This document shows positions 1 through 64,000 of a stretch of 64,000 bases of DNA, one piece after another. The position numbers and the translations under genes were made by a program. The notes beneath the pieces are model-generated. The model made no database searches, was not told the origin of the DNA, and saw only the letters and a list, made by a program, of their open reading frames with translations. This stretch comes from a bacterium GBS-1 (lineage in GTDB: Bacteria > Synergistota > GBS-1): positions 10,788 to 74,787 of the forward strand of contig LEKQ01000016.1 in the NCBI GenBank assembly GCA_001443005.1. The letters run 5' to 3'. How positions within the stretch are numbered: position 1 is the first letter of the stretch; each line of letters opens with the position of its first letter.

Positions 1-1
1 G

Positions 2-247
2 GTTCTCGTTGGCTTCGCCTTGGAGACCGAAGACGTATTTGCGAACGCCTATAAGAAGCTTAAGGAGAAGGGTGCTGATTTTATAGTGGTTAACGAGGCG
101 ACGGTTGGCTTCGGTGGGGATGAAAATGAGGTCGCCTTCGTTTATCCTTCTGGCTTTGTTAGGTTTTTACCGCGCCTTCATAAAAAACGGGTAGCTGAAG
201 AGATACTAAGGGAAGCCAATGAGATACGTCTTAGATGTTGCCGTTGA
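2..247 (+). CDS. coaBC: C-terminal fragment of phosphopantothenoylcysteine decarboxylase/phosphopantothenate-cysteine ligase (CoaBC); 5' end lies outside the window
   Basis: Open frame from the window edge. The tail VGFALETEDVFANAYKKLKEKGADFIVVNE...ENEVAFV fits the conserved CoaB C-terminus (GFAaET...KL..K..D.iv.N). It lies directly upstream of priA, as in many bacteria. Confidence 0.6.
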   Translation, partial: VLVGFALETEDVFANAYKKLKEKGADFIVVNEATVGFGGDENEVAFVYPSGFVRFLPRLHKKRVAEEILREANEIRLRCCR

Positions 248-1994
248 GCGACCGCTTTACTCTCTTTTCTCCTACTCTCATTATAGGAAGCTTGATTTAG
301 GCGTTAGGGTTAAGGTCCCTTTAGGTAGGGGGTTTTCAAGGGGATGGGTTCTCAAGGTATCTCGGCTTGAAGAGGAGAGGGATCTCAAAAGCATAGATGA
401 GGTTATAGATGATTCTCCTCCCTTGCCTTCAACATGGTTGACCTTAGCTCAGATTATCTCTCAGGAGTATTGTTATCCCCTAGGGTTGACGCTTAAGCTC
501 CTCTTCCCTTACGATTACCTCCCTTCCTTCGGGGAGATAACCCTAAAGAGCGTTGGGGAGCGATTCAGCCGCTTAGTCGTCGGTTCAAGGCTTTCGAGGC
601 TCTCATACTATAGGGAGGTTATAGGCGAGTTTCTCGCGGCGGGAGAGAAGGTGATACTCCTAGTTCCTCAGCTTGAGGATATGGAGGATTGGGCATCGAA
701 GCTCTCCTTTGACAACACTTTCCTTTGGTATAGCGAGATAAGGAGGAGCGAGAGGAAAAGAGCTTGGAACGCTGCAAAAGGCGAAGGTGGGGCTCTATTC
801 ATAGGTACTTTTTCCCTGTCTCTTGTTCCCATGAGAAATCTTGGCCTTGTTATTGTTGATGATGAGGGTAGTAGCTACTTAAGAAGGCTTTCTCTACCCT
901 ACATCCACGCGAGGGATGCAATTTTGCTAAGGCGGAGGGTAGAGAGCTTCTCAGTGATTCTGGGTGGAGCGATTTTAAGCGCGGAAAGCTTTAACCTCGT
1001 TAAAGAGGGGTGGGATCTTGAGGAGTTGCCGGGAAGTAAGCCTAAGTATAGGCTTATCGACCTTAAGAGAAGTTCCAAGGTGGCTTTTCTATCTCAGTCT
1101 CTTTTCAGTAAGATAAAGGCGAATCTCAAGCTTGGGGGAAAAAGCGTTATACTATTGAATAGGAAGGCTTATGCTTCTTACTTGAAGTGTGAAGAGTGCG
1201 GATATATTCCGAAGTGCTCAAACTGCGATATCCCTCTTTCTCTTTATAGGGAGGAGGGGAAGCTTAAGTGCCCTTACTGTGGTTATGAGAGGTCCTTTTC
1301 CGATACCTGTTTTAACTGCGGTGGCTACTTCTTTAAGCTAGGTTCGCCTGGTATAGAGAGCTTGGCTTCCCTGTTGAGGAGGAGGTTGGGGTCAGGCGTG
1401 GCAGTATGGGATGCGGAGACTGAGCTGTTTGATGAGAGTGCTTTAATTATAGTTGGGACTCAAAGAGTACTTCAGCCGAAGATAATGAACGGAGTTAAGC
1501 TGGCCTGTATCGCCCTTGCTGATCTTTCTCTATACAAATCGAGCTATAGGAGCGAGGAGGAGACCTTAAGGATGATATATTCCCTTGCCTCCTTCTCTCC
1601 GGAAGAGCTTTACGTCCAGACTTACGTTCCTGAGCATCCCGTTTTCAAGATATTTAGAGAAGACTCATGGAAGGAGTTCCTGGAAGCGGAGCTAGACAAG
1701 AGGAAGGAGCTTCGTTATCCCCCTTTTTACTCACTCGCTTTGGTATCGCTTAAGGGTAAAAGAGAGCTTTTCTTGATGAGCAAGCTTAAGGAGCTTAAGT
1801 TGGCCTTAGAGGGTAGAGCTATTGAGGTTTTAGGGCCCATAAGAAGAGTCCTACCCGATGGGAAGATCTCTCTGTCTTTGCTACTTAAAGGTAAGAAGGG
1901 GGAGCTCGAGAAGGAGCTCTGTGACCTTTTGGAAAATGGTAAAATTAAGCCTTCGAAGGAGTTAGAGATAATCGTTGATCCACCGGAGGTGTAG
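219..1994 (+). CDS. priA: Primosomal protein N' (PriA)-like protein with degenerate helicase motifs
   Basis: N-terminus MRYVLDVAVERPL..FSY matches the PriA 3'-DNA-binding region. The Cys-rich zinc region is present (CEECGYIPKCSNCDIPLSLY...KCPYCGY....CFNCGG). Walker A, DEAH and motif VI positions are not conserved (see finding). Confidence 0.75.
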   Translation: MRYVLDVAVERPLYSLFSYSHYRKLDLGVRVKVPLGRGFSRGWVLKVSRLEEERDLKSIDEVIDDSPPLPSTWLTLAQIISQEYCYPLGLTLKLLFPYDYLPSFGEITLKSVGERFSRLVVGSRLSRLSYYREVIGEFLAAGEKVILLVPQLEDMEDWASKLSFDNTFLWYSEIRRSERKRAWNAAKGEGGALFIGTFSLSLVPMRNLGLVIVDDEGSSYLRRLSLPYIHARDAILLRRRVESFSVILGGAILSAESFNLVKEGWDLEELPGSKPKYRLIDLKRSSKVAFLSQSLFSKIKANLKLGGKSVILLNRKAYASYLKCEECGYIPKCSNCDIPLSLYREEGKLKCPYCGYERSFSDTCFNCGGYFFKLGSPGIESLASLLRRRLGSGVAVWDAETELFDESALIIVGTQRVLQPKIMNGVKLACIALADLSLYKSSYRSEEETLRMIYSLASFSPEELYVQTYVPEHPVFKIFREDSWKEFLEAELDKRKELRYPPFYSLALVSLKGKRELFLMSKLKELKLALEGRAIEVLGPIRRVLPDGKISLSLLLKGKKGELEKELCDLLENGKIKPSKELEIIVDPPEV

Positions 1995-2001
1995 ACTAAA
2001 G

Positions 2002-3309
2002 GTGTCTTTGCCTATAGTTGCCATAGTTGGAAGACCCAATGTGGGGAAATCGACCCTTTTCAACAAGATAATAGGGGAGAGAAGGGCTATAGTTGGGGAT
2101 GTGCCGGGTATAACGCGAGATAGGATATATGGTATAGGGGAGTGGCTTGGAAGGAGGTTTTGGGTAGTTGATACTGGAGGATTGGTCCTTGGTGAGAAGG
2201 ACCCTATATGGGAGGGTGTGAAGGAGCAGGTTTTGAGGGCGCTTGATGAGGCGGATGTGATCTTGTTCGTCGTTGATGGTAAAACCGGTCCCCTGCCATC
2301 TGACCGAGAGGTAGCAGACGTGGTAAGGAAGTATGGTAGGAAGGTCTTGCTGGTTGTGAACAAGATAGATGAGGGAAAACATGAGGGTCTCGTTAGCGAT
2401 TTTTACTCCCTTGGGATAGACGAGATCATCTCCATATCGGCTGAATCCAAGAGGAAGCTTGACGAGCTATTAGATAAGGTTGTATCCCTATTGCCTGAGA
2501 GCGATGAAAGCGCTGATGTTCAGGCGGAAGTTAAGGTTGCCATACTCGGTAGGCCTAACGTGGGAAAGTCTTCCCTTCTTAACGTTCTTGTTGGTGAGGA
2601 GAGGGCTTTGGTTTGCGAAGAGCCGGGGACGACCCGGGATTCCGTAGACAGCCTAATTAAGCGCGGAGGAAGGGATTACCTCTTCGTCGATACTGCTGGA
2701 TTGAGGAGAAAGTCAAGGGTTAAGGATGATATAGAGTATTACAGTACTTTAAGGTGTCTTTCCGCTTTGGAAAGGAGCGACGTCGCCATACTGGTGCTCG
2801 ATGCTCTGGAGCCAGCAACCATGCAGGATAAGAGGATAGCTGGTATGATAGAGGAAAAGGGGCGAGGGATAATAATAGCTGTTAATAAGGTGGATCTTAT
2901 ACCGGGCTACGACCCTTCCCTTTTTAGGAGCTTTCTTCAGAAGGAGTTTTACTTTGTGAACTATGCTCCTGTGCTCTTCATATCTGCTAAAACCGGCTAT
3001 AACGTTGAAGAGATATTCCCCACCGTTGACAGGGTTTACGCCAATTGGAAGATGAGAATACCCACCTCTCAGCTAAATAGGGTTTTGGAGGAAGCGCTCT
3101 ATATATCTCCTCCACCATCGGACAAGAGGGGTAGGCGCTTGAAAGTTTATTTTGCATCTCAAAAGGGAGAGGGACCGCCCCTTTTTGAGCTTTCTGTTAA
3201 CGATGAGAAGCTCGTTAAGCAGAGCTACCTTGCTTATCTCGAAAATAGGCTTAGGGAGGCCTTTGGTTTTGAAGGGACTCCTATAAGATTTCGCCTAAGG
3301 AGGCACTAA
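2002..3309 (+). CDS. der: Ribosome-associated GTPase Der/EngA (tandem GTPase domains plus KH-like C-terminus)
   Basis: Two P-loops GRPNVGKS, DTGG/DTAG motifs and NKID/NKVD motifs. The GTG at 2002 lies 12 nt after GGAGG. The ORF-track TTG at 1975 is also possible. Confidence 0.9.
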   Translation: MSLPIVAIVGRPNVGKSTLFNKIIGERRAIVGDVPGITRDRIYGIGEWLGRRFWVVDTGGLVLGEKDPIWEGVKEQVLRALDEADVILFVVDGKTGPLPSDREVADVVRKYGRKVLLVVNKIDEGKHEGLVSDFYSLGIDEIISISAESKRKLDELLDKVVSLLPESDESADVQAEVKVAILGRPNVGKSSLLNVLVGEERALVCEEPGTTRDSVDSLIKRGGRDYLFVDTAGLRRKSRVKDDIEYYSTLRCLSALERSDVAILVLDALEPATMQDKRIAGMIEEKGRGIIIAVNKVDLIPGYDPSLFRSFLQKEFYFVNYAPVLFISAKTGYNVEEIFPTVDRVYANWKMRIPTSQLNRVLEEALYISPPPSDKRGRRLKVYFASQKGEGPPLFELSVNDEKLVKQSYLAYLENRLREAFGFEGTPIRFRLRRH

Positions 3310-3315
3310 ACTGCC

Positions 3316-4002
3316 TTGAGTAAGGTAATAGCCATCGTAGATGATGAGGAGGATATAGTTGAGCTTATATCGCATAGCCTTAATAAGGAGGGTTTTGACA
3401 CGAGAGCTTTTTATGATGGGGAGAGCTTTCTCTCTGGCCTGGATAGGTTTTATCCTGACCTCGTGATACTGGATATCCTTCTACCCGGAGCCGATGGTCT
3501 TGAGATATTAAGGTATCTTAAGAAGAATGATAGGTTCTCTGGTATACCTGTTTTAATGTTAAGCGTTAAGGATTCGGAGACCGATAAGGTGGTGGGGCTT
3601 GAGCTTGGCGCTGATGACTACCTGACTAAGCCCTTCAGCGTGCGAGAGCTCGTCGCTCGCGTTAAGGCTCTCTTAAGGAGGGCGAAGAGCGCCGGGTCTA
3701 AGTCAGGCGTCTTAAGTCTGGGCTCCTCTCTCTTAGTGGACCTGGAAAGAATGGAGGTTACCCTTGAGGGTAAAAGGGTTGATTTGACTCCCGTTGAGTT
3801 TAAGCTTTTAGTTATATTTCTTCAAAACCCTTCAAGGGTCTTTACAAGGGAGGAGCTTCTTGAGCGCTTTTGGGGTGGTAAGTTCGTGGTTGACCGCACC
3901 ATAGATGTTCACATCAGCAGCTTGAGGAGAAAGCTGGGAGAGTTTGGGGGAGCCATAAAGTCCATAAGAGGAGTAGGTTATAAGTTTGAGATGGAAGGAT
4001 AA
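3316..4002 (+). CDS. OmpR/PhoB-family response regulator
   Basis: Receiver domain (DDEEDI..., DLVILDILLPG, K at LTKPF) followed by a winged-helix output domain (LTPVEFKLL...RGVGYKF). Confidence 0.85.
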   Translation: MSKVIAIVDDEEDIVELISHSLNKEGFDTRAFYDGESFLSGLDRFYPDLVILDILLPGADGLEILRYLKKNDRFSGIPVLMLSVKDSETDKVVGLELGADDYLTKPFSVRELVARVKALLRRAKSAGSKSGVLSLGSSLLVDLERMEVTLEGKRVDLTPVEFKLLVIFLQNPSRVFTREELLERFWGGKFVVDRTIDVHISSLRRKLGEFGGAIKSIRGVGYKFEMEG

Positions 4003-5272
4003 AATAACGCTATTTTGGGTTTCCATCCTTCTTTTTCTTTTAATTATCAAGGTTGAGAGCCCCTCTATTAAGCTTGTTTTAGCCATCGCCTTTGCCCTCT
4101 TTCTCCATATACTGATTAGGCGTTCGGAGGAGGATCTTAAACGCTTGCTTTACCTCCTTAGAAGGATCAGGGCGGGAGACCATAGTGCCAAGTTTTTCGT
4201 CGATAGTGATGATGATATTGGAAGGCTATTTTATGAAGTGAATGAACTTTCAACTTATATAGAGGCCCTTTCCAGAGATCTCGCCAAAAGGGGTAGGGAG
4301 ATTGAGGCTCTGCTTTTAACAGTTAAGGACCCGATTGTGTTGTTGGATGGGCTTGGAAGAATAAAAAAAGCGAACTCTGCCTTTGCCAAGCTCTTTGGTG
4401 ATCTCTCTGAGAAGTCTTTGGAAGGGAGATGGTATTGGGAGATATTAAGGGAGAAGGGTTTCTTTGACCTGATTGATGAGGTTAGGAGGGGCGAGAAGGT
4501 GGACGATCTAACTTTAAATATAGGGGAGCGGTTCTTCTTGGTAAGCGGTTCTTCCTTGGGAGAGGAGACCCTGTTTTGCCTTAAGGATATAACCGATGAA
4601 GTACGCTCCAGGAGGAAAGAATCGGAGCTCATTTCTAACATGGCCCATGAGATAAAGACACCACTTACGGCGATCAAAGGGGCGATCGAGGCGATCGAGG
4701 ATGGTGGTGATCCTAACAGGTTTCTTGCCATGGTGAAGAGAAACGTTGAGAGGCTTACGAGGGTGGCTTCTGATCTTCTCCTGCTTCAGGAGATGGATGG
4801 CGGCAGGAGACTGGAGTTTGATGATGTAGATTTGAGGGAGCTTACGCTTAGCGTTAAGACCATATTTGAGGAGGAGGCCAAGCGAAGGGGTATCTTTATA
4901 GATTTAGATCTCCCTAAGCATGAGGTTTTCGTTAAGGGCGATCGCTTTCTACTTGAGTGCGCCTTCGTGAACCTTGTTGATAACGCCATAAAGTATAACG
5001 TTGAGGGTGGTAGAGTTAGGCTCGGCCTTTTCCAAGGGGAGTCGGAGGTTCGATTCGTGGTTGAGGATACGGGAATAGGAATACCGCGCGAGCATATCCC
5101 TTATATATTCGATAAGTTCTATGTGGTGGATAGGTCTCGGTCTAGGAAGCTAGGGGGAGCTGGTCTCGGTTTATCTATCGTTAAAGATGTGGTCTCTCTT
5201 CATGGAGGTAGGGTTGAGGTTCAGAGTGATTTTGGCAAAGGTAGTAAATTTACCTTGGTGTTTCCACTTTAG
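3986..5272 (+). CDS. Sensor histidine kinase, PhoR-like (TM-linker-PAS-HisKA-HATPase)
   Basis: N-terminal hydrophobic segments. H-box SNMAHEIKTPLTAI, N-box NLVDNAIKY, G-boxes EDTGIGIP and GGAGLGLSIV. It overlaps the regulator gene by 17 nt. Confidence 0.85.
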   Translation: MRWKDKITLFWVSILLFLLIIKVESPSIKLVLAIAFALFLHILIRRSEEDLKRLLYLLRRIRAGDHSAKFFVDSDDDIGRLFYEVNELSTYIEALSRDLAKRGREIEALLLTVKDPIVLLDGLGRIKKANSAFAKLFGDLSEKSLEGRWYWEILREKGFFDLIDEVRRGEKVDDLTLNIGERFFLVSGSSLGEETLFCLKDITDEVRSRRKESELISNMAHEIKTPLTAIKGAIEAIEDGGDPNRFLAMVKRNVERLTRVASDLLLLQEMDGGRRLEFDDVDLRELTLSVKTIFEEEAKRRGIFIDLDLPKHEVFVKGDRFLLECAFVNLVDNAIKYNVEGGRVRLGLFQGESEVRFVVEDTGIGIPREHIPYIFDKFYVVDRSRSRKLGGAGLGLSIVKDVVSLHGGRVEVQSDFGKGSKFTLVFPL

Positions 5273-5278
5273 TTTTCC

Positions 5279-5307
5279 TTGCCCCTTAAGGGGTATTTTG
5301 GTATAAT
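5279..5307 (+). promoter_or_regulatory. Sigma-70-type promoter for dctQM
   Basis: TTGCCC (5279-5284), 17-nt spacer, TGgTATAAT (extended -10, TATAAT at 5302-5307), about 50 nt upstream of the dctQ ATG. Confidence 0.5.
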
Positions 5308-5359
5308 GGCATCGGAGCTTTAGGAGCATCAATTTTAGGAGATAGGGGGTAAGGGAAGG

Positions 5360-5896
5360 ATGGCCTTGTTTATATGGAAATTTCTTGAAAGGGCTGAGCA
5401 AACCATACTGGTTATTGTTTCTATCACGGTAACAGTTCTTGTCATGATAGAGGTGATCTTAAGATATGTTTTCGCTCACCCGTTGATGGGGGTTGAGGAG
5501 CTTGCTACTTTGGTGGCTTGTTGGCTTTACTTCATCGGGTCAGCGCACGCTTCTCGCGAAAGAAGCCATATAATGGCGGATGTGCTAAACACTATCGTTA
5601 AGACTCCTAGAAACTTCGTGAAGATCAAGTTTTTCATAACCTTGTTTACCTTTATCATGACCATAATTTTTCTTGAATGGTCCTGGGGGTATATACGTTG
5701 GGCTTTAAGGTTTCCAGAGTACACGCCTTCCTTGAGATTACCCCTTCTTTACGCTCAAATTTCGATGCTTATATCCGCCGTCTTAATGGTCTTCTACACC
5801 TTTGTGGAGCTTGTGGACTATGCCTTGCAGCTTTTAGGTAAGAGGGAGATAACTGTTAAGAGGGAAGAGGAGTTACCTCAAGTTGAAAAAGGATAG
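5360..5896 (+). CDS. dctQ: TRAP transporter small permease (DctQ family)
   Basis: 178 aa with four hydrophobic helices, immediately upstream of a DctM-type large permease. Confidence 0.8.
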   Translation: MALFIWKFLERAEQTILVIVSITVTVLVMIEVILRYVFAHPLMGVEELATLVACWLYFIGSAHASRERSHIMADVLNTIVKTPRNFVKIKFFITLFTFIMTIIFLEWSWGYIRWALRFPEYTPSLRLPLLYAQISMLISAVLMVFYTFVELVDYALQLLGKREITVKREEELPQVEKG

Positions 5897-5916
5897 CTTG
5901 GGAGGGAGGTAGGCTT

Positions 5917-7221
5917 ATGCATATAGTAATCGATATCCTTATTTTGATAGTAGGTTTATCCATAGGTGTTCCCGTTCCCTTCGCTTTTATGGCTGCGGCC
6001 TTGTATATGGCGATGGTTGCCTTTCCGGATCTTTCCTTTTTGGCGAGCGTCGGCTTTAAGGCTCTTAATTCGATAACCTTGCTTTCTATACCTTTCTTCA
6101 TTATGGCGGGCATGCTCATGGGCTCAAGCGGTATAGCGGAAAGGTTAGTTATATTTGCTGAAGCTCTGCTTGGTAGAATGAGGGGGGGATTGGGGGCTGC
6201 TACCATATGGGCCTGTGCCATCTTTGGAGCCATATCTGGGACCGCCTCCTCAGCGGTAGCTGCTATTGGTACGATAATGATACCAAAGCTCGAAGAAAGA
6301 GGCTATCCGCGGTATTACACTACAGCTATGGTTAGCTGCGCTGCGATTTTGGGTCAGCTTATTCCGCCAAGCGTTCCGATGATACTTTACGGTTGGGTAA
6401 CCCAGACTTCCATAACCGCCTGTTTCCTCTCTACGGTTATCCCGGGGGTTCTAACCGCCACCTTATACTCCATAATAAACTACATAATGGTTAGGAAAAA
6501 CTTTCCCTTAGTTAAAGTAGAGCCTCCCGCTCCCGGCTTTGAGAAGATAAAGATAATAGCTAGTGCTACAAGGAAAAGCATTTGGAGCCTTCTCATGCCG
6601 GTCATAATCCTCGGTGGAATTTACGGCGGTGTGACTACTCCTACTGAGGCAGCTGCGGTTGCGGTTACCTACGCCATAATAGTCGGTTTCTTCGTTCATA
6701 GGGAGCTTGACCTTAAGACTTTTTTCCGTTCCTTAAGCACAGCTGCAACTACAAGCAGCGTTATAATTTTGATGCTCTTTTTCGTGACCATCCTGGGTAG
6801 AATTTATACCATGCAGAAGGTCCCGATGATCATCGCTGACTTCCTGATCTCTATATCCGATAATAAATATGTTATACTTTTCATGATAAATATTTTCCTT
6901 ATAATAATAGGGATGCTTATGGATGACTTAAGCGGTACCTTGCTTGTGGCGCCCCTTCTTCTACCCCTGGCCGTTCGCATAGGTGTGCATCCTGTTCACT
7001 TTGCGGCGATCCTAGGAACGAACCTTGGGCTCGGTAACGTCACTCCTCCGACCGCTCCTATACTCTACCTCGGCGGGCGCGTAGGTAAAGTTTCCTTTGA
7101 CCAGTATATAAAGCCTGCGATAATATTCATGATCTTCGGTAACGTTCCTGTCATACTTCTTACCACCTACGTTCCATGGTTATCTATGTTCCTTCCGCGT
7201 CTTGTGCTTGGTATTAGGTAG
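5917..7221 (+). CDS. dctM: TRAP transporter large permease (DctM family)
   Basis: 434-aa polytopic protein with DctM-like segments (IPFFIMAG.LM..SGIAERL, AISGTASSAVAAIG, GTNLGLGNVTPP). Strong RBS GGGAGGGAGG. Confidence 0.9.
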   Translation: MHIVIDILILIVGLSIGVPVPFAFMAAALYMAMVAFPDLSFLASVGFKALNSITLLSIPFFIMAGMLMGSSGIAERLVIFAEALLGRMRGGLGAATIWACAIFGAISGTASSAVAAIGTIMIPKLEERGYPRYYTTAMVSCAAILGQLIPPSVPMILYGWVTQTSITACFLSTVIPGVLTATLYSIINYIMVRKNFPLVKVEPPAPGFEKIKIIASATRKSIWSLLMPVIILGGIYGGVTTPTEAAAVAVTYAIIVGFFVHRELDLKTFFRSLSTAATTSSVIILMLFFVTILGRIYTMQKVPMIIADFLISISDNKYVILFMINIFLIIIGMLMDDLSGTLLVAPLLLPLAVRIGVHPVHFAAILGTNLGLGNVTPPTAPILYLGGRVGKVSFDQYIKPAIIFMIFGNVPVILLTTYVPWLSMFLPRLVLGIR

Positions 7222-7229
7222 GCAAGATT

Positions 7230-7262
7230 AAAGCCCTTCAGGTTTTAAGCCTGAAGGGCTTT
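7230..7262. terminator. Bidirectional intrinsic terminator shared by dctM (+) and ortB (-)
   Basis: Perfect 13-bp stem AAAGCCCTTCAGG / CCTGAAGGGCTTT with a 7-nt loop and T-rich tracts on both strands. It overlaps the last codons of ortB. Confidence 0.7.
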
Positions 7263-8672
7263 CTTTACCTCATCTATCAGCTTTAGAACCTCCTCTCGAG
7301 AGAGCCTTAGATCTTCTTCGAGGAAGTTTAGCTCGGTCTCGTCGAAAGATGTTTTACCTTCGCGCCTCATGAGCTCCTTAAGGTAGCTTCTCTTAAGCTC
7401 TTCAAGTGGATATTCTATGTGCTTTATTTGAGAGGGGTGCTCAGGTATTGCTATAACCTTTCCGGGTTTATCCTCCTTCAAGGGGTCTCCCCGTTTTATG
7501 ATCATCCCCATCTTTTTAGCGAAGGTTAGCTGAGCCGATGGGAGCTTTCCCGCACCAGTATATTCTGTTTCATTTACCACTATTATTTGGTCCTCGTCCA
7601 TCTCCATAGCTAGGGAGAATGCGGCGGCTAAGGAGGTGTTTCCCGCTGGGCCTCTCTGCAGTCCTTCAAGGTGGGCGAGCATCTCAGTGACGTAGAAGAC
7701 CTCTCCCTGCGTTACCAGAACATACCTGTCCATGTACCTTAGTGGTCTGGCTGCGTTCTTTGGGACGTCGGCTCTATCGGGGTAAGCGGCGAAGGGTATG
7801 CCGAAACCGGTATGCCCCGTGGTGAAGTACTTTCTGTTAAAGTCTTTCGTGCTTGCCATGTGAAGCCCTCTTAAGTCCACGCTTGCTCCTATGACTTTGG
7901 TTTCCGTTGCACCCGCCTTCTTTAATCCTCGAGCTGTTCCAGTGATCAACCCTCCTCCTGCGTGGGTCACAACCACGGCATCGGGGAATCTGCCCGTGAG
8001 TTTCTGCGTCTGCTCAGCTATCTCATAGCCAAGGGTCTCGATCCCAGCTATCGCATAGGGGGTATACAACGAGGCGTTGAAGTAGCCCGTTTCCTCAAGT
8101 AGAACTAAGGTGTAGTAAAACAGCTCAGGGCCGACCGTTAGCTGAACTACCTCTGCGCCGTAGGCCTCGCAAGCTCTGCCTTTCTCTAATATCTCCGGCT
8201 GACCAATCCAATCGTTGTCGAAACACTCTTGCACTATTATGCATCTTAAGTTCTTCTTTGCAGCCTGTGAGGCGACCGCCGCACCGTAATTTCCGCTCGT
8301 TGCAGCTATCACTCCCTTGTACCCTAAGCTTGCCGCGCGATATATGCTTACGGAGGCTCGCCTATCCTTGAAGCTGCCAGAGGGGTTGGCGGCTTCATCT
8401 TTAAGAAATATCCTTGCTCCCTTTCCCTTTGGAGCAAGCTTTTTTATGAGCCTATTTATATTTTTTAACTCAACCAAAGGGGTGTTCCCAACGCAGGTTT
8501 CACTTTGTATCCTTTTGACCTCCTCTATGGAGTACCCAACCTCTTTCATCATCTTCTCGTAGTCGAAGGCGATTCCTCTTATTATGAACTTTTCGTAGTC
8601 TATACCTACCGCTTTTTTCATTATCTCCGCTCTTCTTGCCATAACTGCTTCAAAGGAGTATCTACCTTCCAT
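7245..8672 (-). CDS. ortB: 2-amino-4-oxopentanoate thiolase beta subunit-like PLP enzyme (OrtB family)
   Basis: 475 aa with a Trp-synthase-beta-fold PLP lysine motif (NPSGSFKDRRA) and GNYG. The N-terminal extension is typical of OrtB. It is adjacent to a ~100-aa OrtA-like partner gene. Confidence 0.75.
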   Translation of the reverse strand: MEGRYSFEAVMARRAEIMKKAVGIDYEKFIIRGIAFDYEKMMKEVGYSIEEVKRIQSETCVGNTPLVELKNINRLIKKLAPKGKGARIFLKDEAANPSGSFKDRRASVSIYRAASLGYKGVIAATSGNYGAAVASQAAKKNLRCIIVQECFDNDWIGQPEILEKGRACEAYGAEVVQLTVGPELFYYTLVLLEETGYFNASLYTPYAIAGIETLGYEIAEQTQKLTGRFPDAVVVTHAGGGLITGTARGLKKAGATETKVIGASVDLRGLHMASTKDFNRKYFTTGHTGFGIPFAAYPDRADVPKNAARPLRYMDRYVLVTQGEVFYVTEMLAHLEGLQRGPAGNTSLAAAFSLAMEMDEDQIIVVNETEYTGAGKLPSAQLTFAKKMGMIIKRGDPLKEDKPGKVIAIPEHPSQIKHIEYPLEELKRSYLKELMRREGKTSFDETELNFLEEDLRLSREEVLKLIDEVKKALQA

Positions 8673-8673
8673 C

Positions 8674-8973
8674 TTACATCCCCCCTAAAAGTTCCCTTAG
8701 TTCTTCACCTATGGTTAGGATCTCTGGAACCGGTTCTCCAAAGTTGTGTTCATACTTCGGATTAATGGCTATGAGCTTTCCCTCTACCTCTCTACCGGAG
8801 AAGGTCCTTATGCGAACCACCTCCCCCAAAGAGGCCTCATCGTTAAGCATGAACCCCTTTACTCTCATCTCGAAAGGGACCCTCTTCGTGTCCTCTGGCA
8901 GGTTGGGAGCTCGCTCCTCCGGTTCCAGTATCCTGACCTCGATCTGGACAAAATCTCCCTTTTTCGCTTTCAT
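8674..8973 (-). CDS. ortA: 2-amino-4-oxopentanoate thiolase alpha subunit-like protein (OrtA family)
   Basis: 99 aa. MKAKKGDFVQIEVRILEPEERAPNLPEDTKRVPFEMRVKGF...NPKYEHNFG matches my recollection of the OrtA family. It sits 1 nt upstream of ortB. Confidence 0.75.
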   Translation of the reverse strand: MKAKKGDFVQIEVRILEPEERAPNLPEDTKRVPFEMRVKGFMLNDEASLGEVVRIRTFSGREVEGKLIAINPKYEHNFGEPVPEILTIGEELRELLGGM

Positions 8974-9075
8974 TGACTCACCTCCCTTCTTTTTAGCTTA
9001 GATTATCGGATCTTAAGCTATTTTTCAAGCTGTGAAAATCTTTCAATAAAGCTAGAGAAAAACCTTTTAAGGCTC

Positions 9076-9105
9076 TTGCTTTGCTTTAAATGTTTATGCT
9101 AAAAT
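9076..9105 (+). promoter_or_regulatory. Candidate promoter for dctP
   Basis: TTGCTT (9076-9081), 18-nt spacer, TGcTAAAAT (TAAAAT at 9100-9105). The RBS GGGGAGGTGG precedes the TTG start at 9142. Confidence 0.4.
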
Positions 9106-9141
9106 ATACTTTGTAAAATAGCCTAGGGGAGGTGGGGAAGT

Positions 9142-10176
9142 TTGTGGAGTAAGAAGGTTTTAAGTGTAGTAGTGGTCTTGTTGTTCGCGTTCTTTAGTGT
9201 GGTTTCTCTCGCTAGTGTAAGCTTAGCACAGCAGCCTCAGTATCAATGGAGAATGTCTCAGATCCATCCTGTAGATAGCGATTATGATATCCGCGCTAAG
9301 GAGTTTGCGAGGAAGGTCTTTGAGAGGACCAACGGCAGAATCAAGATCGACGTTTACTCCGGTGGAGTTTTGGGAGATTGGACGCAGATCTTTGAGATGG
9401 TCATGCGTGGAACCATTGAGTTAGCATTGCAGCAGGCTAATGCCAACTTCGATCCGGAACTTAATTTGTCTTATTACTTCCCTTATATATTCACGACCTT
9501 CGAGGATGCAGTTAAGGTTTACAGCCCAGGCGGTTGGGCTTATAGGGTAAATCAGCAGCTCTGGGAGAAGCATAACATCAAGGCGTTAGACGTTATCCCC
9601 ATCGGTATGAGTGGGGTATCGCTTAAGGCAATGCCTCCAAGCCCTGAGGATCCCACCGTTAAGAAGGGCATGAAGGTTCGCGTCATGCCGATAAAGCCTT
9701 GCGAATGGACATATGAGGCCTTAGGTTACATACCGACTCCAATACCTTACGCTGAGGTCTATACGGCCTTACAGATGGGCGTTGCTGATGGGCAGATGGG
9801 TGGACCACCCTATCAGGGATGGCAGTTCCGTGATGTCCAGAAGGTATGGATACAGTATAACGACTTCTGCGAGACCTGGTGGTTCGTTATAAACAAGGGA
9901 GTATGGGATAAGCTCTCTCCAGAGGATCAAAAGGTATTGCAAGAGGCCGCTAGTGAGGAGTCTAAGATTCAGTGGGATAGGGCTAAGCAGGTTGATGAGG
10001 AGTACCGCCAGAAGCTCCAGAAGGAATATGGTTGGACCATAGTTATGTTGACCGATGAGCAGCTTAACAAGATAGCTCAGCACGTGAGGAAGATAGTATG
10101 GCCCAAGATGGAAGAGCTCTGCGGTAAGAGGTTGATGGATCTCATCTATAAGGAGTCTGGAATACCTCGTCAGTAG
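9142..10176 (+). CDS. dctP: TRAP transporter substrate-binding protein (DctP family), secreted
   Basis: Signal peptide (VVVLLFAFFSVVSLASVSLA). DctP-like length and motifs (W.MSQIHP......A.EFA..V.E.TNGRIKI.VY.GG.LGDW). Confidence 0.85.
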   Translation: MWSKKVLSVVVVLLFAFFSVVSLASVSLAQQPQYQWRMSQIHPVDSDYDIRAKEFARKVFERTNGRIKIDVYSGGVLGDWTQIFEMVMRGTIELALQQANANFDPELNLSYYFPYIFTTFEDAVKVYSPGGWAYRVNQQLWEKHNIKALDVIPIGMSGVSLKAMPPSPEDPTVKKGMKVRVMPIKPCEWTYEALGYIPTPIPYAEVYTALQMGVADGQMGGPPYQGWQFRDVQKVWIQYNDFCETWWFVINKGVWDKLSPEDQKVLQEAASEESKIQWDRAKQVDEEYRQKLQKEYGWTIVMLTDEQLNKIAQHVRKIVWPKMEELCGKRLMDLIYKESGIPRQ

Positions 10177-10192
10177 TCCCTAAAGATTAGAG

Positions 10193-10228
10193 GGTGCCCC
10201 TCCCTTTAAAGGGAGGGGCACCTTTTTT
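10193..10228 (+). terminator. Intrinsic terminator after dctP
   Basis: GGTGCCCCTCCC-TTTAAA-GGGAGGGGCACC followed by TTTTTT. Confidence 0.85.
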
Positions 10229-10243
10229 GTTTTTTAAAGATAT

Positions 10244-10287
10244 CTTTACACCCCCTTTAAACCCCCTTTAAGGATTTTGAGTAATAT
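10244..10287 (+). promoter_or_regulatory. Pho-box-like direct repeats plus -10 element upstream of pstS
   Basis: CTTTACA-cccc-CTTTAAA-cccc-CTTTAAG: three 7-mers on an 11-bp period (10244-10272), then TAATAT at 10282-10287. Confidence 0.5.
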
Positions 10288-10332
10288 CCTTATCGGATTG
10301 AAGCCGATATTCTCTTAAGGGGGTGTTTTAGT

Positions 10333-11151
10333 GTGAGCAGGTTTGTTAAGGTTTTAGCGGTTGCGCTTATGGTTTTACTCATTGCAGGGGGTTTATGGGC
10401 TGCTTCTAAATCTATTCAGGTGATAGGTTCAACCACTGTCTTCCCCATAGCTCAGGCCTGTGCTGAAAGATTCATGGATATTAATAAGGATGTTAATATC
10501 TCGGTTAAGGGTGGAGGCTCTGGTGTAGGTATAGCGGCTTTGCTTGATGGGACCTGTGATATCGCCATCTCCTCAAGGCCTATGAAGGTCGAGGAGATAA
10601 ACAAGGGAAAAGAAAGAGGGGTTAATCCAGTAGCTCACGTTATAGCTCTTGACGGTATTGCTATCGTGGTTCACCCTTCCAATCCCTTGGAGGGCTTGAC
10701 CGTCGAGCAGGTTAGAAACATCTATAGTGGAAAGATCAATAATTGGAAGGAAGTGGGCGGTAGGGATATGAAGATAGTGGTTGTTTCCAGGGATAGTGCC
10801 TCCGGTACCTATGAAGCCTTTCACGAGCTCGTCCTCAAGAAGGAAAAGCTTAGAGACGATGCGATGCTTCTTGCATCCAATCGCGCTGTCGCTACCACGA
10901 TTGCTCAGACCGAAGGCGCGATAGGCTATATAGGCTTAGGTTACCTTTCACCTTCGGTTAAGTCCCTTAAGATCGATGGGGTCATGCCAAGCAAGGAGAC
11001 CGTCATTAACAAGAGCTACAAGCTTGCAAGATCCCTCTACATGTACACCAACGGAGAGCCCAAGGGTCTATTAAAGAGCTTTATTGACTTCGTTTTATCC
11101 CCTGAAGGGCAGAAGATAGTTGAAGAGCAAGGGTTCGTGCCGGTTAAGTAA
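10333..11151 (+). CDS. pstS: Phosphate ABC transporter substrate-binding protein PstS
   Basis: Signal peptide followed by GSTTVFP...GGGSG.G......G..DIA.SSR....E motifs typical of PstS-family binders. Confidence 0.9.
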   Translation: MSRFVKVLAVALMVLLIAGGLWAASKSIQVIGSTTVFPIAQACAERFMDINKDVNISVKGGGSGVGIAALLDGTCDIAISSRPMKVEEINKGKERGVNPVAHVIALDGIAIVVHPSNPLEGLTVEQVRNIYSGKINNWKEVGGRDMKIVVVSRDSASGTYEAFHELVLKKEKLRDDAMLLASNRAVATTIAQTEGAIGYIGLGYLSPSVKSLKIDGVMPSKETVINKSYKLARSLYMYTNGEPKGLLKSFIDFVLSPEGQKIVEEQGFVPVK

Positions 11152-11155
11152 GACC

Positions 11156-12016
11156 ATGGGTGAGAAACTGGCCAAGACGATTATTCTGACTTCCGCTTTT
11201 CTGTCCATAGCTGCCTTAATGGGTGTGTCGGTTATGCTCTTCAAAGAGGGGATACCCTTCTTCCTCAGGGTATCCCCTCTTGACTTCCTTCTCGGAGGAT
11301 CTTGGCATCCTACCTACAACCCTCCAGAGTTTGGGATCCTGCCCATAGTCATTGGGACGATAGTTGTGACCTTTGGTGCCCTTCTAGTTGGTATACCCCT
11401 CGGGTTAGCTTCAGCTACGTATTTAGCCTTCTTCGCCCCTTTAAGTCTCAGGGAGGTTCTAAAGCCAATACTTGAGATTTTAGCTTGCATTCCCTCAGTG
11501 GTTTACGGCTTCTTCGGCATGGTTATCCTGGGTCCGCTTATCATTAAGCTTTTCTCGGTTTCCGTGGGGCTTAATGCCTTTAACGCATCATTAGTCTTAG
11601 GTATCATGATCGTTCCTCTTGTTACAAGTACGGCTGAAGATGCCATGTCTTTAGTTCCTTATGACCTTTTAGAGGCTTCCTATGCCTTAGGAGCCACTAA
11701 GTGGAGGACCATCGTTTACGTCGTTGTGCCTACTGCTTGGCCTGGAATACTGTCTAGCATACTTTTAGGGATGGGTAGGGCGATAGGCGAGACGATGACC
11801 GTTTTAATGGTCGCTGGCGGAGCAGCTTCGATTCCTAGGTCCATATTTGACCCCGTGAGGACGATGACCGCGACCATAGCTGCAGAGATGGGGGAAGCTC
11901 CTTTCAGAAGCCTTCACTACCACGCTCTCTTTGCCATAGGGGCGATCCTTTTCTTGATAACGGTTCTCTTAAACTTTGTGGCAGAGAGGTTCGCTAAAAG
12001 GATGATCTTTCAATGA
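11156..12016 (+). CDS. pstC: Phosphate ABC transporter permease PstC
   Basis: Six-TM permease with the EAA-type loop (EASYALGATKWRTI..VV.P). The ATG at 11156 lies just after the pstS stop. Confidence 0.9.
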   Translation: MGEKLAKTIILTSAFLSIAALMGVSVMLFKEGIPFFLRVSPLDFLLGGSWHPTYNPPEFGILPIVIGTIVVTFGALLVGIPLGLASATYLAFFAPLSLREVLKPILEILACIPSVVYGFFGMVILGPLIIKLFSVSVGLNAFNASLVLGIMIVPLVTSTAEDAMSLVPYDLLEASYALGATKWRTIVYVVVPTAWPGILSSILLGMGRAIGETMTVLMVAGGAASIPRSIFDPVRTMTATIAAEMGEAPFRSLHYHALFAIGAILFLITVLLNFVAERFAKRMIFQ

Positions 12017-12864
12017 AAAGACTGATATGGGAGAATAAAATAGCTTCGATTATGCTCGGCTTAGCTCTTGTTATCGTTCTCTTATTTCTTTTTTCGCTGG
12101 TCTTCATCTTAGCCATCGAGGGCGGTAGGGTTTTGTCCCTATCCTTTCTATTGGAAAGCCCTAGGCGGGGTATGACCGAAGGTGGAATCTATCCTGCCCT
12201 TCTAGGAAGCTTTTATCTCTCCTTGGGTTCAATCCTTGTCGCCTTTCCTTTGGGCGTCTTCACGGGCATATATCTGAGCGAGTTCGCCAAGGATAACTGG
12301 TTTACTCATTTGGTTAGGGCTTCTGTAAGTACCCTTTCAGCAATTCCTTCCGTGGTCTTCGGGCTTTTCGGTATGGCCTTTTTCGTTAAGGCTTTCGGTT
12401 TCGGTGTTTCCCTTCTTTCAGGGATTTTAACGCTTAGCATCCTCGTTCTTCCCATAATGGTTAAGGTCACCGAAGAGGCTATAAAAGCCATCCCCATGGA
12501 TTTAAAGGAAGCAGCGTACGCCTTGGGTGCTGGTAAGTGGAAAACCATTAGGTTGGTCCTTCTTCCTATAGCTTTTCCAAGCATAATTACTGGAACCATT
12601 TTGAGCCTTGGTAGAGCGGCAGGTGAGACTGCTCCCATAATGTTCACCGCAGCTACTTTCTATACTCGTAAGCTTCCTTCAAGCCTATTTGATGAGGTTA
12701 TGGCTCTTCCCTTTATGATTTACGGGCTTATGACTGAAGGGACAAAACCAGAGAAGCAGATTCCCATGGCCTTCGGTTCAGTGCTCGTGCTTCTTATCCT
12801 CGTTTTGGGTATTAGCGGCATTGGGATATTTTTGAGATATCGTGGGAGAAAGAGATACATTTAA
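12013..12864 (+). CDS. pstA: Phosphate ABC transporter permease PstA
   Basis: Permease with the EAAYALGAGKWKTI loop and GRAAGETAP motif. It overlaps pstC by 4 nt. Confidence 0.9.
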   Translation: MKRLIWENKIASIMLGLALVIVLLFLFSLVFILAIEGGRVLSLSFLLESPRRGMTEGGIYPALLGSFYLSLGSILVAFPLGVFTGIYLSEFAKDNWFTHLVRASVSTLSAIPSVVFGLFGMAFFVKAFGFGVSLLSGILTLSILVLPIMVKVTEEAIKAIPMDLKEAAYALGAGKWKTIRLVLLPIAFPSIITGTILSLGRAAGETAPIMFTAATFYTRKLPSSLFDEVMALPFMIYGLMTEGTKPEKQIPMAFGSVLVLLILVLGISGIGIFLRYRGRKRYI

Positions 12865-12872
12865 CTATCGTC

Positions 12873-13265
12873 TTATTTTTCGGTTGGAAGTTCCGCCTTC
12901 TTCCAGGCCAATATCCCGCCCTTCATGTTTAACGCCTTATATCCCATTTCAAGTAAGGTCTTCGTAGCATCAAGCGATCTTCTTCCTGATCTACAATAGA
13001 CTATAAAGGTTTGAGCTTCCTTATCTGGGAAAAACTCCCCTATCTTAGATTTAACTAATCCCCTGGGCAGGTTTATGGCCTTCGGGATCCGCTCCTCTTT
13101 GAACTCTTCTGGTTCCCTTACATCTAAAAATATATACCCCTTCTCGTTGAAGTGGGTGAAAGCCTCCTCAGGAGTTATCTCAGGGATCTCCGTATCCTTC
13201 GTTAACCCTCTAAGCCCAAAGTTTAAGAAAAGAAGGATTATAAATGTCAAAATAATAAGCTTCAT
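12873..13265 (-). CDS. Secreted single-domain rhodanese (sulfurtransferase)
   Basis: Signal peptide. LDVREPEEF and the active-site loop YCRSGRRS. Confidence 0.8.
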   Translation of the reverse strand: MKLIILTFIILLFLNFGLRGLTKDTEIPEITPEEAFTHFNEKGYIFLDVREPEEFKEERIPKAINLPRGLVKSKIGEFFPDKEAQTFIVYCRSGRRSLDATKTLLEMGYKALNMKGGILAWKKAELPTEK

Positions 13266-13271
13266 GCTTCC

Positions 13272-14765
13272 TCACCTCTTTATTGGGTTTCTTAAAAACT
13301 TTTCCTCAAGGTACCTTACAAGATAAGATGGGGAGAGATTTTCTCTCGTCACGGCTTTTATCATCTCCAGGGGCTCAAAAAACTTTCCCTTAGAGTATAT
13401 ATTCTCTTTAAACCATTCTAGTATGGCTTTAAAATTTCCCTCGGATACCATTTTATCTAGATCTGGTAAATTTTCCTTAAGCTTCCAGTATATCTGCCCA
13501 GCGTATATGTTTCCCAGCATGTAGGAGGGAAAGTATCCAAAGTGCCCAGATGCCCAGTGGATGTCCTGCAAAACTCCATTTCTGTGGTTGTCTGGTCTTA
13601 TCCCAAGATATTCGTTCATCTTTTCATCCCACGCGTAAGGTAAGTCCTCTATAGATAACCTCTCATTGATCATGGCCTCTTCAAGCTCAAAGCGAACTAT
13701 TATGTGAAGGTTGTAAGTGATCTCATCGGAGCTAACTCTTATGAGGGACCTTCTAACGGTGTTAAGCTTCTTCCATATGTCGACTACGCTCATCTCACTT
13801 AAGCTTGGAAAAGTTGAATCCAGTATGGGTTTTAAGAAGGTGAGGAATGGGAGGCTCCTCCCTACTATGTTTTCCCAGAATCTCGCCTGCCCTTCGTGCA
13901 TGCCTGCGGATGCGCCATCCCCTATGGGTAGACCAAAGAACTCCTTGGGTATGTTTAGGTCGTATAGGGCATGACCGCACTCATGCATTGCGGCAAGCAG
14001 GGCTTGAAAGGGGTCAGCCTCATCGTATCTTGTGGTTATCCTAACATCGTTTAGCCCTACTACTTCCGTGAAAGGGTGAGGAGAGGTATCAAGCCTGCCG
14101 GCATAAAGGTCAAACCCAAAAGCGCTTATAACCCTTTGGATGAGCTCCCTCTGTTTGTCTATGGGGAAGGATCCCTTTTTAAGGCTCCCTTTACCCTCTT
14201 TCTCAAGATCGGATGATTCTACTCTCTCCAGAAGAGGTATAAGCGCCCTTTTCATATAATCGCATATCTCCTTAAGATAGGAGGTTTTAAATCCCGGTTC
14301 GTATTCATCTAGCAGGGCGTCGTACCTGTTATCCTCATAACCTATGTGTTCAGCTATATCTATCACCATTTTTACGATCTTTTTGAGACTATCCTTAAGT
14401 ATTAGGAAGTTATTATCTTTGCGTGCCTCTTCCCATAGCTTCTCAGCAATGGCCTTCTCCTTCTGAAGCTCAACGAAAAGCCTTAAGGGGATTTTTCTAT
14501 ATTTTTCATAATCCTTCCTGGTCAGACGAACCAAAGCCAGCTCAAGCTCACTTTTTGCTTCTTCCTGCGCTTTTTCTATGAGATTCCCCATCCTTTCACT
14601 CGTAAATAGGAAGAAAGCGTATTCCGATAACTCCCCTAGAACCTCCGCTCTCCAAGAGGCACCCTTAGGTGGCATATAGGTTGATAAATCCCACTGCAAT
14701 AAAGATATGGCGCTTCTCACTTTAGCTATCTTAAGAAGCTCGCTTTTAAGCTCTTTGATGCTCAT
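13272..14765 (-). CDS. Carboxypeptidase Taq-type metallopeptidase (M32 family)
   Basis: 497 aa with the zinc motif HECGHALY, plus DIHW..G.FGYFPSY and IRV.SDE.TYNLHI segments typical of M32. Confidence 0.9.
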   Translation of the reverse strand: MSIKELKSELLKIAKVRSAISLLQWDLSTYMPPKGASWRAEVLGELSEYAFFLFTSERMGNLIEKAQEEAKSELELALVRLTRKDYEKYRKIPLRLFVELQKEKAIAEKLWEEARKDNNFLILKDSLKKIVKMVIDIAEHIGYEDNRYDALLDEYEPGFKTSYLKEICDYMKRALIPLLERVESSDLEKEGKGSLKKGSFPIDKQRELIQRVISAFGFDLYAGRLDTSPHPFTEVVGLNDVRITTRYDEADPFQALLAAMHECGHALYDLNIPKEFFGLPIGDGASAGMHEGQARFWENIVGRSLPFLTFLKPILDSTFPSLSEMSVVDIWKKLNTVRRSLIRVSSDEITYNLHIIVRFELEEAMINERLSIEDLPYAWDEKMNEYLGIRPDNHRNGVLQDIHWASGHFGYFPSYMLGNIYAGQIYWKLKENLPDLDKMVSEGNFKAILEWFKENIYSKGKFFEPLEMIKAVTRENLSPSYLVRYLEEKFLRNPIKR

Positions 14766-15065
14766 TAAAGCCCCCTCCTAAACTAAAGATACTGTTAACT
14801 AAAAGTATTGAAAATCTACAAACAAATTTTATGACTTTTAGGAAATAGATTATCGCTATCTCAAACCATATATGCTAAATTCTCATTTGAGTTGGGGGAA
14901 TTTAATTTTACAATACTATTTTACCACAGATCGTTGTTGTGTTTCGATGATTGTGCCTGGGAATGTGAAGTTGAAAGGTTATACATTAGGTAGAATAAAA
15001 CCCCTGGGCGAAAGAAGAAATAGAGGACCTTTGCCCAAGCTCCAAGAACCATGAGGTACATTTTA

Positions 15066-15830
15066 TCAACTCCTTGTAAATTTTAATCCGTAAAACACCA
15101 AAAGAACTACCATCTGTGTAATTAAACAACTCGCACCGATTACATCACCTGTTACGCCACCTATCTTTAGTTCTGAGACCTTGGTAAAGATATATCCTGT
15201 AAACCAGGTTAATGAAAAAGAAATTATATACGCTTGAAGGTCAAGTAATGCTAAAGGTAGCGTGAAAATGGTCGCGTAGAAAGTAAAGAGTTTGTTGTAT
15301 GGAAATAACATAGCACCAAGACCGTTTGGCTTTGCTGGCACAGAAAAGGTCAGCAATGTATTCATTCCGTATCTTCCAAATACGGCAGCAAACAAAAAAT
15401 CTTTCCAGTAAAGCTCGTTCATCAACTGGTAGAGCAAAACTACATAAAGCGTTCCGTAAAATATGGCAAATGGTCCAACGTTTCCTTTCGCCATTATCTC
15501 TAATCTGCGCTCTTTTTCAGACTGGTTTAGAAAACCATCGAGCGTATCTAAAAGCCCATCGAAGTGGAATAAATCAAACAGGTAATAACCTATAGCCAGG
15601 AAAATAGGTAGAATAAGAAGCCTTAAGTTCGGTGCTCTCTGCAAGAGGAAAACACCGAAAGAATATATCATCCCTGGGATATATCCAACTGCTGGAAAAT
15701 AGACTGTACTTCTTTTGATGCTTTCTTCCCAATCGTTGAGGTCTTTAAGACGGACGGGAATTCTTGAGATAAAGGACAGGCACAACAAAAAGTTAGTAAG
15801 AAAGTTTTTGAATAATACCATGTCAAACAC
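15066..15830 (-). CDS. cobS: Adenosylcobinamide-GDP ribazoletransferase (cobalamin synthase CobS)
   Basis: 254-aa polytopic protein with FLSRIPV near the N-terminus and a GVTGDV.GA motif near the C-terminus. Confidence 0.85.
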   Translation of the reverse strand: MFDMVLFKNFLTNFLLCLSFISRIPVRLKDLNDWEESIKRSTVYFPAVGYIPGMIYSFGVFLLQRAPNLRLLILPIFLAIGYYLFDLFHFDGLLDTLDGFLNQSEKERRLEIMAKGNVGPFAIFYGTLYVVLLYQLMNELYWKDFLFAAVFGRYGMNTLLTFSVPAKPNGLGAMLFPYNKLFTFYATIFTLPLALLDLQAYIISFSLTWFTGYIFTKVSELKIGGVTGDVIGASCLITQMVVLLVFYGLKFTRS

Positions 15831-16530
15831 CCCGCTCTTCTTCTCCTATTTTCAATATTTTAAATTCCTCCCAAATTTGGAGCGATTGTGCTAAGTCGTC
15901 TTCGTTGAATATTTCAAAACACAGGTAATTAATTTCAAAAAGCTTATTTGAGAATAGATTGTAGAGCTCTTGAAGTGCTTGATCGTTTAGTTTTTCGTGA
16001 TCCTTTCCGTTCGAAACCCCCATGATGTGTAACTCAACGACCTTTTTTAAGAAATCCGCGTCCACTTTCAGGCCAAGAAGGTGATGCCCGATGTCGAAAA
16101 CGGTTCTTTTGTGCAATTGTATACATTCTATGAGATTTTCGATTGCAACCTTTGGATGCTCAAGGAGTGTGTTCAGCTTTTCCGTATATAAGCTCTCGGA
16201 TATTTTACAATATGGATGCAACACGTAGTTAGCAATCTTTAGATTTTCTTCGAGATATTCAAAAGCTTTAACGACGTTGCAGATATCGTCTGTTGGAAGA
16301 TGAACGGTATAGGTAATTCCCCTTTGCTTTGCGATTTTCAGAAGGTGTGATTTTTCTTTTTCAAAAAGTTTATGCGTATCATCATCCCACGTATAAACAA
16401 GTAACTCGATAAAATTTATCTCTTTAAAATATTTTGTTATGAAATCAACATTTTCATAATAAGTTCCTGGTATAACCCATGAGGTTGTTCCAAGCAGCTG
16501 TCTTTTATGCCATCTTTTAACTTGTTTCAC
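15823..16530 (-). CDS. Xylose-isomerase-like TIM-barrel protein; candidate CbiR-type cobamide-remodelling phosphodiesterase
   Basis: 235 aa with His/Glu/Asp-rich beta-strand ends (VHLP, LHPY, AIENL, DIGHH, ELHIMG) typical of the AP-endonuclease-2/sugar-phosphate-isomerase fold. It sits between cobU and cobS with 4- and 8-nt overlaps. Confidence 0.45.
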   Translation of the reverse strand: MKQVKRWHKRQLLGTTSWVIPGTYYENVDFITKYFKEINFIELLVYTWDDDTHKLFEKEKSHLLKIAKQRGITYTVHLPTDDICNVVKAFEYLEENLKIANYVLHPYCKISESLYTEKLNTLLEHPKVAIENLIECIQLHKRTVFDIGHHLLGLKVDADFLKKVVELHIMGVSNGKDHEKLNDQALQELYNLFSNKLFEINYLCFEIFNEDDLAQSLQIWEEFKILKIGEEERGV

Positions 16531-17021
16531 TTGATACGCACCCCGATTCCAGCTACGACAAGGTAAACTTCTTGTGATATCCTTGCAAGCGTGTTGTTTA
16601 GCTTCCCAAGTGTTTGTATATATTCCCTTGCGAGCTTATTCTCAGGTACTATGCTCCACCCAACTTCATTCGTAACAACGATAACCTCGCTTTTCATTTG
16701 ACTTAAAGTATCAACTAATTCATTCAACGACTTCTCAATTTCTGCCTTGTAATGATAGAGGTTACCAAGGTATGTGGTGATGCATTCAAAAAGAATCACA
16801 TCGTAAGTACCATCGAGTTGTTTTAAAACATTTGAAACGTGGATAGGTTCTTCATAAGTATCAAAAAGTTTTCCCCTTTCCTGCTTGTGTTTCAATATGC
16901 GTTCAGTCATCTCATCGTCGAACGGAACGCCTGTTGCCAAAAATGCGCGTTTAGCATATCCTAAGGCTTTGTTCAATGCAAATCTACTTTTACCTGATTT
17001 CATTCCACCAGTTACAAGTAT
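16527..17021 (-). CDS. cobU: Adenosylcobinamide kinase/adenosylcobinamide-phosphate guanylyltransferase (CobU)
   Basis: P-loop ILVTGGMKSGKS. The first ATG (17003) falls inside the P-loop, so the real start must be a non-ATG codon at 17019-17027 that overlaps the cobT stop. Confidence 0.75.
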   Translation of the reverse strand: MLVTGGMKSGKSRFALNKALGYAKRAFLATGVPFDDEMTERILKHKQERGKLFDTYEEPIHVSNVLKQLDGTYDVILFECITTYLGNLYHYKAEIEKSLNELVDTLSQMKSEVIVVTNEVGWSIVPENKLAREYIQTLGKLNNTLARISQEVYLVVAGIGVRIK

Positions 17022-18055
17022 CAGAACGCATCACTTCCTTTCGACACCCCAGCGCTTTCAAATGTTGCCATCTCTCTTATCATCTTTATCGCCGCTTCGA
17101 TTATGGGAATCGCCAAGGCCGCACCGGTTCCTTCGCCAAGTCGCATATCAAGGTCAAGAATAGGCCTAAGTTCCATAGCGTCAAGCAAGACTTTATGCCC
17201 TTTCACTTTCGATTTGTGACCTGCGAATACAAAGTCAACTACACTTGGTTCCATTTTCCAAGCTATTAAAAGTCCTGCTGTTGTTGGAAAGCCATCTACA
17301 AGGATCGGAATCCGTCTTTTTGCTGCCTCGATTATAAACCCTGCCATCTGACCTATACAGAAACCACCAACTTTTTCAAGCACATCTACGGGGTCGTTTG
17401 GATCTGGCTTGTTTATTTCAATAGCTTTTTCAATAGCCATTCGCTTTCTTTTTAAGCCCTCATCGTTGATTGGGGTCCCGATGTCTAAAATATCATCTAA
17501 CTTAAAACCAAATGCAACCGAAACAGCTGTTGCTGTTGTAGTATTACCAATTCCCATATCACCAACAACGAGAAGGTCTGTTCCTTCCTCTATCGCTTTT
17601 CTTGCTATATTTTTTCCTGTTTCGATACATTTAAGAGCCTGTTCTCTTGTCATCGCGGGACCTTTTGTAAAATCAGCTGTTCCATAACCGATCTTTGCAT
17701 TGATTAGCTTTGGGTGTGAAAACGCAAAATCACTATCAACCCCAGCATCGACCACATAAACATCCGCTCCTACGTGTCTACCGAAGACGTTGATAGCAGC
17801 CCCACCATGAAGAAAGTTCAAAACCATCTGGTAGGTAACTTGCTTTGGATATGCAGAAACTCCTTGTTCAACAACGCCATGGTCTGAAGCAAAAACATAG
17901 ATTCTTTTGCTTTTTGGGAGGTCTGGCATTACCTTGTTTTGTATAAGCCCCATCTTCAAAGCGATTTCCTCTAAATATCCAAGGCTTCCAACAGGTTTTG
18001 TTAAGTTATTCAAACGCTTGATGATGCTATCTTTCAAAGTCCTATCTTGTTCCAT
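17021..18055 (-). CDS. cobT: Nicotinate-nucleotide--dimethylbenzimidazole phosphoribosyltransferase (CobT)
   Basis: 344 aa with LTKP.GSLG.LE, DHGV, GDMGIGNTT and EGTGA motifs characteristic of CobT. Confidence 0.9.
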   Translation of the reverse strand: MEQDRTLKDSIIKRLNNLTKPVGSLGYLEEIALKMGLIQNKVMPDLPKSKRIYVFASDHGVVEQGVSAYPKQVTYQMVLNFLHGGAAINVFGRHVGADVYVVDAGVDSDFAFSHPKLINAKIGYGTADFTKGPAMTREQALKCIETGKNIARKAIEEGTDLLVVGDMGIGNTTTATAVSVAFGFKLDDILDIGTPINDEGLKRKRMAIEKAIEINKPDPNDPVDVLEKVGGFCIGQMAGFIIEAAKRRIPILVDGFPTTAGLLIAWKMEPSVVDFVFAGHKSKVKGHKVLLDAMELRPILDLDMRLGEGTGAALAIPIIEAAIKMIREMATFESAGVSKGSDAF

Positions 18056-18085
18056 TTCTTCGTTCCTCCTTTTTGTTTTAAGTAA

Positions 18086-18290
18086 AGAAAAAACTTCCCA
18101 ACCAGCCCGAGCTGTTGGGAATTAATACCCATATAGTCGGTCTACCGGCTCATGGATCATCCTACTCTCCGCGCCTTCCCAGCTCAAACCAGAGCCAGTG
18201 GCGTTTATGCGGATTTCGTCCCCAATCACGGTTGCTGGGCAGCCCCGGACTTACACCGGTGTTCCCGTACACTACATGGGACAATCTATT
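18086..18290 (-). promoter_or_regulatory. Cobalamin (B12) riboswitch with terminator-type expression platform, leader of cobT-cobU-TIM barrel-cobS
   Basis: Minus strand reads GGGAACACCGGTGTAAGTCCGGGGCTGCCCAGCAACCGTGA...GCCACTG...GGGAAGGC...AGCCGGTAGACC (B12-box-like). It is followed by the hairpin TTCCCAACAGC-TCGG-GCTGGTTGGGAA plus TTTTTT (18086-18121). Confidence 0.8.
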
Positions 18291-18363
18291 CGTTTATGAT
18301 TGAAAAACTTTGTAATCTTACATTTGCTAAAGTTTCAATGCTTTTAGTTAATAGTATTAACCT

Positions 18364-18403
18364 AAAAAGGGGTAGGTCGCTGGAAACGAACCTACCCCTT
18401 TTT
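18364..18403. terminator. Intrinsic terminator downstream of the encapsulin gene
   Basis: AGGGGTAGGT-(12 nt)-ACCTACCCCT flanked by A-run and T-run, so it reads as a terminator on both strands. Confidence 0.7.
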
Positions 18404-18430
18404 GCTTCAATTATATTTTATTTAAAAACT

Positions 18431-19228
18431 TTAGAACTTAAGGTAGACGAAAGCCTCCGGGTTAATCACCCTAAAGGTAAAGGTCTCAACTATAAAGAGC
18501 TTGACCTTGGAGCCCTCTTGAGCCTCATATCCTATAGATAGGTCCTGTCCCAGTATCAGCTCGAAATCCTTTCCCCTTTCAGATATTACTATCGCGTCAT
18601 CTATCCTCGGCGTGGGTATTATCTTACCATCCTCGAGAATATCTTCTATCTTTTCATACAACGGATAGGCCTTGCTTTCCTTGACGAGCTTAACCCACTT
18701 ATCGATATTTATAACTAGGGTGTAAGGTCCATTGATACCATGGGTTTTGAAGTTAGATAGAGCCTTAAAGAGGCTTTCTATGAAGTCTTCCTCGTTAAGG
18801 GAGGATTTAACCTCTCTTGAATCTTTATAGGCTAAGATACCTTTTATTCCCGATCTTTCGCACCCTTCAAATATAGCGCCATCTTCAAAGGCGGCCATAT
18901 TTCTTACCGCCTCTTCTAACGCTGATAGATCTACAGCTGGGTGTCCTCTCTCTATCTTATCGAGCTCCTTTAGATCAAGGTAGAAGTAGGTCTTCGCTTC
19001 AACCAAGGGTAATGCTTTCCTGAGCCCGAATATAACCGATTCCCCCTCCTTCGAGAGTATCTCAACCTCACCTGCAGGATGAGCAGCGTAATCCCAACCG
19101 AATGGGCCGACGACATCAACGACTAATCTTCCGAAAAGCTGTGTGGAGAAAACTTCCTTCGCTCTTTCATCTATCTCCTTCCACTGATTGGGAGTCAGAG
19201 GGGATATCGATCTTCTTAATATATCCAT
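18431..19228 (-). CDS. Family-1 encapsulin shell protein (HK97 fold, linocin M18-like)
   Basis: 265 aa. It aligns along its whole length with my recollection of the Thermotoga maritima encapsulin (..LRRS..PLT..QW.EID.RA.E.F..QL.GR..VDV.GP.GW.YAAHP.GEVE...GPYTLVIN.D.W...IITTPRI.DA.V.SERG.DF.LILGQDLSIGYE....V.LFI.ETFTF.V.NPEA...LKF). Confidence 0.9.
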   Translation of the reverse strand: MDILRRSISPLTPNQWKEIDERAKEVFSTQLFGRLVVDVVGPFGWDYAAHPAGEVEILSKEGESVIFGLRKALPLVEAKTYFYLDLKELDKIERGHPAVDLSALEEAVRNMAAFEDGAIFEGCERSGIKGILAYKDSREVKSSLNEEDFIESLFKALSNFKTHGINGPYTLVINIDKWVKLVKESKAYPLYEKIEDILEDGKIIPTPRIDDAIVISERGKDFELILGQDLSIGYEAQEGSKVKLFIVETFTFRVINPEAFVYLKF

Positions 19229-19234
19229 CTTCCT

Positions 19235-19591
19235 TCACCCCCTTTTAACCTTTCTTATCTCCAGATCTCCGCCTTCAGATCCTCCACCTGCACCGGCCTC
19301 AATCTCCGTAAGCGGCTCAGTTGTGAAAAGGTAGGTTCTCAAGGCTTTATCCCACCCAGGCATATTTCTCCTAAGCCATTCAAGGAGCATGGCTGCATGC
19401 TCCATCTCTTCCTCCTGATTGTGCTTCAATACCTCCCTTATCGTCTCGTCGTTCGTAGCGGAAGCTCTCTGCTGATACCACATTATAGCTTCTATTTCTT
19501 CCTTTAGGCTGATTAGTGCTCTAGTAAAGTCTCTATCCTTGGGCGTTAACTCGTTTATCGGCTCATGGTATTGTTCTGCCATATTTTTCAC
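19235..19591 (-). CDS. Encapsulated ferritin-like protein (EncFtn/Flp cargo) with C-terminal targeting peptide
   Basis: Ferritin-like E-x-x-H motifs (EEIEAIMWY, EEEMEHAAM). Gly-rich linker, then the tail GGDLEIRKVKRG, resembling the T. maritima cargo-loading peptide GGDLGIRK. It lies 6 nt upstream of the shell gene. Confidence 0.85.
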   Translation of the reverse strand: MKNMAEQYHEPINELTPKDRDFTRALISLKEEIEAIMWYQQRASATNDETIREVLKHNQEEEMEHAAMLLEWLRRNMPGWDKALRTYLFTTEPLTEIEAGAGGGSEGGDLEIRKVKRG

Positions 19592-20319
19592 CTCCTGTCA
19601 TTAAATTAACTTCAACGTTCTTTTAGTTCCTTTAATAATTCTATCACAATATTAGGTTGACTTAATAGAGGATATAGAAATATTTTCAGGGGGTGAAGAG
19701 AGTTTTTATAAATGGTGTCAGTGATGTTTTTTCGTTGAAGTCCGATGGTGCGAAATCCTTGGAGATCAGCGAGGAGTAGGTGTCTTGAAAATTTAAGAGT
19801 GCTTGATTTTGCTTGGTCCAAATGGGTTGCTAATCCATCTACGAGGGGTTTAATTAGTGGCGCTTAGACACTTTGGACAACAATTTCCAAATGGTGAACT
19901 GGCGTGACAAATTAATGTGGTACGCTTAAAGTTTCACGTGAGTTATGCGTTGTCAGCTACAGGTCTACTTATGAGGGATTGGAATAGGTTTAAGTTTTAG
20001 AAATTCGTTTAGACTCTGATACGTTTCGAATTCCTCTGCAGGGGTTGAAATGGGCGTATCCGAGCACTTCGGATAGTAATTTCCATATTGAGAGCGTAAT
20101 CGTGAGAAACTGAAATGTTTGGGTAGATTTTTTTTGATTTTGCTATTGTAGGCGTTTAGAGGCCATCCATGAGTGGTTGAAATCAAGTTAGTAATTTCTT
20201 TAAAATTTTTACTTGGAAGGATAAGTTGCGAGCTTAAGCGCTGGGTTCGAAACCGCTATAGATCAGTGAAGTTAGAAGCATCGAATATTTTTAAGTCGAA
20301 GGGGGTATATTTTAAGGCT

Positions 20320-21060
20320 ATGAGGCCAGTAATAGGCATAAGTACGGCGTGGAGCGTGGAAACTTGGGGTGATACTTTGGAACACGGTGGTTATATTTAC
20401 TGTGGCTCATACTATATCTTTGCTGTGGCAAGGAGTAATGCCATTCCAATGATGGTCCCACCGGTACCTGAGGAGACGAACCTTCAAGAAATGGCGAAGA
20501 AGGTAATAGATCTGGTGGATGGGCTTTTGCTAACAGGAGGAGGTGATGCGAAGCGTTTCAAGCCAGAGGAGATGCCACCCTTAAAGGTACAACAACCATT
20601 GCGGTACGAGTTTGAGAGGCATCTGATCAAAGAGGCATTTGGGAAAAACTTGCCTACCCTGGGTATTTGCCGCGGTTATCAGATGATTGCTGAAGTTTTA
20701 GGAGGGAGCATTGGAGAAAGTATAATTTCTGGTCATAAGCAAAAGGGACCAGGTACCCAAGCTTTTCATGGTATAAAGATCGACCCCAAAAGCAAATTCT
20801 ATGAGATATGTGGCATCGATTACTGGAAGGTCAATAGCTTTCACGTTCAGGCTGTTGAGTCTCCTCCACCAGGGTTTAGAGTGGTGGCCTTAAGCGATGA
20901 CGGTGTTATTGAAGGCATCGAGGCGATTGACAAGGACTTTTTCATCGGCGTTCAGTTCCATCCAGAGGAGTTATTTCCTGTCGATCAGGTGGCCCAAAAG
21001 CTATTTCTCAAATTCATAGAGGCTGCTAAAGTTTATAGAAATTCTATGAAGTCTCGGTAG
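20320..21060 (+). CDS. Class-I glutamine amidotransferase / peptidase C26 (gamma-glutamyl-GABA hydrolase PuuD-like)
   Basis: MRPVIGIS..., nucleophile elbow GICRGYQM, FIGVQFHPE catalytic His/Glu motif. The ORF-track start at 20173 adds an implausible N-terminal extension. Confidence 0.8.
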   Translation: MRPVIGISTAWSVETWGDTLEHGGYIYCGSYYIFAVARSNAIPMMVPPVPEETNLQEMAKKVIDLVDGLLLTGGGDAKRFKPEEMPPLKVQQPLRYEFERHLIKEAFGKNLPTLGICRGYQMIAEVLGGSIGESIISGHKQKGPGTQAFHGIKIDPKSKFYEICGIDYWKVNSFHVQAVESPPPGFRVVALSDDGVIEGIEAIDKDFFIGVQFHPEELFPVDQVAQKLFLKFIEAAKVYRNSMKSR

Positions 21061-21138
21061 GTTGAGGTAAAAGGATTTCCAGCATTAGAGGAAGCTATAA
21101 GAGCTTAATAGATATATTATGAAAAAGGAGGGGGAAAG

Positions 21139-22539
21139 ATGATGCGGTTTCTTCCAGAGTTCATAAGGAAACCACATAATTACGTGATCATATTCATGCT
21201 TATTATCTTAGCTACGATAGCTACTTGGGTGCTTCCAGCTGGTGAATACGAACGCGTGAAGGATCCGAAGTCAGGGAAAACCGTGGTAGTGGCGGATTCG
21301 TTTCGTTACGTCGAGCAAAAACCCGTAGGGCTATTCAAGATGCTACAGGCAATTCCGAAGGGTATTAGAGGAGCTGTCGGTATAATAGCTTTCGTTTTTA
21401 TAATCGGTGGAGCGATTCAGATAATTCGCGGCACAGGTGCTTTAGATGCGGCCATAATTACTATGGTGAGAAAGCTTAAAGGTAGGGATTTGCCGCTGCT
21501 TATTGCCATAATGATTATGTTTTCATTGTTAGGTGCAGCCTTCGGTTTTGCGGAGGAGACCATCCCGTTCATTCCGCTTGGGGTTGCTTTAGCTGTGGCT
21601 CTTGGATATGATCGGGTGGTTGGATTCCATATTGTTAGGACAGCGGCGTGGATAGGGTTCGCTGGAGCCTTTTTGAACCCATTTACCATAGGAGTTGCTC
21701 AGAGTATAGCTGAGTTACCACTCTTCTCGGGCCTTGGCTATAGGCTCCTTTGTTACGCGGTCTTTTTGGTGATAGGAATTTGGTTTATAATCAGTTACGC
21801 GCAGAAGGTGCGTAGGGATCCTAAGAATAGCATTATTTACGATTACAAGAGTGAGGTTGAGCGTAAGGACCTCGAGCTTGACTTCACACATAGTGAGTTC
21901 ACGACAACTCATAAGATCGTGCTCGGTGTGCTGTTCGTCACGATAGTGCTGTTAATATACGGCGTTATCAAATATGGCTGGTATACAACCGAGCTTTCAG
22001 CCCTGTTCTTGGGAGCTGGAATTATAGGCGGTTTAATAGGCGGTTTGTCGATAAACAGGATAGGCCAGGAGTTCGTTAAAGGGATGACGAGCGTAACTTA
22101 CGGTGCTATGATTATAGGTTTCGCCCGTGCGATTGTGGTTGTATTGGAAGATGGTAAGGTGCTTGACACTATAATTCATGGACTTTCTGCTCCTCTGGCA
22201 GGGGTTGGAAGCGTTACAGCGGCTGTCGGAATGTTCATCATTCACACAATTATAAACTTTTTCATAGGTTCTGGAAGTGGTCAGGCTGCGGCTACTATGC
22301 CGATAATGGTACCGTTATCGGATCTTATCGGTGTGACAAGACAGACGGCGGTGCTTGCATTCCAGTTTGGAGATGGAATTACCAATATGTTCTATCCCGC
22401 TATGATGTATTACCTTGTATTTGCTGATATTCCTTACGAGCGTTGGGTTAAGCATATATTCTGGCTTACCCTATACCTTACCATAGCTGGTGGTGTGTTA
22501 GTGGCCATCTCTGCGATGATAAACTACGGACCTTTCTAA
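21139..22539 (+). CDS. YfcC/DcuC-type anaerobic carrier family membrane transporter
   Basis: 466-aa polytopic protein. The N-terminal pattern (F...P....I.F.L.I...I.TW..PAGEY.R) and overall length fit the YfcC family. Confidence 0.65.
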   Translation: MMRFLPEFIRKPHNYVIIFMLIILATIATWVLPAGEYERVKDPKSGKTVVVADSFRYVEQKPVGLFKMLQAIPKGIRGAVGIIAFVFIIGGAIQIIRGTGALDAAIITMVRKLKGRDLPLLIAIMIMFSLLGAAFGFAEETIPFIPLGVALAVALGYDRVVGFHIVRTAAWIGFAGAFLNPFTIGVAQSIAELPLFSGLGYRLLCYAVFLVIGIWFIISYAQKVRRDPKNSIIYDYKSEVERKDLELDFTHSEFTTTHKIVLGVLFVTIVLLIYGVIKYGWYTTELSALFLGAGIIGGLIGGLSINRIGQEFVKGMTSVTYGAMIIGFARAIVVVLEDGKVLDTIIHGLSAPLAGVGSVTAAVGMFIIHTIINFFIGSGSGQAAATMPIMVPLSDLIGVTRQTAVLAFQFGDGITNMFYPAMMYYLVFADIPYERWVKHIFWLTLYLTIAGGVLVAISAMINYGPF

Positions 22540-22615
22540 GTAAGACCTTTAACGTTCGTAATCCAATAGTTAAAATAAGTCGATAGTGATTACCAAAGGA
22601 TCGATTTAAGCTTGG

Positions 22616-22658
22616 CTTAGAGGGGAAACACATTTAAGGTTTCCCCTCTAAGCTTTTA
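22616..22658 (+). terminator. Intrinsic terminator after the transporter gene
   Basis: CTTAGAGGGGAAAC-(9 nt)-GTTTCCCCTCTAAG followed by CTTTTAT. Confidence 0.75.
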
Positions 22659-22779
22659 TCTGCCAGATTTTGACTCGTGATCGCTGGAGAGCAGGGGATG
22701 TAGAGAGGCTAGCCTTGGGTTAGTTCCTTACTTTAGAAATATGGGGGAGCGTGAGGGGTAGCAATATCCTCTCAATTTA

Positions 22780-23229
22780 TTGGGTGAGGATATCGCGGAG
22801 AAGGCTTTTTCTGTGGCAGAGGTAGAGGAAGGGAAGCTCGCCTGATATCGGAGCGGGAACCGGCTTTATCAAAAAGAGCTGATTCGCAGGAGGTTGAAAG
22901 TGATTGCTGTTGATTATGTTTTCGCTAATATGTGTTTGCATAAAAAGGGAATGGGGAGGATACTTAAGCCAAGGGGAAAGCTGGTTATTAAAGATTTGGA
23001 TGAGCATCACGATCGCTGGATGGGTTTTAAGAGGGAAGATATAAGAAAGTGGTTTAAAGAGATGGGGATTAAAGAGATAGGCGTAGGTTGTGCAGGTGAA
23101 AACTGCTGTGCTCAATCTTGTGGTGGGGGAGAATATGCTAGCGTTAGTATATTTATATTCATCGCGTTGGGGCAGAAGCGATGTTTTTATCAAATTTTTC
23201 ATGGGCTTTTGAAAAAGCTATTGATATAA
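22780..23229 (+). pseudogene. Decayed class-I SAM-dependent methyltransferase (two frameshifts plus an internal deletion)
   Basis: Motif I DIGAGTG is encoded at 22844-22864 in a frame closed by stops on both sides. The flanking pieces (..EEGKLA*, ELIRRRLKVIAVD) are in other frames. Only the C-terminal part (YVFANMCLH..ILKPRGKLVIKD) remains as an ORF (22894-23229). Confidence 0.6.
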
Positions 23230-23277
23230 ACTGAGAAATTGCTTATAATATGGGAAAAAGCTTGGGAGGTGAGGGGT

Positions 23278-23556
23278 TTGACGAAGGCAGAACTTGTCCG
23301 GGAAGTTGCTGAGAGGACGGGTATGACCAAGAAGGATACTGCCTTAGTTGTTAACGCTGTTTTTGAGACGGTAATGGATGCCCTGTCTAAGGGGGAAAAG
23401 GTTCAGATAGCTGGTTTTGGGATATTCGAGGTTAGAGAGAGGGCCGAGAGGGTCGGAAGGAATCCAAGAACTGGTGAGGAGATTAAGATTCCACCTCGGA
23501 AGGTCCCCGTTTTCAGGGTAGGTAAGGAGCTCAGGACGAAGGTTACCGGTACGTGA
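23278..23556 (+). CDS. hup: Nucleoid-associated DNA-binding protein HU
   Basis: (M)TKAELV..VAE.TGMTKKD....V......V...L..GEKVQI.GFG.FEVRERAER.GRNP.TGEEI.IP..KVP.F..GK.L. TTG start at 23278 after GGGAGGTGAGG. Confidence 0.9.
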   Translation: MTKAELVREVAERTGMTKKDTALVVNAVFETVMDALSKGEKVQIAGFGIFEVRERAERVGRNPRTGEEIKIPPRKVPVFRVGKELRTKVTGT

Positions 23557-23579
23557 GAAGGAAGTTTTCATGTTTTTGC

Positions 23580-23610
23580 GGGAAGGCTGGGGATCCTGGC
23601 CTTCCCTTTT
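23580..23610 (+). terminator. Intrinsic terminator after hup
   Basis: GGGAAGGC-(11 nt)-GCCTTCCC followed by TTTT. Confidence 0.65.
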
Positions 23611-23619
23611 ATAATTATC

Positions 23620-24342
23620 ATGAAGGTCTTTTTTGCTTTTCTTTTGCTTATTGTCCTTTATAGAGGCTGGAAGAAGGGAATAGTTCAAGGGTTTTTAAGA
23701 TCGATAAGGCTTTCTTCCATTTTCCTTTGGCTTTTAGTGAGCATTACTTTAGTTTTCCTTGATTCCTATTTTACCTTTAGCAGGGCACAGGGAGGGCTAA
23801 GGTATATCTCGAAGTTCGGTAATATAGTTGGGGATGCTGATATTGTACTTCCTATTTTGATTTCTATAGTTTTACTCTTCATCTTTTTTCGCTCTGAAAG
23901 TCGGGAGGAGTTATTCATAGAGCTTGTTTGCGTTATTACCTTAACCACTCTTTTAGGGGATGTCTTCAAGGTCCTCGTGGGTAGGGCGCGTCCCTATATG
24001 GGAATGGGTGTTTTTTCCTTTTTTAACCTTTCTCACTCCTTATTCAGCAACGATTTTCAGAGCTTTCCTTCAGGACATGTCCTTTTCTTTTCTTCATTAT
24101 GCACTTGGTTTGCCTTTAGGCTCGGGTGGTGGTTCAGGTTTATCCTTCCTCTGCTTCCTATAGTTGTGGCTTATAATAGATTGGAGAGTAATAATCACTA
24201 CTTTTCGGATGTTTTCTTCTCCTGGGTTTTGGGGTATGTTATTATAGCAAGATATATGAAGGAGGTGAGAGGGACTGAAGAGGGGCCTCTGGCTAGTAGC
24301 GCTTGTGTTATTCTGTCTTTCATCAGGCGTTTACTCCCTTGA
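23620..24342 (+). CDS. PAP2-family membrane phosphatase
   Basis: Polytopic protein with the three PAP2 motifs: KVLVGRARP, PSGH, SNNHYFSDV. Confidence 0.8.
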   Translation: MKVFFAFLLLIVLYRGWKKGIVQGFLRSIRLSSIFLWLLVSITLVFLDSYFTFSRAQGGLRYISKFGNIVGDADIVLPILISIVLLFIFFRSESREELFIELVCVITLTTLLGDVFKVLVGRARPYMGMGVFSFFNLSHSLFSNDFQSFPSGHVLFFSSLCTWFAFRLGWWFRFILPLLPIVVAYNRLESNNHYFSDVFFSWVLGYVIIARYMKEVRGTEEGPLASSACVILSFIRRLLP

Positions 24343-24856
24343 TAAGGGGAGGATATATGATGGAGTTTTAACCTACGCTAAGGAGATCCTTGAGATCTCC
24401 ACCCTTTCTGAGAGGGCGAAGAGGGGATTTTATGAGGGCGTTGAAAGGGGCTTGAGGGATGCGATTAACTTCATTGAGGGGTTAAGCGTTGAGGAAGACC
24501 TTATAATAGATAATCTTAAAGAGATAGTGAAGTCTTCTCTCTTGTGGAGGTTTTCCGGGGAGGGTGTACGAGCCTTTATCGGAGGTTTTGGTAGACTAAT
24601 ATGTCTGGGTTTTAGCGTTGACGGCTCAGGTAAGATAGTGAAGAGGTTTATAGTAAGAGAGGTTAGCGCTTCTCACCTTAAGAAGATCCTTGAGCTCAGC
24701 GGTATACTTATAAACAGGTATGGCTTTCAGGCTTCATCGATAGAGTCATTCCTTCTGGAAAAGCTTTCTATGTTGGAAGAGAAAAGCAAAAGCGAGCTCG
24801 TTAAGTCTATAGTGGATCATTTAAGGGGGAAGATTCAAGAGGCGAAGAAAAAATGA
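24305..24856 (+). CDS. Hypothetical protein
   Basis: The ORF is co-directional and overlaps both neighbours. No motif recognised. Start uncertain: a hydrophobic LWLVALVLFCL segment lies upstream of the GTG in the same frame. Confidence 0.4.
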   Translation: MLFCLSSGVYSLDKGRIYDGVLTYAKEILEISTLSERAKRGFYEGVERGLRDAINFIEGLSVEEDLIIDNLKEIVKSSLLWRFSGEGVRAFIGGFGRLICLGFSVDGSGKIVKRFIVREVSASHLKKILELSGILINRYGFQASSIESFLLEKLSMLEEKSKSELVKSIVDHLRGKIQEAKKK

Positions 24857-25581
24857 ATGGTTATACTTTAGACGTCTTTTTGAGGGGTAGATTAAAGCTT
24901 TATCAACCTAAGGAGGGACCGCGCTTCGGTGTTGAGGCCCTTTTGCTTACTGATTTTCTGACCCTCAGACCTAAGGATAGGGTTATAGAGTTAGGGACAG
25001 GAACGGGAATAGCTCTCCTTCTTTTAGCTCTTAAGGTTCCGGTGATGAAGTTCTTCGGGCTTGAACTACAGAAGGAGCTTGTGGAGATAGCCAGAAAGAA
25101 CGTTGAGATAAACGGCTTTGATGATAGAATAGAGATAGTTGAGGGGGATTTAAGGAAGATAGAGGAGACGTTTTCTCCTGGTTCCTTTACTGTTGTTTTA
25201 GGTAATCCTCCCTATATACCATTGGAGGCAGGGAGAATCCCTTCGGATAGAGTGAGGGCCCTGGCTTACACGGAGGAGGGTTGTACCCTTGAGGAGTTCC
25301 TGAAGGCTTCGAGATATCTTCTTTCCACAGGTGGTAGGCTTTATCTAATATACAGGCCCTTTAGGCTACCCGATCTCATCTTCCATATGAGGAGATTGAA
25401 ACTGGAACCTAAGGAGATCAGGTTCGTTCACTCTAAGGCGAGTGAAGATGCGGAGTTCGTGCTGGTCAAGGGCGTTAGAGATGGCTCTCCCTCACTTAGG
25501 GTTGCTTCCCCCCTCGTTCTTTACAATGAGGATGGTAGCTACAGCGATGAGCTTAAAAGAATATACATGGGTGAAGTTTGA
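24853..25581 (+). CDS. N6-adenine class-I SAM methyltransferase (tRNA1(Val) m6A37 YfiC/TrmN6-like)
   Basis: ELGTGTG SAM motif, GNPPY catalytic motif, length about 240 aa. Confidence 0.65.
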   Translation: MNGYTLDVFLRGRLKLYQPKEGPRFGVEALLLTDFLTLRPKDRVIELGTGTGIALLLLALKVPVMKFFGLELQKELVEIARKNVEINGFDDRIEIVEGDLRKIEETFSPGSFTVVLGNPPYIPLEAGRIPSDRVRALAYTEEGCTLEEFLKASRYLLSTGGRLYLIYRPFRLPDLIFHMRRLKLEPKEIRFVHSKASEDAEFVLVKGVRDGSPSLRVASPLVLYNEDGSYSDELKRIYMGEV

Positions 25582-26411
25582 TGCCCCTTTATATCTGTCC
25601 TACTCCCATAGGAAACCTTGAGGATATCACCCTTAGAGTTTTGAGGATTTTAAAGGAATCTGATGTTATATTCGCTGAGGATACGAGAAGGGCTAGGATA
25701 CTCTTAAGCAAATACGATATAGAGAGTAAGAGACTTTATAGCTATAATAAGGATAATTGGAGAAAGAGGATACCTCTTCTTGAAAGTTTGCTCCTTGAGG
25801 GAAAGATCGTCTCTCTTATAAGCGATGCTGGAACCCCCGGTATATCTGATATGGGTGTTGAGGCAATAAGACTCTGTGTGGATAAGGATTTTAAGGTTGA
25901 GGTTCTGCCCGGACCAACAGCTTTCGTTCCCGCTCTTCTTCTTTCTACCTTTACCCCTCACCCTTTTCTCTTCTATGGCTTTCTTCCTTCTCAGCGAGGG
26001 AGAAGGAGAAAGGTCTTATCTTCCTTGAAGAGTCTTCCCTTCACTTTGGTGTTTTATGAAGCTCCTCATAGGATATCCGAGAGCTTGTGTGATATACTTG
26101 AAGTGTTAGGTGATAGGAGAGGGTGCTTGGTAAGGGAGATAAGCAAGGTTCATGAGGAGGCCTTAAGGGGAAAGATATCTGAGCTTCTTGAGAGGTCTAA
26201 GGATCTAAAGGGAGAGATGGTGTTAGTCATAGAGGGGTGCCTGAAAGAGCCTGAGGTGAAGGAGGATTCTTTAGAGGATAAAATACTTCTTTTGATGAAA
26301 GAAGGATTTTCTTCGAAGGAGATAGCTCAGGAGCTTCATGATAAATTTGGGTTGTCTAAAAAGGAGGTTTATAAAAAGGTTTTAGAGTTGAAAGGGAGGG
26401 GTGAGTTTTGA
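25578..26411 (+). CDS. rsmI: 16S rRNA (cytidine1402-2'-O)-methyltransferase RsmI
   Basis: LY.C.TPIGNLEDITLR.L..L...D.I.AEDTR, SDAG.PGISDPG-like and YEAPHR motifs of the tetrapyrrole-methylase-fold RsmI. Confidence 0.9.
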   Translation: MMPLYICPTPIGNLEDITLRVLRILKESDVIFAEDTRRARILLSKYDIESKRLYSYNKDNWRKRIPLLESLLLEGKIVSLISDAGTPGISDMGVEAIRLCVDKDFKVEVLPGPTAFVPALLLSTFTPHPFLFYGFLPSQRGRRRKVLSSLKSLPFTLVFYEAPHRISESLCDILEVLGDRRGCLVREISKVHEEALRGKISELLERSKDLKGEMVLVIEGCLKEPEVKEDSLEDKILLLMKEGFSSKEIAQELHDKFGLSKKEVYKKVLELKGRGEF

Positions 26412-28294
26412 AGAGCTTTTATATAACGACACCAATTTATTACGTTAATGATGTTCCTCATATAGGTCATGCTTATACGACGATAGCTGCTGATGTTATG
26501 GCTCGTTGGAAGAGGATGGAGGGGTATGATGTCCTCTTTTGCACTGGAACTGACGAGCATGGTCAGAAGATAAACAGGGCTGCTGAGAAACTTGGCCTTC
26601 ACCCTAAGGAGCTTGCAGATAGGGTGGTTGAGAACTTTAAAAGCCTTTGGGTCAAACTTAACATAAGCAACGATGACTTCATAAGGACCACTGAGGAACG
26701 CCATAAGAGGGTTGTTCAGGAAGCCTTTAAAAGGATGATAGAGTCAGGTGATATTTACAAAGGGGTTTACGAGGGTTGGTATTGCGTCTTTTGCGAAAGC
26801 TTCTGGAGCGAGTCCCAGCTTATTCCTGAGAGGAGATGCCCTGATTGCGGAAGAGAGGTTGAGATGGTCAGAGAGGAGACTTACTTCTTTAGGCTCTCTA
26901 AGTATCAGGATAGACTTCTTAAACACATGGAGGAGAACCCCGATTGCGTGAAGCCCGAGTCGCGCTTTAACGAGGTTTACAGTTTCATAAGAATGGGGTT
27001 AAAGGATATAAGCGTGACTAGAACCACGGTTAAATGGGGTATTCCCTTTCCCTTGGATCCCTCTCACGTCATTTATGTCTGGTTCGATGCGCTTATAAAT
27101 TACCTTACGGTTGCAGGCTTTACTCAAGATGAGGAGAAGTTCAACAAATACTGGCCTGTGGTTCATCACCTCGTTGGTAAAGATATATTGAGATTCCATG
27201 CGGTTATATGGCCTGCCATGCTTATGTCCCTTGGGGTTAACCCTCCTAAGATGGTCTTCGCTCACGGATGGTGGACCGTCGAGGGGGAGAAGATGTCTAA
27301 GTCCAAGGGCAATGTTGTGGATCCCAACGAGGTCGTCGATAAGTATGGGGTGGATGCCTTTAGGTATTTCCTTCTCAGGGAGGTTCCCTTTGGGCTTGAT
27401 GGGGACTTCTCCCGTGACGCCTTCATAAACAGGGTAAATGGGGAGCTAGCTGACAATTTTGGTAATCTTCTTAATAGGACCTTGGTCATGGTTGAAAAGT
27501 TCTTCGGTGGTGTGGTTCCTGAGCCTATGGAAGAGGAGGCGGTGGACAGGGAGATAGCTTCTTTAGCTTTGGAAACCTTTAGGAAAGCGAAGGAATACAT
27601 GGATGAGTTCGGCTTCGATAAAGCCCTTAGGGAGATCTTGGCCCTTTCATCGAGGCTGAACAAGTATGTGGATGAGACATCTCCTTGGGCTTTGGCTCGG
27701 GAGGGGAGGAAAGGGAGATTGTCAAGCGTAATATACACGGTCCTCGAGGGGCTCAGGTTCCTAACCGTTATGTTAACCCCCTTCATACCTAAAAGTGGAG
27801 AGAGAGCTTGGACGATGCTTGGTTTGGAGGGGAAGCCGGAGGATCACGGCTTTTCATCCTTGGTCTGGGGTAAGTTCCCTGTGGGTATAAGGGTTAAACC
27901 TGGAGAGGTTTTGTTCCCAAGGATAGAGGTTAAGACTGAGGTAAAAAGGGAGGAGATGAAGGTGGAGAGCTTCGTTAGCATCGATGAGTTTAGGAAGATG
28001 GATCTAAGGATAGCCAAGGTTCTTTCTGCGGAGAGGGTTCCGAAGACCGATAAACTTCTCAAGCTTGAAATAGACATAGGTGATGAAAGAAGGACCATAG
28101 TTGCTGGTATAGCTGAGGTATATTCTCCGGAGGAGCTCATAGGCAAGGAGGTTGTGGTCATCGCTAACCTTGAGCCTGCCAAGATAAAGGGTATAGTATC
28201 TCAAGGCATGCTTCTTGCTGCCATAGATAGGGATGGTAAGCCGGTTATACTGAGGCCGGAAAGAGATGTGGATCCAGGAAGCAAGGTGACTTAG
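26408..28294 (+). CDS. metG: Methionyl-tRNA synthetase with C-terminal tRNA-binding (Trbp111/EMAP-like) domain
   Basis: HIGH (PHIGHAY) and KMSKS motifs, zinc knuckle (CVFC...CPDCG), C-terminal LRIAKV......DKLLKLEIDIG. Confidence 0.95.
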   Translation: MKSFYITTPIYYVNDVPHIGHAYTTIAADVMARWKRMEGYDVLFCTGTDEHGQKINRAAEKLGLHPKELADRVVENFKSLWVKLNISNDDFIRTTEERHKRVVQEAFKRMIESGDIYKGVYEGWYCVFCESFWSESQLIPERRCPDCGREVEMVREETYFFRLSKYQDRLLKHMEENPDCVKPESRFNEVYSFIRMGLKDISVTRTTVKWGIPFPLDPSHVIYVWFDALINYLTVAGFTQDEEKFNKYWPVVHHLVGKDILRFHAVIWPAMLMSLGVNPPKMVFAHGWWTVEGEKMSKSKGNVVDPNEVVDKYGVDAFRYFLLREVPFGLDGDFSRDAFINRVNGELADNFGNLLNRTLVMVEKFFGGVVPEPMEEEAVDREIASLALETFRKAKEYMDEFGFDKALREILALSSRLNKYVDETSPWALAREGRKGRLSSVIYTVLEGLRFLTVMLTPFIPKSGERAWTMLGLEGKPEDHGFSSLVWGKFPVGIRVKPGEVLFPRIEVKTEVKREEMKVESFVSIDEFRKMDLRIAKVLSAERVPKTDKLLKLEIDIGDERRTIVAGIAEVYSPEELIGKEVVVIANLEPAKIKGIVSQGMLLAAIDRDGKPVILRPERDVDPGSKVT

Positions 28295-28298
28295 AGAT

Positions 28299-29075
28299 AT
28301 GAAGCTTTTTGATAGCCATTGTCACTTAAATATGAGGCATTTTAAGGACGATTGGAAAAGTACTTACGAGAGGGGTTTGAAGGCAGGGGTATATAGAATG
28401 GTTGTTGTGGGATGGGATATATCATCGAGCGAGAGGGCGCTTAAGATGACTGATGAAGCCGAGGGGGTCTACGCTGCTTGTGGCTTTCATCCTCACGATT
28501 CCAAGCTCTTTCGCGATGGAGACGACGTTAAGCTCAGGAAGCTTCTTTCCCATCCCAAAAGTGTGGCCTTGGGGGAGATAGGTTTGGATTATTATTATGA
28601 TAATTCGCCAAGGGATGTCCAGCTTAAGGTCTTTGAGGCTCAGCTTGCTCTGGCTAAGGAGATAGACAAACCCGTCGTTATACATGTGAGGGATGCTTAC
28701 GAAGAGGCTCTTTCGGTTGTTAGGAACGTGGGACTTCCTTCAAGCGGAGGGGTGTTGCACTGTTATACTGGCGGGACGAGCTTTATAGAGAAAGCCCTAT
28801 CTTTTGGATTTTACATATCCTTTTCCGGTATAATCACCTTTCCTAACGCCGATGACTTAAGAGAATCTGCCAAGATGGTTCCTAAAGAGAAGCTCCTTAT
28901 AGAGACAGACTCTCCTTACTTAGCTCCTAAGCCTCATAGGGGAAAGAGAAACGAACCATCTTATCTAATATATGTGTTAAGGGGATTAGCTAACGTGAGG
29001 GGTGAGGAAGAGGAAGAGCTTGCTCTTGTAACCTATGAAAATGCAAATAGGTTTTTCAGAATTAATTATTTGTGA
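28299..29075 (+). CDS. tatD: TatD-family metal-dependent hydrolase
   Basis: DSHCHL, GEIGLDYYY, VIHVRDA, LHCY, ETDSPYL motifs. Confidence 0.9.
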   Translation: MKLFDSHCHLNMRHFKDDWKSTYERGLKAGVYRMVVVGWDISSSERALKMTDEAEGVYAACGFHPHDSKLFRDGDDVKLRKLLSHPKSVALGEIGLDYYYDNSPRDVQLKVFEAQLALAKEIDKPVVIHVRDAYEEALSVVRNVGLPSSGGVLHCYTGGTSFIEKALSFGFYISFSGIITFPNADDLRESAKMVPKEKLLIETDSPYLAPKPHRGKRNEPSYLIYVLRGLANVRGEEEEELALVTYENANRFFRINYL

Positions 29076-29113
29076 TAAAATATTCTTATAAAGGTGGAAA
29101 GGAGGTAATTGTT

Positions 29114-29956
29114 GTGAAAAAACTTATCGGGTGGTTGGTGATATGTTTAGGCGTTGGGGTTATGGCCGTGGGAGCAATCGCTCAATCTTCTTATACACAG
29201 CCTTCTCAAGTTGGCGAGGTTGCAAAGGTTGTTGAGGAGACGGCTCACGGTTCGATTAACTGGACCGAGGATTATGTTGAGGCCTCTGGTTCTGCCGTTC
29301 CTCCTACTACTGCCGTTAATCCAGCGCAGGGGAAGCTCTTGGCCAAGAGGGGAGCTATCCTTGACCTTCAGAGGAACTTACTTGAGACCATAAAGGGTGT
29401 GAGGATTGATAGCCAAACCCTAATGGAGAACTTCATGGTCAAGAGCGATATAGTTAGGAGCGAGGTTGAGGGATGGGTAAAGGGAGTAGAGGTTGTAAGG
29501 GAGAAATGGGATGGCGAAATATACACCGTATGGGGAAGGATATATCTTAAGAAGGTCAGGAAGGTTGTCGCTGATACTTTAGGTATCCAACCTAAGGAAG
29601 TTACACCTCCACCTCCTAAGGCTAACTACACTGGACTTGTACTTGATGCAAGAGACGTTCCTTTGATTCCTGCTACAACCTTTAGGATACTCGATCCCAA
29701 TGGGAAGGAAGTCTACTCTATAAATCACGTTGACAGGGAGAGGTTTATGGCTAGTGGAATGGCTGCCTATCAGACAAACATAAACTGGGCAACTGGAGAC
29801 CCAAGGGTTGGAACCAGGCCTTTGGTCGCGAAGGCTATTAAGACGGTTTCCCCCAATAACGTTGACGTTGTAATATCCCAGAAAGAAGCTGATGCTATAA
29901 GGAATAATAACTATGATTTTAGGCCCGCGTGTAGGGTGATAGTCGTTAAGCGGTGA
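29114..29956 (+). CDS. Secreted protein P1: LPP20/FlgP-like domain plus uncharacterised C-terminal domain
   Basis: GTG at 29114 after GGAAAGGAGG. Signal-like helix LIGWLVICLGVGVMAVGAIA. The motifs GSINWTEDYV, AQGKLLAKRGAILDLQRNLL and DGEIYTV are shared with P3. A PPPP linker precedes the YTGLVLDARD...domain. Confidence 0.6.
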   Translation: MKKLIGWLVICLGVGVMAVGAIAQSSYTQPSQVGEVAKVVEETAHGSINWTEDYVEASGSAVPPTTAVNPAQGKLLAKRGAILDLQRNLLETIKGVRIDSQTLMENFMVKSDIVRSEVEGWVKGVEVVREKWDGEIYTVWGRIYLKKVRKVVADTLGIQPKEVTPPPPKANYTGLVLDARDVPLIPATTFRILDPNGKEVYSINHVDRERFMASGMAAYQTNINWATGDPRVGTRPLVAKAIKTVSPNNVDVVISQKEADAIRNNNYDFRPACRVIVVKR

Positions 29957-29959
29957 TCC

Positions 29960-31111
29960 TTGATGAGGCTTACTTTTAATTTTTCCCTTCTATTTCTTTT
30001 TATTCTTTTAATATCTTTTCCTGTTATAGGCCTTGAAAAGGGTGAAACGACCGTTGAGGTTGAGGGAGCTGGAGCTATTATCGGCGGAGATAAGGAAAGG
30101 GCCTTTGAGGAGGCTAAGAGGGATGCCTTTAGGAACGCTATAGAGCAGGGGTTGGGGGTCTTGATTCAGGGTATAACCGAGATGGAGAACTTCCAAGTTA
30201 TAAGGGATAAAGTTATGGCTCAGTCAAAGGGGCTTATAACCGGTTACAAGGTGCTTAGTAGATGGGAAGAGGATGGCATAGTTAAGGTTAAGATAAGGGC
30301 CACCGTCGCCCTAAGTAAGCTAAACGATGTCTTAGGGCCGGTGGTCATCGATACCCTTGGTAACCCAGTTTTGATGGTTTGCGTTGCTGAAAGCATCGAT
30401 GGTAAGACGCCCTTTATCTCTGTCAGCGAATCCACCATATTGAGCGTCTTTCAGAATGCTGGCTATCATGTAGTTAATCCCAGTCAGATAGATGCTAATA
30501 GGCGCAGGGAGGCTACAGAGGCGAGCCTCACCGGTGACAAATCCAAGCTCATAGAGCTGGCGAAGAGGCACGATGCGGATGTTGTTATTTCGGGCAAAGC
30601 TATGGCTGTTCCTTACACTTCGCAGGTGGTTTCAGGCCAGAAGCTTTATGGCGTTCAGGCTCAACTTAGCATAGAGGCTATAATAACGCAGACGGGGAAA
30701 GTGCTTGGGGTTGCTATACCGTCAGTTAGGAAGGTAGGCTTAAGCGTGGAGGATGCTGCTATGAAGGGGCTCAAGGAGGCTGCCGATGAGGCTGCGAGGA
30801 AGCTAGTTTATGAGGTTGCCTATGCGATGCTGGGGCAAACGGGCAAGGGTATAGCTGGAAGGACGATTCAGGTTAGGATAGAGGGGTTAAACTTCACTCA
30901 GGCGAGGAAGATAAAGGGAGAGATGGAGAAGTTTAAGGGGGTTGTCGGGGTATACCAGAGGAGCTTTGTTGACGGTAATTTGGTTGTGGACGTTAACATT
31001 GAGGGTAACGCTGAGGACTTAGCGGTCAGACTTGAGGAGCTTGGCCTTGAGGTCGTAAACTTTACCGCAAACAACATAGTTTGTCGGTTTAAAGGAGGAG
31101 GAGGGAATTGA
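29960..31111 (+). CDS. Secreted protein P2: three-module FlgT-like protein
   Basis: Signal peptide (FSLLFLFILLISFPVIG). N-module EVEGAGA...AFEEAKRDAFRNAIEQG..., middle alpha/beta module (VLMVCVAE...NAGYHVV), C-terminal module also present in P5. Length (383 aa) and module order resemble Vibrio FlgT. Confidence 0.5.
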   Translation: MMRLTFNFSLLFLFILLISFPVIGLEKGETTVEVEGAGAIIGGDKERAFEEAKRDAFRNAIEQGLGVLIQGITEMENFQVIRDKVMAQSKGLITGYKVLSRWEEDGIVKVKIRATVALSKLNDVLGPVVIDTLGNPVLMVCVAESIDGKTPFISVSESTILSVFQNAGYHVVNPSQIDANRRREATEASLTGDKSKLIELAKRHDADVVISGKAMAVPYTSQVVSGQKLYGVQAQLSIEAIITQTGKVLGVAIPSVRKVGLSVEDAAMKGLKEAADEAARKLVYEVAYAMLGQTGKGIAGRTIQVRIEGLNFTQARKIKGEMEKFKGVVGVYQRSFVDGNLVVDVNIEGNAEDLAVRLEELGLEVVNFTANNIVCRFKGGGGN

Positions 31112-31548
31112 AGTTTGGAGTTTCCCTTTTCCTGATTTTGACCTTTTCCCTACCAGTTTTTGCGATTCCCTATAATGTAGATCTTTCCCTTCTTAGGAAA
31201 TTTAACGAAGATAATCTTGCTCTCCAGGGTTTCCCCTGGGGGAGCATAAACTGGGAGGAGAATGTCGTTATAGTTAAGGGCATAGGTAGGGTTCCTGAAA
31301 GCTACGAGAGTGAGGCTCAGGCCAGGCTTCTTGCAAGAAGGGGTGCTATCTTAGTCGCTCAGAGAAACGCCTTATTTTTACTTTATCAGCTAAACTATCC
31401 TCTTCCCAAGAACTATAACACGGTTAAGATAAAGGGAGTTGTCGGGGGAGGTTATATAGTTGAGGAGAGCTTTGATGGTAAGGTTTATACGGTGGTTTTG
31501 AAGATACCCTTGAAGGAGTTGTTAGAGTATAGTGTGGAGATTCAGTAA
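31108..31548 (+). CDS. Secreted protein P3: small LPP20/FlgP-like protein
   Basis: Signal peptide MKFGVSLFLILTFSLPVFA. GSINWEENVV, AQARLLARRGAILVAQRNAL and DGKVYTV are paralogous to P1. It overlaps P2 by 4 nt and follows the RBS GGAGGAGGAGGG. Confidence 0.6.
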   Translation: MKFGVSLFLILTFSLPVFAIPYNVDLSLLRKFNEDNLALQGFPWGSINWEENVVIVKGIGRVPESYESEAQARLLARRGAILVAQRNALFLLYQLNYPLPKNYNTVKIKGVVGGGYIVEESFDGKVYTVVLKIPLKELLEYSVEIQ

Positions 31549-31570
31549 AGGAGGGTTGTTTTAAGATAAC

Positions 31571-32953
31571 ATGAGAAGGGTGATTTGGGGTTTGGTTTTG
31601 GTTTTCGGGTTTTTAAGTTTGAGCTCTGTGGTTTTTGGAGCTTCCGATAAGATGAGGGTTGCCGTTATAGATTTCAGCAATAACGTGACTGGACCGGAGA
31701 GTGAGCAGGTTGAGGCCGTTAGAAGGGCTATAACCGATATGTTCATTACTGAGCTATGGAAGACGCAGATGTTCTCGATAGTGGAAAGAAGCCGCCTTGA
31801 AGCCATAGCCAGGGAGCATAGGTTAGCGCAGGCGGGTTTAGTTGATGCGACGACGGCGGCTCAGTTGGGTAAACTTCTTGGTGTGGAGGCTATTATAACC
31901 GGTAGCATAACCCAGTTCACGCTGAAGAAGAGAGGTGGTTTTATACCCATTCCTCAGCTGGGTGGAATAGCCGTTGGAGAAACGGAGGCCTTTGTTACGC
32001 TAGACGTTAGGATCGTTAACGTTGAGACAGGCGAGATAATACTTGTGGCTAAGGAGACTGGTCAAGCTACCCATAGCATGGGTGGGGTTGCCTTTGGAGG
32101 ACTCATAGCCGGTCAGGGAGAAGCGGAAGGGATCTTGGCGGCTGCTACTCGTCAGTGTGTAGAAAAGCTCGTTAAGAAGATCGGGGCTATTAGGGCGCGG
32201 GGAGGCAAGATGGTATATCACGTTATAAGAAGTGAGAGAGGTAGGGTTTACATAGATGCCGGAGAAGCGAACGCTGGTGTAACGCCGGGGAACTATTTCG
32301 CAGTCTACGTCGAAGGGGAGCCCATCTATGGTGTTAAAGGTGAGCTCTTAGGGGTTGAGAAGAACTACATAGCTGTTCTTGAGGTTGAGGAGGTTTATCC
32401 CCAGTACTCTATAGCCAGCGTAGTTAAGGGTAAGGGAGTGATGAGAGGGGATAAGGTCGAGCCTTTGTTTGATCCTTCTGCTGTCGAAAAGATAAATATA
32501 AGGCCGAGGATACTTGCTGAGGGGGCATCTGGGTCGCCTTCCCAAGGGCAGCCCGGTGAAACTCCGCCTCCACCACCTTCAGCTGGAGGGCAAACTCCAC
32601 CACCTCCTCCACCTCCACCAGCGCCTCAAAGCGTTTCAATACTTAACACCGGAACTACGGTTGAAGTTATAGAGCTTTGGCCTATAAGCTCTGATCTGAA
32701 GAATAACCTGATAAGGCTTCACAAGGCTGGGTATTATAACTATTCGAAGAAGAATTACTCTCTTGCTATTCAGAACTATAAGCTTGCCTTCGAATCCTAT
32801 AATGGTAATTACGTTGCCTGCTACTGGTTAGGAAGGATTTACTATGAAATGGGCAGGAGAAAGGAAGCTATAGAATGGTGGCGAAAGGGATTAAGCATCA
32901 ATCCTAACTATGAGCCCGTTAAGAACAAGCTTAAGGAGGTTGGAGCCCTTTGA
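31571..32953 (+). CDS. Secreted protein P4: CsgG/LpoB-like domain, beta-rich domain, polyproline linker and C-terminal TPR
   Basis: Signal peptide. MRVAVIDFSNN...TDMFITEL.....FSIVERSRLEAIAREHRLAQAGLVD...LGKLLGVEAIITGSITQF (CsgG-fold signature). GRVYIDAGEANGV.PGNYF.VY beta domain. PPPPPSAGGQTPPPPPPPPAP linker. TPR-like YNY..KNY..AI..Y..A......Y.ACYWLGRIYYEMGRRKEAIEWW.KGL..NPNY. Confidence 0.6.
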   Translation: MRRVIWGLVLVFGFLSLSSVVFGASDKMRVAVIDFSNNVTGPESEQVEAVRRAITDMFITELWKTQMFSIVERSRLEAIAREHRLAQAGLVDATTAAQLGKLLGVEAIITGSITQFTLKKRGGFIPIPQLGGIAVGETEAFVTLDVRIVNVETGEIILVAKETGQATHSMGGVAFGGLIAGQGEAEGILAAATRQCVEKLVKKIGAIRARGGKMVYHVIRSERGRVYIDAGEANAGVTPGNYFAVYVEGEPIYGVKGELLGVEKNYIAVLEVEEVYPQYSIASVVKGKGVMRGDKVEPLFDPSAVEKINIRPRILAEGASGSPSQGQPGETPPPPPSAGGQTPPPPPPPPAPQSVSILNTGTTVEVIELWPISSDLKNNLIRLHKAGYYNYSKKNYSLAIQNYKLAFESYNGNYVACYWLGRIYYEMGRRKEAIEWWRKGLSINPNYEPVKNKLKEVGAL

Positions 32954-33708
32954 TTAGGAAGATCTTAGTTTTGTTGGTTTTGCTTTGTGCGCTAACTGGT
33001 ATAGCCCTGGCTTACTTGCCCAGCGATGGAAGGGTTGTCGTGATCCTGGATAACCATCTTGCAGAGTCTAAGATAATGGAGGCGCTAATAAGCTCGGGGT
33101 ACAATGTAGTTGAAAGGGAGGAGTTGGAGAAGATAAAGAAAAGCCAGGCAGCCATTTTAGCCCTTCAGGGAAATGCAGAAGCCATAATGAAGCTTGGGAA
33201 TGCCTATAGAATAGCTTACTTCGTTAGGGGTAAGAGTCAGTTTGAGGAGCCAAGGTTAAATGAGTTTAACCTTTATACGGCTACGGCATCCCTTTCTATT
33301 CAAGCCTATAGGACTAAGGATGCGCGCTTCCTATTAAGTCAGGTCTTTTCGGCGAAGGCAGTTGGCTATACCGGGGAAGAAGCACAAAGGAAGGCTTTAA
33401 TTGAGGCAGCATCTAAGGCTGCTACCTTTCTTATAGGTGCCCAGCATCCGAGCGAGGTTTCAGGACCTGCTAGAGCTATCCTGAGAGGGGTGTCCGATTA
33501 CGGAATAGTTAATAGCGTTTACGAGAAAATACGTGGTTTTCCTGGAAGCAGGAACGTTAAGGTTGTTTCCTACGGCGGAGGGCAAGCGATTATAGAGTTT
33601 CTCTACTCGGGGGATTTAAATAGCTTGGCTCAAAGCCTTAAAACTGCTGGTTTACCTATAGAGGTCGTTTCGGTTCAGGGAAGGGTGATACATATCAATT
33701 GCTATTGA
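32950..33708 (+). CDS. Secreted protein P5: paralog of the middle and C-terminal modules of P2
   Basis: Signal-like helix ILVLLVLLCALTGIALA. The SSGYNVVEREELEKIK module and the C-terminal VKVVSYGGGQAIIEFLYSGDLNSLAQSLKTAGLPIEVVSVQGRVIHI parallel P2 VGVYQRSFVDGNLVVDVNIEGNAEDLAVRLEELGLEVVNFTANNIVCRF. It overlaps P4 by 4 nt. Confidence 0.5.
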   Translation: MIRKILVLLVLLCALTGIALAYLPSDGRVVVILDNHLAESKIMEALISSGYNVVEREELEKIKKSQAAILALQGNAEAIMKLGNAYRIAYFVRGKSQFEEPRLNEFNLYTATASLSIQAYRTKDARFLLSQVFSAKAVGYTGEEAQRKALIEAASKAATFLIGAQHPSEVSGPARAILRGVSDYGIVNSVYEKIRGFPGSRNVKVVSYGGGQAIIEFLYSGDLNSLAQSLKTAGLPIEVVSVQGRVIHINCY

Positions 33709-33714
33709 ATAAGA

Positions 33715-33792
33715 TGGTCGGGGCAACCGGACTTGAACCGGTGACCTCCTGCTCCCGAAGCAGGCGCGCTAACCAGTCTGCGCTATGCCCCG
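33715..33792 (-). tRNA. tRNA-Pro (anticodon CGG), CCA encoded
   Basis: The minus strand folds as a cloverleaf: acceptor CGGGGCA/TGCCCCG, D-stem GCGC/GCGC, anticodon stem CCTGC/GCAGG with loop TTCGGGA, T-stem ACCGG/CCGGT with loop TTCAAGT, then A-CCA. Confidence 0.9.
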
Positions 33793-33810
33793 ACCTTCTA
33801 CCTTATTTTA

Positions 33811-34680
33811 TCATCTACCGTTTTCTTTGGTCAAGCTTATGAGCTTTTCCTCTATGCTAAGAAGTCTCTCTATAGCATTCTTGAGGTTGCTTACGCTTTC
33901 CTGAAGGCTTTGAGATAGCGAAGCGTAATTCTCTACGGTTTCCTTGACCCTTTCAATCGGTTCCTTCAAGGTGGTTATGCTTCCTTTAAGGTGGTTTAAG
34001 GTGCTCGCTATCTCTCCCGCTGAGCTTGAGCTCTGGTCGGCAAGCTTGCTTACCTCGCTTGCTACGACTGCGAAGCCCTTGCCTAACTCTCCCGCTCGCG
34101 CAGCTTCGATGGAAGCGTTAAGCCCTATCATCTTGGTCTGCTTAGCTATCCCTTGGATAGATTTAATAATGTCGTTCACCTTCTCCGCTTCGCCTATGAG
34201 CTCCTCTATCTTATCGGTGAGGGATAGAGTTAACTTCTTTACTTGATCCGTTCCCTTATATAACGTTTCTGAGAGCTTGGTTAATGTGGGTAAGGCTTCC
34301 TCTATCTTGACCTTGGTATCTCCAAGCTCCTTTATCTGTTCCAATAGAACCGACTTCTCCCTCTCCTCGTACTCTATTATATCCCAGATAAACTTAGCAT
34401 CCTTGGCCTTAAGGAGGCTCGCGTGAGGTGGCTTTTTCCTTTCAAGCTCATTTGCTACCTCCTCTCTTCCCGTTACCTCTATTATCAGATCAAAAGAGCG
34501 AGACAGAAGTTCATCGATCTTCGTCGTAGTGAATATACCATATTTTTTAGCTTCAAGTATAGCTGGGGCATCGGGTCTTACGTCCATTATACCTGATATA
34601 GGTATGTTTAGTTTCTTAAACTGCTTTAGCAGGCTCAAAGCACCCCTTCCGCCGCCAACCAAAACAACACCCCTATACAT
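33811..34680 (-). CDS. Soluble methyl-accepting chemotaxis protein with N-terminal Rossmann-like domain
   Basis: No TM segment. N-terminus [14 protein letters not shown] (GxGxxA-type dinucleotide-fold start). C-terminus has the MCP hairpin-tip signature [37 protein letters not shown]. Confidence 0.75.
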
Positions 34681-34708
34681 TTGTTATATCCACCCCTTTT
34701 CACTCTTC

Positions 34709-35854
34709 TTATAAGCTTATAATCACCCCGATTATCCTGCTCCAGGGTGCGTATTTCCCGCCGTATCCATAGGGAGCTTCATATAAAACCAGTAATATTT
34801 TATCATTATCAAGCTGGACTGCCGATGGGTATCCGGAGTCGCCTAGGAGTAGGTCACCGCTAGAAGTTACATGCCCCCTGGGTTTGTAGATAATCCTCTT
34901 TCTTTCCTTTTCAAAACTATACTCTGGCGGAAGAGCTTCAACCATAGCTGTGGCCTCAGGTAGGTCTTTGCCCTTGGGTATAGGAGCCGTAGGCCTTATG
35001 TCTCTTAAGCCCAGGTTATAAAGCAACTTTTCTAAGAACCAGCTTTCCTTAAAGTATAGCTCTGTATCTCTGAAGCTTAGTATAATCCTTCCGTCTCTCA
35101 GCCTAAGCAGATGGGGAGAATGACCATAGAAGGGGAGAGGTCTTGGTTCATCCCAGCTTGCCCCGCCGTCTTTAGATTGAGATATGTATAGAGGACCTAG
35201 ATTTGTTCTTAAGACGCTGATCAATCTTTTTCCTTCGTCATCAAGCTTAGCTATCGCAGGTTCATAGAATTCTATACCTTCTTTGCCCCCCTCGGCAATG
35301 ATAATAGGCTTCTTCTCCCACGATTTACCATAGTCCTCGCTTATTAGCAGGAATGCGGAGGATCCCTTTCCTTCCAGTGGACCGTATGCTGGAAGGAGGA
35401 GAACTCCCTTTCTCAGCTCCAATACGCTATCTGAGGTTGCGGAGTTAGGGAAGATCATCTTCGGTTCTTCCCAAGTCTCTCCGTTATCGGAGCTAAAAGA
35501 GACGTATATGGAGCTCGTAGGGTTATCCCTGTCTCCATCCCCCCAGTGAAACCAGTTTAAGATGATTTGACCGTTTGAGAGGGTTGCTATCGATGGATCT
35601 CTATCGTCGGATACGAGGCTATACTCACCCTCATATCGCACAAATCTTTCGGGTATGTGAATTATCTCTTTGGTTTCCCAGCTTTTGCCTCTGTCTCTGC
35701 TTCTTGAGAGGAATATCCTACCGTCTCTCCCCCAAACATGGGCTTTCCCAACCCTGAAGACCACAAGGATATCTCCGTTGGGAGCTATATTTACGTCGGG
35801 AAAGCCAGCATGTAACGGAGTTCCCTCGTAAATGGTGAACTCTTCTAGGATCAT
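34709..35854 (-). CDS. BNR/Asp-box repeat beta-propeller protein (sialidase-like fold), no signal peptide
   Basis: Four Asp-boxes: SRDRGKSW, SSDNGETW, SEDYGKSW, SKDGGASW. The ATG at 35854 overlaps the metH stop as ATGA. An alternative GTG is at 35866. Confidence 0.75.
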   Translation of the reverse strand: MILEEFTIYEGTPLHAGFPDVNIAPNGDILVVFRVGKAHVWGRDGRIFLSRSRDRGKSWETKEIIHIPERFVRYEGEYSLVSDDRDPSIATLSNGQIILNWFHWGDGDRDNPTSSIYVSFSSDNGETWEEPKMIFPNSATSDSVLELRKGVLLLPAYGPLEGKGSSAFLLISEDYGKSWEKKPIIIAEGGKEGIEFYEPAIAKLDDEGKRLISVLRTNLGPLYISQSKDGGASWDEPRPLPFYGHSPHLLRLRDGRIILSFRDTELYFKESWFLEKLLYNLGLRDIRPTAPIPKGKDLPEATAMVEALPPEYSFEKERKRIIYKPRGHVTSSGDLLLGDSGYPSAVQLDNDKILLVLYEAPYGYGGKYAPWSRIIGVIISL

Positions 35855-38190
35855 TTCCCTATCCACTTCCTTGCGAGCTCAACCGCCTGGAAGGGGTCCT
35901 TACCATATCCATCAGCTCCGCAGCTTATCGCGAAACCTTCGTTTACAGCTGCTCCACCAACCATGACCTTTACTTGAGGTAAATTCTCTTTAATTAACTT
36001 CACGGTTTTCTTCATGTTTTCAAGCATGGTGGTCATAAGGCAACTTAATCCTACGACATCTGGTGTGATTTCCTTAGCCTTTCTTAGAACCTCCTCTGCT
36101 GGTACATCTTTCCCCAGATCTATTACCTCGTAGCCAAAACTCTCAAGGACAAGTCCCACTATCTTCTTACCGAGGTCATGAAGGTCTCCCTCAACCGTTG
36201 CCATTAGTATTTTACCCTTCTTGCTTTCTGACCTTGGTGAGTGTTTTCTTACAACCTCAAAGACGGCGCTTGCCGCTTCAGCGGATGCTATAAGCTGTGG
36301 CAGAAAGAAGATCTTTTTCTCGTATTTTTCACCTACCTCCTCTAATCCTGGTATCACGTACCTTTCTATCAGTGATAGGGGCTCCTCTACTGAGGATATG
36401 AGTACCTCTGCCTCCTTGTAAGCCCTCTCAGTTTCTCCTCTTATTATGAGATCCTTAAGGTTTAGCTCCAGAGCTTTGCTTTCCTTTTCTTCTCTTCCTG
36501 GGCCTACCAGCTCTATGAATCTCTTTCCTCTTTTATCTCTTCCGATTAGAAAGTCGGAAGCAAGGATCGTTTCTACTATATCCCTTTGCATTGGGTTTAT
36601 TATTGCGAAGGATAGTCCTGCTGATATCGCCATGGCCAAGAAGGCCGAGTTTAATATATCCCTCGATGGTAATCCATGGGATATGTTAGATATACCCAAT
36701 ACAGTTTTAATTCCGTCTTCGCTCAGTTTTCTTATAACCTTTAAGGTTGTTGTAGCTTCAGCTGAGCCAGCAGGTAGGGTGAGTGGGTCTATGATCACGT
36801 CTTCCTTGGGTATACCGTATCGAGAGGCTTCTTCCAATATCTTGTAAGCTATATCTATTCTCTCTTCAGCTGTTTCAGGGATGCCCTTCTCATCCATGGT
36901 CAGGCCTATGATCGATGCTCCGTACTTCTTTGTCAACGGTAACATTCCCTCTAAGGATCTTCTCTTTGCTGTGGTTGAGTTTATGAGTGGCTTGCCGGGG
37001 TAGATCCTCAAGCCAGATTCTATAACGATAGGGTCATCGCTATCAAAGGAAATAGGAGCGCTAATAACCTTTAGGAGCTCTAATGTCGCTTTTCTCATAG
37101 TCCCTTTCCTATCTATCTCTGGAACACCAACGTTCAGGTCTATCAGATCGGCACCCGCTAGCTCTTGCTCTATAGCCTCTCTCTTCAGCATTTCAAACTT
37201 GCCCTCTTTTAGCTCCTTTGCCAAGATCTTTCTTCCTGTGGGGTTTATCCTTTCCCCTATTATTATGGTTCTACTACCGTTGCACTCTAAAAGCCTAGAT
37301 CTGCTCGTGAAAAATATCCCAGACTTTTTTTGTCTTTTTACTACCTCTTTCCCCTTAAGCTCCCTCGCGAGCAAGCTTATGTGAAGGGGAGTTGTTCCAC
37401 AACAACCTCCTATTATGTTAGCCCCGCTTTTGTAAATATCCACCGCAAGCTCTAGGAACCTCTCCGGTGGAACCTCATCCCATTTATCAGGGGGGCCGGC
37501 ATTGGGGTAGGCTATGATAGGGGTTTCCGTATAGCTTGCCATCTCTTTTACGATTTCAGGGAATATGAAGGGATCTGTACCGCAGTTCGCTCCGATAACG
37601 TCAGCTTTCCATGCGCTTAAGCTTACGCTACCTATACCAGGAGATGTTCCGGTTACGGTTAGACTCCCCTCCGTGAATGTTAAGGAGCAGATTATCGGCT
37701 TTCTTTGGGGGAGCTCCCTTAGGGCTAAAATAGCCGCTTTAACCTCCATTATATCTATAGCAGTTTCCACTAAAAACAGGTCTACTCCCCCATCTAATAG
37801 AGCCTGGCCCTGCTCTTTAAAGATGTTTACCGCTTCCTCGAAGCCTAAGTCCCCCAAAGGTTCTATCATTCTTCCTAAGGGGCCTATAGAGCCTGCCACC
37901 AAAGCCATACCGCGTGAGGCCTCTTTAGCTATTTCCGCTGCCCTTCTGTTTATCTCGTAAAGTTTGCCTTCCAGTCCCTTGCTTTTCAGTTTTATTCTGT
38001 TTCCGCCGAAGGAATTAGTGGTTATTATTTCTGCTCCAGCGTCTACATAGGATGCGTGAACATCTTTAACTATATCTGGGTATGATAGGTTTAGCTCTTC
38101 AGGTATGGCTGTTGGAGGAAGCCCTCTCTTATAGAGCTCTGTTCCAGTTGCACCATCTAAGATCATGACCCTCTTGAAATCTAGCTTCAC
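35851..38190 (-). CDS. metH: Cobalamin-dependent methionine synthase MetH core (Hcy-binding, pterin-binding, B12-binding modules; no activation domain)
   Basis: 779 aa. Hcy S-methyltransferase N-terminus (ILDGATGTEL, GGCCGTTP). Pterin-binding barrel. B12-binding motif GDLHDLGK in the C-terminal module. Confidence 0.9.
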   Translation of the reverse strand: MKLDFKRVMILDGATGTELYKRGLPPTAIPEELNLSYPDIVKDVHASYVDAGAEIITTNSFGGNRIKLKSKGLEGKLYEINRRAAEIAKEASRGMALVAGSIGPLGRMIEPLGDLGFEEAVNIFKEQGQALLDGGVDLFLVETAIDIMEVKAAILALRELPQRKPIICSLTFTEGSLTVTGTSPGIGSVSLSAWKADVIGANCGTDPFIFPEIVKEMASYTETPIIAYPNAGPPDKWDEVPPERFLELAVDIYKSGANIIGGCCGTTPLHISLLARELKGKEVVKRQKKSGIFFTSRSRLLECNGSRTIIIGERINPTGRKILAKELKEGKFEMLKREAIEQELAGADLIDLNVGVPEIDRKGTMRKATLELLKVISAPISFDSDDPIVIESGLRIYPGKPLINSTTAKRRSLEGMLPLTKKYGASIIGLTMDEKGIPETAEERIDIAYKILEEASRYGIPKEDVIIDPLTLPAGSAEATTTLKVIRKLSEDGIKTVLGISNISHGLPSRDILNSAFLAMAISAGLSFAIINPMQRDIVETILASDFLIGRDKRGKRFIELVGPGREEKESKALELNLKDLIIRGETERAYKEAEVLISSVEEPLSLIERYVIPGLEEVGEKYEKKIFFLPQLIASAEAASAVFEVVRKHSPRSESKKGKILMATVEGDLHDLGKKIVGLVLESFGYEVIDLGKDVPAEEVLRKAKEITPDVVGLSCLMTTMLENMKKTVKLIKENLPQVKVMVGGAAVNEGFAISCGADGYGKDPFQAVELARKWIGK

Positions 38191-38804
38191 CCTTCCATCA
38201 CCCCTATTAGAGCGGTAACTGACTTTCTTGGTATTAGCATATAGGAAGGAGAGACCCTTATGCCAAGGGAATCTCCCCCTAAGACCTTAAGGAGTTCCCC
38301 TTGAATAAGGAGGGGGAGGTCTCCATAGCCTGGGCTGTATCTTCTTGTCAGTTTTAACTTTCTTCTTGTAGCTTCAGCTATAAGCAGATTATTTAGGTAG
38401 TCCATGGCCGTATCTGCTGCGGTTGACCCTATAGCGTCTAAGATAGTTGCTTCAAGGAACCTTTTTCTACTTGTCAATTCGTCAACCTCTCTTTCTAAAG
38501 CCTCTCCTATGGTTGTTGCACAGACTATGACTTCTATAGAATCCTTAAGTAGCTTGGCTATGTCCTTTCCAGGAAGGACAAGTTCCTCTGTTTCTACCAG
38601 GTTTTCGCCTTTGGATTTTATCCTTAAGCTCTTAGAGAATATCGCTGCGCTTATGAAAGCCTTGCTCTGAGCGATTAATCGCTCTATCAGAAAATGGATT
38701 TCGTTTGAAACAAGAGTAATACCTCTATATTCTCCAAGGTATCTCCTTACTTCTCCTATATTTATCACTATCGGGATGTTTCTTAGGCTTATCTCGAAGC
38801 TCAT
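38187..38804 (-). CDS. Stand-alone methionine synthase activation (AdoMet-binding reactivation) domain protein
   Basis: 205 aa. RRYSPGYGD motif typical of the MetH activation domain. It overlaps the metH start by 4 nt, the same split arrangement as in Thermotoga. Confidence 0.7.
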   Translation of the reverse strand: MSFEISLRNIPIVINIGEVRRYLGEYRGITLVSNEIHFLIERLIAQSKAFISAAIFSKSLRIKSKGENLVETEELVLPGKDIAKLLKDSIEVIVCATTIGEALEREVDELTSRKRFLEATILDAIGSTAADTAMDYLNNLLIAEATRRKLKLTRRYSPGYGDLPLLIQGELLKVLGGDSLGIRVSPSYMLIPRKSVTALIGVMEG

Positions 38805-38817
38805 CTATCATATTATA

Positions 38818-40179
38818 TCATTTAAGTAACATTTCCCTGGGCCCTTCGTAGGAGATGTGCTTTGCTACATTTTGAGCTTCTTTGTAAGGTATTTCTCCCT
38901 TTTCCACCATCTCTCCTAAGACGTTTGAAAGGACCCTTCTAAAGACCTCGGTCCGCGAGCCGAAGGAAAGAAGCTTTCTTGAGTCTGTCACCATGCCGGG
39001 GATATTGTAAAGAAGGTCAACCGTGGCTATATACTTGAGATGGGTTTCCATTCCATAGGGGCTATCGTTAAACCACCATGGGGCCCCGATGAATACGTTA
39101 GGGAAGGCTCGGGCAATCGTCGCTATGGTTGGAAGATGGGTTGGGTCTAAGACGTATATTATTATTCTCAGCTTGCCATCAAACTCGTTTAGAAAATATT
39201 GAAGCCCTTCAGCTATCCTTATGAAGTTCGTTGAGATGTCTCCACCAGAGTTATGTCCCAAATCGTTTAGTAGTTTCGCTCTGTAGTCTCGAAGTGCCCC
39301 TATATGAAGCTGTGTTATCCAGTTTGTCTCTTGATTCATTTTCCCAAACTCGAGCATTATGAATGACTTGAAGTCTATTATCTCCTCTTCCTTTAACTCT
39401 TTACCTGACATCGCCTTTTTGTATATTTCCTCTGCCCTTTTCTTTTCTACAAAGTATATCAAAGGCTCAAGTAAAGCGTGGTCGCTTCCTATACATCCAT
39501 AAGCATTGAAGCTCTCGTGGGATTTCCAAAGAGCGCTTAAGAAACCATCAAGATGTGAGACCTCCTCTTTGTATCTTTCCCCAAGCTTTATAACGTATTC
39601 CTTCCATTCTCTTTTCTCTATATTCATAGCGTTATCAGGTCTCCATGTGGGTAGCGTCTTAAACTCTTTGATATTTTCGTTAGCCTTCCTGTGATATTCG
39701 AGATTTGAGATGGGGTCGTCTGTTGTGCATAAAACTTCTGCTTTTATTTTTTTGAGTATCTCTCGCGGGCTCATGTCAGGTCTTGCTAAGATTTTCTTGC
39801 TTTCCTCCCATATCTCCTCCGCTGTGTCCTGGGAGATTATCTTTCTTATACCTAGGACTCTCCATAGGTCGAGGTGGATCCACTCGTAGGTGGGGTTACC
39901 GACTAGCCTGGGAAAGACCCTCGCTAAGGCAAGCCATTTCTCCTTATTAGATGCCCCTCCAGTTATGTGGCTTTCAGGGATGCTACACCTTCTCATGAGG
40001 CTCCATACATAATGGTCCGTTGCTCCTTCCGCTTCCCATATATCGTTCCAGTTCTCCTTTTCAAGTAGCTCTCTCGAATCCAGGTGGTTATGAAGGTCTA
40101 TAATCGGGAGATTTTGGATGCTTTCATAGATTTTTTTCGCCGTATTATTGGTTAAAAGGTAATTTTCTCCTAAAAACAT
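38818..40179 (-). CDS. uxaC: Glucuronate isomerase UxaC
   Basis: MFLGENYLLTN..AKKIYE....LPIIDLHNHL N-terminus and about 450 aa length. The ATG at 40179 is preceded by GGGGGTGA. Confidence 0.9.
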   Translation of the reverse strand: MFLGENYLLTNNTAKKIYESIQNLPIIDLHNHLDSRELLEKENWNDIWEAEGATDHYVWSLMRRCSIPESHITGGASNKEKWLALARVFPRLVGNPTYEWIHLDLWRVLGIRKIISQDTAEEIWEESKKILARPDMSPREILKKIKAEVLCTTDDPISNLEYHRKANENIKEFKTLPTWRPDNAMNIEKREWKEYVIKLGERYKEEVSHLDGFLSALWKSHESFNAYGCIGSDHALLEPLIYFVEKKRAEEIYKKAMSGKELKEEEIIDFKSFIMLEFGKMNQETNWITQLHIGALRDYRAKLLNDLGHNSGGDISTNFIRIAEGLQYFLNEFDGKLRIIIYVLDPTHLPTIATIARAFPNVFIGAPWWFNDSPYGMETHLKYIATVDLLYNIPGMVTDSRKLLSFGSRTEVFRRVLSNVLGEMVEKGEIPYKEAQNVAKHISYEGPREMLLK

Positions 40180-40270
40180 TCTTTCACCCCCCATCTTTGA
40201 GAATATGAAAATAGCTTTCTTAATGATAGCATAATATTATAGGTTAAGGCTGGTAGAGGGGGGAAAGGGC

Positions 40271-41011
40271 GTGAATACCTTAAGGAAGGCTATGCAGATT
40301 TTAGATTACGTGATTTTTTCGCCTGGGGATGTAAGCATAACCGATGTGGCGAGAGAGTTTAATATGAGTGTATCTAACGCATATAAGTATTTGAAGGTTT
40401 TTGAGGAGCTCGGCTTCATCGTGAGAAAGAGGGATAAGAGATATATACCTGGTTATAAGTTAGCTGAATATGGCTCTATGGTTTTAAGGAAGATAGACGT
40501 GAGGGAGATAGCTCATCCCTACCTTGTAGATGTGATGGCTAAGACGGGCCAAACGGTTCATTTGGTCCTAAAGGATGGCTTTGATGGAGTTTACATAGAT
40601 AAGGTGGAGGGGGTATATAGCATACCAATGGTCTCAAGGGTGGGGATGAAGGTCGAGCTTTACGCTTCCGCATCGGGCAAGGCCATCTTAGCTTATTTAC
40701 CTGAGAGTGAGATTGAGGAGTATCTTTCAAAAAAGAGGCTTAATCGGAAAACGCCAAATACTATAACCGATCCTCAGATGTTAAAAGGGGAGCTTAAGAA
40801 AATTAGGGAACTGGGATATGCCGTTGATAATGAAGAGAACGAGATAGGTATAAAGTGCGTTGGAGTTCCCATATTTGACCATACAGGTTACCCTATCGCT
40901 GGTATGAGTGTGTCAGGCGCCGCTAGGAGGCTTAGTGAGGAGGTCATCAAAGAGTGCGCTCTTCATCTTAAAAGGGCAGCGGAAGAGATATCAAAGAAGC
41001 TGGGGTACTAA
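40271..41011 (+). CDS. kdgR: IclR-family transcriptional regulator (KdgR-like), divergent from uxaC
   Basis: N-terminal wHTH (L.KAMQILDY......VSITDVAREFNMSVSNAYKYLKVFEELGFI) plus a C-terminal IclR effector domain (GYA.DNEE.E.GI.CVGVPIFD). Confidence 0.8.
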   Translation: MNTLRKAMQILDYVIFSPGDVSITDVAREFNMSVSNAYKYLKVFEELGFIVRKRDKRYIPGYKLAEYGSMVLRKIDVREIAHPYLVDVMAKTGQTVHLVLKDGFDGVYIDKVEGVYSIPMVSRVGMKVELYASASGKAILAYLPESEIEEYLSKKRLNRKTPNTITDPQMLKGELKKIRELGYAVDNEENEIGIKCVGVPIFDHTGYPIAGMSVSGAARRLSEEVIKECALHLKRAAEEISKKLGY

Positions 41012-41265
41012 TTTTCAAATTAGGAAAGTAATTTTATTAAAAGTGAGAAATTAAAAGATTTAAGGCGAATCTGGGAATTTTAAGAAGCCTTTGGGGTAAT
41101 GGGGCGCAGTTTAAGAGTTGATTTAGACTTTCTTTCTCTGTTAATTTTATTGTGAATACTAGTATACTGAAGGAGATAGCTATGGTAATGGATAATGATG
41201 CCTATACTGCTCCCCAGAGTAACCCTTTATGAAAATTTCCCGATAGGGTAAGGAGGTGTTTTCCT

Positions 41266-42288
41266 GTGAAAGTGGTAACCTTTGGTGAGATAATGCTTAG
41301 GCTTAGTCCCCCGAACTATAAGAGGATCTTTCAGGCGGAGTCCTTTGACGTTACCTATGGTGGTGCTGAAGCTAATGTGGCTGCCTTTTTGGCCCAGATG
41401 GGGCTTGACGCTTATTATGTTACAAAACTTCCCAAGAATCCTCTGGGTGATGCTGCGATAGGCCATCTCAGGAAGTACGGCGTTAAAACCGATTACATAG
41501 CAAGGGGTGGGGAGAGGATAGGTATATACTTCCTGGAGATAGGGGCATCTCAGAGGGCTAGCAAGGTCGTTTATGATAGGGCTGGCTCTTCTATCTCTCA
41601 AGCCAAAAGGGAAGACTTCGATTGGGAGAGAATACTCGATGGAGCTAGGTGGTTTCACTTCTCTGGCATCACGCCGCCCTTAGGCAAGGAGCTTCCAGCG
41701 ATAGTCAAGGATGCCCTCGAGGTTGCTAAAAAGAGGGGGGTCAAGGTGAGCTGCGACTTGAACTATAGAGCTAAGCTATGGAGTAAAGAGGAGGCCCAGA
41801 GGGTGATGATCCCCTTTATGGAGTACGTTAATGTCCTAATAGCTAATGAGGAGGATATAGAGAAGGTTTTGGGAATCCCAGTTGAGGGGTTGGACCTTAA
41901 GACCGGGAAGATAGTTAGGGAAGCTTATGTTAAAGTTGCAGAGGAGATAAGCAAGAAATATAATTTTGATACTATAGGTGTAACTTTAAGGGAGAGCCTC
42001 TCTGCAACGGTAAACTATTGGTCCGTCATGATCTTCGAGGGGGGTAAGCCTTACTTCTCTAATAGGTATGAGATACACTATATAGTGGATAGAGTTGGAG
42101 CTGGTGATTGTTTCGCTGGAGGTTTAATATACGCTACGTTGAAAGGGTACGATCCCCAGAGGAAGGCTGAGTTCGCGGGAGCGGCATCTTGCTTAAAGCA
42201 TACGATTCCTGGTGACTTTTCTTCCTTAAGCGAGGATGAAGTTGAGAAACTCGCAGGGGGTGCCACATCAGGGAGAGTTGAGAGGTGA
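41266..42288 (+). CDS. kdgK: 2-dehydro-3-deoxygluconokinase (PfkB family)
   Basis: MKVVTFGEIMLRLSP, GGAEANVA and DRVGAGDCFAGGLIY (PfkB signature 2). Confidence 0.85.
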   Translation: MKVVTFGEIMLRLSPPNYKRIFQAESFDVTYGGAEANVAAFLAQMGLDAYYVTKLPKNPLGDAAIGHLRKYGVKTDYIARGGERIGIYFLEIGASQRASKVVYDRAGSSISQAKREDFDWERILDGARWFHFSGITPPLGKELPAIVKDALEVAKKRGVKVSCDLNYRAKLWSKEEAQRVMIPFMEYVNVLIANEEDIEKVLGIPVEGLDLKTGKIVREAYVKVAEEISKKYNFDTIGVTLRESLSATVNYWSVMIFEGGKPYFSNRYEIHYIVDRVGAGDCFAGGLIYATLKGYDPQRKAEFAGAASCLKHTIPGDFSSLSEDEVEKLAGGATSGRVER

Positions 42289-43913
42289 ATCGAAAGGTGC
42301 TTATGCTGAGTTTGGAAGGGTTAAAGGATAGGAATGGTTGGAGCAGGGCTGGTGTAAAGCTTCCGACCTTCGATATAGAAAAGGTCAGGCGAAATACCAG
42401 AGATAATCCGAAATGGGTTCACTTTGGAACGGGAAACATATTTAGGGGGTTTATAGCCGGTATATCGCAGGGTATGATTGAGCTAGGTAGAGAGAGCGTT
42501 GGCATAATCGGGGTTGAGCTTTTCGATTATGAGATTCTAGACAAGATATATTACCCCTATGATAATCTCGCTTTAGCTGTCACTATAAACAGCGATGGAA
42601 CCCTGGATAAAGAGGTTATAGCAAGTATAGCGATGGGATTAAAGGGAAGCCCTGACTCGGGGGACTGGGAGATATTGAAGAGTATTTTTAGGAATCCATC
42701 TTTGCAAGTTGCGTCCCTAACCATAACTGAAAAGGGGTACAACCTTGAGGATGAGAGAGGAAGGCCCTATCCCCAGGTTCTTGAGGACATGGAAAGAGGC
42801 CCTCTTTATCCTAAAACTTCGATGGGACGGATCGTATCGCTTTTATACGAGAGGTTTAGGAGCGGAAAGCTTCCTATCGCCATGCTTAGTCTTGATAATT
42901 TCTCGAGGAACGGAGAGAAGCTATTCTCCTCTCTGAATAAGATAGCTGAGGAATGGGTTAAGATGAGCTTCATAGAGGAGAGCTTTCTGGATTATCTTAG
43001 AGAAAGTGTTAGCTTTCCCTGGAGTATGATAGATAAGATAGTTCCGAGACCTTCGGAGTTCGTTAGGAAGCATCTTGAGGATCTTGGAATTGTCAGGATG
43101 GAAATATATATAACCGAGAAGAAGACCTTTATAGCTCCCTTCGTCAATATGGAGAGAGCACAGTACCTTGTGATAGAGGATAGCTTCCCCAACGGTAGGC
43201 CTCCCTTCGAGGGAGTTTCAAGAAATCTCTTTTTGACCGATAGGGATACCGTTGAGAAGTCCGAAAGAATGAAGGTTACCGCCTGCCTGAACCCTCTTCA
43301 TACCACTCTCGGTGTTTTTGGATGTCTCTTGGGTTATAAGACCATAGCTGATGAGATGAGGGATCCGCTTTTGGTTGAGCTGGTTAAGGGTGTGGGGGAA
43401 GAGGGGATCAAGGTTGTGGTGGATCCAGGTATAATAAACCCAAGGGAGTTTTTGAAAGAGGCCATATCGGAGAGGCTTTCCAATCCCTATTTGCCAGACG
43501 TTCCTCAGAGGATCGCTACAGATACCTCTCAGAAGGTTCCCATAAGGTTCGGTGAGACCATAAGAGCCTATCATGAGCGCCCGGATCTTGACCCTACGGA
43601 ACTTAAGTATATACCATTTGTTATAGCGGGATGGTGCAGGTATCTTTTGGGTGTAGATGATGAGGGTAAGCCGATGGAGCTTAGCCCCGATCCACTCTTG
43701 GATACCTTGAGGGGTTACATCGCTGATGTTAGGTTCGGGGATCCCTATTCGGTGAAGGATCGGCTGAGGCCCATATTGTCAAGTTCGCAGCTCTTTAAGG
43801 TTAACCTTTATGAGGTGGGTTTAGGCCATAGAATAGAGGAGCACTTTAAGAGGATGATAGCTGGCCCCGGTGCCGTGAGGAAGACGTTAAAGGAGATCTT
43901 AGGGGGGATATAG
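42285..43913 (+). CDS. uxuB: Mannitol-dehydrogenase-family oxidoreductase (fructuronate reductase UxuB-like)
   Basis: 542 aa. [12 protein letters not shown] dinucleotide motif of long-chain mannitol dehydrogenases. Position between kdgK and uxuA. Confidence 0.75.
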
Positions 43914-43915
43914 GT

Positions 43916-44998
43916 ATGAAGATGGTCTTCAGGTGGTATGGTGAGGGTAACGACCCTATAACTCTCGAGCAGATAAGGCAGATTCCGGGAGTTGTTGGAG
44001 TTGTTGGAGCTCTGTTTGATGTGCCTGTGGGGGAAGTTTGGCCCCTTGAGAAGATCAAGCACCTTAAGGATACGGTTGAAAGTGCTGGGCTTACCTTAGA
44101 GGTCATCGAAAGCGTTAACGTCCATGAGGATATAAAGCTCGGTCTTTCCACAAGAGATAGATACATAGAGAACTATAGGGAAACGATAAGGAACCTGTCA
44201 AAGGTTGGGGTTAAGGTGGTCTGCTATAACTTTATGCCGATATTCGACTGGATGAGGACGGACCTTCATAAGAAACTTCCCGATGGATCAGAGGTGATGG
44301 AGTACGATCATAGCCTTATAGAGAACATTACCCCTAAGGAGCTGGTTCGGAGGGTTAAAGAGGGCTCTGCAGGGCTCGTTTTACCCGGTTGGGAGTGGGA
44401 TAGGCTCGAGAAGCTTGAGCAAACCTTCGAGCTTTACAAGGACGTTGATGAAAAGAAGCTCCTTGATAACCTGATTTATTTCCTTAAGGGGGTGATCCCC
44501 GTCTGTGAGGAGTGCGATGTGAAGCTTGCCATACACCCTGATGATCCACCTTGGAGCATCTTTGGGCTTCCCAGGATAGTTACTAACAGGGAGAACATAG
44601 AAAAGTTCTTGAAGGCTGTCGATAGCCCTTATAACGGATTGACCCTCTGCATGGGGTCCCTCGGTGCCAACCCGAATAACAACATTCCTGAGATGATCCG
44701 CTATTTTGGTAGGATGGGTAGGATACATTTCGCTCACTTGAGGAATCTCAAGATAGTGGAGCGTGGGAAGTTCTATGAGACCGCTCACCCATCTTTCTGT
44801 GGCTCTCATGATATGTTTGAGGTGGTTAAGGCGTTCCATGATATAGGCTACAATGGATATGTCAGGCCGGATCACGGTAGGATGATATGGGGAGAGAAGG
44901 GGCGTCCCGGTTATGGCCTTTATGATAGGGCTTTAGGTATAACCTATCTTTTGGGTCTCTGGGAAGCCATAGACAAAATGAAGGAAAGGTATTGTTGA
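43916..44998 (+). CDS. uxuA: Mannonate dehydratase UxuA
   Basis: [29 protein letters not shown]-terminus, HPDDPPW, RPDHGR motifs. Confidence 0.9.
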
Positions 44999-45020
44999 GA
45001 AGGATTAAGAAAGATTAAAA

Positions 45021-45051
45021 AGCGCCCCCAAGCTTGGGGGGCGCTTTTTTT
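45021..45051 (+). terminator. Intrinsic terminator after uxuA
   Basis: AGCGCCCCC-AAGCTT-GGGGGGCGCT followed by TTTTTTT. Confidence 0.9.
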
Positions 45052-45117
45052 ATTGGTTAAAATAGTGTATAATAACTAAAAGCCCGAAGATGCTTTCTGG
45101 CCTAAAGGTGGACGTGA

Positions 45118-45357
45118 ATGAGGGATGTAGTCTCTTTAGATAAACTTAAAGAGGGAGAGAGGGGCAAGGTTATAAATCTGATTGGAGGACGCGCTTTTAA
45201 GCTTAGGCTGATCCAGCTTGGAATAATGCCGGGCGTGGAGGTTAAGGTTTCAAAGAGTGCTCTCCTAAGTTGCCCCATGATGGTTGAGGTTAACAATGCT
45301 AGGGTCGCTCTTGGGAAAGGGGTTGCTTCAAGGATTTGGGTGGAAAGGATAGAGTGA
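45118..45357 (+). CDS. feoA: Ferrous iron transport protein FeoA
   Basis: 79 aa. L..L..GE.G.V..I.GG......L..LGI.PG..V.V SH3-like FeoA pattern. Confidence 0.85.
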   Translation: MRDVVSLDKLKEGERGKVINLIGGRAFKLRLIQLGIMPGVEVKVSKSALLSCPMMVEVNNARVALGKGVASRIWVERIE

Positions 45358-47267
45358 GGATTGCCCTCGTAGGGCAACCTAACTGTGGCAAAAGCACCAT
45401 ATTCAATCAGGTTGCTGGGTACAGATCTATAGCGTCTAACTTTCCTGGGACAACTGTAACTTATACGATGAGCGATGTTCGCTTTGGCAGCAGGGTATTT
45501 GAGCTCATTGACCTCCCTGGTATCTATTCCCTCACTCCTGTCGATGAAGCGGAGAAGGAAGCGCGCAGGTTTATCCTTAGAACGGGTGCAGATCTATACA
45601 TAAACGTGGTTGACGCTTCGCTCCTTTCAAGAAGTCTCGAGTTTACGATAGAGCTTATGGAGCTTGAGATTCCCATGATTCTCTGCCTTAACATGATGGA
45701 TGAGGCGATGGAGAAGGGGATAATAATAGACGTTAATAAGCTTTCGCAGGTCTTAGGGGTTCCCGTAGTTGCGACGATCGCCAAGAGTGGTAAGGGAATT
45801 AAGGAGCTCTTTGAGACCGCCTTGAAGGCCATTGAGGATGGTGTTAGGGCTTCCCCTTTCAGTTTCTGCGGGGCTATAGAGAGAGCCATATCGGAGCTGG
45901 AAAGGCGAGTTAGGGATATAAACATAGTTGGTAAGCTTCCTGCAAGGTTTCTTACCATAAGGCTTATTGAGCAGGATGAGGAGATAGCTCCGCTGGTTTA
46001 TAGGTACTCTCCTGATTTAAAGCCCCAAGTTGACGAGCTTAGAGAGGGTTTGGTTAAAGAGTATAATCTCTCTCCTGAAGAAGTAATAGCCTCTCAGAGG
46101 CATGCTCTTGCCTTTAGCATCTTTGAGCAGGTCGCTAAGGTTAAAAGGGTAAGGGAGACCTTTAGGGAGAAGCTGGATTCCGTTATGCTTAACCCCTTCA
46201 TAGGCTATCCTCTTCTCGTTATAGCTCTTTACCTTTTCTTCGTTTCGGTCTTTAAGCTTGGAGCTCTTATTGAGGAACCGCTTCTTGAGATCTTTGACTC
46301 CCTTTACGGTTATGTGGAGCCCCTATTTAAGGGTGATAGCCTTTCGGCATACATGTTTAAAGGTTTATATGATGGTTTTACAGGTGGCCTCGCTATAGTT
46401 CTGCCTTACCTTGTCCCCTTTCTCATAGGATTGGCCTTCCTTGAGGATGTGGGTTATCTTCCTAGGATAGCCTTTCTGATGGATGCGATTATGCATAAGA
46501 TAGGCCTTCACGGTAAGGCCATAATTCCCTTGATGCTCGGATATGGATGCAACGTCCCCGGTGTCATGGCCGTGAGAGTTCTTGAGAGTTCGCGCGATCG
46601 CTTGATAGCCTCTATCTTAACCGTCTTAGTGCCCTGCGCTGCTCGCATGAGTATAATAATGGGTTTAGTCGGTTTCTATCTCGGTGGGAGCTGGGTTTTC
46701 TTCATATACGCTTTGAATCTCTTCATTATAGCCCTCTTAGGTTGGGGGTTCTCGAAGCTTCTTCCTGGCTACTGCGAAGGCTTGATAATGGAGGTTCCTC
46801 CCTATCGTTTTCCGACGATTCGGGGCATAATCGCTAAGATGTGGCTCAGGTTGCGGGAATTCATAGTAATCGCCTGGCCCCTTCTTTTAGCTGGTAGTGT
46901 GATTTTATCCCTTCTTTCTTATTATGGGCTTGAGGCCAAGATAAACGCCTTTTTAAGGTTCTTAACCTACTCTCTTGGTCTTCCCCTGGAGGTCGGCGTT
47001 ACCCTGATATTCGGGATACTGAGGAAGGAGCTCTCTCTCTTAATGCTTAAGCAGGCATTAGGAGGAGATCTTAAGCTTCTTCTTCCCTCTCAGATGCTCG
47101 TTTTCACCATCTTCGTCGTCTTTTACTTCCCTTGCATATCTACGTTGGGTGCCCTTGTGAAGGAGGTAGGGTGGAAGAGATCTTTGCTCATTGTTATTTT
47201 TACTATATTTTTGGCCTTTATATTGGCTTCCCTCGTTAGGGCTATTAGTTTACTATTCTTAGCTTGA
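45354..47267 (+). CDS. feoB: Ferrous iron transporter FeoB (G-domain plus membrane domain)
   Basis: IALVGQPNCGKSTIFN, DLPG, polytopic C-terminal part with gate motifs. The GTG at 45354 overlaps the feoA stop (GTGA). Confidence 0.9.
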   Translation: MRIALVGQPNCGKSTIFNQVAGYRSIASNFPGTTVTYTMSDVRFGSRVFELIDLPGIYSLTPVDEAEKEARRFILRTGADLYINVVDASLLSRSLEFTIELMELEIPMILCLNMMDEAMEKGIIIDVNKLSQVLGVPVVATIAKSGKGIKELFETALKAIEDGVRASPFSFCGAIERAISELERRVRDINIVGKLPARFLTIRLIEQDEEIAPLVYRYSPDLKPQVDELREGLVKEYNLSPEEVIASQRHALAFSIFEQVAKVKRVRETFREKLDSVMLNPFIGYPLLVIALYLFFVSVFKLGALIEEPLLEIFDSLYGYVEPLFKGDSLSAYMFKGLYDGFTGGLAIVLPYLVPFLIGLAFLEDVGYLPRIAFLMDAIMHKIGLHGKAIIPLMLGYGCNVPGVMAVRVLESSRDRLIASILTVLVPCAARMSIIMGLVGFYLGGSWVFFIYALNLFIIALLGWGFSKLLPGYCEGLIMEVPPYRFPTIRGIIAKMWLRLREFIVIAWPLLLAGSVILSLLSYYGLEAKINAFLRFLTYSLGLPLEVGVTLIFGILRKELSLLMLKQALGGDLKLLLPSQMLVFTIFVVFYFPCISTLGALVKEVGWKRSLLIVIFTIFLAFILASLVRAISLLFLA

Positions 47268-48108
47268 GCTTTCTTGCGAACTCCAAGGTTTCACTCCACT
47301 CGATGGCGTTTATCCTTCTTGATATCTTAGGGTAGCTATGTGCGCGATAGGTTGGATAGTACTGGTCCATCAAGTTTACAGCTATGCCGGGGAAGTTTTT
47401 TGTGAGGAGCTCAAGCGCTTTAAACGAAGATGCTGCATCATTAGGCATTATGAGATGTCTCACGAAGACCCCCTTCCTCGCCAAACCGTTGGGAGCTATC
47501 TCCAGATGCCCCACTTGAGAGAGCATCTCATCTATAGCCTCTAAAGCTACCTCAGTGTAGTTTTTAACCTTCGACAGCTCTTCTCCAGCCTTAGACTCGC
47601 CGTATTTAAAGTCGGGCATGTAGATATCTATCAATCCTTTAAGTGCCCTTAAAGTTTCAACGGAATCGTATCCTCCGGAGTTATAGACTATGGGAACTTC
47701 TAAGCCCCTTGCCCTCGCGAGCTCTATTGCCTTGGCTATTGAGTAAACATGGGGCGTAGGCGTTACAAGGTTTATGTTGTGGCATCCAACCTTTTGAAGA
47801 AGAAGCATTATCTTAACCAGGTCTTCAATATCAACTACTTTGCCTGAGCCTAACTGGCTTATGTCGTAGTTCTGACAGAATACGCAACGCATGTTGCAGT
47901 AGGTGAAGAAGATCGTCCCTGATCCTCCCCTTCCGACGAGAAAGCTCTCCTCCCCAAAGTGAGGACCATAGCTGCTTATCATGGGGTCGAGCGTCGAAAC
48001 TCTACAGAAGCCAGCGATACCTTTTCTACGATCCACCTCACACCTATGAGGGCACAATCTACAAGGAGAGGTTAGCGATTCAAGTTCCTCTACCCTTGGG
48101 CTTTCCAT
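47245..48108 (-). CDS. Radical SAM protein, PflX-like (COG1313-type activase homolog)
   Basis: N-terminal CRLCPHRCEVDR..G.AGFC cluster and the radical-SAM CxxxCxxC motif (CNMRCVFCQN). The 3' end overlaps the feoB 3' end convergently by 23 nt. Confidence 0.75.
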   Translation of the reverse strand: MESPRVEELESLTSPCRLCPHRCEVDRRKGIAGFCRVSTLDPMISSYGPHFGEESFLVGRGGSGTIFFTYCNMRCVFCQNYDISQLGSGKVVDIEDLVKIMLLLQKVGCHNINLVTPTPHVYSIAKAIELARARGLEVPIVYNSGGYDSVETLRALKGLIDIYMPDFKYGESKAGEELSKVKNYTEVALEAIDEMLSQVGHLEIAPNGLARKGVFVRHLIMPNDAASSFKALELLTKNFPGIAVNLMDQYYPTYRAHSYPKISRRINAIEWSETLEFARKLKLRIVN

Positions 48109-48688
48109 CGATGGTCAGCTCCTCTCCCTTAAGGAGCCTTCTTATGTTCTCCCTGTGGGTGTAAAGGACAAGGGCAAGCGCTATTATCGAAAAGTAGGGA
48201 AGAGCTTTCGGAGAAAGTGGGACTATATAGGCCCACGCTATGCTTGAGGCTACACCGCATAGCGATCCTAAGGATGAGTATCTTGTTATCTTAACTAGGC
48301 TATACCAGACGAAAGCTGAGAGAATGGCCACAGGTAAAGATGCTGCTAAAAGAACGCCATAGGTGGTGGCTATTCCTTTACCTCCCTTGAACTTTAAGAA
48401 AGGGGTCCATACGTGTCCGCAGATAGACGCAAACCCCGAAGCTAAGGCTATCTCTTGAGAGCCTGTAAACTTCAGGGCTATAAGGTAGGATAGCGCTCCT
48501 TTAGTGAGGTCTCCTAAGAGCGTTATAAAGCCTGCTTTTCTGCCTAAGGTTCTCCTTACATTTGCCATTCCTATATTTCCGCTTCCGTATTTTCTTATGT
48601 CTATCCCTGAGCTGAGCTTAGCGTAAACGTATCCCGTTGGAAATGAACCTAAAAGAAAACCTAAAATTATGAAGATGATGTAATCCAT
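48080..48688 (-). CDS. plsY: Glycerol-3-phosphate acyltransferase PlsY
   Basis: GSFPTGY......GIDIR..GSGN.G..N and FKGGKG.AT motifs. About 200 aa polytopic protein. Confidence 0.9.
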   Translation of the reverse strand: MDYIIFIILGFLLGSFPTGYVYAKLSSGIDIRKYGSGNIGMANVRRTLGRKAGFITLLGDLTKGALSYLIALKFTGSQEIALASGFASICGHVWTPFLKFKGGKGIATTYGVLLAASLPVAILSAFVWYSLVKITRYSSLGSLCGVASSIAWAYIVPLSPKALPYFSIIALALVLYTHRENIRRLLKGEELTIDGKPKGRGT

Positions 48689-48707
48689 ATAACTATATAT
48701 CTACCTC

Positions 48708-49235
48708 CTATTTTAAAGTTTCCCTTATTATCGATCTATTCTTGAGGAAGTAATCCAAGCCTGATAAAATAGTAACTATCGCGGTCGCCCATAGGATGAG
48801 CGAGCTTATCATCTTTTCAAACCCCAAAAGTATGATGAACACGGCTATGGTCTGAAGTAGCATCTTGGCCTTTCCAAAGGAGCTTGCTGCTATAATTATG
48901 TTTTTATTTGCTGCCAATGTTCTCAGTCCCGTTACTAAAAACTCCCTCGTTATTATGACTATGGCTATCCATGCTGGAACCTTTCCCAATTGAACGAAGC
49001 TCACAAATGCACCGGTTATTAGGATCTTATCTGCTATTGGGTCAAGAAGCTTACCCGCATCGGTGACGGTCCTTTGGGCTCGCGCTATCCTCCCGTCGAG
49101 ATAGTCCGTTAAAGATGCGATGGAGAAGATGATCAGAGATATGGTTTTCAGTTCCCCCTCTTCTGTTAGGCAGGATACTATAAATGGTATAGTAAGAATC
49201 ATTCTAAGTAAAGTTAGCTTGATCGCTAGGTTCAC
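48708..49235 (-). CDS. pgsA: CDP-diacylglycerol--glycerol-3-phosphate 3-phosphatidyltransferase
   Basis: CDP-alcohol phosphatidyltransferase motif D.LDG..AR.....T..G..LDP.ADK. Confidence 0.85.
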   Translation of the reverse strand: MNLAIKLTLLRMILTIPFIVSCLTEEGELKTISLIIFSIASLTDYLDGRIARAQRTVTDAGKLLDPIADKILITGAFVSFVQLGKVPAWIAIVIITREFLVTGLRTLAANKNIIIAASSFGKAKMLLQTIAVFIILLGFEKMISSLILWATAIVTILSGLDYFLKNRSIIRETLK

Positions 49236-49238
49236 TCT

Positions 49239-50363
49239 TTAACTCCCTCCGCGCAAAAGTATCCTTGAAAGCAGCCTCTCTTGAATCTTCACTGCTCCTA
49301 CAGGACATAGCTCATGACAGCAGAAACACATGATACACTTTCTCTCATCAACCCTTGGATAGGGATTAAGCTCTATAGCTTTCACCGGACAATTCTTCGC
49401 ACATATACCACATCTTACACACTTATTTTCATCCATCCTTACCCTCGATGTCAATCCCTTCCATAAAAAGGAGGGCAAAGCACGCGCAAGTATGCCGCTT
49501 TTAGGGGGCTCGAAGTTGAAGGAAACCTCTTTAAGCTCCTCCCCCAGGATTTCTATTCTATCTGGGTTGAGGTTTCTATCTTCAGCCACCTTTATCGTGG
49601 GTATGCGTCCAGGTTTAAACCCCATTATTTTAGATGCCACTATGTCTACTGCGAAGGAGTTTTCTCCGCCAAATATCAGCTTGGTTTCAATTGGTTTTCC
49701 CCAGGATGGTCCCTCCCCTTCCATGGAAAGGGTGGCATCGACTATAGATAGGGTGGGTTTAACGGCAAGATGAATGTTTATGAGAGCGTGGGAGAAGCTC
49801 TCAGGATCCCTAGCCTCTGCATGTACCCTTGCTTTCTGCCCCCCGGGAAGACAGCCGAAGGTGTTCTTCACGGCGCATGTCATTACGGTAAAGTTATGGG
49901 TTTTCAGCTTAGGCACGTTTATTACCTTATCGGCTTCAAAGACAGCCTGGGCCAGGGCAATGTGAATTTTCCCCCTCTTCCCTAAGCCTATTTCAATGAT
50001 CCTTTTGCCTTCCTCATCGAAGTTTCTCAACTTTAGCTTCGGGTATCTCTTAAGCAGATCTTTAAGATTTATGCTATCCATAGTCCTTTCTGTAGCGCTC
50101 TTTGTTGATACTCCGGAGCTGTCTCCTATCCATACCTCTGAAGCTAAGGGGTGGATAAGCTCGACTATCGCTTCTATTACCCTGGGATCCGTTATTCTCG
50201 CTTCCTCGATCCTCGATGGGGAAAGGAGATTGGGCTTTATGAGGACCTTATCTCCCAGGGAGACGAATCTCTCAACGCCACCTAAGAGATCAAATATTTC
50301 ATTGACTTTCGCCCTTATCTCTTGGTAGCTTATCTCCTTAAGCTTCCGAATAGCGACTTTCAT
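49239..50363 (-). CDS. DUF362-type protein with C-terminal 2x[4Fe-4S] ferredoxin domain
   Basis: Two CxxCxxCxxxCP motifs (CVRCGICAKNCP, CIMCFCCHELCP) at the C-terminus. The N-terminal region matches the DUF362 pattern from memory. The ATG at 50363 avoids overlap with the rpiR-like gene. Confidence 0.6.
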   Translation of the reverse strand: MKVAIRKLKEISYQEIRAKVNEIFDLLGGVERFVSLGDKVLIKPNLLSPSRIEEARITDPRVIEAIVELIHPLASEVWIGDSSGVSTKSATERTMDSINLKDLLKRYPKLKLRNFDEEGKRIIEIGLGKRGKIHIALAQAVFEADKVINVPKLKTHNFTVMTCAVKNTFGCLPGGQKARVHAEARDPESFSHALINIHLAVKPTLSIVDATLSMEGEGPSWGKPIETKLIFGGENSFAVDIVASKIMGFKPGRIPTIKVAEDRNLNPDRIEILGEELKEVSFNFEPPKSGILARALPSFLWKGLTSRVRMDENKCVRCGICAKNCPVKAIELNPYPRVDERKCIMCFCCHELCPVGAVKIQERLLSRILLRGGS

Positions 50364-50376
50364 AGAAAATATTATA

Positions 50377-51240
50377 TCATTCGGAGATACCATACTTAAC
50401 GAGAACTTCGCTTAACAAGTTTAGACGCTTTTGTGATTCGGCCTTTAATTTAGATCCTACAGCAGCTACGATAGCATCACATACTGCCACGAAGGTTATA
50501 GCGCTATAATGACTGGTGTTTTGCGGGGATAGAAGCGTTTCTGTAGCCAGTGGAATCATGGCATTAGATAAGCTATTAGTAATTAGAATTATAGGTACGC
50601 CATTTTTGTGAGCAAAATCTATGGCATATTTGGTTCTTTTAGTGTATCGAGGGACTCCTGCCATCAACGCTATCATAACATCTTGGGGTTTCATGTCTAT
50701 CAAAACTTCAAACATTTCATCTGTTCCATTTGCGTCTACGAGGAAGACATCCTCTCTATATTGAAGAAGTAATGCATGCAGATAGAGAGCTATTCCTCTT
50801 GTAGATCTTAAGCCTATTATGTATACTCTTCTTGCTTTTGCGATTATATCGACGCTTCTGGGGAAAGCTTTCAGAAGCTGTTCGTTGAGCAGGTCTTCTA
50901 AGGCTCTTACGCTCTCGCTTATTATTTTCTCTAGAAGCCCATTTTCATCCAAAGCCTTAAGTGCCTCCCGCATTTTATTTAGAGGCATGCCATGGGTCTC
51001 AGATATATACTCTTTAAGCTTTTCCTTAAGGTCCTTATAGTTTTTAAAACCGAGGTTTACGGACACCCTATGTATTGTAGCTAAACTTGTCTTCGTTTCC
51101 TCAGCAAGTTCTTGAGCGCTTGAAAAAGCAACCTTAATATAATTATTAATTATGTAGTCACAAAGTTTTTTTTGCTTTTTCGGCAAGATTTCCCTTTTTT
51201 GTCTAATTTGGCAAACAACATCTACTTTATCTTCCTTCAT
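50377..51240 (-). CDS. RpiR/MurR-family transcriptional regulator (HTH plus SIS domain)
   Basis: N-terminal HTH_6-like segment (L.KKQKKLCDYIINNY..VAFSSAQELAEETKTSLATIHR) and an SIS-like Rossmann segment (VYIIGLRSTRGIALYL). Confidence 0.75.
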   Translation of the reverse strand: MKEDKVDVVCQIRQKREILPKKQKKLCDYIINNYIKVAFSSAQELAEETKTSLATIHRVSVNLGFKNYKDLKEKLKEYISETHGMPLNKMREALKALDENGLLEKIISESVRALEDLLNEQLLKAFPRSVDIIAKARRVYIIGLRSTRGIALYLHALLLQYREDVFLVDANGTDEMFEVLIDMKPQDVMIALMAGVPRYTKRTKYAIDFAHKNGVPIILITNSLSNAMIPLATETLLSPQNTSHYSAITFVAVCDAIVAAVGSKLKAESQKRLNLLSEVLVKYGISE

Positions 51241-51305
51241 CTTCTTCGCCTCCGATTGTGAGCCTGTTTATGATCCTTTGTTTGTTTCGGAAATACCTTT
51301 CCATT

Positions 51306-52340
51306 TTAGCCACCGTTGATATTGGGAGCTTTGTCTTGCTCTAAGAGTTTAAGCAAGCTTTGGGGGTATCTCATAGATTCGATGGGATAGGAGATGTTCG
51401 CTATATGAATATTCTTCGTTAATCCCAGCTCAACTAAAGGAGCTAGGTAGTTAGCTCCTCCGAATACTACTATGAGCCCTCTGTTTTTTTCCCATATAGA
51501 GAAGCGGAATCTGTTAGGGATCGTGTAGCTGTGGTAAATCGGTTTTCTAAAAGGCGTGTTTTCTAGAAGATCTACTGTTTTTATAACCTTTTCGTATAGG
51601 ATTGACGGAAAGGTTTTGATGGCTGCGGTTACGTGTCCTATTCCTGTTGATATGTAAGAGCTGACAGATGTGTATCCTCCACGAATGAAGAGCTCTCCTG
51701 GGCTTATGGTGGTTCCGGTGTGTATCATGATCTCAGAGAAGCCTCGAACCTTTTCCTCTTCTATGAAAAGTATGCCTGTAGCTGTGCTTTCTATGGGTAT
51801 TCCTCTTTTTTGGAATATGAGGTCGTAATTTCTAGAACTTGGAACGATTAAGGCAACCTCATCCTCTTGAATGAAGATGGTCTTTAACTTTTTCGGTCCT
51901 GGTTCTATCGCTATAAGTGGAGAGAATATGATTTGCCTTTGGCTTAACTTAATCATTATCTCCAAGCTTTCCCTAAGCTGTTCTCTTTTTATGATTAAGG
52001 TGTTTGCGACTATAGAGCCAGTGTTTTTATCTATGTCATAGCTAGATTCCCAAAAAGCTTTTTCTCCTTCTATAGCCATTTCTCCAAGCCTTTCCGGAAG
52101 AAGCATTATTTTAGCTTCTTCAAGCCCTTTTTTCGTGAGCATAACTCCTCTTTTACCTAAGCGTTTTACTAATCCCTTCTTTTCCATATTTAACAGGTGA
52201 TACCTTATTGTGCGGGAATCTACATTAAGCCCCACTTTGCGAAGTCTCTCCTGCAGGTAGAGAGATGTTACAGGTGTCTCTTGGAAGTAGAGATTCTTAA
52301 CTATTTCTAAAAGGGTTGAGGGATGCTCCTCCAGCTCCAT
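51306..52340 (-). CDS. NrpR-like regulator (winged HTH plus one NrpR/DUF128 domain)
   Basis: wHTH LLEIVKN....PVTS..LQERL...GLNVDSRTIRYHLLNMEKKGLV.RLGKRGVMLTKKGLEE followed by a ~230-aa domain. The likely start is the ATG at 52340 after GGGGGTGA; the ORF track extends to 52454. A canonical NrpR operator lies in the adjacent divergent promoter. Confidence 0.6.
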   Translation of the reverse strand: MELEEHPSTLLEIVKNLYFQETPVTSLYLQERLRKVGLNVDSRTIRYHLLNMEKKGLVKRLGKRGVMLTKKGLEEAKIMLLPERLGEMAIEGEKAFWESSYDIDKNTGSIVANTLIIKREQLRESLEIMIKLSQRQIIFSPLIAIEPGPKKLKTIFIQEDEVALIVPSSRNYDLIFQKRGIPIESTATGILFIEEEKVRGFSEIMIHTGTTISPGELFIRGGYTSVSSYISTGIGHVTAAIKTFPSILYEKVIKTVDLLENTPFRKPIYHSYTIPNRFRFSIWEKNRGLIVVFGGANYLAPLVELGLTKNIHIANISYPIESMRYPQSLLKLLEQDKAPNINGG

Positions 52341-52464
52341 ATTTACTATCACCCCCATTAACTTTATAACCCCTAAAAAGATCATTTTAGGGAAGCGGCT
52401 ATCCAAGAGTTTTGGAAGAGTTCTCTTATCATAAATTTTATCATTGTTTTTCAAGTTACCATAC

Positions 52465-52493
52465 TTGCAAAAAGAGAATACTTATGCTATAGT
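52465..52493 (+). promoter_or_regulatory. Sigma-70-type promoter of the DUF1446/PrpD operon
   Basis: TTGCAA (52465-52470), 17-nt spacer, TGcTATAGT (TATAGT at 52488-52493). Confidence 0.6.
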
Positions 52494-52501
52494 GGAGTCA
52501 G

Positions 52502-52523
52502 TTGTGGAAGTGTATTTCCACAA
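52502..52523 (+). promoter_or_regulatory. Perfect palindromic operator TTGTGGAA-N6-TTCCACAA (contains GGAA-N6-TTCC)
   Basis: 8-bp perfect inverted repeat around a 6-nt spacer. It lies immediately downstream of the -10 and immediately upstream of the RBS AAGGAGGGG. Confidence 0.65.
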
Positions 52524-52536
52524 AGGAGGGGTGAAG

Positions 52537-53922
52537 GTGAAGAGGGTGTCTATATTGGTTTCTACGGGAAACTTGGGTGACAACATAATAGAGAAGGGTA
52601 GTTTTTATGAGGGCGTTAAGAGGGATATAGATTGTTTTGCTAATGATGCTGGAACGGCGGATGCGGGACCAACGTTCTTAGGTGCTGATATGCCTCATAA
52701 TCCAATAGAGTGGGAACGACACGATCTTGAGCTGCTTTTGGTCGAAAGCAGAAAGAAAGGAGTTCCGATGATAGTAGGGTCCTGTAGCACCACTGGAACA
52801 GATAAAGCTGTAGATAGATACGCTCAAATCATAAGAGAGGTAGCTAAAGAGAGAAGGCTTGGTCCCTTTAAGATGGCTTTGATATATTCTCAAATAGATA
52901 AGGATGAATTGGCTAAAAGAGTTGAGCGTGGAGATACCGAGCCCTTAGGGGCGGATTATCCTATAACTGAGGAAGTATTGGCTCAGACCAATAACGTAGT
53001 TGCCATGATGGGGGTAGAGCAGATAATCCATGCCTTAAGTTTCGGAGCGGATGTGATTCTCGCTGGGAGGGCCTGTGATGATGCTGTTCTGGCTGCCTAT
53101 CCTATATATAAGGGCTTTCCTAAAGGTATAAGCTTGCACATGGGTAAGGCTTGTGAGTGCGCTTCTTTAGTGTGCTGGCCCCAAAAGGTTAAAGAGTCCA
53201 TAGTGGCTACGGTAACTCACGAGTATTTTTCTATAGAGCCTATGCATCCTGAACAGCGGGCTACTCCTCATAGTGTAGCTGCTCATTCTATGTATGAGAG
53301 GACAAATCCCTTCATACAAGCGGTTCCTGGAGGGGTACTTGATATGCATGAATGCATTTATGTAGCAGAGAACGAAAGAATAACTAGAGTGTATGGAAGT
53401 AAGTTCATACCATCACCTGACGGTTCTTACAAGGTAAAAATCGAGGGGGCAGGGGAAATAGGTTACAGAGTTTATCATATAGTTGGTGTTAGGGATCCGC
53501 GGGCTATTTTTTATATGGACATGATTCTGCAGGAGACTCGCAGGAAGGTTTCTGAGATAATAGGCCCCCATCGTGATAAAGATTACCAACTTTTCTTTCA
53601 CGTATATGGTAAAAACGCTATAATGAAAGATTTTGAACCGGTGAAGCAAACCAGCTCTCATGAGGTGGCGATAGTAATAGAATCGATTTCTAAGGATAAG
53701 GAGCTTGCTACTGCAGTGGCTAAATGTGCAAAGTTTAGACTCTTTTATATGAGCTATCCTGGACAGATGAATTCCTCGGGAGGTTCTGTGGCCTTGCTAA
53801 CCGATGAACCTCTGTATCCTCAGAACAAATGTTATAAGTGGACTATAGATCACCTTTTGAGACTTGATGATCCCTTGGATCCCAAAATATTTCGTTACAA
53901 GTTTGAGATAGTCAGGGGATAG
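52537..53922 (+). CDS. DUF1446 (AtuA N-terminal-like) protein
   Basis: About 460 aa. KRVSILVSTGNLG..., GTADAGP..LG, overall pattern recalled from acyclic-terpene-utilisation AtuA-family proteins. A separate DUF4387-like gene lies nearby. The GTG at 52537 follows GGAGG; the ORF-track start is 52444. Confidence 0.55.
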   Translation: MKRVSILVSTGNLGDNIIEKGSFYEGVKRDIDCFANDAGTADAGPTFLGADMPHNPIEWERHDLELLLVESRKKGVPMIVGSCSTTGTDKAVDRYAQIIREVAKERRLGPFKMALIYSQIDKDELAKRVERGDTEPLGADYPITEEVLAQTNNVVAMMGVEQIIHALSFGADVILAGRACDDAVLAAYPIYKGFPKGISLHMGKACECASLVCWPQKVKESIVATVTHEYFSIEPMHPEQRATPHSVAAHSMYERTNPFIQAVPGGVLDMHECIYVAENERITRVYGSKFIPSPDGSYKVKIEGAGEIGYRVYHIVGVRDPRAIFYMDMILQETRRKVSEIIGPHRDKDYQLFFHVYGKNAIMKDFEPVKQTSSHEVAIVIESISKDKELATAVAKCAKFRLFYMSYPGQMNSSGGSVALLTDEPLYPQNKCYKWTIDHLLRLDDPLDPKIFRYKFEIVRG

Positions 53923-53927
53923 GGGAG

Positions 53928-55343
53928 GTGATCTGGGAATTGGAAAGCGTAAAGGATACGCTTCTCCTTAGGCTTTCGGGGTTTTATTCCAGTTTGGACT
54001 TAGATAGCATTCCTCAAGAAGTGATAGAAAGGGCTAAGGAGCGTCTTATAGATTTTTTGGGTGTATTGGCTGTGGGGTTTAAGAGAGGAGAGGTTGCCTC
54101 CTATGTGAATAAATATGTGCTGAGTTTAGGGGGAAAAGAGGAATCTACCATTCTTTGCTTGAACAGGAAGGTCCCAGCTATTCATGCGGCTTTAGCTATG
54201 GGGGCTATGGCGCATTCAGTGGAGCTTGACGATGGGCATAGATGGGGCACATCGCACCCTGGGGTAGCGATAATACCATCTGTTTTAGCTTTCGGTGAGA
54301 GAGAAGGTAGTGATTTCAAGAGGATGCTTGGAGCCATAGTTGTGGGGTACGATCTCATGCTAAGGGTTGCAAGAGCCATAAACCCATCCCATTTAAGAAG
54401 GGGCTTTCATTCAACGGGTACCTGTGGAGCCTTGGGATCTGCAGCAGCATGCGCGTTCCTTAAGGGCTTCGATGCATTGAGAACCGCCTACTCTGTATCT
54501 ATAGGTGGCTTGCAGAGCGCAGGAATACAGGAGATGCTTCATGACAATCCGTCTATAAAGGTTCTCCAAGCTGGTCATGCTGCTATGGCTGGTGTTTTAG
54601 CAGCTGATCTCGTTGCTCTAGGAGCTAGAGGCCCTAGAACGCTCTTTGAAGGAAAGCATGGTTGGCTCAAGGCCATGTGTAATGGAGAGTATGACGAGAG
54701 AGCTTTAATAGGTGATCTGGGCAAGCGATGGGAGATAAACTTCGCTTATACAAAGCTGTATCCCACTTGTAGGCATTGTCATGCTTCTATAGATTTGGCG
54801 ATAGAAGCTAAGGATACCCTGGGAATACAAAGCCTTAAAGAGGTTAAGGAGGTCTTGATCCGAACATATTCTGTGGGCATAGCTGAGGTCGGCAATATAG
54901 CTTGTCCGAGCTCCTTTGAGGAAGCTCTTTTTAGCCTGCCCTTCTCCGTTTCCGTGGCTCTCATGAAGGGGAATGTAACCCTAGAGGATTACTCTGAGGA
55001 GTCGCTTAGAGATGAGGAACTTAAGGTTTTTGCTAGGGATAGGGTTAAGATTGAGTCTGATCCCGATATGGATAAGTTGTATCCGGAGGAGCGAGGTGCC
55101 TATATGAGAGTATTAACCAGTGATGGAAGGGTGTTTGAGAGAAAGGTTTCTATTCCTCTAGGAGAACCGGAAAGACCTGTGGATCGCGATCGGCTCTACA
55201 AGAAGCTTTCCTCCATACTTGAACCTTACTATCCTGAAAGCTTTCTGAAGGAATTATGGCGTGTGATCATGGAAAGGAGACCTGAGGAATCCTCTTTCGA
55301 GGATATAAAGGAGGTTTATAGGAGGTATTGTGAAAATGGTTAG
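53928..55343 (+). CDS. MmgE/PrpD-family protein, paralog 1
   Basis: N-terminus L..F...L.LDSIPQEVIERAKERLIDFLGV...G, H.VELDDGHRWGTSHPG, C-terminal alpha/beta domain, 471 aa. Confidence 0.8.
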   Translation: MIWELESVKDTLLLRLSGFYSSLDLDSIPQEVIERAKERLIDFLGVLAVGFKRGEVASYVNKYVLSLGGKEESTILCLNRKVPAIHAALAMGAMAHSVELDDGHRWGTSHPGVAIIPSVLAFGEREGSDFKRMLGAIVVGYDLMLRVARAINPSHLRRGFHSTGTCGALGSAAACAFLKGFDALRTAYSVSIGGLQSAGIQEMLHDNPSIKVLQAGHAAMAGVLAADLVALGARGPRTLFEGKHGWLKAMCNGEYDERALIGDLGKRWEINFAYTKLYPTCRHCHASIDLAIEAKDTLGIQSLKEVKEVLIRTYSVGIAEVGNIACPSSFEEALFSLPFSVSVALMKGNVTLEDYSEESLRDEELKVFARDRVKIESDPDMDKLYPEERGAYMRVLTSDGRVFERKVSIPLGEPERPVDRDRLYKKLSSILEPYYPESFLKELWRVIMERRPEESSFEDIKEVYRRYCENG

Positions 55344-55668
55344 AAAATATAAGAACATATGTGAGTTAGCTAGGACTATAAGAAGTAAAAACGCAGGTTC
55401 GTTTGTGATAACGCTGGAGATAATTTTCGATGACAGAGATATATACGAAAAGGTAAAGAAAAGCGGTGTGATAACCAGGGAGAAGATAGCGGAGCTTTAT
55501 GGCGTTGAGCCCGATAAGATTATAGACTTTATGTTTTTCGACCCTGGGATGGGGATAAAGGCGAACTTCAGAAGAGCGTCCCCGAGCGGAGGACCAGGCG
55601 AAACCGATGTGTATGGTTGCCAGCAATATGCGCCTCTTTTCAATATAGATATACCGTGGGATGAGTGA
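55330..55668 (+). CDS. DUF4387 (AtuA C-terminal-like) small protein
   Basis: 112 aa. ...IRSKNAGSFVITLEIIFDD...Y..V..SGVIT...IAELYGV....I....FFDP..GIK......SG..GE.D.YG.QQ..PL. Start at GTG 55330 or ATG 55336, overlapping the stop of PrpD paralog 1. Confidence 0.55.
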   Translation: MKMVRKYKNICELARTIRSKNAGSFVITLEIIFDDRDIYEKVKKSGVITREKIAELYGVEPDKIIDFMFFDPGMGIKANFRRASPSGGPGETDVYGCQQYAPLFNIDIPWDE

Positions 55669-55671
55669 GCC

Positions 55672-57033
55672 ATGTCTTACACTAGAAATTTTGCAACTTT
55701 CATTAGCTCTCTGAGTTTACAATCTGTGCCGCCTGAGGTTCAGCACCAAGCTAAAAGGTGCTTTTTCGATGCTGTTGGAGTTATGATCGCTGGAAGCTTC
55801 TATTCAGATACTGCAAGAGTAGTAAAGAGTTTAGCTCAAGAGCTTGAGGAGGTAGGGGAATCGACCATAGTGGGGACTAATCTTAGGAGGTCTTGCATGA
55901 CAGCAGCCTTTGCTAATGCTGCTATGGCTCATGCTCTTGAGCTAGATGATGGTTCAAAGTATGCCACTTATCATCCTGGTGCTTCTTTAATACCGACCTC
56001 TTTAGCTTTAGCCGAAAAGCTTGGCGCTAGCGGACGAGATCTTTTAGAAGCTATTATCTGCGGGTACGAGGTCTCTCTGAGAATAGGGACGGCGGTAAAT
56101 CCTCATCACTATCTCAGTGGTTTTCATCCGACGGGAACCGTTGCTGTGTTTGGTACTACGGCTGTTTCAGCTAAGCTATTGAAGCTTTCGGAAGAGGAGA
56201 TAGTAAGCGCCCTTGGGATCGCGGGTAGCATGGCTTGTGGAATAAATCAATACGAGATAGATGGCTCAAATGTTAAGCATCTTCATCCAGCAAACGCTGC
56301 CAGAAACGGTATCCTTGCAGCCCTTTTAGCTAAAAAGGGATTGAGCGGCCCTGAGCATATCTTGGAGGGAAGGTTGGGATTTTTCAAGTGCTATGCTCAG
56401 GGGAACTATGACAGAAAGGTTTTGGAAGAAGGTATAGGTAGCGATTTTGAGATCTTGAGGATATACTTTAAGCCCTATCCTTCCTGTCGATACGTTCATT
56501 ACGCTGTAGAGGCAGCGCTAGAGCTTAGGAAGAGATACGGGATAAAGGCGGAGGATGTTGAGAGCATAAATGTAAGGACACACCTAAATGCGAAACAGGG
56601 GTCAGATATTCCTGACTATAGAACCCCTCTACATGCTCGCTTGAGCATTCAGTATGGGATTGCCTCAGTGCTTGTAAGAGGCAAAGCCGGAATGAAAGAA
56701 TATACTGAGGATAGCATAAAAGATCAATGCATTAAGGAGTTAGTTAATAAAATAACAATAGAAGTGGATCCTGAGATTCAGAAGCTTTATCCTAATCCAC
56801 GTTCTTTGGTCCTTGAGATAAACACGAAGGATAATAGGGTATTTTCCCATAGGGTTGATTACCCTAAAGGGGATCCTGAAAATCCCATGAGTGATTCTGA
56901 ACTTGAGGAGAAGTTCTTAGATATCACAGAGGAAGCTTTAGGAAGGGACAAAGCCTGCCTATTAATGGAGAGGCTTTGGAGCATTGATGAGGTAAATAAC
57001 ATAAGATCAATAAGTGAACTTTTAATGCTTTAA
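55672..57033 (+). CDS. MmgE/PrpD-family protein, paralog 2
   Basis: FATFISSLSLQSVPPEVQHQAKRCFFDAVGVMIAGS, HALELDDGSKYATYHPG, 453 aa. Confidence 0.8.
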   Translation: MSYTRNFATFISSLSLQSVPPEVQHQAKRCFFDAVGVMIAGSFYSDTARVVKSLAQELEEVGESTIVGTNLRRSCMTAAFANAAMAHALELDDGSKYATYHPGASLIPTSLALAEKLGASGRDLLEAIICGYEVSLRIGTAVNPHHYLSGFHPTGTVAVFGTTAVSAKLLKLSEEEIVSALGIAGSMACGINQYEIDGSNVKHLHPANAARNGILAALLAKKGLSGPEHILEGRLGFFKCYAQGNYDRKVLEEGIGSDFEILRIYFKPYPSCRYVHYAVEAALELRKRYGIKAEDVESINVRTHLNAKQGSDIPDYRTPLHARLSIQYGIASVLVRGKAGMKEYTEDSIKDQCIKELVNKITIEVDPEIQKLYPNPRSLVLEINTKDNRVFSHRVDYPKGDPENPMSDSELEEKFLDITEEALGRDKACLLMERLWSIDEVNNIRSISELLML

Positions 57034-57038
57034 GGGGG

Positions 57039-58448
57039 GTGTCTGTTTTGGGGGAATTCGTGAATCCCGCAAAGGGAACAATAGGAGAGGCTCTCGCTAA
57101 GTTTGCGGTTGAGCTTAAGTATGAGGATATACCGAAGGAGGTTTTAAGCCATCTTAAGGATGTTATGCTGGATGGCTATGGTTGTGGCTTATTTGGTACT
57201 ACAACACCGTGGTGGAGCATATATAAGAAGGTGTTAACCTCCCTGTTTAAGGAGAAGGAGGTTTCAATCTGGGGCGACAGCGATAAGACATCGGTGGTAG
57301 CTGCTACAATGCTCAACGGAGCTGCTATTAACTCCTTTGAGCTCGATGATACTCACACTGAGGGGATAATTCACGTTTCGACTGGGGTTTTAGGATGTGT
57401 ATCTTCATTTGCGGAGTATTTAGGAAATGTCTCGGGAAAAGATTTTCTTGTGGCGACAACTCTTGCTTATGAGGTATCCTGTAGAATAGCAGCTCCTGTT
57501 GGAAGGATTTTAGCAGATCAGGGGTTTAACAATACTGGAGTTTGTTGTCCTATAGGGTCAACAGCGGCCTGCGGAAAACTATTGAATCTCAATGTAGATC
57601 AAATGATAGATGCCTTTGGTATTGCTGCTAATTGGTCCTCAGGGCTTCAAGCGATTCAGTTTGAGTCTATGGCCAAGAGAATAGTTCCCTCTAAGTCGTC
57701 AGAGGGTGCCATAATAGGAAGTCTTTTAGCTAAAGAGGGATTTACCGGTATAAAGGATGTTTTCGAGAACAAGTTTGGAGGATTTTATAACTGCTTTACC
57801 GATGATGTATACGATAGGGAAAGGATAGTGGGAGACCTAGGCGTTAGGTACGAGCTTATGGGGATAGGTCTCAAGTTTTACTCGACTTGTAGAAGTAAGC
57901 ATACAACCATAGATGCCCTTAAGAGGTTTAGAAGCGAGCATCCAGAGGTTAAGCCTGAGGATATAGAGAAAATAGTTGTTCACACTACTTCTATAACTAA
58001 AAAGTACTCAGTTGATGTAGATAGGATTATCAGCGTAGTCTCAGCTCAGCTCAGTCATCCTTATGTATGTGCTGTGGTTATGCTGGAGGGAGATGCTTTC
58101 ATAGACCAATTTAATGAGGAGAAGATAAGGGACCCCAAAATCCTTGAGCTTGCCAGGAAGGTCGAAGTAGTGGTGGATCCAGAGATAGACAAATTGCCTA
58201 ACTCCTTAAGATATACAGTGCATGTAGATATATACCTCAAGGATGGCAGGAGTTACAGGGTAACCCAGGTTTTTCCTAAGGGACATCCTAAGAATCCCTA
58301 TACGAGGGAGGAGCTTGAGAGGAAGTTCAAAATACTAGCGGGCAAGGTTTTCCAAGATGAGGAGCGCTTAAATAGAATAATCGAGACGGTTATGAACCTG
58401 GAGGATCTACCCAATGTTAATGAGTTGTTTAAGCTTTTGAGCAAATGA
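57039..58448 (+). CDS. MmgE/PrpD-family protein, paralog 3
   Basis: LAKFAVELKYEDIPKEVLSHLKDVMLDGYGCGLFG, NSFELDDTHTEGIIHVS, 469 aa. Confidence 0.8.
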   Translation: MSVLGEFVNPAKGTIGEALAKFAVELKYEDIPKEVLSHLKDVMLDGYGCGLFGTTTPWWSIYKKVLTSLFKEKEVSIWGDSDKTSVVAATMLNGAAINSFELDDTHTEGIIHVSTGVLGCVSSFAEYLGNVSGKDFLVATTLAYEVSCRIAAPVGRILADQGFNNTGVCCPIGSTAACGKLLNLNVDQMIDAFGIAANWSSGLQAIQFESMAKRIVPSKSSEGAIIGSLLAKEGFTGIKDVFENKFGGFYNCFTDDVYDRERIVGDLGVRYELMGIGLKFYSTCRSKHTTIDALKRFRSEHPEVKPEDIEKIVVHTTSITKKYSVDVDRIISVVSAQLSHPYVCAVVMLEGDAFIDQFNEEKIRDPKILELARKVEVVVDPEIDKLPNSLRYTVHVDIYLKDGRSYRVTQVFPKGHPKNPYTREELERKFKILAGKVFQDEERLNRIIETVMNLEDLPNVNELFKLLSK

Positions 58449-59707
58449 AGATGAGAGGGAAAACCATAGTAGAGAAGATCATATCTTCTCATTGTAGGGA
58501 AGGCGTTAAGGCTGGAGATTTCACCGTTGTCTCTGTGGATCTGGCCGTAACTCACGATGCCACAGGTCCTGGAGTGATCAAGGCTTTTGAGGAGTTTGGT
58601 AAGAAGAGCGTGTGGAATAGGGAGAAGATAATTTTCGTTTTCGATCATGCGGCGCCTTCACCAAACGAAAAGGTGAGCAACTTGCACGTTATGATGAGGA
58701 AGTTTACGAAGGAGCACGGAATAAAGCTTTTTGACGTAGGATGTGGGGTATGTCATCAGGTCGTGATTGAGAAGGGACTTGTTTTACCGGGAGATATAGC
58801 TGTGGGTACGGATTCGCATACTTGTACTTATGGCGCGTTAAATGCCTTTGCCTTTGGTATAGGGTCAACCGAGATGGCTGGCGTTTTCTTAACGGGGAAG
58901 CTGTGGTTAAAAGTGCCGGAAACACTAAAAGTAATCTTGAACGGAGGCCTTCCAAAGGGGGTCTATGCGAAGGATGTAGCGCTTAAGATGATAGGTGAGC
59001 TGGGTTCAGAAGGAGCTGACTACTTGGCAATAGAGTTCATCGGAGAGGCTTTAAGTCAGATGCCGATGTCCGACAGATTCGTTTTGTCCAATATGGTTAT
59101 AGAATGCGGAGCTAAAGCTGGTCTAATGGAGGCTGATTCGGAGACACTGTGTTGGCTTAAGGGTAGGGCTCGTAGAGAATTTAGCCCCGTTAGAAGCGAT
59201 GATAACGCAAGCTTTGTAGATGAGCTTTCTATAGACTGCTCTACCCTTCAACCTCAGGTTGCTGTGTATCACTCTGTAGATAACGTTTACCCGATATCTG
59301 AGGTTGAAGGGGAGAGCATCGACCAGGTATTCATAGGAACTTGTACTAATGGAAGGGCTGAGGATTTAAGGGTAGCTGCTTCTATACTCGCTGGAAGGAA
59401 AATCTCTGATGGGGTTAGGCTGATCGTATGCCCAGCTTCACACGATGAGCTTCTTAAGGCTATGAAAAGCGGTGCGATTGAGGTTCTTATAGAAGCTGGG
59501 GCAGTTTTAATACCACCTGGTTGTGGACCCTGTCCTGGTACGCATTTGGGAGTTCCTGGGGATGGAGAGAAGGTGTTATCGACCGCTAATAGAAACTTCA
59601 AAGGGAGGATGGGAAATAACAAGGCTTTCATCTTTTTAGCGTCTCCAGCTACCTGCGCAGCTTCAGCTATAACGGGTAAGATTACAGACCCAAGACGCTT
59701 TCTGTGA
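58445..59707 (+). CDS. Aconitase-superfamily hydro-lyase large subunit (LeuC/HacA-type, 420 aa)
   Basis: VDLAVTHDATGP, GTDSHT, Fe-S ligands GTCTNGR and PGCGPCPG, NRNFKGRMG. Confidence 0.85.
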   Translation: MKMRGKTIVEKIISSHCREGVKAGDFTVVSVDLAVTHDATGPGVIKAFEEFGKKSVWNREKIIFVFDHAAPSPNEKVSNLHVMMRKFTKEHGIKLFDVGCGVCHQVVIEKGLVLPGDIAVGTDSHTCTYGALNAFAFGIGSTEMAGVFLTGKLWLKVPETLKVILNGGLPKGVYAKDVALKMIGELGSEGADYLAIEFIGEALSQMPMSDRFVLSNMVIECGAKAGLMEADSETLCWLKGRARREFSPVRSDDNASFVDELSIDCSTLQPQVAVYHSVDNVYPISEVEGESIDQVFIGTCTNGRAEDLRVAASILAGRKISDGVRLIVCPASHDELLKAMKSGAIEVLIEAGAVLIPPGCGPCPGTHLGVPGDGEKVLSTANRNFKGRMGNNKAFIFLASPATCAASAITGKITDPRRFL

Positions 59708-59723
59708 GACAGGGGGTGTAAAA

Positions 59724-60224
59724 GTGGGGGAGATCCTAAGAGGTAGGGCTTTCAAGCTGGGAGATAACATAAATACAGATTATATAATAGCCGGGAAGTA
59801 TACGAAGACCCTGGATTACGCATTTTTAGCGGAGCACCTGCTTGAGGATGTGGACCCTACGATAGCAAAAAGGATTAAAAGAGGAGATTTCCTCGTGGCT
59901 GGGAAGAACTTTGGCTGCGGGTCATCAAGGGAGCAAGCGGCTATAGCTATAAAGTATGCCGGTATAAGCGCTGTTTTGGCTAAGTCCTTTGCAAGGATCT
60001 TTTTCAGAAACGCTATCAACCTAGGGCTTCCAGCCTTAGTTTGCGATACTGATCTTGTAGATGAGGGGGATGAGCTTGAGCTTGATATCGAAACCCTCTC
60101 TCTGAAAAACCTCTCTAAGAGCATACCAATTCCCGTTGTTCCCCTAAATAAGATTATGGTGAACATACTTAGGGAGGGAGGACTAGTCCCCTATCTAAAA
60201 AAGCATGGGGATTATGTCTTTTGA
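59724..60224 (+). CDS. Aconitase-superfamily hydro-lyase small subunit (LeuD/HacB-type)
   Basis: GDNINTDYIIAGKY, GKNFGCGSSREQAA.A.K..GI.AV.A.SFARIFFRNAINLGLP. Confidence 0.85.
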   Translation: MGEILRGRAFKLGDNINTDYIIAGKYTKTLDYAFLAEHLLEDVDPTIAKRIKRGDFLVAGKNFGCGSSREQAAIAIKYAGISAVLAKSFARIFFRNAINLGLPALVCDTDLVDEGDELELDIETLSLKNLSKSIPIPVVPLNKIMVNILREGGLVPYLKKHGDYVF

Positions 60225-60254
60225 TCTCTTTAAAACTAAAGGAGGTGAGTTTAA

Positions 60255-61268
60255 ATGTCTAAGGGGAAAACGGTGAAAGTAGCTCTTTTTACCTTGATGC
60301 TTCTTTGCATTACGGTAGTAGCTTTCGCTAAGGTTTACTATCTTAATATGGGGAGCACTTCTTCGGCTTCTCCAATTTACGCTTGGTGCGTTGCTACCGC
60401 TAACGCTATAAATAAAGAATATGATGATATAAGGGTTACCGTCGTGGAAAGCGGTGCTGCCTTAGATAACTTGAGGAGACTTAGGGATGGAGAGTTTGAT
60501 TTTGCTTTAGCGGTGGACTTACCATCTGCGATGCAAATGTATAAGGGAATAGACGCTTTTAAGGGAACCCCGTGGAAAGAGGTTAGATGGTTGCTTGTCA
60601 GAAACGTGATTGCAGACAGGGTTTACGTTCTTAAGGAACTTAACATTAAGAACTTTGCTGAGCTCGAAGGTAAGCCCTTCTGCCCCGGGCTTCCTGGCTC
60701 TTCGAGTGCTAACTACATGATGAGAATGGCTGAAGCTTTGGGTCTCAAGATGAACTTTCGCCCTGCTAGCTTAGCTGATGCGATTGAGTTGCTTAAGCAG
60801 AAGAAAATAGTCGCTTTACAGCAGTCCAGTCCCATTGATTCTATGTCTGCTGCGTTGCTTGAGGTGCATATTCACACTCCGTTAACGGTTGTAGGGTTTA
60901 CCAAAGAGCAAGTTGAGAGAATCAGGCAAGTTTATCCCTACCTCAGCTTCATTGAGACTCCTAAAGGAGGTATAAAGCAGCTGCCTGATGCAGGGCCTTT
61001 CTATGAAGAAGCTCCTATAGTTGGTGCGGTGGCTTCAAGCAAGCTCCCTCAAGAGGTAGGATACAAGATAATCAAAGCTTATGTCAAGCGCTTTAACGAG
61101 ATTGCTGAAGCTTGGCCAGCAATTAAGGGTTGGGATCCTGTCAGAGACTTCTTTAAGTACGCTCAACCTGGTGGAGATATCCCCGCTCACGCGGGCTTAG
61201 TACAGTATGCTAAGGAGATAGGCATAGAGGTTCCCGAAAGGTTAATACCTCCTGAGTATAAGCCGTAG
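60255..61268 (+). CDS. TAXI-family TRAP transporter solute receptor (divergent), secreted
   Basis: Signal peptide. ...V.ESGAALDNLRRLRDGEFDFALA pattern and ~330 aa size typical of TAXI binders. It is adjacent to a fused TAXI-type permease gene. Confidence 0.65.
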   Translation: MSKGKTVKVALFTLMLLCITVVAFAKVYYLNMGSTSSASPIYAWCVATANAINKEYDDIRVTVVESGAALDNLRRLRDGEFDFALAVDLPSAMQMYKGIDAFKGTPWKEVRWLLVRNVIADRVYVLKELNIKNFAELEGKPFCPGLPGSSSANYMMRMAEALGLKMNFRPASLADAIELLKQKKIVALQQSSPIDSMSAALLEVHIHTPLTVVGFTKEQVERIRQVYPYLSFIETPKGGIKQLPDAGPFYEEAPIVGAVASSKLPQEVGYKIIKAYVKRFNEIAEAWPAIKGWDPVRDFFKYAQPGGDIPAHAGLVQYAKEIGIEVPERLIPPEYKP

Positions 61269-61293
61269 ATGGCAAAATTTGGTCTCTAACCAT

Positions 61294-61332
61294 GGTGCCC
61301 TCTTAACTTGCGGTTCAGGTTAAGAGGGCACC
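61294..61332 (+). other. Intercistronic stem-loop between the binding-protein and permease genes
   Basis: Perfect 14-bp stem GGTGCCCTCTTAAC / GTTAAGAGGGCACC with an 11-nt loop. No T-run follows. Confidence 0.6.
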
Positions 61333-61355
61333 CGAATCTGGGAGGGTGAGGATTT

Positions 61356-63218
61356 TTGGATAGAGAGAGGGTTATCAGATATTGGTCTATGTCGTTTGCG
61401 TTAGTTCAGCTTTTGGTTCCCCTGTTTTTAACAGACCTTATAGATATCCAGTTGAGGGCTGTTCATGTGGCTTTGGGATTAAGCCTCGCTATACTTGTAT
61501 TTTCTAAACGAGTGGGGAAAATAACTCCCTTTGAGATGTTGATGATAATTATAGTTTTATTAGCTAACATCAATATCTTAGGTGATGCCTATGATATATA
61601 TATCACGCCTGGCGCTTCTGACTCATGGGATATAGCCCTTGGCATCGCTATTTTTATGATCATCTTAATTGTTGCGAGGAATTCAATGGGGTGGCCAATT
61701 CCAACGATGGTTCTGCTTTTTCTTGCATATATATTTTTGGGTAGATATATGCCAGGGATATGGAAGCTTAGAGGTTTATCCCTTCGCTATGTAATAAACT
61801 CTATCTACTGGTCTCCCTTGGGGGTGTACGGCTCCATTACCGGCATGTCTGCCACTTTTATTTCTACTTTTATAATCTTCGGCTCGCTTATAGCTAGTGT
61901 TGGAGCTGGAAAGACCTTTATAGATTTGGCTTTGGCTTTAACGGGAAGGTATCGTGGTGGCCCGGCTAAAACCGCTGTAATATCGAGCGCCCTTTTTGGG
62001 AGCATTTCTGGGAGTGGCGTGGCTAATGTGTGTGTTACTGGGAACTATACAATCCCCTTGATGAAACGTTTAGGCTATGACAAGGATTTTGCCGCGGCGG
62101 TAGAAGCGATAGCTTCTACAGGAGGCATCATAACTCCTCCACTTATGGGAGTAGCTGCCTTTATGATGGCCGAGTTTCTGAAGATATCTTATTTTAACGT
62201 AATGGGCTATGCTTTAATACCTTGTATATTGTTTTACACGGGAGTTTATGGTGGGGTTCATTTCTATACTTTGAAACATAATCTAGCTGCGGTTCCTGAT
62301 GAAGAGATACCCTCATTTAAAGAGGTTTTAAGGCCTGAGAGGATACTACCCCTGCTTTTACCCACGGTTGTTCTAATTTACCTGATAGCCATAGGAAGGC
62401 CGTTAATGTATGCCGGTTTCTATGGAAGCTCAACGTGTATACTTTTGCACCTGTTTCTCTCCCTTCTAAGGGGGAGATTAAAGAAGGGGGTAAAGGATAT
62501 CCTTGCAGGATTGGAAGATGGTGGAAAGGGTTTAGCAAGGTTGCTTCCGGTTTTAGTTTCGGTAAACGTCTTGGTTAATATGATAGGTATGACCGGCATT
62601 GCGCCGAAGCTAAGCGGTATAATAACCTCTTTAGGCGAAAATAATATGATACTCTCTCTTATCATAGCTACTATAATACCATTCATTCTAGGTACCTCTC
62701 TTCCAGTGGTTCCTACATATATGCTTTGCATATCCATTCTTTCATCTCCTCTTATGAAGATTGGTGTAAGGCCAGAGGCGATTCATCTCTTTTTCATATA
62801 TTGGTCTATGTTGGGAGGGGTAACTCCACCAACCTGTACCCAAGCGATGGTAGCTGCGGGTATAGCTGGAGGAAATTGGGTAAGAACGGGTTTCCTATCG
62901 GTAAAGCTCGGTATAGTGGCTTTTATAATCCCATTCTTCTTCGTCATTAACCCGGCGCTGTTAGGTTTGTCAACATGGGGTGAAGTGATCTCTTCAGCCA
63001 TAACCGGTTTTGCGGGAGCATTGCTTTTGTCCTTTAGCTTGTTCTGGACCTTTAAGGGGATCCCAGGTATTCTCTTAAAGGCAGTGTTTTTTATTAGCGG
63101 GCTTCTAGCTCTATACCCCAATTTATGGATTTCCTCAGCCTCGTTGGCTATAGTTGCTCCTATTCTGTTTCTTGGTAAGAAAAAGGGATACATAGCTGCT
63201 AGGGAAAGCTCTCCTTAA
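61356..63218 (+). CDS. TAXI-type TRAP transporter fused permease (DctQ-DctM fusion)
   Basis: 620-aa polytopic protein. The segments FGSISGSGVANV..TG..TIP.MKR.GY and GGIITPP.MG.AAF are typical of the fused 4TM/12TM TRAP permease. Confidence 0.8.
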   Translation: MDRERVIRYWSMSFALVQLLVPLFLTDLIDIQLRAVHVALGLSLAILVFSKRVGKITPFEMLMIIIVLLANINILGDAYDIYITPGASDSWDIALGIAIFMIILIVARNSMGWPIPTMVLLFLAYIFLGRYMPGIWKLRGLSLRYVINSIYWSPLGVYGSITGMSATFISTFIIFGSLIASVGAGKTFIDLALALTGRYRGGPAKTAVISSALFGSISGSGVANVCVTGNYTIPLMKRLGYDKDFAAAVEAIASTGGIITPPLMGVAAFMMAEFLKISYFNVMGYALIPCILFYTGVYGGVHFYTLKHNLAAVPDEEIPSFKEVLRPERILPLLLPTVVLIYLIAIGRPLMYAGFYGSSTCILLHLFLSLLRGRLKKGVKDILAGLEDGGKGLARLLPVLVSVNVLVNMIGMTGIAPKLSGIITSLGENNMILSLIIATIIPFILGTSLPVVPTYMLCISILSSPLMKIGVRPEAIHLFFIYWSMLGGVTPPTCTQAMVAAGIAGGNWVRTGFLSVKLGIVAFIIPFFFVINPALLGLSTWGEVISSAITGFAGALLLSFSLFWTFKGIPGILLKAVFFISGLLALYPNLWISSASLAIVAPILFLGKKKGYIAARESSP

Positions 63219-63396
63219 TGGGAAAATCTTAAGCTGGGTTACGGGTAAGAATACCGTATCTTTTCCCTTTAGAAAGGGAATTTATCGATTTCCTCAGCTA
63301 TCCCCCTCGCATATTTTAGCATTTAAACTTGGGAGGTCAGGGATATGGTATGGCTTTCCTCATTTTATAAAGATCGCTGATTTTTTGTCATGCGTA

Positions 63397-63425
63397 TTGT
63401 CAGAGTTCAGAGCATGTGGTAAACT
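63397..63425 (+). promoter_or_regulatory. Candidate promoter for the second TAXI binding-protein gene
   Basis: TTGTCA (63397-63402), 17-nt spacer, TGgTAAACT (TAAACT at 63420-63425). A second TTGTCA lies 12 bp upstream at 63385. Confidence 0.4.
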
Positions 63426-63439
63426 TATCAATGAAATAA

Positions 63440-63471
63440 TTTCTTCCTAAATTGTCATTTTTAGGAAGAAA
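63440..63471 (+). promoter_or_regulatory. Perfect 12-bp inverted repeat (operator or 5'-UTR hairpin)
   Basis: TTTCTTCCTAAA-ttgtcatt-TTTAGGAAGAAA, between the candidate -10 and the RBS of the downstream gene. Confidence 0.5.
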
Positions 63472-63497
63472 ACCTTTCATTAAAGGGGGTGCTATGG

Positions 63498-64000
63498 ATG
63501 AGGAGGGGTATGGTATATTTGGCGATTCTGGTAGCGATTTCTTTAGCTTTTGGAGTTAGGGTTCTTGCAGCTGAACAGTTTTCTATCGCTACTGGTGGAA
63601 CAGCTGGAACTTACTATCCTATAGGGTCGGCCATAGCTTCTGTTGTTAGTAAGTATGTTCCTGGAGTTAAGATGAACGCTGAGGCAACGGGAGCCTCTGT
63701 AGCTAACCTTAGAATGCTGAAGGCTAAAAAGGTAGATTTCATAATGGCTGCATCCAATACTGCCTACGGAGCATATAGTGGAGAACCACCCTTTGATAAG
63801 GATCCTGTGAAGAATCTGCGTGGAATTGCCGCTCTTTATCCTGAGGTCTTCCAGTTTGTGGTGAGGAAAGACTCTGGTATTAAAAGCTTTTATGATCTGA
63901 GGGGGAAGAAGGTAGCTGTAGGAGCTCCGGGAAGTGGGACAGAAAGAACAGCCAAGCTTGTTTTAGCTGCGCATGGTTTGACCTATGGCGATATAAAGCC
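63498..64000 (+). CDS. TAXI-family TRAP transporter solute receptor, second copy (3' end outside window)
   Basis: ATG at 63498 after AAAGGGGGTG. Signal peptide MRRGMVYLAILVAISLAFGVRVLAA. Canonical TAXI N-terminus FSIATGGTAGTYYPIGSAIA...GASVANLRML..KKVDF. Confidence 0.8.
   Translation, partial: MRRGMVYLAILVAISLAFGVRVLAAEQFSIATGGTAGTYYPIGSAIASVVSKYVPGVKMNAEATGASVANLRMLKAKKVDFIMAASNTAYGAYSGEPPFDKDPVKNLRGIAALYPEVFQFVVRKDSGIKSFYDLRGKKVAVGAPGSGTERTAKLVLAAHGLTYGDIK

Follow-up and report, generated by a model that had tools for sequence, protein, structure and literature searches.

A conserved five-gene operon of the Synergistota encodes exported proteins related to FlgP, FlgT and CsgG and likely specifies a periplasmic scaffold

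Five co-directional genes, designated P1 to P5, occupy positions 29114-33708 on the + strand of the window, by which is meant the whole 64-kb stretch of DNA, from an uncultured member of the Synergistota, that was analyzed. The ORF list confirmed the arrangement described in the initial annotation: P1 (29072/29114-29956), P2 (29960-31111), P3 (31108-31548), P4 (31571-32953) and P5 (32950-33708) follow one another with junctions of +3, -4, +22 and -4 nt. Shine-Dalgarno sites precede P1, P3, P4 and P5. The GTG start of P1 at 29114 has AGGAGG 8 nt 5' to the start codon; P3 and P5 have TTG starts that overlap the stop codons of P2 and P4, respectively, as TTGA, with GGAGGAGGAGGG upstream of P3 and AAGGAGG upstream of P5. 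For P2, translation might instead begin at the ATG at 29963. The five genes constitute one operon. Together with rsmI-metG-tatD they form a single tight co-directional run, and readthrough into the operon from these upstream genes may occur.

As had been claimed from the sequence at the outset, no flagellar, curli or secretion genes were found in the window when Pfam was run on the 38 ORFs of 150 aa or longer outside 23.6-40.2 kb and on two genes that closely follow the cluster; the remaining neighbors within 23.6-40.2 kb were judged from their translations. Pfam found no csgE, csgF, csgA or csgB among the window ORFs of at least 150 aa, and none occurs among the conserved neighbors described below; Csg proteins are about 130-150 aa in length. 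Likewise, flgH/I, motX/Y and flgO/P genes are absent from the 64-kb window and from the recurrent neighbors in the loci fetched from other genomes. The sole motility-related gene of the window encodes a soluble MCP-signal protein (33811-34680, minus strand).

The N-termini of all five products show K/R residues, then a hydrophobic stretch and then an AXA-like site, in keeping with the signal-like helices noted originally. A rule-based check with a relaxed pattern, rather than LipoP, found no lipobox in residues 1-45 of the five proteins, which also lack a second transmembrane segment. Lipobox motifs are also rare in the wider families, with a lipobox-like motif in 1 of 66 proteins of the P4 family and a lipobox in only 5 of 120 of the P1 family. 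P1 to P5 are predicted to be exported via Sec and to be non-lipidated, the choice between a cleaved signal peptide and an inner-membrane signal anchor having been made by simple rules only.

P1 (29114-29956, 280 aa) consists of a signal peptide (approximately residues 1-23), an SHS2 domain of the FlgP/LPP20 type with a beta-hairpin insert (approximately residues 44-150, nt 29243-29563), a short Pro-rich linker and a domain resembling D2 of Treponema pallidum Tp0624 (approximately residues 171-280, nt 29624-29953). P3 (31108-31548, 146 aa) has a signal peptide and a single SHS2 domain of the LPP20/FlgP type. The top sequence match of both families is FlgP of the Campylobacter jejuni basal disc (PDB 9HMF chain C), with values of 4.5e-18 for the P1-family profile A1 and 1e-10 for the P3-family profile A7. 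P1 itself matches this chain at 5e-9 over 92 residues without gaps in a search of PDB sequences; its residues 48-139 correspond to FlgP 63-154, through the hairpin that builds rings in C. jejuni (PMC12222027). In P3 the hairpin region is 9 residues shorter than in P1, as seen from a BLASTP gap. FlgP is a single-domain lipoprotein, whereas P1 has two domains and is predicted to be non-lipidated. The Pfam family PF02169 is reached by 5 of 15 P1-family members, while P1 and P3 of the window fall short of it.

In the C-terminal part of P1, positions 165-281 of profile A1 match residues 132-262 of Tp0624 (5jir_B) at 2.4e-12, indicating that the D2 domain is present. P1 gave no sequence match to D1 of Tp0624; D1 is described as a sheet of four strands crossed diagonally by a long helix (PMC5104382), which would fit an SHS2 fold. 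In Tp0624 the D2 domain is fused to an OmpA-like D3, which P1 lacks. The authors of that structure noted D1-D2 pairs lacking the OmpA domain in some 50 further bacterial proteins, and viewed the pair as one functional unit with no assigned role (PMC5104382). Thus, the designation of the cluster as undescribed requires qualification. The two-domain unit of P1 has been crystallized as Tp0624 D1-D2 (PMC5104382), and at the 50% identity level its family numbers over 1,500 representatives; the operon is otherwise uncharacterized. Tp0624 is not known from a five-gene operon like this one.

P2 (29960-31111, 383 aa) has a signal peptide, an SHS2 N-domain (residues 29-133), an alpha/beta domain of the CsgG/FlgT-M type (residues 137-293) in which 208-242 form a long hairpin, and a C-terminal beta-alpha-beta-beta-alpha-beta-beta module (residues 301-377). 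In the AF2 model (pLDDT 82) the C-terminal module is alpha/beta, and FlgT was the top Foldseek match of the model (8z5n_0, 5.9e-11; 3w1e, 1.4e-10) over 381-388 columns at a TM of approximately 0.3. The match to Pfam FlgT_N (2.3e-5, 25.3 bits) is below the cutoff of 28.8. The P2 profile also finds FlgP (5e-6), with the N-domain aligned to the FlgP hairpin stretch that P1 covers as well. Judging from the model, P2 appears to be a full-length FlgT-like protein, except that P2 and P5 carry an alpha/beta module where FlgT has the FlgT-C fold. P5 (32950-33708, 252 aa) has a signal peptide (residues 1-21), an alpha/beta domain (residues 25-165) whose homologs are the P2 and P4 middle domains, and the C-terminal module of about 75 aa in common with P2. 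Members of its family show weak matches to Pfam CsgG, LptE and LpoB. By sequence comparison, P5 can be described as P2 minus the N-domain.

The paralogy reported previously within the cluster was recovered. P1 and P3 match at a BLASTP E value of 6e-15 and share the motifs GSINW, LLA[KR]RGAIL..QRN and DG.(I/V)YTV. The middle modules of P2 and P5 match at 2e-11, and their families align by hhalign with a probability of 99.7% and an E value of 2.9e-25 over 231 columns that include the C-terminal module. The same program related the N-domains of P1 and P2 (E 1.2e-14) and P5 to the CsgG-like domain of P4 (95.7%, E 8.8e-9).

P4 (31571-32953, 460 aa) has the composition originally proposed for it. 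A signal peptide (residues 1-23) is followed by a CsgG/FlgT-M-like domain (residues 25-210, nt 31643-32200), an FlgT-C-like beta domain (residues 215-300, nt 32213-32470), a disordered polyproline linker (residues 301-372, nt 32471-32686) and TPR repeats (residues 373-456). Residues 25-202 match Pfam CsgG (PF03783) at 1.4e-34, and there are matches to TPR_2 (7.7e-9), LpoB (4e-5) and FlgT_C (0.005); the beta domain and the disordered Pro-rich linker are also seen in the AF2 model (pLDDT 77). In the Foldseek search FlgT (3w1e) came first, at 2.5e-14 over 293 columns, followed by the CsgG pre-pore at 5e-8; in P4 the match to FlgT covers the M and C domains only. Thus, profile and structure searches led to the families that had been named from the sequence (FlgP/LPP20, FlgT, CsgG-like and TPR) and not to unrelated characterized ones. 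The proposed likeness to CsgG holds for P4 as far as Pfam is concerned, but in architecture P4 and P2 resemble FlgT more closely than they do the CsgG channel.

These matches raise the question of whether P4, possibly joined by P2 and P5, makes up an outer membrane ring like CsgG/HfaB or PelC that exports or anchors a polymer outside the cell (amyloid, polysaccharide or matrix), with the SHS2 proteins as accessories. CsgG, the channel of type VIII secretion (PDB 4UV3), contributes two transmembrane beta-hairpins per subunit to a 36-strand barrel. P4 scores far above the Pfam CsgG threshold (119.7 bits, cutoff 20.8), its hairpin at 107-150 is equal in length to CsgG TM1, the tips of both of its hairpins are Gly-rich and hydrophobic, and PelC and GNA1162 are also among the Foldseek matches. 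Distant relatives adjoin beta-helix, Fn3 and RmlD genes. In Acinetobacter baumannii, a three-gene cluster of the CsgG/GNA1162 type influences matrix or PNAG and pili. The CsgG/HfaB-GNA1162 (DUF799) clusters of Proteobacteria, which are widespread and little studied, have the alpha/beta fold in common with the Synergistota operon; however, they encode lipoproteins and lack SHS2/LPP20 proteins, and Pfam assigns no product of the operon to DUF4810 or to the GNA1162 family. Several features of P4 argue against an export ring. It has no lipid anchor. In a phmmer alignment P42-E-S-E-Q46 lies opposite CsgG P52-A-S-N55-F56, so that E/Q stand in place of N55/F56; the earlier residues of the constriction loop (the Y51 side) are unaligned. 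Relative to CsgG and CsgG-like relatives, the second hairpin region is shortened by about 7-10 residues, and it is modeled at pLDDT <50. FlgT also ranks above CsgG in the fold search. Compared with CsgG, P4 further carries the beta domain, the polyproline linker and the TPR repeats described above. No gene for a polymer substrate, a synthase or a porin was found in the window or the conserved neighborhoods, from which CsgE/F/A/B are also missing. With no lipid anchor, no constriction residues and, among the ORFs swept and the conserved neighbors, no curli partners, P4 and the assembly to which it would belong are probably not a curli-type channel, and a ring that exports or anchors a polymer seems quite improbable.

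Conservation of the operon was assessed in 68 fetched loci together with a slice of 25 kb from the window; nearly all of these sequences are from Synergistota. The five protein families of the operon are the five most widespread ORF families in this sample, with counts of 46, 46, 42, 31 and 22 sources; the P3 family ties in spread with a small CsgG/LpoB family. The five-gene set is syntenic in dozens of Synergistota genomes, and the carriers include Dethiosulfovibrio, Aminivibrio, Aminiphilus, Fretibacterium and Thermovirgaceae. Upstream metG-tatD is retained only in locus L007, the closest relative, which also shares with the window the MCP gene adjoining the cluster. Some genomes have two copies of the cluster (e.g., L018). 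No flagellar family occurs among the recurrent neighbors in these 68 loci and the window slice.

A close structural parallel is the Vibrio H-ring (FlgT, FlgP and FlgO; PDB 3W1E, 8Z5N, 9YDS). By model, P2 matches full-length FlgT and P4 matches FlgT-M plus FlgT-C, and the FlgP-type SHS2 domain occurs in P1, P2 and P3; each system comprises several small exported proteins built from two folds. Sequence identity is just 11-13%, however, and P1 to P5 differ in being without lipid anchors, in having no flagellar, motX/motY or flgH/I genes nearby, and in the additional Tp0624-D2 domain and polyproline-TPR arm. [quoted passage not shown] Such a role would be compatible with the absence of flagellar genes within 64 kb; Campylobacter flgP-flgQ are located away from other flagellar genes. 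FlgP and FlgT, from motor structures solved in situ, are the top structure or sequence matches of P1 to P4, the ring-forming hairpin of FlgP is retained in P1, the named carriers of the cluster are, to our knowledge, motile, and an MCP gene is adjacent in the window and in L007. We know of no characterized FlgP or FlgT assembly that is not flagellar, which counts against a stand-alone scaffold, as do the motile genera among the carriers and the adjacent MCP gene. In addition, a preprint infers an ancient origin of flgO and flgP and their enrichment among diderms in both superclades. Against a motor disc are the lack of flagellar genes in the window and among recurrent Synergistota neighbors, the tight run of the cluster from rsmI-metG-tatD, the duplicate clusters, and the predicted lack of lipidation, whereas FlgP and FlgO are lipidated. 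Relatives of the module in other lineages, described below, also adjoin SLH, amidase and FecR genes, and Megamonas has a related module with P2-like, CsgG-like and LPP20-D2 genes although M. hypermegale is described as non-motile (PMC12442376). On balance, we regard a flagellar disc as unlikely, if a serious candidate.

A deeper triad of P1-like, P2-like and CsgG-TPR genes is found in other phyla. In 83 loci from other lineages, the P1-like gene adjoins genes for TPR-SLH proteins (51/83), GNA1162-like/beta-helix proteins (37/83), FecR (24/83) and TPR-amidase proteins (15/83); P2-like and TPR-CsgG genes occur in the same arrays. CHASE2 sensor genes also recur beside P1-like genes of other lineages. 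The recurrence of amidase, FecR and CHASE2 genes would be consistent with P1 to P5 being non-structural, either periplasmic regulators or adaptors of cell wall enzymes, much as LpoB activates PBP1B, or sensors of envelope stress. Residues 52-116 of P4 do clear the Pfam LpoB cutoff (24.0 bits, cutoff 22.3), but this match lies beneath the far stronger CsgG match, the LpoB equivalog model TIGR02722 gives 22.5 bits against a cutoff of 110, and P4, unlike the lipoprotein LpoB, has no lipobox. No conserved synthase, hydrolase or sensor gene adjoins the Synergistota operon, and five paralogs with ring-forming homologs better suit a stoichiometric structure. A regulatory role is, in our estimate, very improbable.

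The conserved operon most likely encodes a periplasmic scaffold under the outer membrane, and we tentatively favor, at somewhat less than an even chance, a scaffold that is stand-alone, oligomeric, outer-membrane-proximal and linked to peptidoglycan. Reasoning from homology, P1 to P5 would co-assemble in the periplasm into a ring or lattice near the outer membrane. One building block would be the FlgP/LPP20-type SHS2 domains of P1, P2 and P3; in flagellar discs, SHS2 beta-hairpins zip adjacent subunits into continuous sheets (PMC12222027). The second would be the alpha/beta domains of the FlgT-M/CsgG/LpoB type in P2, P4 and P5. Such domains form rings in FlgT, CsgG and PelC. P1 would contribute its Tp0624-D2 domain to the assembly, and P4 a stiff polyproline rod, some 60 residues long, that ends in TPR repeats and might contact a partner in another part of the envelope. 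A peptidoglycan-binding domain is absent from the Synergistota proteins, and the link to peptidoglycan comes from distant relatives only: elsewhere LPP20-D2 proteins are fused to, or encoded beside, OmpA-like, SLH and amidase domains, and therefore the assembly likely organizes or braces the zone between outer membrane and peptidoglycan on its own.

The operon appears to represent the Synergistota form of a widespread envelope module composed of LPP20-D2, FlgT-like and CsgG-TPR proteins. It is conceivable, though we think it rather doubtful, that the operon builds a free-standing periplasmic ring or disc, non-flagellar and lying beneath the outer membrane, as one form of an ancient module widespread in diderms from which the FlgP basal disc and the FlgT/FlgP/FlgO H-ring were co-opted. 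If so, the module may further help to brace the outer membrane against the peptidoglycan in lineages without Lpp and Pal. Leptospira LipL46, a lipoprotein with no assigned structural role, seems from its sequence to be another FlgT-like envelope protein: residues 26-334 of P2 cover most of the LipL46 model (NCBIfam NF033164) at 4.3e-11, with a score (42.1 bits, cutoff 400) which indicates that P2 is a relative and not an equivalog.

The ORF list places the five plus-strand genes, whose products are designated P1 to P5, at 29114-29956, 29960-31111, 31108-31548, 31571-32953 and 32950-33708, respectively, and gives exactly the junctions of +3, -4, +22 and -4 nt claimed in the initial annotation. 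A longer P1 ORF is also possible from GTG 29072, which is the start called for the identical database protein P0001 (294 aa) and overlaps the tatD stop. The GTG at 29114, picked in the initial annotation, is supported by a Shine-Dalgarno site (AGGAGG) 8 nt 5' to it, and four near homologs of P1 (P0002-P0005) are each 280 aa long. P2 has two possible starts, TTG 29960 or ATG 29963, and a GGAGGG site lies 5' to the start of P4. P3 and P5 both begin with a TTG within a TTGA stop/start overlap, preceded by GGAGGAGGAGGG and AAGGAGG, respectively. Export signals were judged by simple rules. By these rules, each N-terminus opens with K/R (one or two residues), followed by a hydrophobic run whose mean Kyte-Doolittle value is 2.4-3.3 across 12 residues and then by an AXA-like site; a second hydrophobic 19-mer of the membrane-helix type is absent from all five products. 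As had been proposed, P1 to P5 lack a lipobox, a relaxed pattern matching none of the five. The N-termini could still be uncleaved signal anchors.

Searches of Pfam and NCBIfam gave no matches to P1 or P3, and they were placed by family profiles searched against PDB sequences. P1 matches the basal-disc protein FlgP of C. jejuni (9hmf_C, 5e-9; P1 family profile, 4.5e-18), with 92 residues aligned free of gaps, beta-hairpin insert included. In an in-situ motor study, this insert makes the continuous sheet of the FlgP rings (PMC12222027). Residues 165-281 of the P1 family profile, in the C-terminal part of the protein, resemble residues 132-262 of Treponema pallidum Tp0624 (5jir_B, 2.4e-12); the homologous region is the D2 domain, described by its authors as a new fold (PMC5104382). 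In their survey D2 was always paired with D1, and the D1-D2 pair also occurred, lacking the OmpA-like D3 and without an assigned function, in about 50 proteins from other bacteria (PMC5104382). The P3 family profile also matches FlgP (1e-10), and the paralogy of P1 and P3, suspected from shared motifs, is borne out by their alignment (E 6e-15), where P3 lacks 9 residues of the hairpin region.

P2 gave FlgT_N and LipL46 matches, both sub-threshold. For the cluster, curated cutoffs led to rejection of both LipL46 and LpoB membership. The AlphaFold model of P2 (pLDDT 82) has its best fold match, over its whole length, in FlgT (8z5n_0, 5.9e-11; 3w1e, 1.4e-10; 381-388 columns), followed by GNA1162, the CsgG pre-pore, HpaA, PelC, LpoB and LptE. 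The P5 family profile found nothing significant among PDB sequences, and the fold of P5 is assigned solely from hhalign comparisons with P2 and P4. It corresponds to residues 134-376 of P2 (family-profile hhalign probability 99.7%, E 2.9e-25, 231 columns; BLASTP E 2e-11), a match that contains the C-terminal module of about 75 residues suspected to be common to the two. The core of P5 and the CsgG-like domain in P4 are related too (95.7%, E 8.8e-9), as are the N-domains of P1 and P2 (98.3%, E 1.2e-14). Between the D2 domain of P1 and the beta domain of P4, hhalign detected no relationship. These matches thus resolve the cluster into two folds with three copies each (P1/P2/P3 and P2/P4/P5) plus four accessory pieces.

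P4 matches the Pfam CsgG family with a wide margin over threshold (1.4e-34) and also contains TPR repeats. In its model (pLDDT 77), an alpha/beta domain that carries a long hairpin (107-150) is followed by a beta domain (215-300), a proline-rich disordered linker containing …PGETPPPPPSAGGQTPPPPPPPPAPQ… and about 2.5 TPR repeats. The best fold match is FlgT 3w1e (2.5e-14), over 293 columns representing the M and C domains, and CsgG is second (5e-8). P4 lacks the lipobox of CsgG, and the constriction residues N55/F56 of E. coli CsgG lie opposite E45/Q46 of P4, in an alignment that leaves the preceding loop unaligned. The first hairpin is as long as TM1 of CsgG; the second hairpin region falls 7-10 residues short of its counterpart in CsgG and in the CsgG-like proteins of other phyla, and confidence in its model is low. 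No csgA, csgB, csgE or csgF gene was found in Pfam sweeps of the window's ORFs of at least 150 aa. For these reasons a curli-type channel was rejected, and P4, having the CsgG domain alone, is not filed as one. There is some room for membrane contact by the hairpin tips, which are hydrophobic and glycine-rich. CsgG is a nonamer and PelC a dodecamer. A CsgG/PelC-like ring for export or anchoring, a reading of P1 to P5 that is supported by a CsgG-like cluster of A. baumannii affecting PNAG and pili, is in our view improbable.

The Pfam sweeps, which took in ORFs of 150 aa or more lying outside the 23.6-40.2 kb stretch, detected no flagellar, curli or secretion genes, in agreement with what had been claimed for the 64 kb. 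They yielded housekeeping and metabolic genes: priA, der, a two-component pair, TRAP and phosphate transporters, and genes for cobalamin, encapsulin, hexuronate, feoB, lipid synthesis, MmgE/PrpD and aconitase. The genes flanking the cluster were read from their translations as rsmI-, metG-, tatD-, metH- and uxaC-like. A soluble MCP-signal protein of 289 aa (33811-34680, minus strand; PF00015, 3.5e-28), with no membrane segments noted, is encoded beside the cluster. L007, the closest relative, also has this gene beside its cluster (70% identity), and MCP matches of lesser strength occur within 5 kb of the cluster at three other loci (L040, L047, L062).

P1 homologs in a large protein collection came chiefly from Synergistota metagenome-assembled genomes. 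A P1 profile scan of one genome per species gave 59 loci, nearly all from Synergistota; it used the closer P1 set, since the broad family alignment had no sufficiently conserved stretch, and its hits are thus biased towards this phylum. Loci were fetched as 20-kb pieces. The closest, from an unclassified 'bacterium' MAG (83% identity), keeps the order metG-tatD-P1…P5-MCP. As judged by tblastn, the order P1-P2-P3-P4-P5 recurs in eight loci (L007, L008, L009, L012, L013, L021, L024, L029), so that the gene neighborhood is conserved in other genomes; two further orders are P1-P2-P3-P5 … P4-like … small CsgG, and P1-P2-(P3)-P5-P4short-P4long(-P1short). Because metG-tatD lies 5' to the cluster only in L007, the five genes move as a unit of their own. 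Unsupervised clustering of the ORFs from 68 fetched loci and a 25-kb slice of the window returned as its five most widespread families P4 (46 sources), P1 (46), P2 (42), P5 (31) and P3 (22), with a small CsgG/LpoB protein family tied with P3 at 22. The next families were lineage-specific transporters or proteins without a Pfam match; none of those scanned was flagellar. The operon encodes five exported, non-lipidated proteins that combine FlgP-type SHS2 domains with FlgT-M/CsgG-type domains and are conserved as a unit.

Some Synergistota genomes have a second cluster (for example at locus L018, 10001-20723) or extra lone P1-like genes; L013 and L055, which share an Aminiphilus contig, are a further example. 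Many clusters end with a short, SHS2-only P1 paralog. Cultured carriers of P1 homologs include Dethiosulfovibrio peptidovorans DSM 11002 (WP_005660387.1), D. salsuginis and D. faecalis, and the database labels of these proteins are hypothetical, 'LPP20 lipoprotein' or 'FlgT C-terminal domain-containing'. The main rival explanation is that the cluster encodes a flagellar outer disc of Synergistota. Every characterised FlgP and FlgT assembly is flagellar, an MCP gene adjoins the cluster, and the named carrier genera are motile; however, flagellar context is missing among the neighbor families scanned, clusters are duplicated, and the operon sits in a housekeeping setting. We regard a flagellar disc as rather unlikely.

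The contexts in other phyla also speak against it. The P1 family is large: across 1.84 billion representatives, HMMER matched 1,566 members with E ≤ 1e-30, a number that rises to 4,441 with E ≤ 1e-10. A non-Synergistota P1-like profile run against metagenomes gave more than 466 relatives. Eighty of these and three other non-Synergistota loci were used for neighborhood clustering. Near the P1-like gene were found a TPR-SLH protein (51 of the 83 loci), a GNA1162-like + beta-helix protein (37), a FecR-domain protein (24), a TPR-Amidase_3 protein (15) and a TPR-CsgG protein, ~670 aa long (9); the same arrays also hold P2-like genes. A typical array reads P2-like, TPR-CsgG (~670 aa), Fn3 (~760 aa), GNA1162-like + beta-helix (~920 aa), TPR-Amidase_3, TPR-SLH, LPP20-D2, TPR-SLH and FecR. 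This larger array, present in metagenome contigs L083, L087, L097, L099, L101, L105, L112 and L115 and often beside mutL-miaA, has the look of a separate, uncharacterised envelope system. In lineages other than Synergistota, the P1-like gene repeatedly adjoins peptidoglycan-binding and cell-wall modules, and this neighborhood ties the P1-P5-like system to such proteins. That P1 to P5 regulate wall enzymes seems very unlikely to us. In Treponema, a P1-like domain is fused to an OmpA-like domain. In Megamonas, P2-like, CsgG-like and LPP20-D2 genes share a strand, a further point against a flagellar disc; M. hypermegale is reported to be non-motile (PMC12442376). The occurrence of P1-like, P2-like and CsgG-TPR proteins in other lineages indicates that this triad is much older than Synergistota. 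Other contexts were a Scalinduaceae contig (L068, 3123-14625), where a FlgT_N protein adjoins CsgG/DUF4384, two caspase-like peptidases (C14), CHAT-TPR and FGE-sulfatase proteins; a Nitrospirales contig with a P1-like gene adjoining CHASE2 and a Ser/Thr kinase; two loci (L066, L067) with P1-like genes adjoining CHASE2 sensors; and Acidobacteria-like contigs, where stand-alone CsgG+FlgT_C proteins lie in housekeeping contexts that offer no functional clue.

FlgP forms concentric rings via its hairpin; the FlgT ring is a 26-mer, and those of FlgP and FlgO, beneath the outer membrane, are 58-mers. By analogy of fold, P1 to P5 would co-assemble into a ring or lattice near the outer membrane, from which the polyproline rod and TPR platform of P4 might reach out to bind a partner, and the assembly would organise or brace the outer membrane-peptidoglycan zone. 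We favor this stand-alone scaffold as a whole only tentatively, and it may well prove wrong. A crystal structure exists for the P1 unit, and the domain families as such are not new. The novelty lies in a defined, conserved multi-gene system built solely of these folds in a non-flagellar, non-curli gene context. Searches of the literature on LPP20/CsgG/FlgT, the Synergistetes outer membrane, LPP20 with CHASE2/FecR, LPP20 in diderm Firmicutes, and GNA1162/DUF799 turned up no account of the operon or the wider triad, a Veillonella outer-membrane proteome paper does not mention the families, and database names for the homologs are all 'hypothetical' or domain labels. The operon, with its putative function, bears on the origin of flagellar discs and on the envelope of deep-branching diderms. 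A free-standing structure would reveal the source of flagellar accessory discs, and the envelopes of Synergistota and other deep-branching diderms, which are poorly understood, would gain a component; a flagellar one would provide the first parts list for a Synergistota motor outer disc. The P1 homolog of cultured Dethiosulfovibrio (WP_005660387.1) makes this distinction testable.

The cluster ends a tight co-directional run on the plus strand (23620-33708), counted as ten genes with tiny gaps or overlaps, which reads PAP2-like, unknown, methyltransferase, rsmI-like, metG, tatD and P1-P5. Directly 5' to the run is a strong terminator-like hairpin (23580-23606), with a promoter-like site scoring 11/12 at 23221-23249; another lies within the end of tatD (29053-29081). 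These hints are weak, since the numbers of promoter-like and terminator-like sites did not exceed shuffled expectation; transcription of the envelope operon may continue from the housekeeping genes. Its downstream boundary is marked by a convergent tRNA-Pro(CGG) gene (33715-33792, minus strand), 6 nt past the P5 stop codon. Elsewhere the window encodes the encapsulin shell protein Linocin_M18 (18431-19228, minus strand; 5e-81) and, at 53928-60224 on the plus strand, three tandem MmgE/PrpD paralogs and then the large and small subunits of aconitase, with an AtuA-like gene preceding them. An NrpR-type regulator with NRD1_2 domains (51306-52454, minus strand; 1e-46) is an odd neighbor in a bacterial window, the family being best known for archaeal nitrogen control.

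Follow-up and report, generated by a model that had tools for sequence, protein, structure and literature searches.

A bacterial NrpRI-type protein as the probable repressor of a divergent AtuA/PrpD operon through a conserved GGAA-N6-TTCC palindrome

What might a repressor family of archaeal nitrogen control regulate in a bacterium, where its gene lies back to back with an operon of apparent carboxylic-acid metabolism? In the literature searched, NrpR is the archaeal nitrogen repressor, bacterial copies are mentioned only as lateral-transfer curiosities, and nothing was found on NrpR in Synergistota. The question arises from 64 kb of DNA (the window) of a bacterium from a hot-spring metagenome, in which the following gene was identified.

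51306..52340, minus strand: nrpR-like gene, 344 amino acids, with a winged helix (residues 12-75) and one NRD domain (residues 93-324)

The reading frame ends with a stop at 51306 and is taken to start at ATG 52340, because of the Shine-Dalgarno sequence GGGGGTGA and the N-termini of homologues. The TTG at 52454 given by the ORF lister was rejected as a mere upstream extension, the Shine-Dalgarno sequence favouring ATG 52340. The initial annotation had described the product as a winged helix-turn-helix plus a single NrpR/DUF128-like domain and had proposed a search against NrpR profiles, which bears this out. HTH_12 (PF08461) is matched at residues 12-75 (E 3e-12; 46.7 bits, cut-off 21.4) and NRD1_2 (PF01995) at residues 93-324 (E 7.9e-47; 159.9 bits, cut-off 25), the latter covering profile positions 9-237 of 238 in a single copy, as in NrpRI. 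Both elements that define the NrpR family (PF01995 / COG1693), winged helix and NRD, are thus present. The AlphaFold2 model (pLDDT 87) shows a three-helix plus wing topology at the DNA-binding domain, and its best Foldseek match is 3NEK, an NrpR domain of M. jannaschii (E 2.6e-13, TM 0.84), which is also matched by phmmer at 1.5e-4. Judged by sequence and model, 51306-52340 encodes a bacterial protein that belongs to the NrpR family and has the NrpRI architecture of one winged helix-turn-helix combined with a single NRD sensor domain.

A single-sequence scan of genome contigs with the window protein found no relative; relatives were recovered by a profile scan of these contigs. Bacterial and archaeal NrpR-type sequences share, without variation, the motifs G-T-T-x-x-P, T-G-x-G and G-G. 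The Synergistota-type clade has Ser where the two archaeal relatives of alignment A1 have Cys, Cys is also the majority consensus at this position in the mostly archaeal alignment A2, and the window protein contains no cysteine at all.

The divergent operon is made up of the following genes, its end being a probable one.

52537..53922, plus strand: AtuA/DUF1446-family protein, first operon gene (Pfam AtuA, 1.1e-18)
53928-55343, plus strand: PrpD/MmgE paralogue 1 (Pfam)
55330-55668, plus strand: DUF4387 protein (Pfam)
55672-57033, plus strand: PrpD/MmgE paralogue 2 (Pfam)
57039-58448, plus strand: PrpD/MmgE paralogue 3 (Pfam)
58445-59707, plus strand: aconitase-family large subunit, LeuCD/HacAB-like archaeal type (Pfam, NCBIfam)
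59724-60224, plus strand: aconitase-family small subunit, LeuCD/HacAB-like archaeal type (Pfam, NCBIfam)
60255-61268, plus strand: TAXI-type TRAP solute-binding protein (Pfam NMT1_3)
61356-63218, plus strand: TAXI-type TRAP permease, fused DctQM-type (Pfam DctM)

The aconitase-like subunits score above the cut-offs of NF001614, TIGR02086 and TIGR02087. The TAXI-TRAP genes, reaching to 63218, are probably the end of the operon: an NMT1_3 gene likewise follows the aconitase genes in locus L004, as do ORFs of matching size (judged by size alone) in the Acetomicrobium loci. The order of the PrpD and DUF4387 genes is conserved in relatives. The name "PrpD operon" used in the initial annotation holds at the family level (Pfam MmgE_PrpD) but not as 2-methylcitrate dehydratase, since the three paralogues reach only 24-70 bits against NCBIfam equivalog cut-offs of 458-950 (best scores 46, 70 and 46 against 950, 575 and 575). 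The literature searched on DUF4387, DUF1446 and AtuA holds no functional assignment; one paper places a DUF1446 gene within glutamate-fermentation clusters and says nothing further on it.

The start of this operon carries a promoter and a palindrome in close succession.

52465..52493, plus strand: predicted sigma-70-type promoter from a consensus scan, TTGCAA (52465-52470), 17-nt spacer, TG-n-TATAGT (TATAGT at 52488-52493)
52502..52523, unstranded: main candidate operator, perfect palindrome TTGTGGAA-GTGTAT-TTCCACAA with the core GGAA-N6-TTCC

The halves TTGTGGAA (52502-52509) and TTCCACAA (52516-52523) form a perfect 8+8 inverted repeat around GTGTAT (52510-52515), lying between the promoter and the RBS AAAGGAGG (52523-52530) of the first operon gene, which starts at GTG 52537. 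The palindrome had been reported in exactly this arrangement, and every sequence statement made about it proved correct. For 64 kb alone it lies within chance (three GGAA-N6-TTCC matches in the window against 2.18 expected, and five perfect 8+8/N6 palindromes against about 1.1 in shuffles), so its weight comes from its position and its conservation across loci. A matrix built from the other loci, with the window's own site excluded, gave three window hits scoring 15 bits or more, where 200 local shuffles gave 0.095. The best three hits are all intergenic, the main site ranking third with a score of 16.4. Rfam identified no known RNA element at the main site, and only a cobalamin riboswitch and tRNA elsewhere in the window.

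In 16 related loci, most of which bear the label Synergistota, the nrpR-like gene and the AtuA-PrpD operon are likewise divergent, with identities of 39-65% for the regulator and 72-92% for AtuA. The initial annotation had named absence of the palindrome from orthologous promoters as evidence against its proposal; the palindrome is found at the equivalent promoter position in all 16. There, a TTGACA-17/18-TATnAT promoter precedes the operator in 16/16 loci and a palindrome of the (C)GGAA-N6-TTCC(G) type begins 7-14 nt past the -10 box. The distance from the -10 box to the operator core is 11-18 nt in all loci, while that from core to start codon ranges from 12 to 361 nt. The site thereby spans about +1 to +25 of the predicted main-target promoter in 17/17 loci, in agreement with the roadblock position of about +2 to +23 first suggested for the window. 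The family consensus is a 22-bp palindrome, TTACGGAAAT-nn-ATTTCCGTAA, with the core GGAA-N6-TTCC, half-sites one helical turn apart and inner positions T10 and A13 at 1.5 bits; three loci (L021, L022 and L067) have the variant core GGCA-N6-TACC. Apart from this site the intergenic DNA of the 16 loci is unalignable. Across the 17 loci, 20 exact cores occur in 6.7 kb of AtuA/NrpR intergenic DNA versus 13 in 232 kb elsewhere, a 53-fold higher density, and several of those 13 are promoter-located too. The motif accompanies the nrpR-like gene even where the gene order changes from the usual divergent one to the colinear one of L012. The perfect window site, its counterparts in 16 loci and the 53-fold enrichment are what is expected of NrpR target promoters. 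In Acetomicrobium no clear site was found near nrpR, the operon head lying outside the DNA examined, and in the loci of archaeal relatives no motif was found beside the nrpR-type gene. A recurrent match at about 6595 in the archaeal loci was discarded as coding sequence of the conserved G-T-T-I-P-P.

Operators are also found on the nrpR side of the intergenic region. Exact GGAA-N6-TTCC sites occur there in L001, L004, L015, L017, L021 and L023, the second operator being 115-166 bp away in the loci measured and, in L001, downstream of the likely nrpR promoter (read by eye). The window holds a counterpart of these perfect sites.

52391..52404, unstranded: degenerate operator on the nrpR side, GGAAgcggctATCC, matrix score 1.8

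Two imperfect copies had been noted upstream of the main site, and both exist as written. That at 52391-52404 can be retained as the degenerate orthologous site, while GGAAgagttcTCTT at 52414-52427 received no matrix score and is probably chance. Their likening to the two-operator nif/glnA promoters of methanogens was not sustained: the second operator sits on the nrpR side, which points to autoregulation of the NrpR-type regulator in relatives rather than to a tandem nif-promoter arrangement.

The leave-window-out matrix picks three sites in the window: the main operator, a site upstream of an rpiR-like gene and a site upstream of a C26-DcuC gene pair.

50377..51240, minus strand: RpiR/MurR-family regulator gene, HTH_6 plus SIS (Pfam, NCBIfam), possible regulon member
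51285..51306, unstranded: candidate operator TTTCGGAAATACCTTTCCATTT, abutting the nrpR stop codon, 45 nt upstream of the rpiR-like start
20067..20088, unstranded: candidate operator CTTCGGATAGTAATTTCCATAT, upstream of the C26 peptidase-DcuC pair
20320-21060, plus strand: peptidase C26 / class-I glutamine amidotransferase-like hydrolase (Pfam)
21139-22539, plus strand: DcuC-family carrier (Pfam)

The site at 51285..51306 has an exact GGAA-N6-TTCC core and the top matrix score of the window (17.9). Beside it the consensus scan gave no promoter and no convincing -35/-10 pair was seen by eye, so the rpiR-like target is tentative; in the related loci examined this gene is absent from the position next to nrpR. 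The site at 20067..20088 scores 16.5 (16.6 with a later matrix to which the window's own site had been added), and a weaker copy at 19871-19892 scores 9.6 (10.4 with the later matrix), each lying within a copy of the 29-nt direct repeat D1. The recurrence of GTTGAAAT between 19584 and 20319, a long non-coding stretch, raised the suspicion of a CRISPR-like repeat; this was dropped, as the repeat finder detects no more than two short pairs, of which one bears the operator-like sites. Orthologues of C26 (51-54% identity in L001-L004 and L011/L012, 43% in L006) and of DcuC (69-71% in L001-L003 and L011/L012) are preceded by operators in L001-L004, L006 and L011/L012; in L012 C26 and DcuC share an operon with AtuA, DUF4387 and NrpR. 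The regulon of the initial annotation, the AtuA/PrpD operon, therefore stands but was drawn too narrowly: the same NrpR-like protein probably also controls the C26-DcuC pair, at a distance of 30 kb, and possibly the rpiR-like gene next to its own. The predicted targets seen are the AtuA/PrpD/aconitase-like/TRAP operon, the C26 peptidase-DcuC pair, an ICL-like gene, an opp-like operon and the rpiR-like gene. No nitrogen-assimilation gene (nif, glnA, glnK-amtB) is among these predicted targets or the annotated ORFs of the 64-kb window, so that the effector logic known from archaeal NrpR need not apply.

Taken together, these data make it probable that a bacterial NrpRI-type repressor, apparently autoregulated in relatives, controls the AtuA/PrpD operon through the conserved palindrome, within a regulon of neither nif nor glnA type. 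A dimer of the NrpR-like protein is predicted to bind the 22-bp palindrome with its GGAA-N6-TTCC core, which begins 7-14 nt past the -10 box of the divergent promoter serving AtuA, three PrpD proteins, DUF4387, the aconitase-like enzyme and TAXI-TRAP. Lying across the transcription start, the protein would block open-complex formation or promoter escape, and a repressor is assumed for this reason. A small molecule in the NRD domain may cause its release: 2-oxoglutarate, which has this effect on archaeal NrpR, or else some di- or tricarboxylate from the pathway under control. The second site on the nrpR side would provide autoregulation in relatives and has apparently decayed in the window. The C26 amide hydrolase-DcuC transporter pair, and possibly the rpiR-like gene, would respond to the same protein.

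The palindrome could instead act at the RNA level, as a hairpin with which the operon mRNA begins and which affects stability or translation, with the NrpR-like protein unconnected. An 8-bp stem closed by a 6-nt loop is indeed predicted for the transcript (-9.3 kcal/mol; z = -3.1), and the palindrome abuts the RBS in the window, L001 and L004; however, the hairpin leaves the Shine-Dalgarno sequence unpaired, and the site holds its distance to the promoter (11-18 nt) rather than to the start codon (12-361 nt). The GGAA/TTCC letters are kept with no co-variation, the inner AT..AT at the loop positions is conserved although a loop has no need of T10 and A13 at 1.5 bits, and sites recur on the nrpR side as well as at further promoters, all of which leaves this explanation very little room. 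A hairpin could still arise as a by-product of the operator. Equally slim is the prospect that another transcription factor uses the palindrome while the NrpR-like protein acts elsewhere, for example on nitrogen genes. An RpiR-like regulator is indeed encoded next door in the window, but its gene is missing from the related loci, whereas the motif coincides with the published NrpR consensus and travels with the nrpR-like gene whether the genes are divergent, as in most loci, or colinear, as in L012.

Were the NrpR-like protein the binder, it might act as an activator or dual regulator rather than as a simple repressor. For some sites the nearest plausible promoter is found only well downstream, as with 20067-20088, which precedes a possible TTGAAA-18-TAAAAT by about 90 nt (both by eye). 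The main-target site, however, occupies about +1 to +25 in 17/17 loci, the classical repressor position, and characterised NrpR proteins are repressors (PMC9765008), so that such a role is improbable, if slightly less so than the two preceding explanations. As to a functionless chance palindrome, the in-window counts near expectation would be compatible with it, but it is already contradicted by the comparative data, namely a position and sequence conserved across 16 related loci in otherwise unalignable intergenic DNA and the 53-fold enrichment, and its probability is negligible. Repression through the conserved palindrome remains the preferred reading.

A bolder and distinctly speculative proposal, which we consider rather less probable than not, is that Synergistota-type bacteria captured a 2-oxoglutarate sensor of archaeal origin and rewired it onto sigma-70 promoters as the dedicated and self-regulated switch of an undescribed pathway, leading from an amide-linked tri- or dicarboxylate to products related to glutamate and 2-oxoglutarate. 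The substrate would enter by TAXI-TRAP, DcuC and the opp-like system, its amide bond would be hydrolysed by C26, and the remaining steps would fall to AtuA/DUF4387, the three PrpD-family dehydratases, the LeuCD-type hydratase and the ICL-like lyase. For the carriers, which ferment amino acids, this would mean that 2-oxoglutarate, a signal of carbon and nitrogen status, or a new NRD ligand gates catabolism rather than nitrogen assimilation.

What this case provides is a bacterial NrpR-type clade with an in-silico operator, a promoter geometry and a conserved regulon that lacks a classical nitrogen gene. The clade offers a clean system in which to ask whether 2-oxoglutarate is still sensed by its NRD domain or has given way to a new ligand, and how one repressor design serves both archaeal and bacterial transcription machinery. 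The regulon joins genes without an assigned role (AtuA/DUF1446, DUF4387, three PrpD paralogues, the C26 hydrolase and the ICL-like lyase) and so gives a handle on an unassigned pathway. With its compact 22-bp operator, the thermophile-derived repressor could also make a metabolite-responsive switch.

Among known systems, NrpR of M. maripaludis (MMP0607) shares with the window protein the winged-helix plus NRD family, the GGAA-N6-TTCC core (consensus GGAAN6TTCC; PMC2723118), the predicted repressor logic and the presence of more than one operator per control region. It differs in having two NRD domains instead of one, and in acting on archaeal basal transcription rather than at a predicted bacterial sigma-70-type promoter. 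Its targets (nif, glnA, glnK-amtB and molybdate transport; PMC2723118) are not seen among the predicted targets of the window protein or the annotated ORFs of the window, and its own expression is not nitrogen-regulated (PMC9765008), whereas in relatives of the window gene an operator is present on the side of the regulator itself. The response to 2-oxoglutarate is demonstrated for M. maripaludis NrpR, while for the window protein this compound is a candidate effector. The sensor-domain fold resembles that of the M. jannaschii NrpR homologue 3NEK, and a structural paper on NrpR reportedly defines a 2-oxoglutarate cleft.

In domain composition, one winged helix and one NRD, the window protein is like NrpRI of Methanosarcina mazei, and several of its database homologues are labelled 'global nitrogen regulator NrpRI'. 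NrpRI is reported in Weidenbach et al. 2010, a study that PMC11957540 cites, to partner a separate NRD-only protein, NrpRII, which contacts archaeal TBP/TFB; contacts of this kind are impossible in a bacterium. No NRD-only gene (a second PF01995 protein) was found among the ORFs scanned in the 64-kb window. The nearest archaeal single-NRD proteins, from Bathyarchaeia and others, have only 26-32% identity to the window protein.

Dehalococcoides, like the window organism, is a bacterial carrier of the NrpR family, its homologues having been explained as lateral acquisitions from archaea (PMC1852104). None of these came up among the relatives of the window protein, and no characterisation of them was found in the literature searched. 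The "new use" of a bacterial NrpR claimed in the initial annotation thus applies to the non-nitrogen targets seen and not to bacterial NrpR homologues as such, which were already known from Dehalococcoides. Unlike these, the proteins of the Synergistota-type clade group by themselves and have a conserved target operon of their own.

That operon is itself reminiscent of the 2-methylcitrate cycle (prpD / acnB / prpB) in combining PrpD-family dehydratases with an aconitase-family hydratase and, in relatives, a gene of the ICL/PEP-mutase family. It differs from the cycle in that no methylcitrate synthase is seen and the aconitase is of the LeuCD/HacAB type, and AtuA, DUF4387, the C26 hydrolase and the transporters are additions to it. 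The logic common to both would be to dehydrate, rehydrate and cleave a substituted citrate.

The nrpR-like gene lies divergent from an operon encoding AtuA, three PrpD-family proteins, DUF4387, aconitase-like subunits and a TAXI-TRAP transporter. The features between and including the two are as follows:

51306-52340, minus strand: nrpR-like gene, with ATG at 52340 and stop at 51306
52465-52470 and 52488-52493: operon promoter upstream of the main operator, TTGCAA, 17-nt spacer and TATAGT with TG before it
52502-52523: main operator, TTGTGGAA (52502-52509), GTGTAT and TTCCACAA (52516-52523)
52523-52530 and 52537: operon translation signals downstream of the main operator, AAAGGAGG and a GTG start

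All that the initial annotation had stated of the sequence of operator, promoter and gene is borne out by the sequence of 51200-52700. The ATG at 52340 is served by a Shine-Dalgarno sequence of its own and agrees with the N-termini of homologues; a longer nrpR reading frame from TTG 52454 was rejected as an artefact of the ORF rule.

Pfam identifies HTH_12 at residues 12-75 (3e-12) of the 344-aa protein and a single NRD domain, NRD1_2, at residues 93-324 (7.9e-47, whole profile matched), while no model was returned for it by the NCBIfam search. Structure 3NEK, the NrpR-like MJ0159, was reached by phmmer and was also the top Foldseek match (E 2.6e-13, target-normalised TM 0.84) of an AlphaFold model resting on a 34-sequence alignment (mean pLDDT 87, pTM 0.83). 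Together, the Pfam domains and 3NEK matches place the protein in the NrpR family at the level of fold and profile, and the domain architecture is of the NrpRI type. Such proteins are already entered at NCBI as 'NrpR regulatory domain-containing protein', so that assigning them to the family is nothing new. Archaeal proteins and the bacterial clade share the motifs G-T-T-x-x-P, T-G-x-G and G-G without variation in the alignment, a pattern that would fit a conserved ligand pocket. Cysteine is absent from the window protein, and in all Synergistota-type members Ser replaces the Cys of archaeal TVCNLT, a motif found in both archaeal relatives of one alignment (A1) and in the majority consensus of another, mostly archaeal (A2). 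A perfect 8+8 palindrome within the nrpR coding region, AGGAGCTAGGTAGTTAGCTCCT (51438-51459), is probably a by-product of coding sequence, because it encodes the conserved G-A-N-Y-L-A-P motif.

The window is bacterial DNA, with genes for PriA, EngA/Der, an OmpR-type response regulator and histidine kinase, an MCP and PlsY/PgsA-type proteins, as well as a cobalamin riboswitch and Shine-Dalgarno and sigma-70-type signals. The NrpR-like protein is identical to one from a contig (GBSSWat77C) of JGI metagenome 3300000083; among its closest relatives (38-65% identity), the minority that carry a source name have the label Synergistetes or Thermovirga. Relatives at 39-45% in the species-level genome collection belong to Acetomicrobium, Thermovirga, Aminivibrio, Aminobacteriaceae and Synergistaceae, together with two contigs binned as 'Thermococci archaeon'. 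Further relatives (26-32%) are single-NRD proteins of Bathyarchaeia, Nezhaarchaeales, Methanomethylicia and others. The two 'Thermococci' contigs (L011 and L012, 700-6984) carry a Synergistota-type NrpR at 44-45% identity, a bacterial-looking TTGACC/-10 promoter, a GGAGG Shine-Dalgarno sequence and a compact operon of C26, AtuA, DUF4387, DcuC, an alanine-racemase-like gene and NrpR, with an archaeal-type ATPase_2 gene further along L012; they represent either mis-binning or recent transfer into an archaeon. In the complete genome of 'Bacterium M3-1' (locus L036, 5872-6423), the NrpR-like gene is reduced to its C-terminal half, from the G-T-T-I-S-P motif onward, adjoins a fused or disrupted ORF and looks like a pseudogene remnant.

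The main operator is an inverted repeat with fully complementary (100%) 8-nt arms 6 nt apart, according to the repeat finder. GGAA-N6-TTCC occurs three times in the window against 2.18 expected, and perfect 8+8/N6 palindromes five times against about 1.1 in shuffles. Judged within the window alone the operator is statistically unremarkable, and the case therefore rests on conservation and position. In a tblastn comparison of window proteins with all fetched loci, the divergent NrpR-like/AtuA-PrpD1-DUF4387-PrpD2-PrpD3 arrangement was found in 16 related non-redundant loci, and the aconitase-like subunit genes complete this order wherever the DNA extends that far. The NrpR/AtuA intergenic regions cannot be aligned among loci apart from promoter and palindrome. 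Each contains a TTGACA-17/18-TATnAT promoter directed at the operon, with the core of the 22-bp palindrome 11-18 nt past the -10 hexamer, for example TAATGGAAATTGATTTCCATTA (L001), AAACGGAAATCTATTTCCGTTA (L017) and TTTCGGAAGTGAACTTCCGAAA (L023); the variant cGGCAatcaatTACCg is shared by three loci (L021, L022 and L067). Twenty exact cores fall in 6.7 kb of AtuA/NrpR intergenic DNA against 13 in the remaining 232 kb, a 53-fold enrichment; its Poisson P of about 1e-27 exaggerates the significance, given the relatedness of the loci and the AT-richness of intergenic DNA. The palindrome is thus present in the orthologous promoters. Its absence there was among the outcomes by which the initial annotation would have had its reading of an NrpR-like regulator and its operator refuted, and that reading is supported.

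Of the 17 loci (the 16 relatives and the window), 10 have a further exact GGAA-N6-TTCC towards nrpR, and six more a match with one mismatch; the main and nrpR-side sites lie 115-166 bp apart in the eight loci calculated. In L001 this site is downstream of a putative TTGAAA-17-TAAAAT promoter, read by eye, that faces nrpR, and the location suggests autoregulation. Two imperfect upstream copies had been proposed in the window: that at 52391-52404, GGAAgcggctATCC, is the counterpart of the nrpR-side site and, with a matrix score of only 1.8, a decayed form of it; that at 52414-52427 has no matrix score. The same intergenic region contains another palindrome, CCCTAAAAAGATCATTTTAGGG (52371-52392), with 11-nt arms, one mismatch and no spacer, lying 31-52 nt ahead of the nrpR start, where it overlaps the decayed site by 2 nt. 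It was not found in L001 or L004, and is thus specific to the window.

The window was also scanned with a matrix built from other loci, its own main site left out. Three positions rank far above all others, and the window has 3 matches scoring 15 bits or more, where 200 local shuffles yield 0.095:

51285-51306: candidate operator, score 17.9, directly beside the nrpR stop and 45 nt upstream of the rpiR-like start
20067-20088: candidate operator, score 16.5, upstream of genes for a C26 peptidase (20320-21060) and a DcuC carrier (21139-22539)
52502-52523: main operator, the site described here, score 16.4

The predicted link of the C26-DcuC pair to the operator is independently supported by the relatives' loci. 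Orthologues of the pair, at 51-53% and 71% identity, lie beside nrpR behind two exact cores in L001-L004, where an ICL/PEP-mutase-family gene shares the region; the L004 contig ends before its DcuC gene. A high-scoring site in L006 heads an operon of an opp-like ABC transporter, an amidohydrolase and C26, and in L012 C26, AtuA, DUF4387, DcuC, an alanine-racemase-N-like gene and NrpR follow one operator-promoter-SD unit. The colinear genes of Acetomicrobium are the aconitase-like ones, two ORFs that match the TAXI-TRAP pair in size, a 295-aa ORF lacking annotation, NrpR and DcuC. The window operon runs on into its TAXI-TRAP transporter (60255-63218). The rpiR-like gene is only tentatively a regulon target; it is specific to the window, and no convincing promoter for it was found beside 51285-51306.

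About 740 bp without a long ORF (19584-20319) separate the encapsulin region from the C26 peptidase gene; a 29-nt direct repeat (19869-19897 and 20065-20093) bears two operator-like sites 196 bp apart, and a possible promoter read by eye, TTGAAA-18-TAAAAT (about 20177-20206), lies downstream of both. An M32 carboxypeptidase gene on the minus strand (13272-14765) is preceded, 72 nt upstream, by a weaker operator-like site, TTTAGGAAATAGATTATCGCTA (14837-14858, matrix 12.4), with one good and one poor half-site. Other features of the window are:

18431-19228, minus strand: encapsulin shell gene (Linocin_M18, 5e-81); the short reverse-strand stretch just upstream (about 19243-19583) could be its cargo
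18118-18291, minus strand: cobalamin riboswitch (Rfam RF00174, 91 bits) preceding a cluster for cobalamin salvage, CobT-like DBI_PRT (17021-18055), CobU (16527-17003) and CobS (15066-15830)
38818-44998: hexuronate utilisation cluster (UxaC, its own IclR/KdgR-type regulator of the IclR family, PfkB kinase, mannitol-dehydrogenase-family oxidoreductase, UxuA), with no relation to the finding

The best-supported mechanism is that the NrpR-like protein would act as a dimeric repressor, covering a sigma-70 promoter from about +1 to +25 until an NRD-domain ligand released it. The palindrome could alternatively act as an RNA hairpin, with a predicted folding energy of -9.3 kcal/mol and the Shine-Dalgarno sequence unpaired. 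As its sole function this is contradicted by the spacing: the distance to the promoter is fixed while that to the start codon varies from 12 to 361 nt, as expected of a DNA operator across the transcription start rather than an RNA element near the RBS. The core letters are also invariant, sites occur outside transcribed leaders, and in the symmetrised consensus, TTACGGAAATnnATTTCCGTAA, positions T10 and A13, which a hairpin would place in or beside its loop, hold 1.5 bits each. Binding by a different factor is unlikely, because the motif is the published NrpR consensus and accompanies the nrpR-like gene through different gene orders, and activation instead of repression by the NrpR-like protein fits the main site poorly.

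Repression of this kind would control genes for transporters, an amide hydrolase, dehydratases and a hydratase, plus a lyase in relatives. The three PrpD-family proteins score far under the 2-methylcitrate dehydratase equivalog cut-offs, and the aconitase pair passes LeuCD/HacAB-type subfamily models only. No functional assignment for AtuA/DUF1446 or DUF4387 was found in the searchable literature; a DUF1446 gene has been noted in glutamate-fermentation clusters in one paper. The set looks like one for breaking down a substituted di- or tricarboxylate that the cell imports and that is possibly amide-linked. The predicted targets include no nif, glnA or glnK-amtB, and none of these is among the annotated ORFs of the window.

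Earlier bacterial NrpR homologues were reported from Dehalococcoides only, with presumed lateral transfer (PMC1852104), and in our literature search no publication dealt with the Synergistota-type clade or with a bacterial NrpR regulon. Comparison of the loci supports an NrpR-type repressor that would be at work in bacteria on a conserved non-nitrogen regulon. This involves no new principle of regulation; the evidence is solid and open to testing, and its value is as a handle on an unassigned pathway and on the ligand specificity of the NRD domain. The system resembles archaeal NrpR in fold, operator core, multiple operators and predicted repression at the start site. It differs in the transcription machinery of the host, in its one NRD domain, as in NrpRI but with no NrpRII partner visible in the window, in the operator that relatives of the window gene have on their own side, in the wide spacing of two sites that are tandem operators in archaea, and in its targets.

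Follow-up and report, generated by a model that had tools for sequence, protein, structure and literature searches.

From position 52537 to its end, the 64,000-nucleotide stretch of GBS-1 DNA analysed here (the window) carries ten genes, all on the + strand. The calls come from an ORF listing combined with Pfam and NCBIfam searches, and they agree with the gene order, tight packing and two wide junctions given by an earlier, sequence-only reading. The first gene codes for a 461-aa protein of the AtuA/DUF1446 family (52537-53922, Pfam PF07287), the cmlA-like large subunit of a lyase. Its start is a GTG at 52537 preceded by AAAGGAGG; the mechanical ORF opens at 52444. It is followed by PrpD-1, a member of the MmgE/PrpD family with both the N and C Pfam domains (53928-55343), the cmlB-like small lyase subunit, a DUF4387 protein of 112 aa (55330-55668, PF14330, 6.9e-37), and two further MmgE/PrpD proteins identified with Pfam, PrpD-2 (55672-57033) and PrpD-3 (57039-58448), the latter with an altered active-site set. 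Then come the large subunit of an archaeal-type (HacA/LeuC) Fe-S hydro-lyase of the aconitase family (58445-59707, NCBIfam PRK00402), its small subunit (59724-60224, LEUD_arch), the TRAP solute-binding protein TAXI1 (60255-61268, TIGR02122), a fused DctQ-DctM TRAP permease (alternative starts at 61356 and 61389, end at 63218, TIGR02123) and a second TAXI binder, TAXI2, an ORF truncated by the window end (63498-64000). The junctions range from -14 to +30 nt, except those between TAXI1 and the permease (87-120 nt) and between the permease and TAXI2 (279 nt).

All ten genes had been taken as one operon. They are indeed co-directional, but the tenth does not behave like a member of the unit. Inspection of the DNA ahead of TAXI2 reveals a promoter-like site and a palindrome with 12-bp arms (TTTCTTCCTAAA...TTTAGGAAGAAA; 63397-63471, + strand), a predicted operon boundary. 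TAXI2 is only 25% identical to TAXI1, and 3' of it are a second TRAP permease of 636 aa, an Octopine_DH protein, an SbnB-like OCD protein and an SDR. TAXI2 thus comes with a promoter-like site, a palindrome, a permease and dehydrogenases of its own and was not found at this position in orthologous clusters of other genera, so that we assign it to a different unit, which it opens. The junction between TAXI1 and the permease harbours a strong hairpin (61294-61332, + strand), with a folding energy of -31 kcal/mol (z -6.3) that none of 200 shuffles equalled. Because this hairpin has no T-run, it probably contributes to differential mRNA stability rather than to termination.

The sequence-only reading named no regulator. 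Divergent from the operon, there is a gene (51306-52385, - strand) for a 359-aa NrpR-type repressor with a winged helix and one NRD domain (Pfam HTH_12 and NRD1_2, E 1e-46), and almost every Synergistota locus has a 39-44% identical homologue beside the cluster. The NrpR operator consensus is GGAAN6TTCC (PMC2723118). The window contains three matches to GGAA-N6-TTCC, two of which flank nrpR. One of these, GGAAGTGTATTTCC (52506-52519), is located between the -10 box of a promoter-like site (TTGCAA-17-TATAGT with a TG extension, 52465-52493, + strand) and the ribosome-binding site of cmlA. The other, GGAAATACCTTTCC (51289-51302), lies 5' of an rpiR-DUF362 unit. In orthologous loci, the operon promoter is TTGACA-17-TATxAT at the same relative location. 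The operator is perfect and identically placed in L001, L009-L012, L018, L023 and L113, other loci have variants with one or two half-site positions changed, and the split cluster of A. mobile has a putative operator on each divergent arm. The methanogen nitrogen regulon likewise combines a homologous HTH and NRD repressor with the same operator consensus overlapping the promoter. Here, however, the host is a bacterium, only one NRD domain is present in the regulator, and the predicted targets are organic-acid enzymes and a transporter instead of nif, glnA and amtB. As NrpR signals nitrogen status in archaea, it would suit a carbon-catabolic operon only if its effector or the regulatory logic differed.

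The DUF1446 and DUF4387 proteins, previously described as two domains of unknown function, correspond to the two subunits of a lyase type whose structure has been solved. CmlAB of Raoultella planticola (PDB 9erq/9evf; used in bioRxiv 10.64898/2026.01.16.699985) converts citramalate to pyruvate and acetate in one direct step. The large subunit matches 'citramalate lyase subunit A' (9erq_A, E 5e-75, residues 6-447) and the small one 'citramalate lyase subunit B' (9erq_B, E 5e-24), and both align with CmlAB across their full length. This citramalate-lyase-type two-subunit enzyme is only recently recognised. As the window CmlA is 33% identical to the characterised enzyme, citramalate is only a putative substrate, and the Raoultella enzyme branches outside a large radiation. 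Both systems pair an AtuA/DUF1446 chain with a DUF4387 chain and share, we infer, direct CoA- and ACP-independent retro-aldol cleavage with release of acetate. They differ in that the window cmlA and cmlB are separated by a PrpD gene. Enterobacterial DUF1446 genes are found with methylaspartate ammonia-lyase, glutamate mutase and mesaconase, none of which is present in the window cluster. As for CmlAB-like pairs of other phyla (40-52% identity), they adjoin genes for Peptidase_C26, GntR/UTRA regulators, amidohydrolases and racemase-like proteins, suggesting that substrates there contain nitrogen and that functions have diverged widely.

The three PrpD paralogs are mutually divergent, as had been claimed: the motifs quoted for them are present verbatim, and pairwise identities are 26-33%. 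Members of this family act on substrates that share a succinate substructure, with known dehydratase, decarboxylase and epimerase/isomerase activities. Against the PrpD equivalog models, which demand 458-950 bits, the three proteins reach 24-70. PrpD-1, whose gene sits between cmlA and cmlB in every case, best matches B. subtilis 'IRG1' in the PDB (7bra, 6e-42) and retains six of six family-conserved residues. PrpD-2 is closest to iminodisuccinate epimerase (2hp0, 9e-52), with its conserved residues intact. PrpD-3 best matches cis-aconitate decarboxylase (1e-32) and is the most conserved paralog across loci (65-72% identity), with the motifs 'INSFELDD' and 'GFNNTG' common to the window and Aminobacterium. 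Since Asn replaces His at two positions described as conserved family-wide, PrpD-3 may be a non-canonical or non-catalytic partner.

The hydro-lyase passes subfamily models only. Its large subunit scores 568 bits against PRK00402 (cut-off 385) and misses the NCBIfam equivalog cut-offs for HacA_Meth (483 < 550) and LEU2 (459 < 611). The small subunit scores 199 bits against LEUD_arch, also matches an NCBIfam model named 'LeuD/DmdB family' and reaches no NCBIfam equivalog model, so that the LeuC/LeuD and HacA/HacB cut-offs are all failed. Its specificity loop, AGKYTKTL, is unchanged in 32 orthologues; the corresponding loops are YLRT in HacB, YLVY in IPMI and YNLT in Pyrococcus LeuD, and the window loop is of the HacB-like [R/K]-T type. 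The nearest relatives outside Synergistota (about 60% identity for the small subunit) belong to operons of Desulfofundulus and Dictyoglomus encoding a NifV-like synthase, a two-subunit aconitase and an NAD-isocitrate dehydrogenase. In contrast with the present cluster, those operons are biosynthetic, contain a synthase and a dehydrogenase but no lyase, PrpD or transporter genes, and have the loop YKFKT instead of YTKT.

The cluster order, found again in about 45 independent Synergistota loci from genomes and metagenomes, two type strains among them, goes beyond chance, and the neighbourhood is conserved across genera. The core cmlA-prpD1-cmlB-prpD2-prpD3 is invariant in order, and the hydro-lyase and TAXI-TRAP genes are linked to it in these loci, sometimes on a divergent arm. 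The operon is confined almost entirely to these heat-loving, amino-acid-fermenting bacteria. TAXI1 scores 96 bits against TIGR02122 (cut-off 84), and homologues with 57-64% identity adjoin plain cmlAB pairs in other lineages; the permease scores 488 bits against TIGR02123 (cut-off 321), and an identical protein occurs on 15 contigs. The gene sets are nested, with TAXI-TRAP and cmlAB alone in L073 and L093, the addition of prpD1 as the sole PrpD gene in L044 and L045, and the full set in Synergistota. Such nesting is as expected if the lyase is the last step of the pathway and earlier steps were added upstream of it. In most carriers, A. colombiense and A. mobile among them, the cluster also has a gene for a PrpB/petal-death-protein-like lyase, with petal death protein as the best PDB match, followed by methylisocitrate lyases and with 2,3-dimethylmalate lyase also among the matches. 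The claim that a prpB partner is lacking therefore holds for the window organism, in which this lyase was not found, but not for those carriers.

With its non-housekeeping scores and conserved neighbourhood, the set looks like what had been proposed, a self-contained and as yet uncharacterised system that takes up and catabolises a polycarboxylic acid. We lean towards an NrpR-repressed, CoA-independent catabolic operon for an imported hydroxy- or alkenyl-polycarboxylate, namely an aconitate-, itaconate- or citramalate-type acid. The regulatory step draws on sequence evidence, and uptake, isomer conversion and cleavage on family membership and context. The repressor would occupy the GGAA-N6-TTCC site overlapping the transcript start until 2-oxoglutarate, or a C5/C6 oxo- or hydroxy-dicarboxylate akin to it, releases it. 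TAXI1, together with the fused DctQM permease, would import the acid. Its isomers would then be interconverted by the aconitase-like Fe-S hydro-lyase and by the three PrpDs, members of a family that needs no cofactor and proceeds via an enolate. These isomers are a 3-hydroxy form (isocitrate/beta-alkylmalate), an ene form (aconitate/citraconate/mesaconate/itaconate) and a 2-hydroxy-2-substituted succinate (citrate/citramalate). PrpD-1, whose translation is coupled to that of cmlA and cmlB on either side, probably feeds the lyase substrate directly. Finally, the CmlAB-type lyase would perform retro-aldol cleavage of the tertiary alcohol to acetate and a 2-oxo acid, most likely pyruvate, which could yield ATP via acetyl-CoA. 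In most other genera, the PrpB/petal-death-protein-like lyase might serve as a second cleavage outlet for the other hydroxy isomer or stereoisomer. Several points weigh against this reading: the low identity of CmlA to the characterised enzyme and the outgroup position of the latter, the nitrogen-related neighbours of CmlAB-like pairs in other phyla, the two His-to-Asn changes in PrpD-3 and the nitrogen role of NrpR in archaea. In addition, two cultured carriers, A. colombiense and A. mobile, reportedly cannot use citrate or succinate for growth, and for A. mobile the same is reported of 2-oxoglutarate and glutamate.

Known pathways resemble this proposal in part. The lower methylcitrate cycle also has a cofactor-free dehydratase, an Fe-S hydro-lyase and an ICL-family lyase in equal logical order. 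However, the cluster lacks the PrpC synthase, all its members fall under equivalog cut-offs, and it has three PrpDs, an archaeal-type two-subunit hydro-lyase replacing AcnB/AcnD, and an additional CmlAB and importer. The pseudomonad itaconate/methylsuccinate cluster (Ict, Ich, Ccl and an MmgE/PrpD methylsuccinate isomerase; PMC12290011) similarly uses a PrpD-family isomerase on C5 branched dicarboxylates and ends with citramalate-level C-C cleavage to pyruvate and a C2 unit, as proposed here. It is CoA-dependent, with thioesters throughout, whereas we propose cleavage of the free acid, and its CoA transferase, hydratase and citramalyl-CoA lyase have no counterparts in the window cluster. The lower part of nicotinate fermentation in Eubacterium barkeri comprises methylitaconate isomerase, the dimethylmaleate hydratase DmdAB and dimethylmalate lyase. 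Here too, a LeuCD/DmdAB-family hydratase precedes an ICL-family lyase, acting on alkyl-substituted maleate/malate, but the isomerase is of the PrpF and not the PrpD family, CmlAB is absent there, and the window cluster has none of the upstream nicotinate enzymes.

Several other readings deserve consideration. The substrate might be a C6/C7 tricarboxylate throughout, comparable to aconitate, isocitrate, homocitrate or methylcitrate. Its iso-form would pass via the ene-form into a citrate-type tertiary alcohol, through the action of the hydro-lyase and a PrpD. The CmlAB-like enzyme would then work as a citrate-type lyase that needs neither CoA nor ACP, with acetate and either oxaloacetate or 2-oxoglutarate as products, and the PrpB-like enzyme would cut the iso-form. 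PrpD, aconitase and PrpB together make up the lower methylcitrate cycle, and this family match, the aconitase/IDH-type operons of the closest hydro-lyase relatives and the likeness of the Y-T-K-T loop to the HacB Y-L-R-T all point in this direction; 2-oxoglutarate as product or effector would also suit the regulator. Nevertheless, we consider it unlikely, as the sole characterised CmlAB works on a C5 dicarboxylate and three distinct PrpDs would be left without a role. Furthermore, citrate reportedly fails to support growth of the two cultured carriers named above. A nitrogen-containing substrate, such as a gamma-glutamyl compound or an N-(carboxyalkyl) amino acid resembling opines or iminodisuccinate, would make the operon a nitrogen-scavenging regulon, in which NrpR would keep its methanogen role and the PrpDs would epimerise N-substituted aspartate-like units. 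The canonical operator, the kinship of PrpD-2 with iminodisuccinate epimerase, and the Peptidase_C26, amidohydrolase and racemase genes next to CmlAB-like pairs elsewhere would agree with this, as would the best PDB match of TAXI1, 1us4, a glutamate-binding Thermus protein deposited as 'putative GluR0 ligand binding core'. Octopine_DH genes also adjoin the cluster in the window organism and L045, but this linkage is not kept across genera. With C-N lyase, deaminase and dehydrogenase all absent from the conserved core, and no amino substrates known for aconitase-type hydro-lyases or PrpB-like lyases, such a substrate is quite improbable.

Very improbable is a biosynthetic or anaplerotic operon under nitrogen control, for instance one that supplies or balances 2-oxoglutarate and glutamate, or a reversed methylcitrate-type route from succinate and pyruvate to propionate and oxaloacetate. 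NrpR control, the kinship of the hydro-lyase with aconitases of 2-oxoglutarate-forming operons and the production of propionate from 2-oxoglutarate by A. colombiense would be in keeping with it. Yet the cluster is always linked to a dedicated importer and has no synthase or dehydrogenase, thioester-free condensation by a lyase is thermodynamically poor, and a reversed route would require the PrpB-like enzyme that the window organism is missing. As for ordinary leucine (LeuCD) and methylcitrate (PrpD) housekeeping genes that are neighbours by accident, the source annotations, 3-isopropylmalate dehydratase and 2-methylcitrate dehydratase, speak for them. This explanation is scarcely credible, as the equivalog cut-offs are missed, for the PrpDs by a wide margin, the specificity loop is unlike that of IPMI, and linkage to the lyase and transporter is strict across genera. 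Moreover, none of the partners leuA, leuB and prpC is present in the window, as the sequence-only reading had stated. With no enzyme attaining its equivalog cut-off, housekeeping LeuCD, HacAB and PrpD roles are refuted as far as sequence analysis allows.

Returning to the catabolic operon that we favour, the cluster probably encodes an undescribed, CoA-independent route by which a branched or unsaturated polycarboxylic acid is converted to acetate and a 2-oxo acid.

The enzyme families encoded beside the divergent nrpR gene are known; their combination is undescribed, and the regulator above them is, unexpectedly, of an archaeal type. As the sequence-only reading had proposed, ten co-directional genes lie on the + strand, and the ORF list together with Pfam and NCBIfam scans confirmed their order: cmlA (AtuA/DUF1446, 52537-53922), prpD1 (53928-55343), cmlB (DUF4387, 55330-55668), prpD2 (55672-57033), prpD3 (57039-58448), the large and small subunits of an aconitase-family hydro-lyase (58445-59707 and 59724-60224), a TAXI binder (TAXI1, 60255-61268), a fused TRAP permease (61356/61389-63218) and a second TAXI binder (TAXI2, from 63498, truncated by the window end). 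The tight packing was also borne out, with junctions ranging from a 14-nt overlap to a 30-nt gap except where 87-120 nt separate TAXI1 from the permease gene and 279 nt separate the latter from TAXI2. As called mechanically, the cmlA ORF begins at 52444; a promoter-like site at 52465-52493 and a AAAGGAGG box place its real start at the GTG at 52537. An Rfam scan for riboswitches or other RNA elements gave no matches at E <= 0.1. The binder and permease genes are set apart by a stable hairpin (dG -31 kcal/mol, z -6.3). No clear intrinsic terminator was found 3' of the permease (z -1.5), and the spacer there has no terminator-like site save a palindrome. Further upstream, the stretch 41266-48688 is unrelated and encodes a pfkB kinase, a mannitol-dehydrogenase-family protein and UxuA (hexuronate catabolism), as well as FeoB, a radical-SAM protein, PlsY and a CDP-alcohol phosphatidyltransferase.

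The operon as such stands, but its supposed tenth gene is foreign to it. TAXI2 starts a separate unit: it is 25% identical to TAXI1, it has its own promoter-like site (63397-63425) and other genera do not have it at this place. The promoter-like site is followed, just upstream of the gene, by a perfect palindrome with 12-bp arms (TTTCTTCCTAAA-N8-TTTAGGAAGAAA, 63440-63471), which is probably an operator for some regulator. TAXI2 precedes its own 636-aa fused TRAP permease, an Octopine_DH protein, an SbnB-like ornithine-cyclodeaminase (OCD)-family protein (277 bits vs a cut-off of 327) and an SDR (63498-64000, continuing in the related locus L027:12122-18006). The unit looks like a system for the uptake and oxidation of an opine-like N-(carboxyalkyl) amino acid.

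No paper on the cluster in Synergistota was found. The sequence-only reading had allowed that the gene set might not be conserved elsewhere; when the window proteins were mapped by tblastn to 16 loci from genomes and about 20 from metagenomes, the same neighbourhood was seen across genera. The order cmlA-prpD1-cmlB-prpD2-prpD3 is invariant among these loci, and the hydro-lyase pair and TAXI-TRAP genes lie 3' of this core or, in Acetomicrobium, as a divergent arm. Identical proteins are present on contigs from Great Boiling Spring 77 °C sediment. The closest named relatives belong to Acetomicrobium (81% for the first gene), then to Aminobacterium, Aminivibrio, Thermovirga and unclassified Synergistaceae, and the complete set is found in the type strains A. 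colombiense (CP001997) and A. mobile (CP003198). Two loci, L008 and L021, bear Armatimonadia MAG labels yet are 74-77% identical to Synergistota genes, and these labels could reflect mis-binning or gene transfer. The PrpD-1 paralog is duplicated in one of them (L021:3345-6693), and two other loci, L012 and L034, have no hydro-lyase pair between prpD3 and the TAXI gene. In A. mobile (L112:16303-19821), the cluster is followed by genes for an amidohydrolase, a second PEP-mutase/ICL-family protein (308 aa) and an IclR regulator.

The variants of the cluster are nested. The smallest form (loci L073 and L093) contains only a regulator, a TAXI1-like binder (57-64% identity), a permease and cmlAB, the next (L044 and L045) adds prpD1 alone, between cmlA and cmlB, and the Synergistota form adds prpD2-prpD3, the hydro-lyase and usually a second lyase. 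This fits a pathway that ends at the CmlAB step and was lengthened upstream; PrpD-1 would be the step immediately preceding cleavage. Neighbouring reading frames in Aminobacterium share 4-11 nt at the cmlA/prpD1, prpD1/cmlB and cmlB/prpD2 junctions, a sign of translational coupling. The reduced clusters with prpD1 (L045:503-12101, L044:15-7568) consist of permease, TAXI, small ORF, cmlA, prpD1 and cmlB genes and are preceded by those of an Octopine_DH protein and a 1218-aa protein. In L045 the latter ends in a GlmL (glutamate-mutase accessory) domain and shows weak similarity to a B12-binding domain at its N-terminus, and its middle ~590 residues matched nothing in Pfam or the PDB; the protein could link prpD1-cmlAB to a mutase pathway.

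The DUF1446 and DUF4387 proteins, previously taken for two domains of unknown function, turned out to be both chains of a known lyase type, exemplified by CmlAB of Raoultella planticola (PDB 9erq/9evf). They match the AtuA family PF07287 (Pfam, 1.4e-18) and DUF4387 PF14330 (6.9e-37), respectively. The former aligns with 9erq chain A, 'Citramalate lyase, subunit A (cmlA)', over residues 6-447 of 461 (E 5e-75) and the latter with chain B ('subunit B, cmlB') over residues 8-108 of 112 (E 5e-24). Membership of the pair in the CmlAB-type lyase family is thus secure. Both chains resemble those of Raoultella over their full length, but the window CmlA is only 33% identical to its counterpart, and genes of the methylaspartate pathway (mal, glutamate mutase, mesaconase) were found neither in the window nor in 45 related loci. 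The Raoultella sequence branches outside the window clade and all sampled relatives, which speaks against orthology with citramalate lyase and, together with the low identity, makes direct transfer of that name unjustified. As the family is also large (1525 clusters at 50% identity, E <= 0.001) and other members lie in different gene settings, the substrate of the window enzyme is not readable by homology. The only literature found on DUF1446/DUF4387 is a remark in a 2015 paper, which placed a DUF1446 gene downstream of methylaspartate ammonia-lyase (mal) in glutamate-fermentation clusters of Enterobacteriaceae and Dictyoglomus.

In Chloroflexota, Armatimonadota and many metagenomes, relatives at 40-52% identity form plain pairs of directly neighbouring cmlA and cmlB genes, and the surroundings lack PrpD and aconitase genes. 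Their commonest neighbours (n=94 immediate neighbours) are GntR/UTRA regulators (11), Peptidase_C26 (7) and DctM (6), along with amidohydrolases, racemase-like proteins and hydantoinases. This suggests that much of the cmlAB-like family acts on unrelated, possibly nitrogen-containing substrates. In other phyla (L007:9270-12063, L056:3892-6354 and further metagenome loci), translational coupling of cmlAB-like pairs to a Peptidase_C26/GATase gene is frequent, and such pairs also adjoin GntR-UTRA regulators, Opp-/DcuC-type transporters, amidohydrolases and alanine-racemase-fold proteins.

All three PrpD paralogs have the MmgE/PrpD N- and C-terminal domains (Pfam, E 1e-35 to 1e-72). They are as divergent as had been claimed, with pairwise identities of 26-33%, and the motifs quoted for them are found in the sequence. 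With the NCBIfam PrpD equivalog models they score 24-70 bits against cut-offs of 458-950, and matches to true PrpD structures reach no more than 1e-7 to 1e-11 or are lacking; an identity as 2-methylcitrate dehydratase PrpD was rejected on both grounds. They are closer to B. subtilis 'IRG1', iminodisuccinate epimerase and cis-aconitate decarboxylase than to true PrpD. A 2025 study (PMC12290011) added (S)-(R)-methylsuccinate isomerase to the activities of the family and reported that every family substrate has a succinate unit bound by six conserved residues (His88, Glu91, His102, His152, Lys202 and Lys266, P. aeruginosa numbering). All six are intact in PrpD-1 and PrpD-2. In PrpD-3, of the window as well as of Aminobacterium, Asn stands at the His88 and His152 positions, yet this is the most strongly conserved of the three (65-72% identity vs 51-63% for PrpD-1 and PrpD-2). 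It is also the paralog closest to cis-aconitate decarboxylase (CAD/IRG1), but with 116 bits and two catalytic His missing it was not retained as an enzyme of the characterised type. PrpD-3-like proteins of other phyla also come as tandem divergent PrpD pairs (L024:9377-12358, L026:437-4847). Their recurrence gives a hint of hetero-oligomers, which may be common in the family. One tandem partner in L024 has Arg in place of a conserved His, and the pair in L026 adjoins an HMGL-like (citramalate/homocitrate-synthase-type) gene.

As for the hydro-lyase, it passes subfamily models only (NCBIfam) and scores below the equivalog cut-offs of both LeuCD (LEU2 459 < 611, leud 167 < 246) and HacAB (HacA 483 < 550, HacB2 189 < 230). 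Its small subunit has the specificity loop AGKYTKTL, which does not vary among 32 orthologues whose overall identity is 57-69%. At this place homoaconitase has YLRT, isopropylmalate/citramalate isomerase YLVY and Pyrococcus LeuD YNLT; YTKT of the window keeps the [R/K]-T pattern of HacB and otherwise differs from YLRT. A 3-isopropylmalate isomerase LeuCD was discarded given the low scores, a loop that is not of the YLVY type and the lack of leuA/leuB partners in the window. The nearest relatives outside Synergistota, about 60% identical and with the loop YKFKT, come from Desulfofundulus and Dictyoglomus, where genes for a NifV-like synthase and an NAD-isocitrate dehydrogenase flank them, a setting of aconitase type. 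In Desulfofundulus kuznetsovii (L110:5546-9530), the order is NifV-like synthase, two-subunit HacAB-type hydro-lyase (YKFKT) and NAD-isocitrate dehydrogenase, and in a Dictyoglomus locus (L111:5582-8501) the same synthase and hydro-lyase are followed by an Fe-ADH gene instead. These operons probably represent a Re-citrate-synthase-type route to 2-oxoglutarate.

The TAXI binder and fused DctQM permease score above curated cut-offs (TIGR02122, 96 > 84; TIGR02123, 488 > 321), and the best PDB match of TAXI1, at 71 bits, is too distant for its ligand to be inferred. Most genera, with the two type strains among them, encode an extra PEP-mutase/ICL-family lyase of 296-303 aa after the cluster; it is absent from the window and the 10 kb beyond. 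Its best PDB match is petal death protein (2e-63), and with 257 bits it misses the PrpB equivalog score of 354, so that a methylisocitrate lyase PrpB was rejected. The earlier statement that the cluster has no prpB partner holds for the window organism but not for its relatives, as most genera have this PrpB-like lyase.

The gene set of the sequence-only reading contained no regulator. We found a divergent NrpR homologue (51306..52385, - strand), conserved beside the cluster, and its operator. The published NrpR operator consensus is GGAAN6TTCC (PMC2723118), and the window has GGAA-N6-TTCC at 52506-52519, past the -10 box and ahead of the ribosome-binding site. Two of the three consensus matches in the 64 kb flank nrpR. 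The operator occupies an equivalent position across genera and is found on both divergent arms in A. mobile; NrpR homologues also adjoin plain cmlAB pairs in the loci L056 and L058. With a homologue and an operator at the putatively regulated promoter, the operon has the sequence features of an NrpR regulon. A second perfect operator (51289-51302) lies upstream of 49239-51240 (- strand), which comprises genes for an rpiR-family regulator and a DUF362/4Fe-4S ferredoxin-domain protein. These genes, which are not kept beside the cluster in other genera, may therefore share the NrpR regulon in this organism.

The sequence itself shows which families the proteins belong to, how the genes are ordered and conserved, and where the operator lies. 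For the function of the cluster, we lean, with some reserve, towards a general model of uptake, isomer interconversion, cleavage and repression. TAXI-TRAP would take up a polycarboxylate, the Fe-S hydro-lyase and PrpD enzymes would interconvert its hydroxy and ene isomers, and the CmlAB-type lyase would perform the retro-aldol cleavage of a 2-hydroxy-2-substituted succinate to acetate and a 2-oxo acid. The PDP/PrpB-like lyase would offer a second outlet where its gene is present, and repression by NrpR would be relieved by 2-oxoglutarate or a similar acid. The core of the initial proposal, a self-contained polycarboxylate uptake and catabolism system, is upheld; housekeeping roles have next to no credibility and were rejected, since the PrpD and LeuCD equivalog cut-offs (NCBIfam) are missed and the neighbourhood is conserved. 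A nitrogen-containing substrate, of the kind proposed for other members of the cmlAB-like family, appears improbable here, and a biosynthetic or reversed route is a fainter prospect still.

Within the general model, the hydro-lyase suggests tricarboxylates and the lyase suggests C5 acids; the two would be reconciled by an intervening decarboxylation, a reaction for which the PrpD family is known. One can imagine, although we hold it unlikely in this precise form, a CoA-independent 'itaconate shunt' from a C6 tricarboxylate to pyruvate, acetate and CO2. The hydro-lyase would yield cis-aconitate, starting either from isocitrate or aconitate brought in by the importer or from 2-oxoglutarate after its reductive carboxylation; one PrpD paralog would decarboxylate it to itaconate, a second would move the double bond to give citraconate or mesaconate, PrpD-1 would hydrate this product to citramalate, and CmlAB would cleave citramalate. 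Such a shunt would account for the conservation of exactly three divergent PrpDs, since each known reaction type of the family would have its own paralog. It would also explain why the hydro-lyase is of tricarboxylate-type and the lyase of C5-type appearance, and why reduced clusters retain only prpD1 and cmlAB. The genus Anaerobaculum has been described as citrate-fermenting, which made citrate an attractive candidate. Neither A. mobile nor A. colombiense, both carriers of the full cluster, grows on citrate, which disfavours it as the substrate.

The single solved citramalate lyase is the only functional information found for the AtuA/DUF4387 family, to which the window clade would give a second functional context and probably a second substrate. 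Four activities are known for the PrpD family; the operon adds three more clades, as yet uncharacterised, within a single defined context, one having a changed catalytic set, and the recurring tandem pairs hint at hetero-oligomers. Synergistota are abundant in anaerobic digesters and hot springs, and a free-acid, CoA-independent route from unsaturated and hydroxy polycarboxylates to pyruvate and acetate would be a new fermentation pathway for them; it would also supply enzymes of use for itaconate/citramalate biotechnology. Thanks to the NrpR operator, an NrpR regulon in a bacterium can be put to a direct test. If the shunt operates, this would also be the first such regulon in bacteria, with an archaeal-type 2-oxoglutarate sensor tied to organic-acid fermentation.
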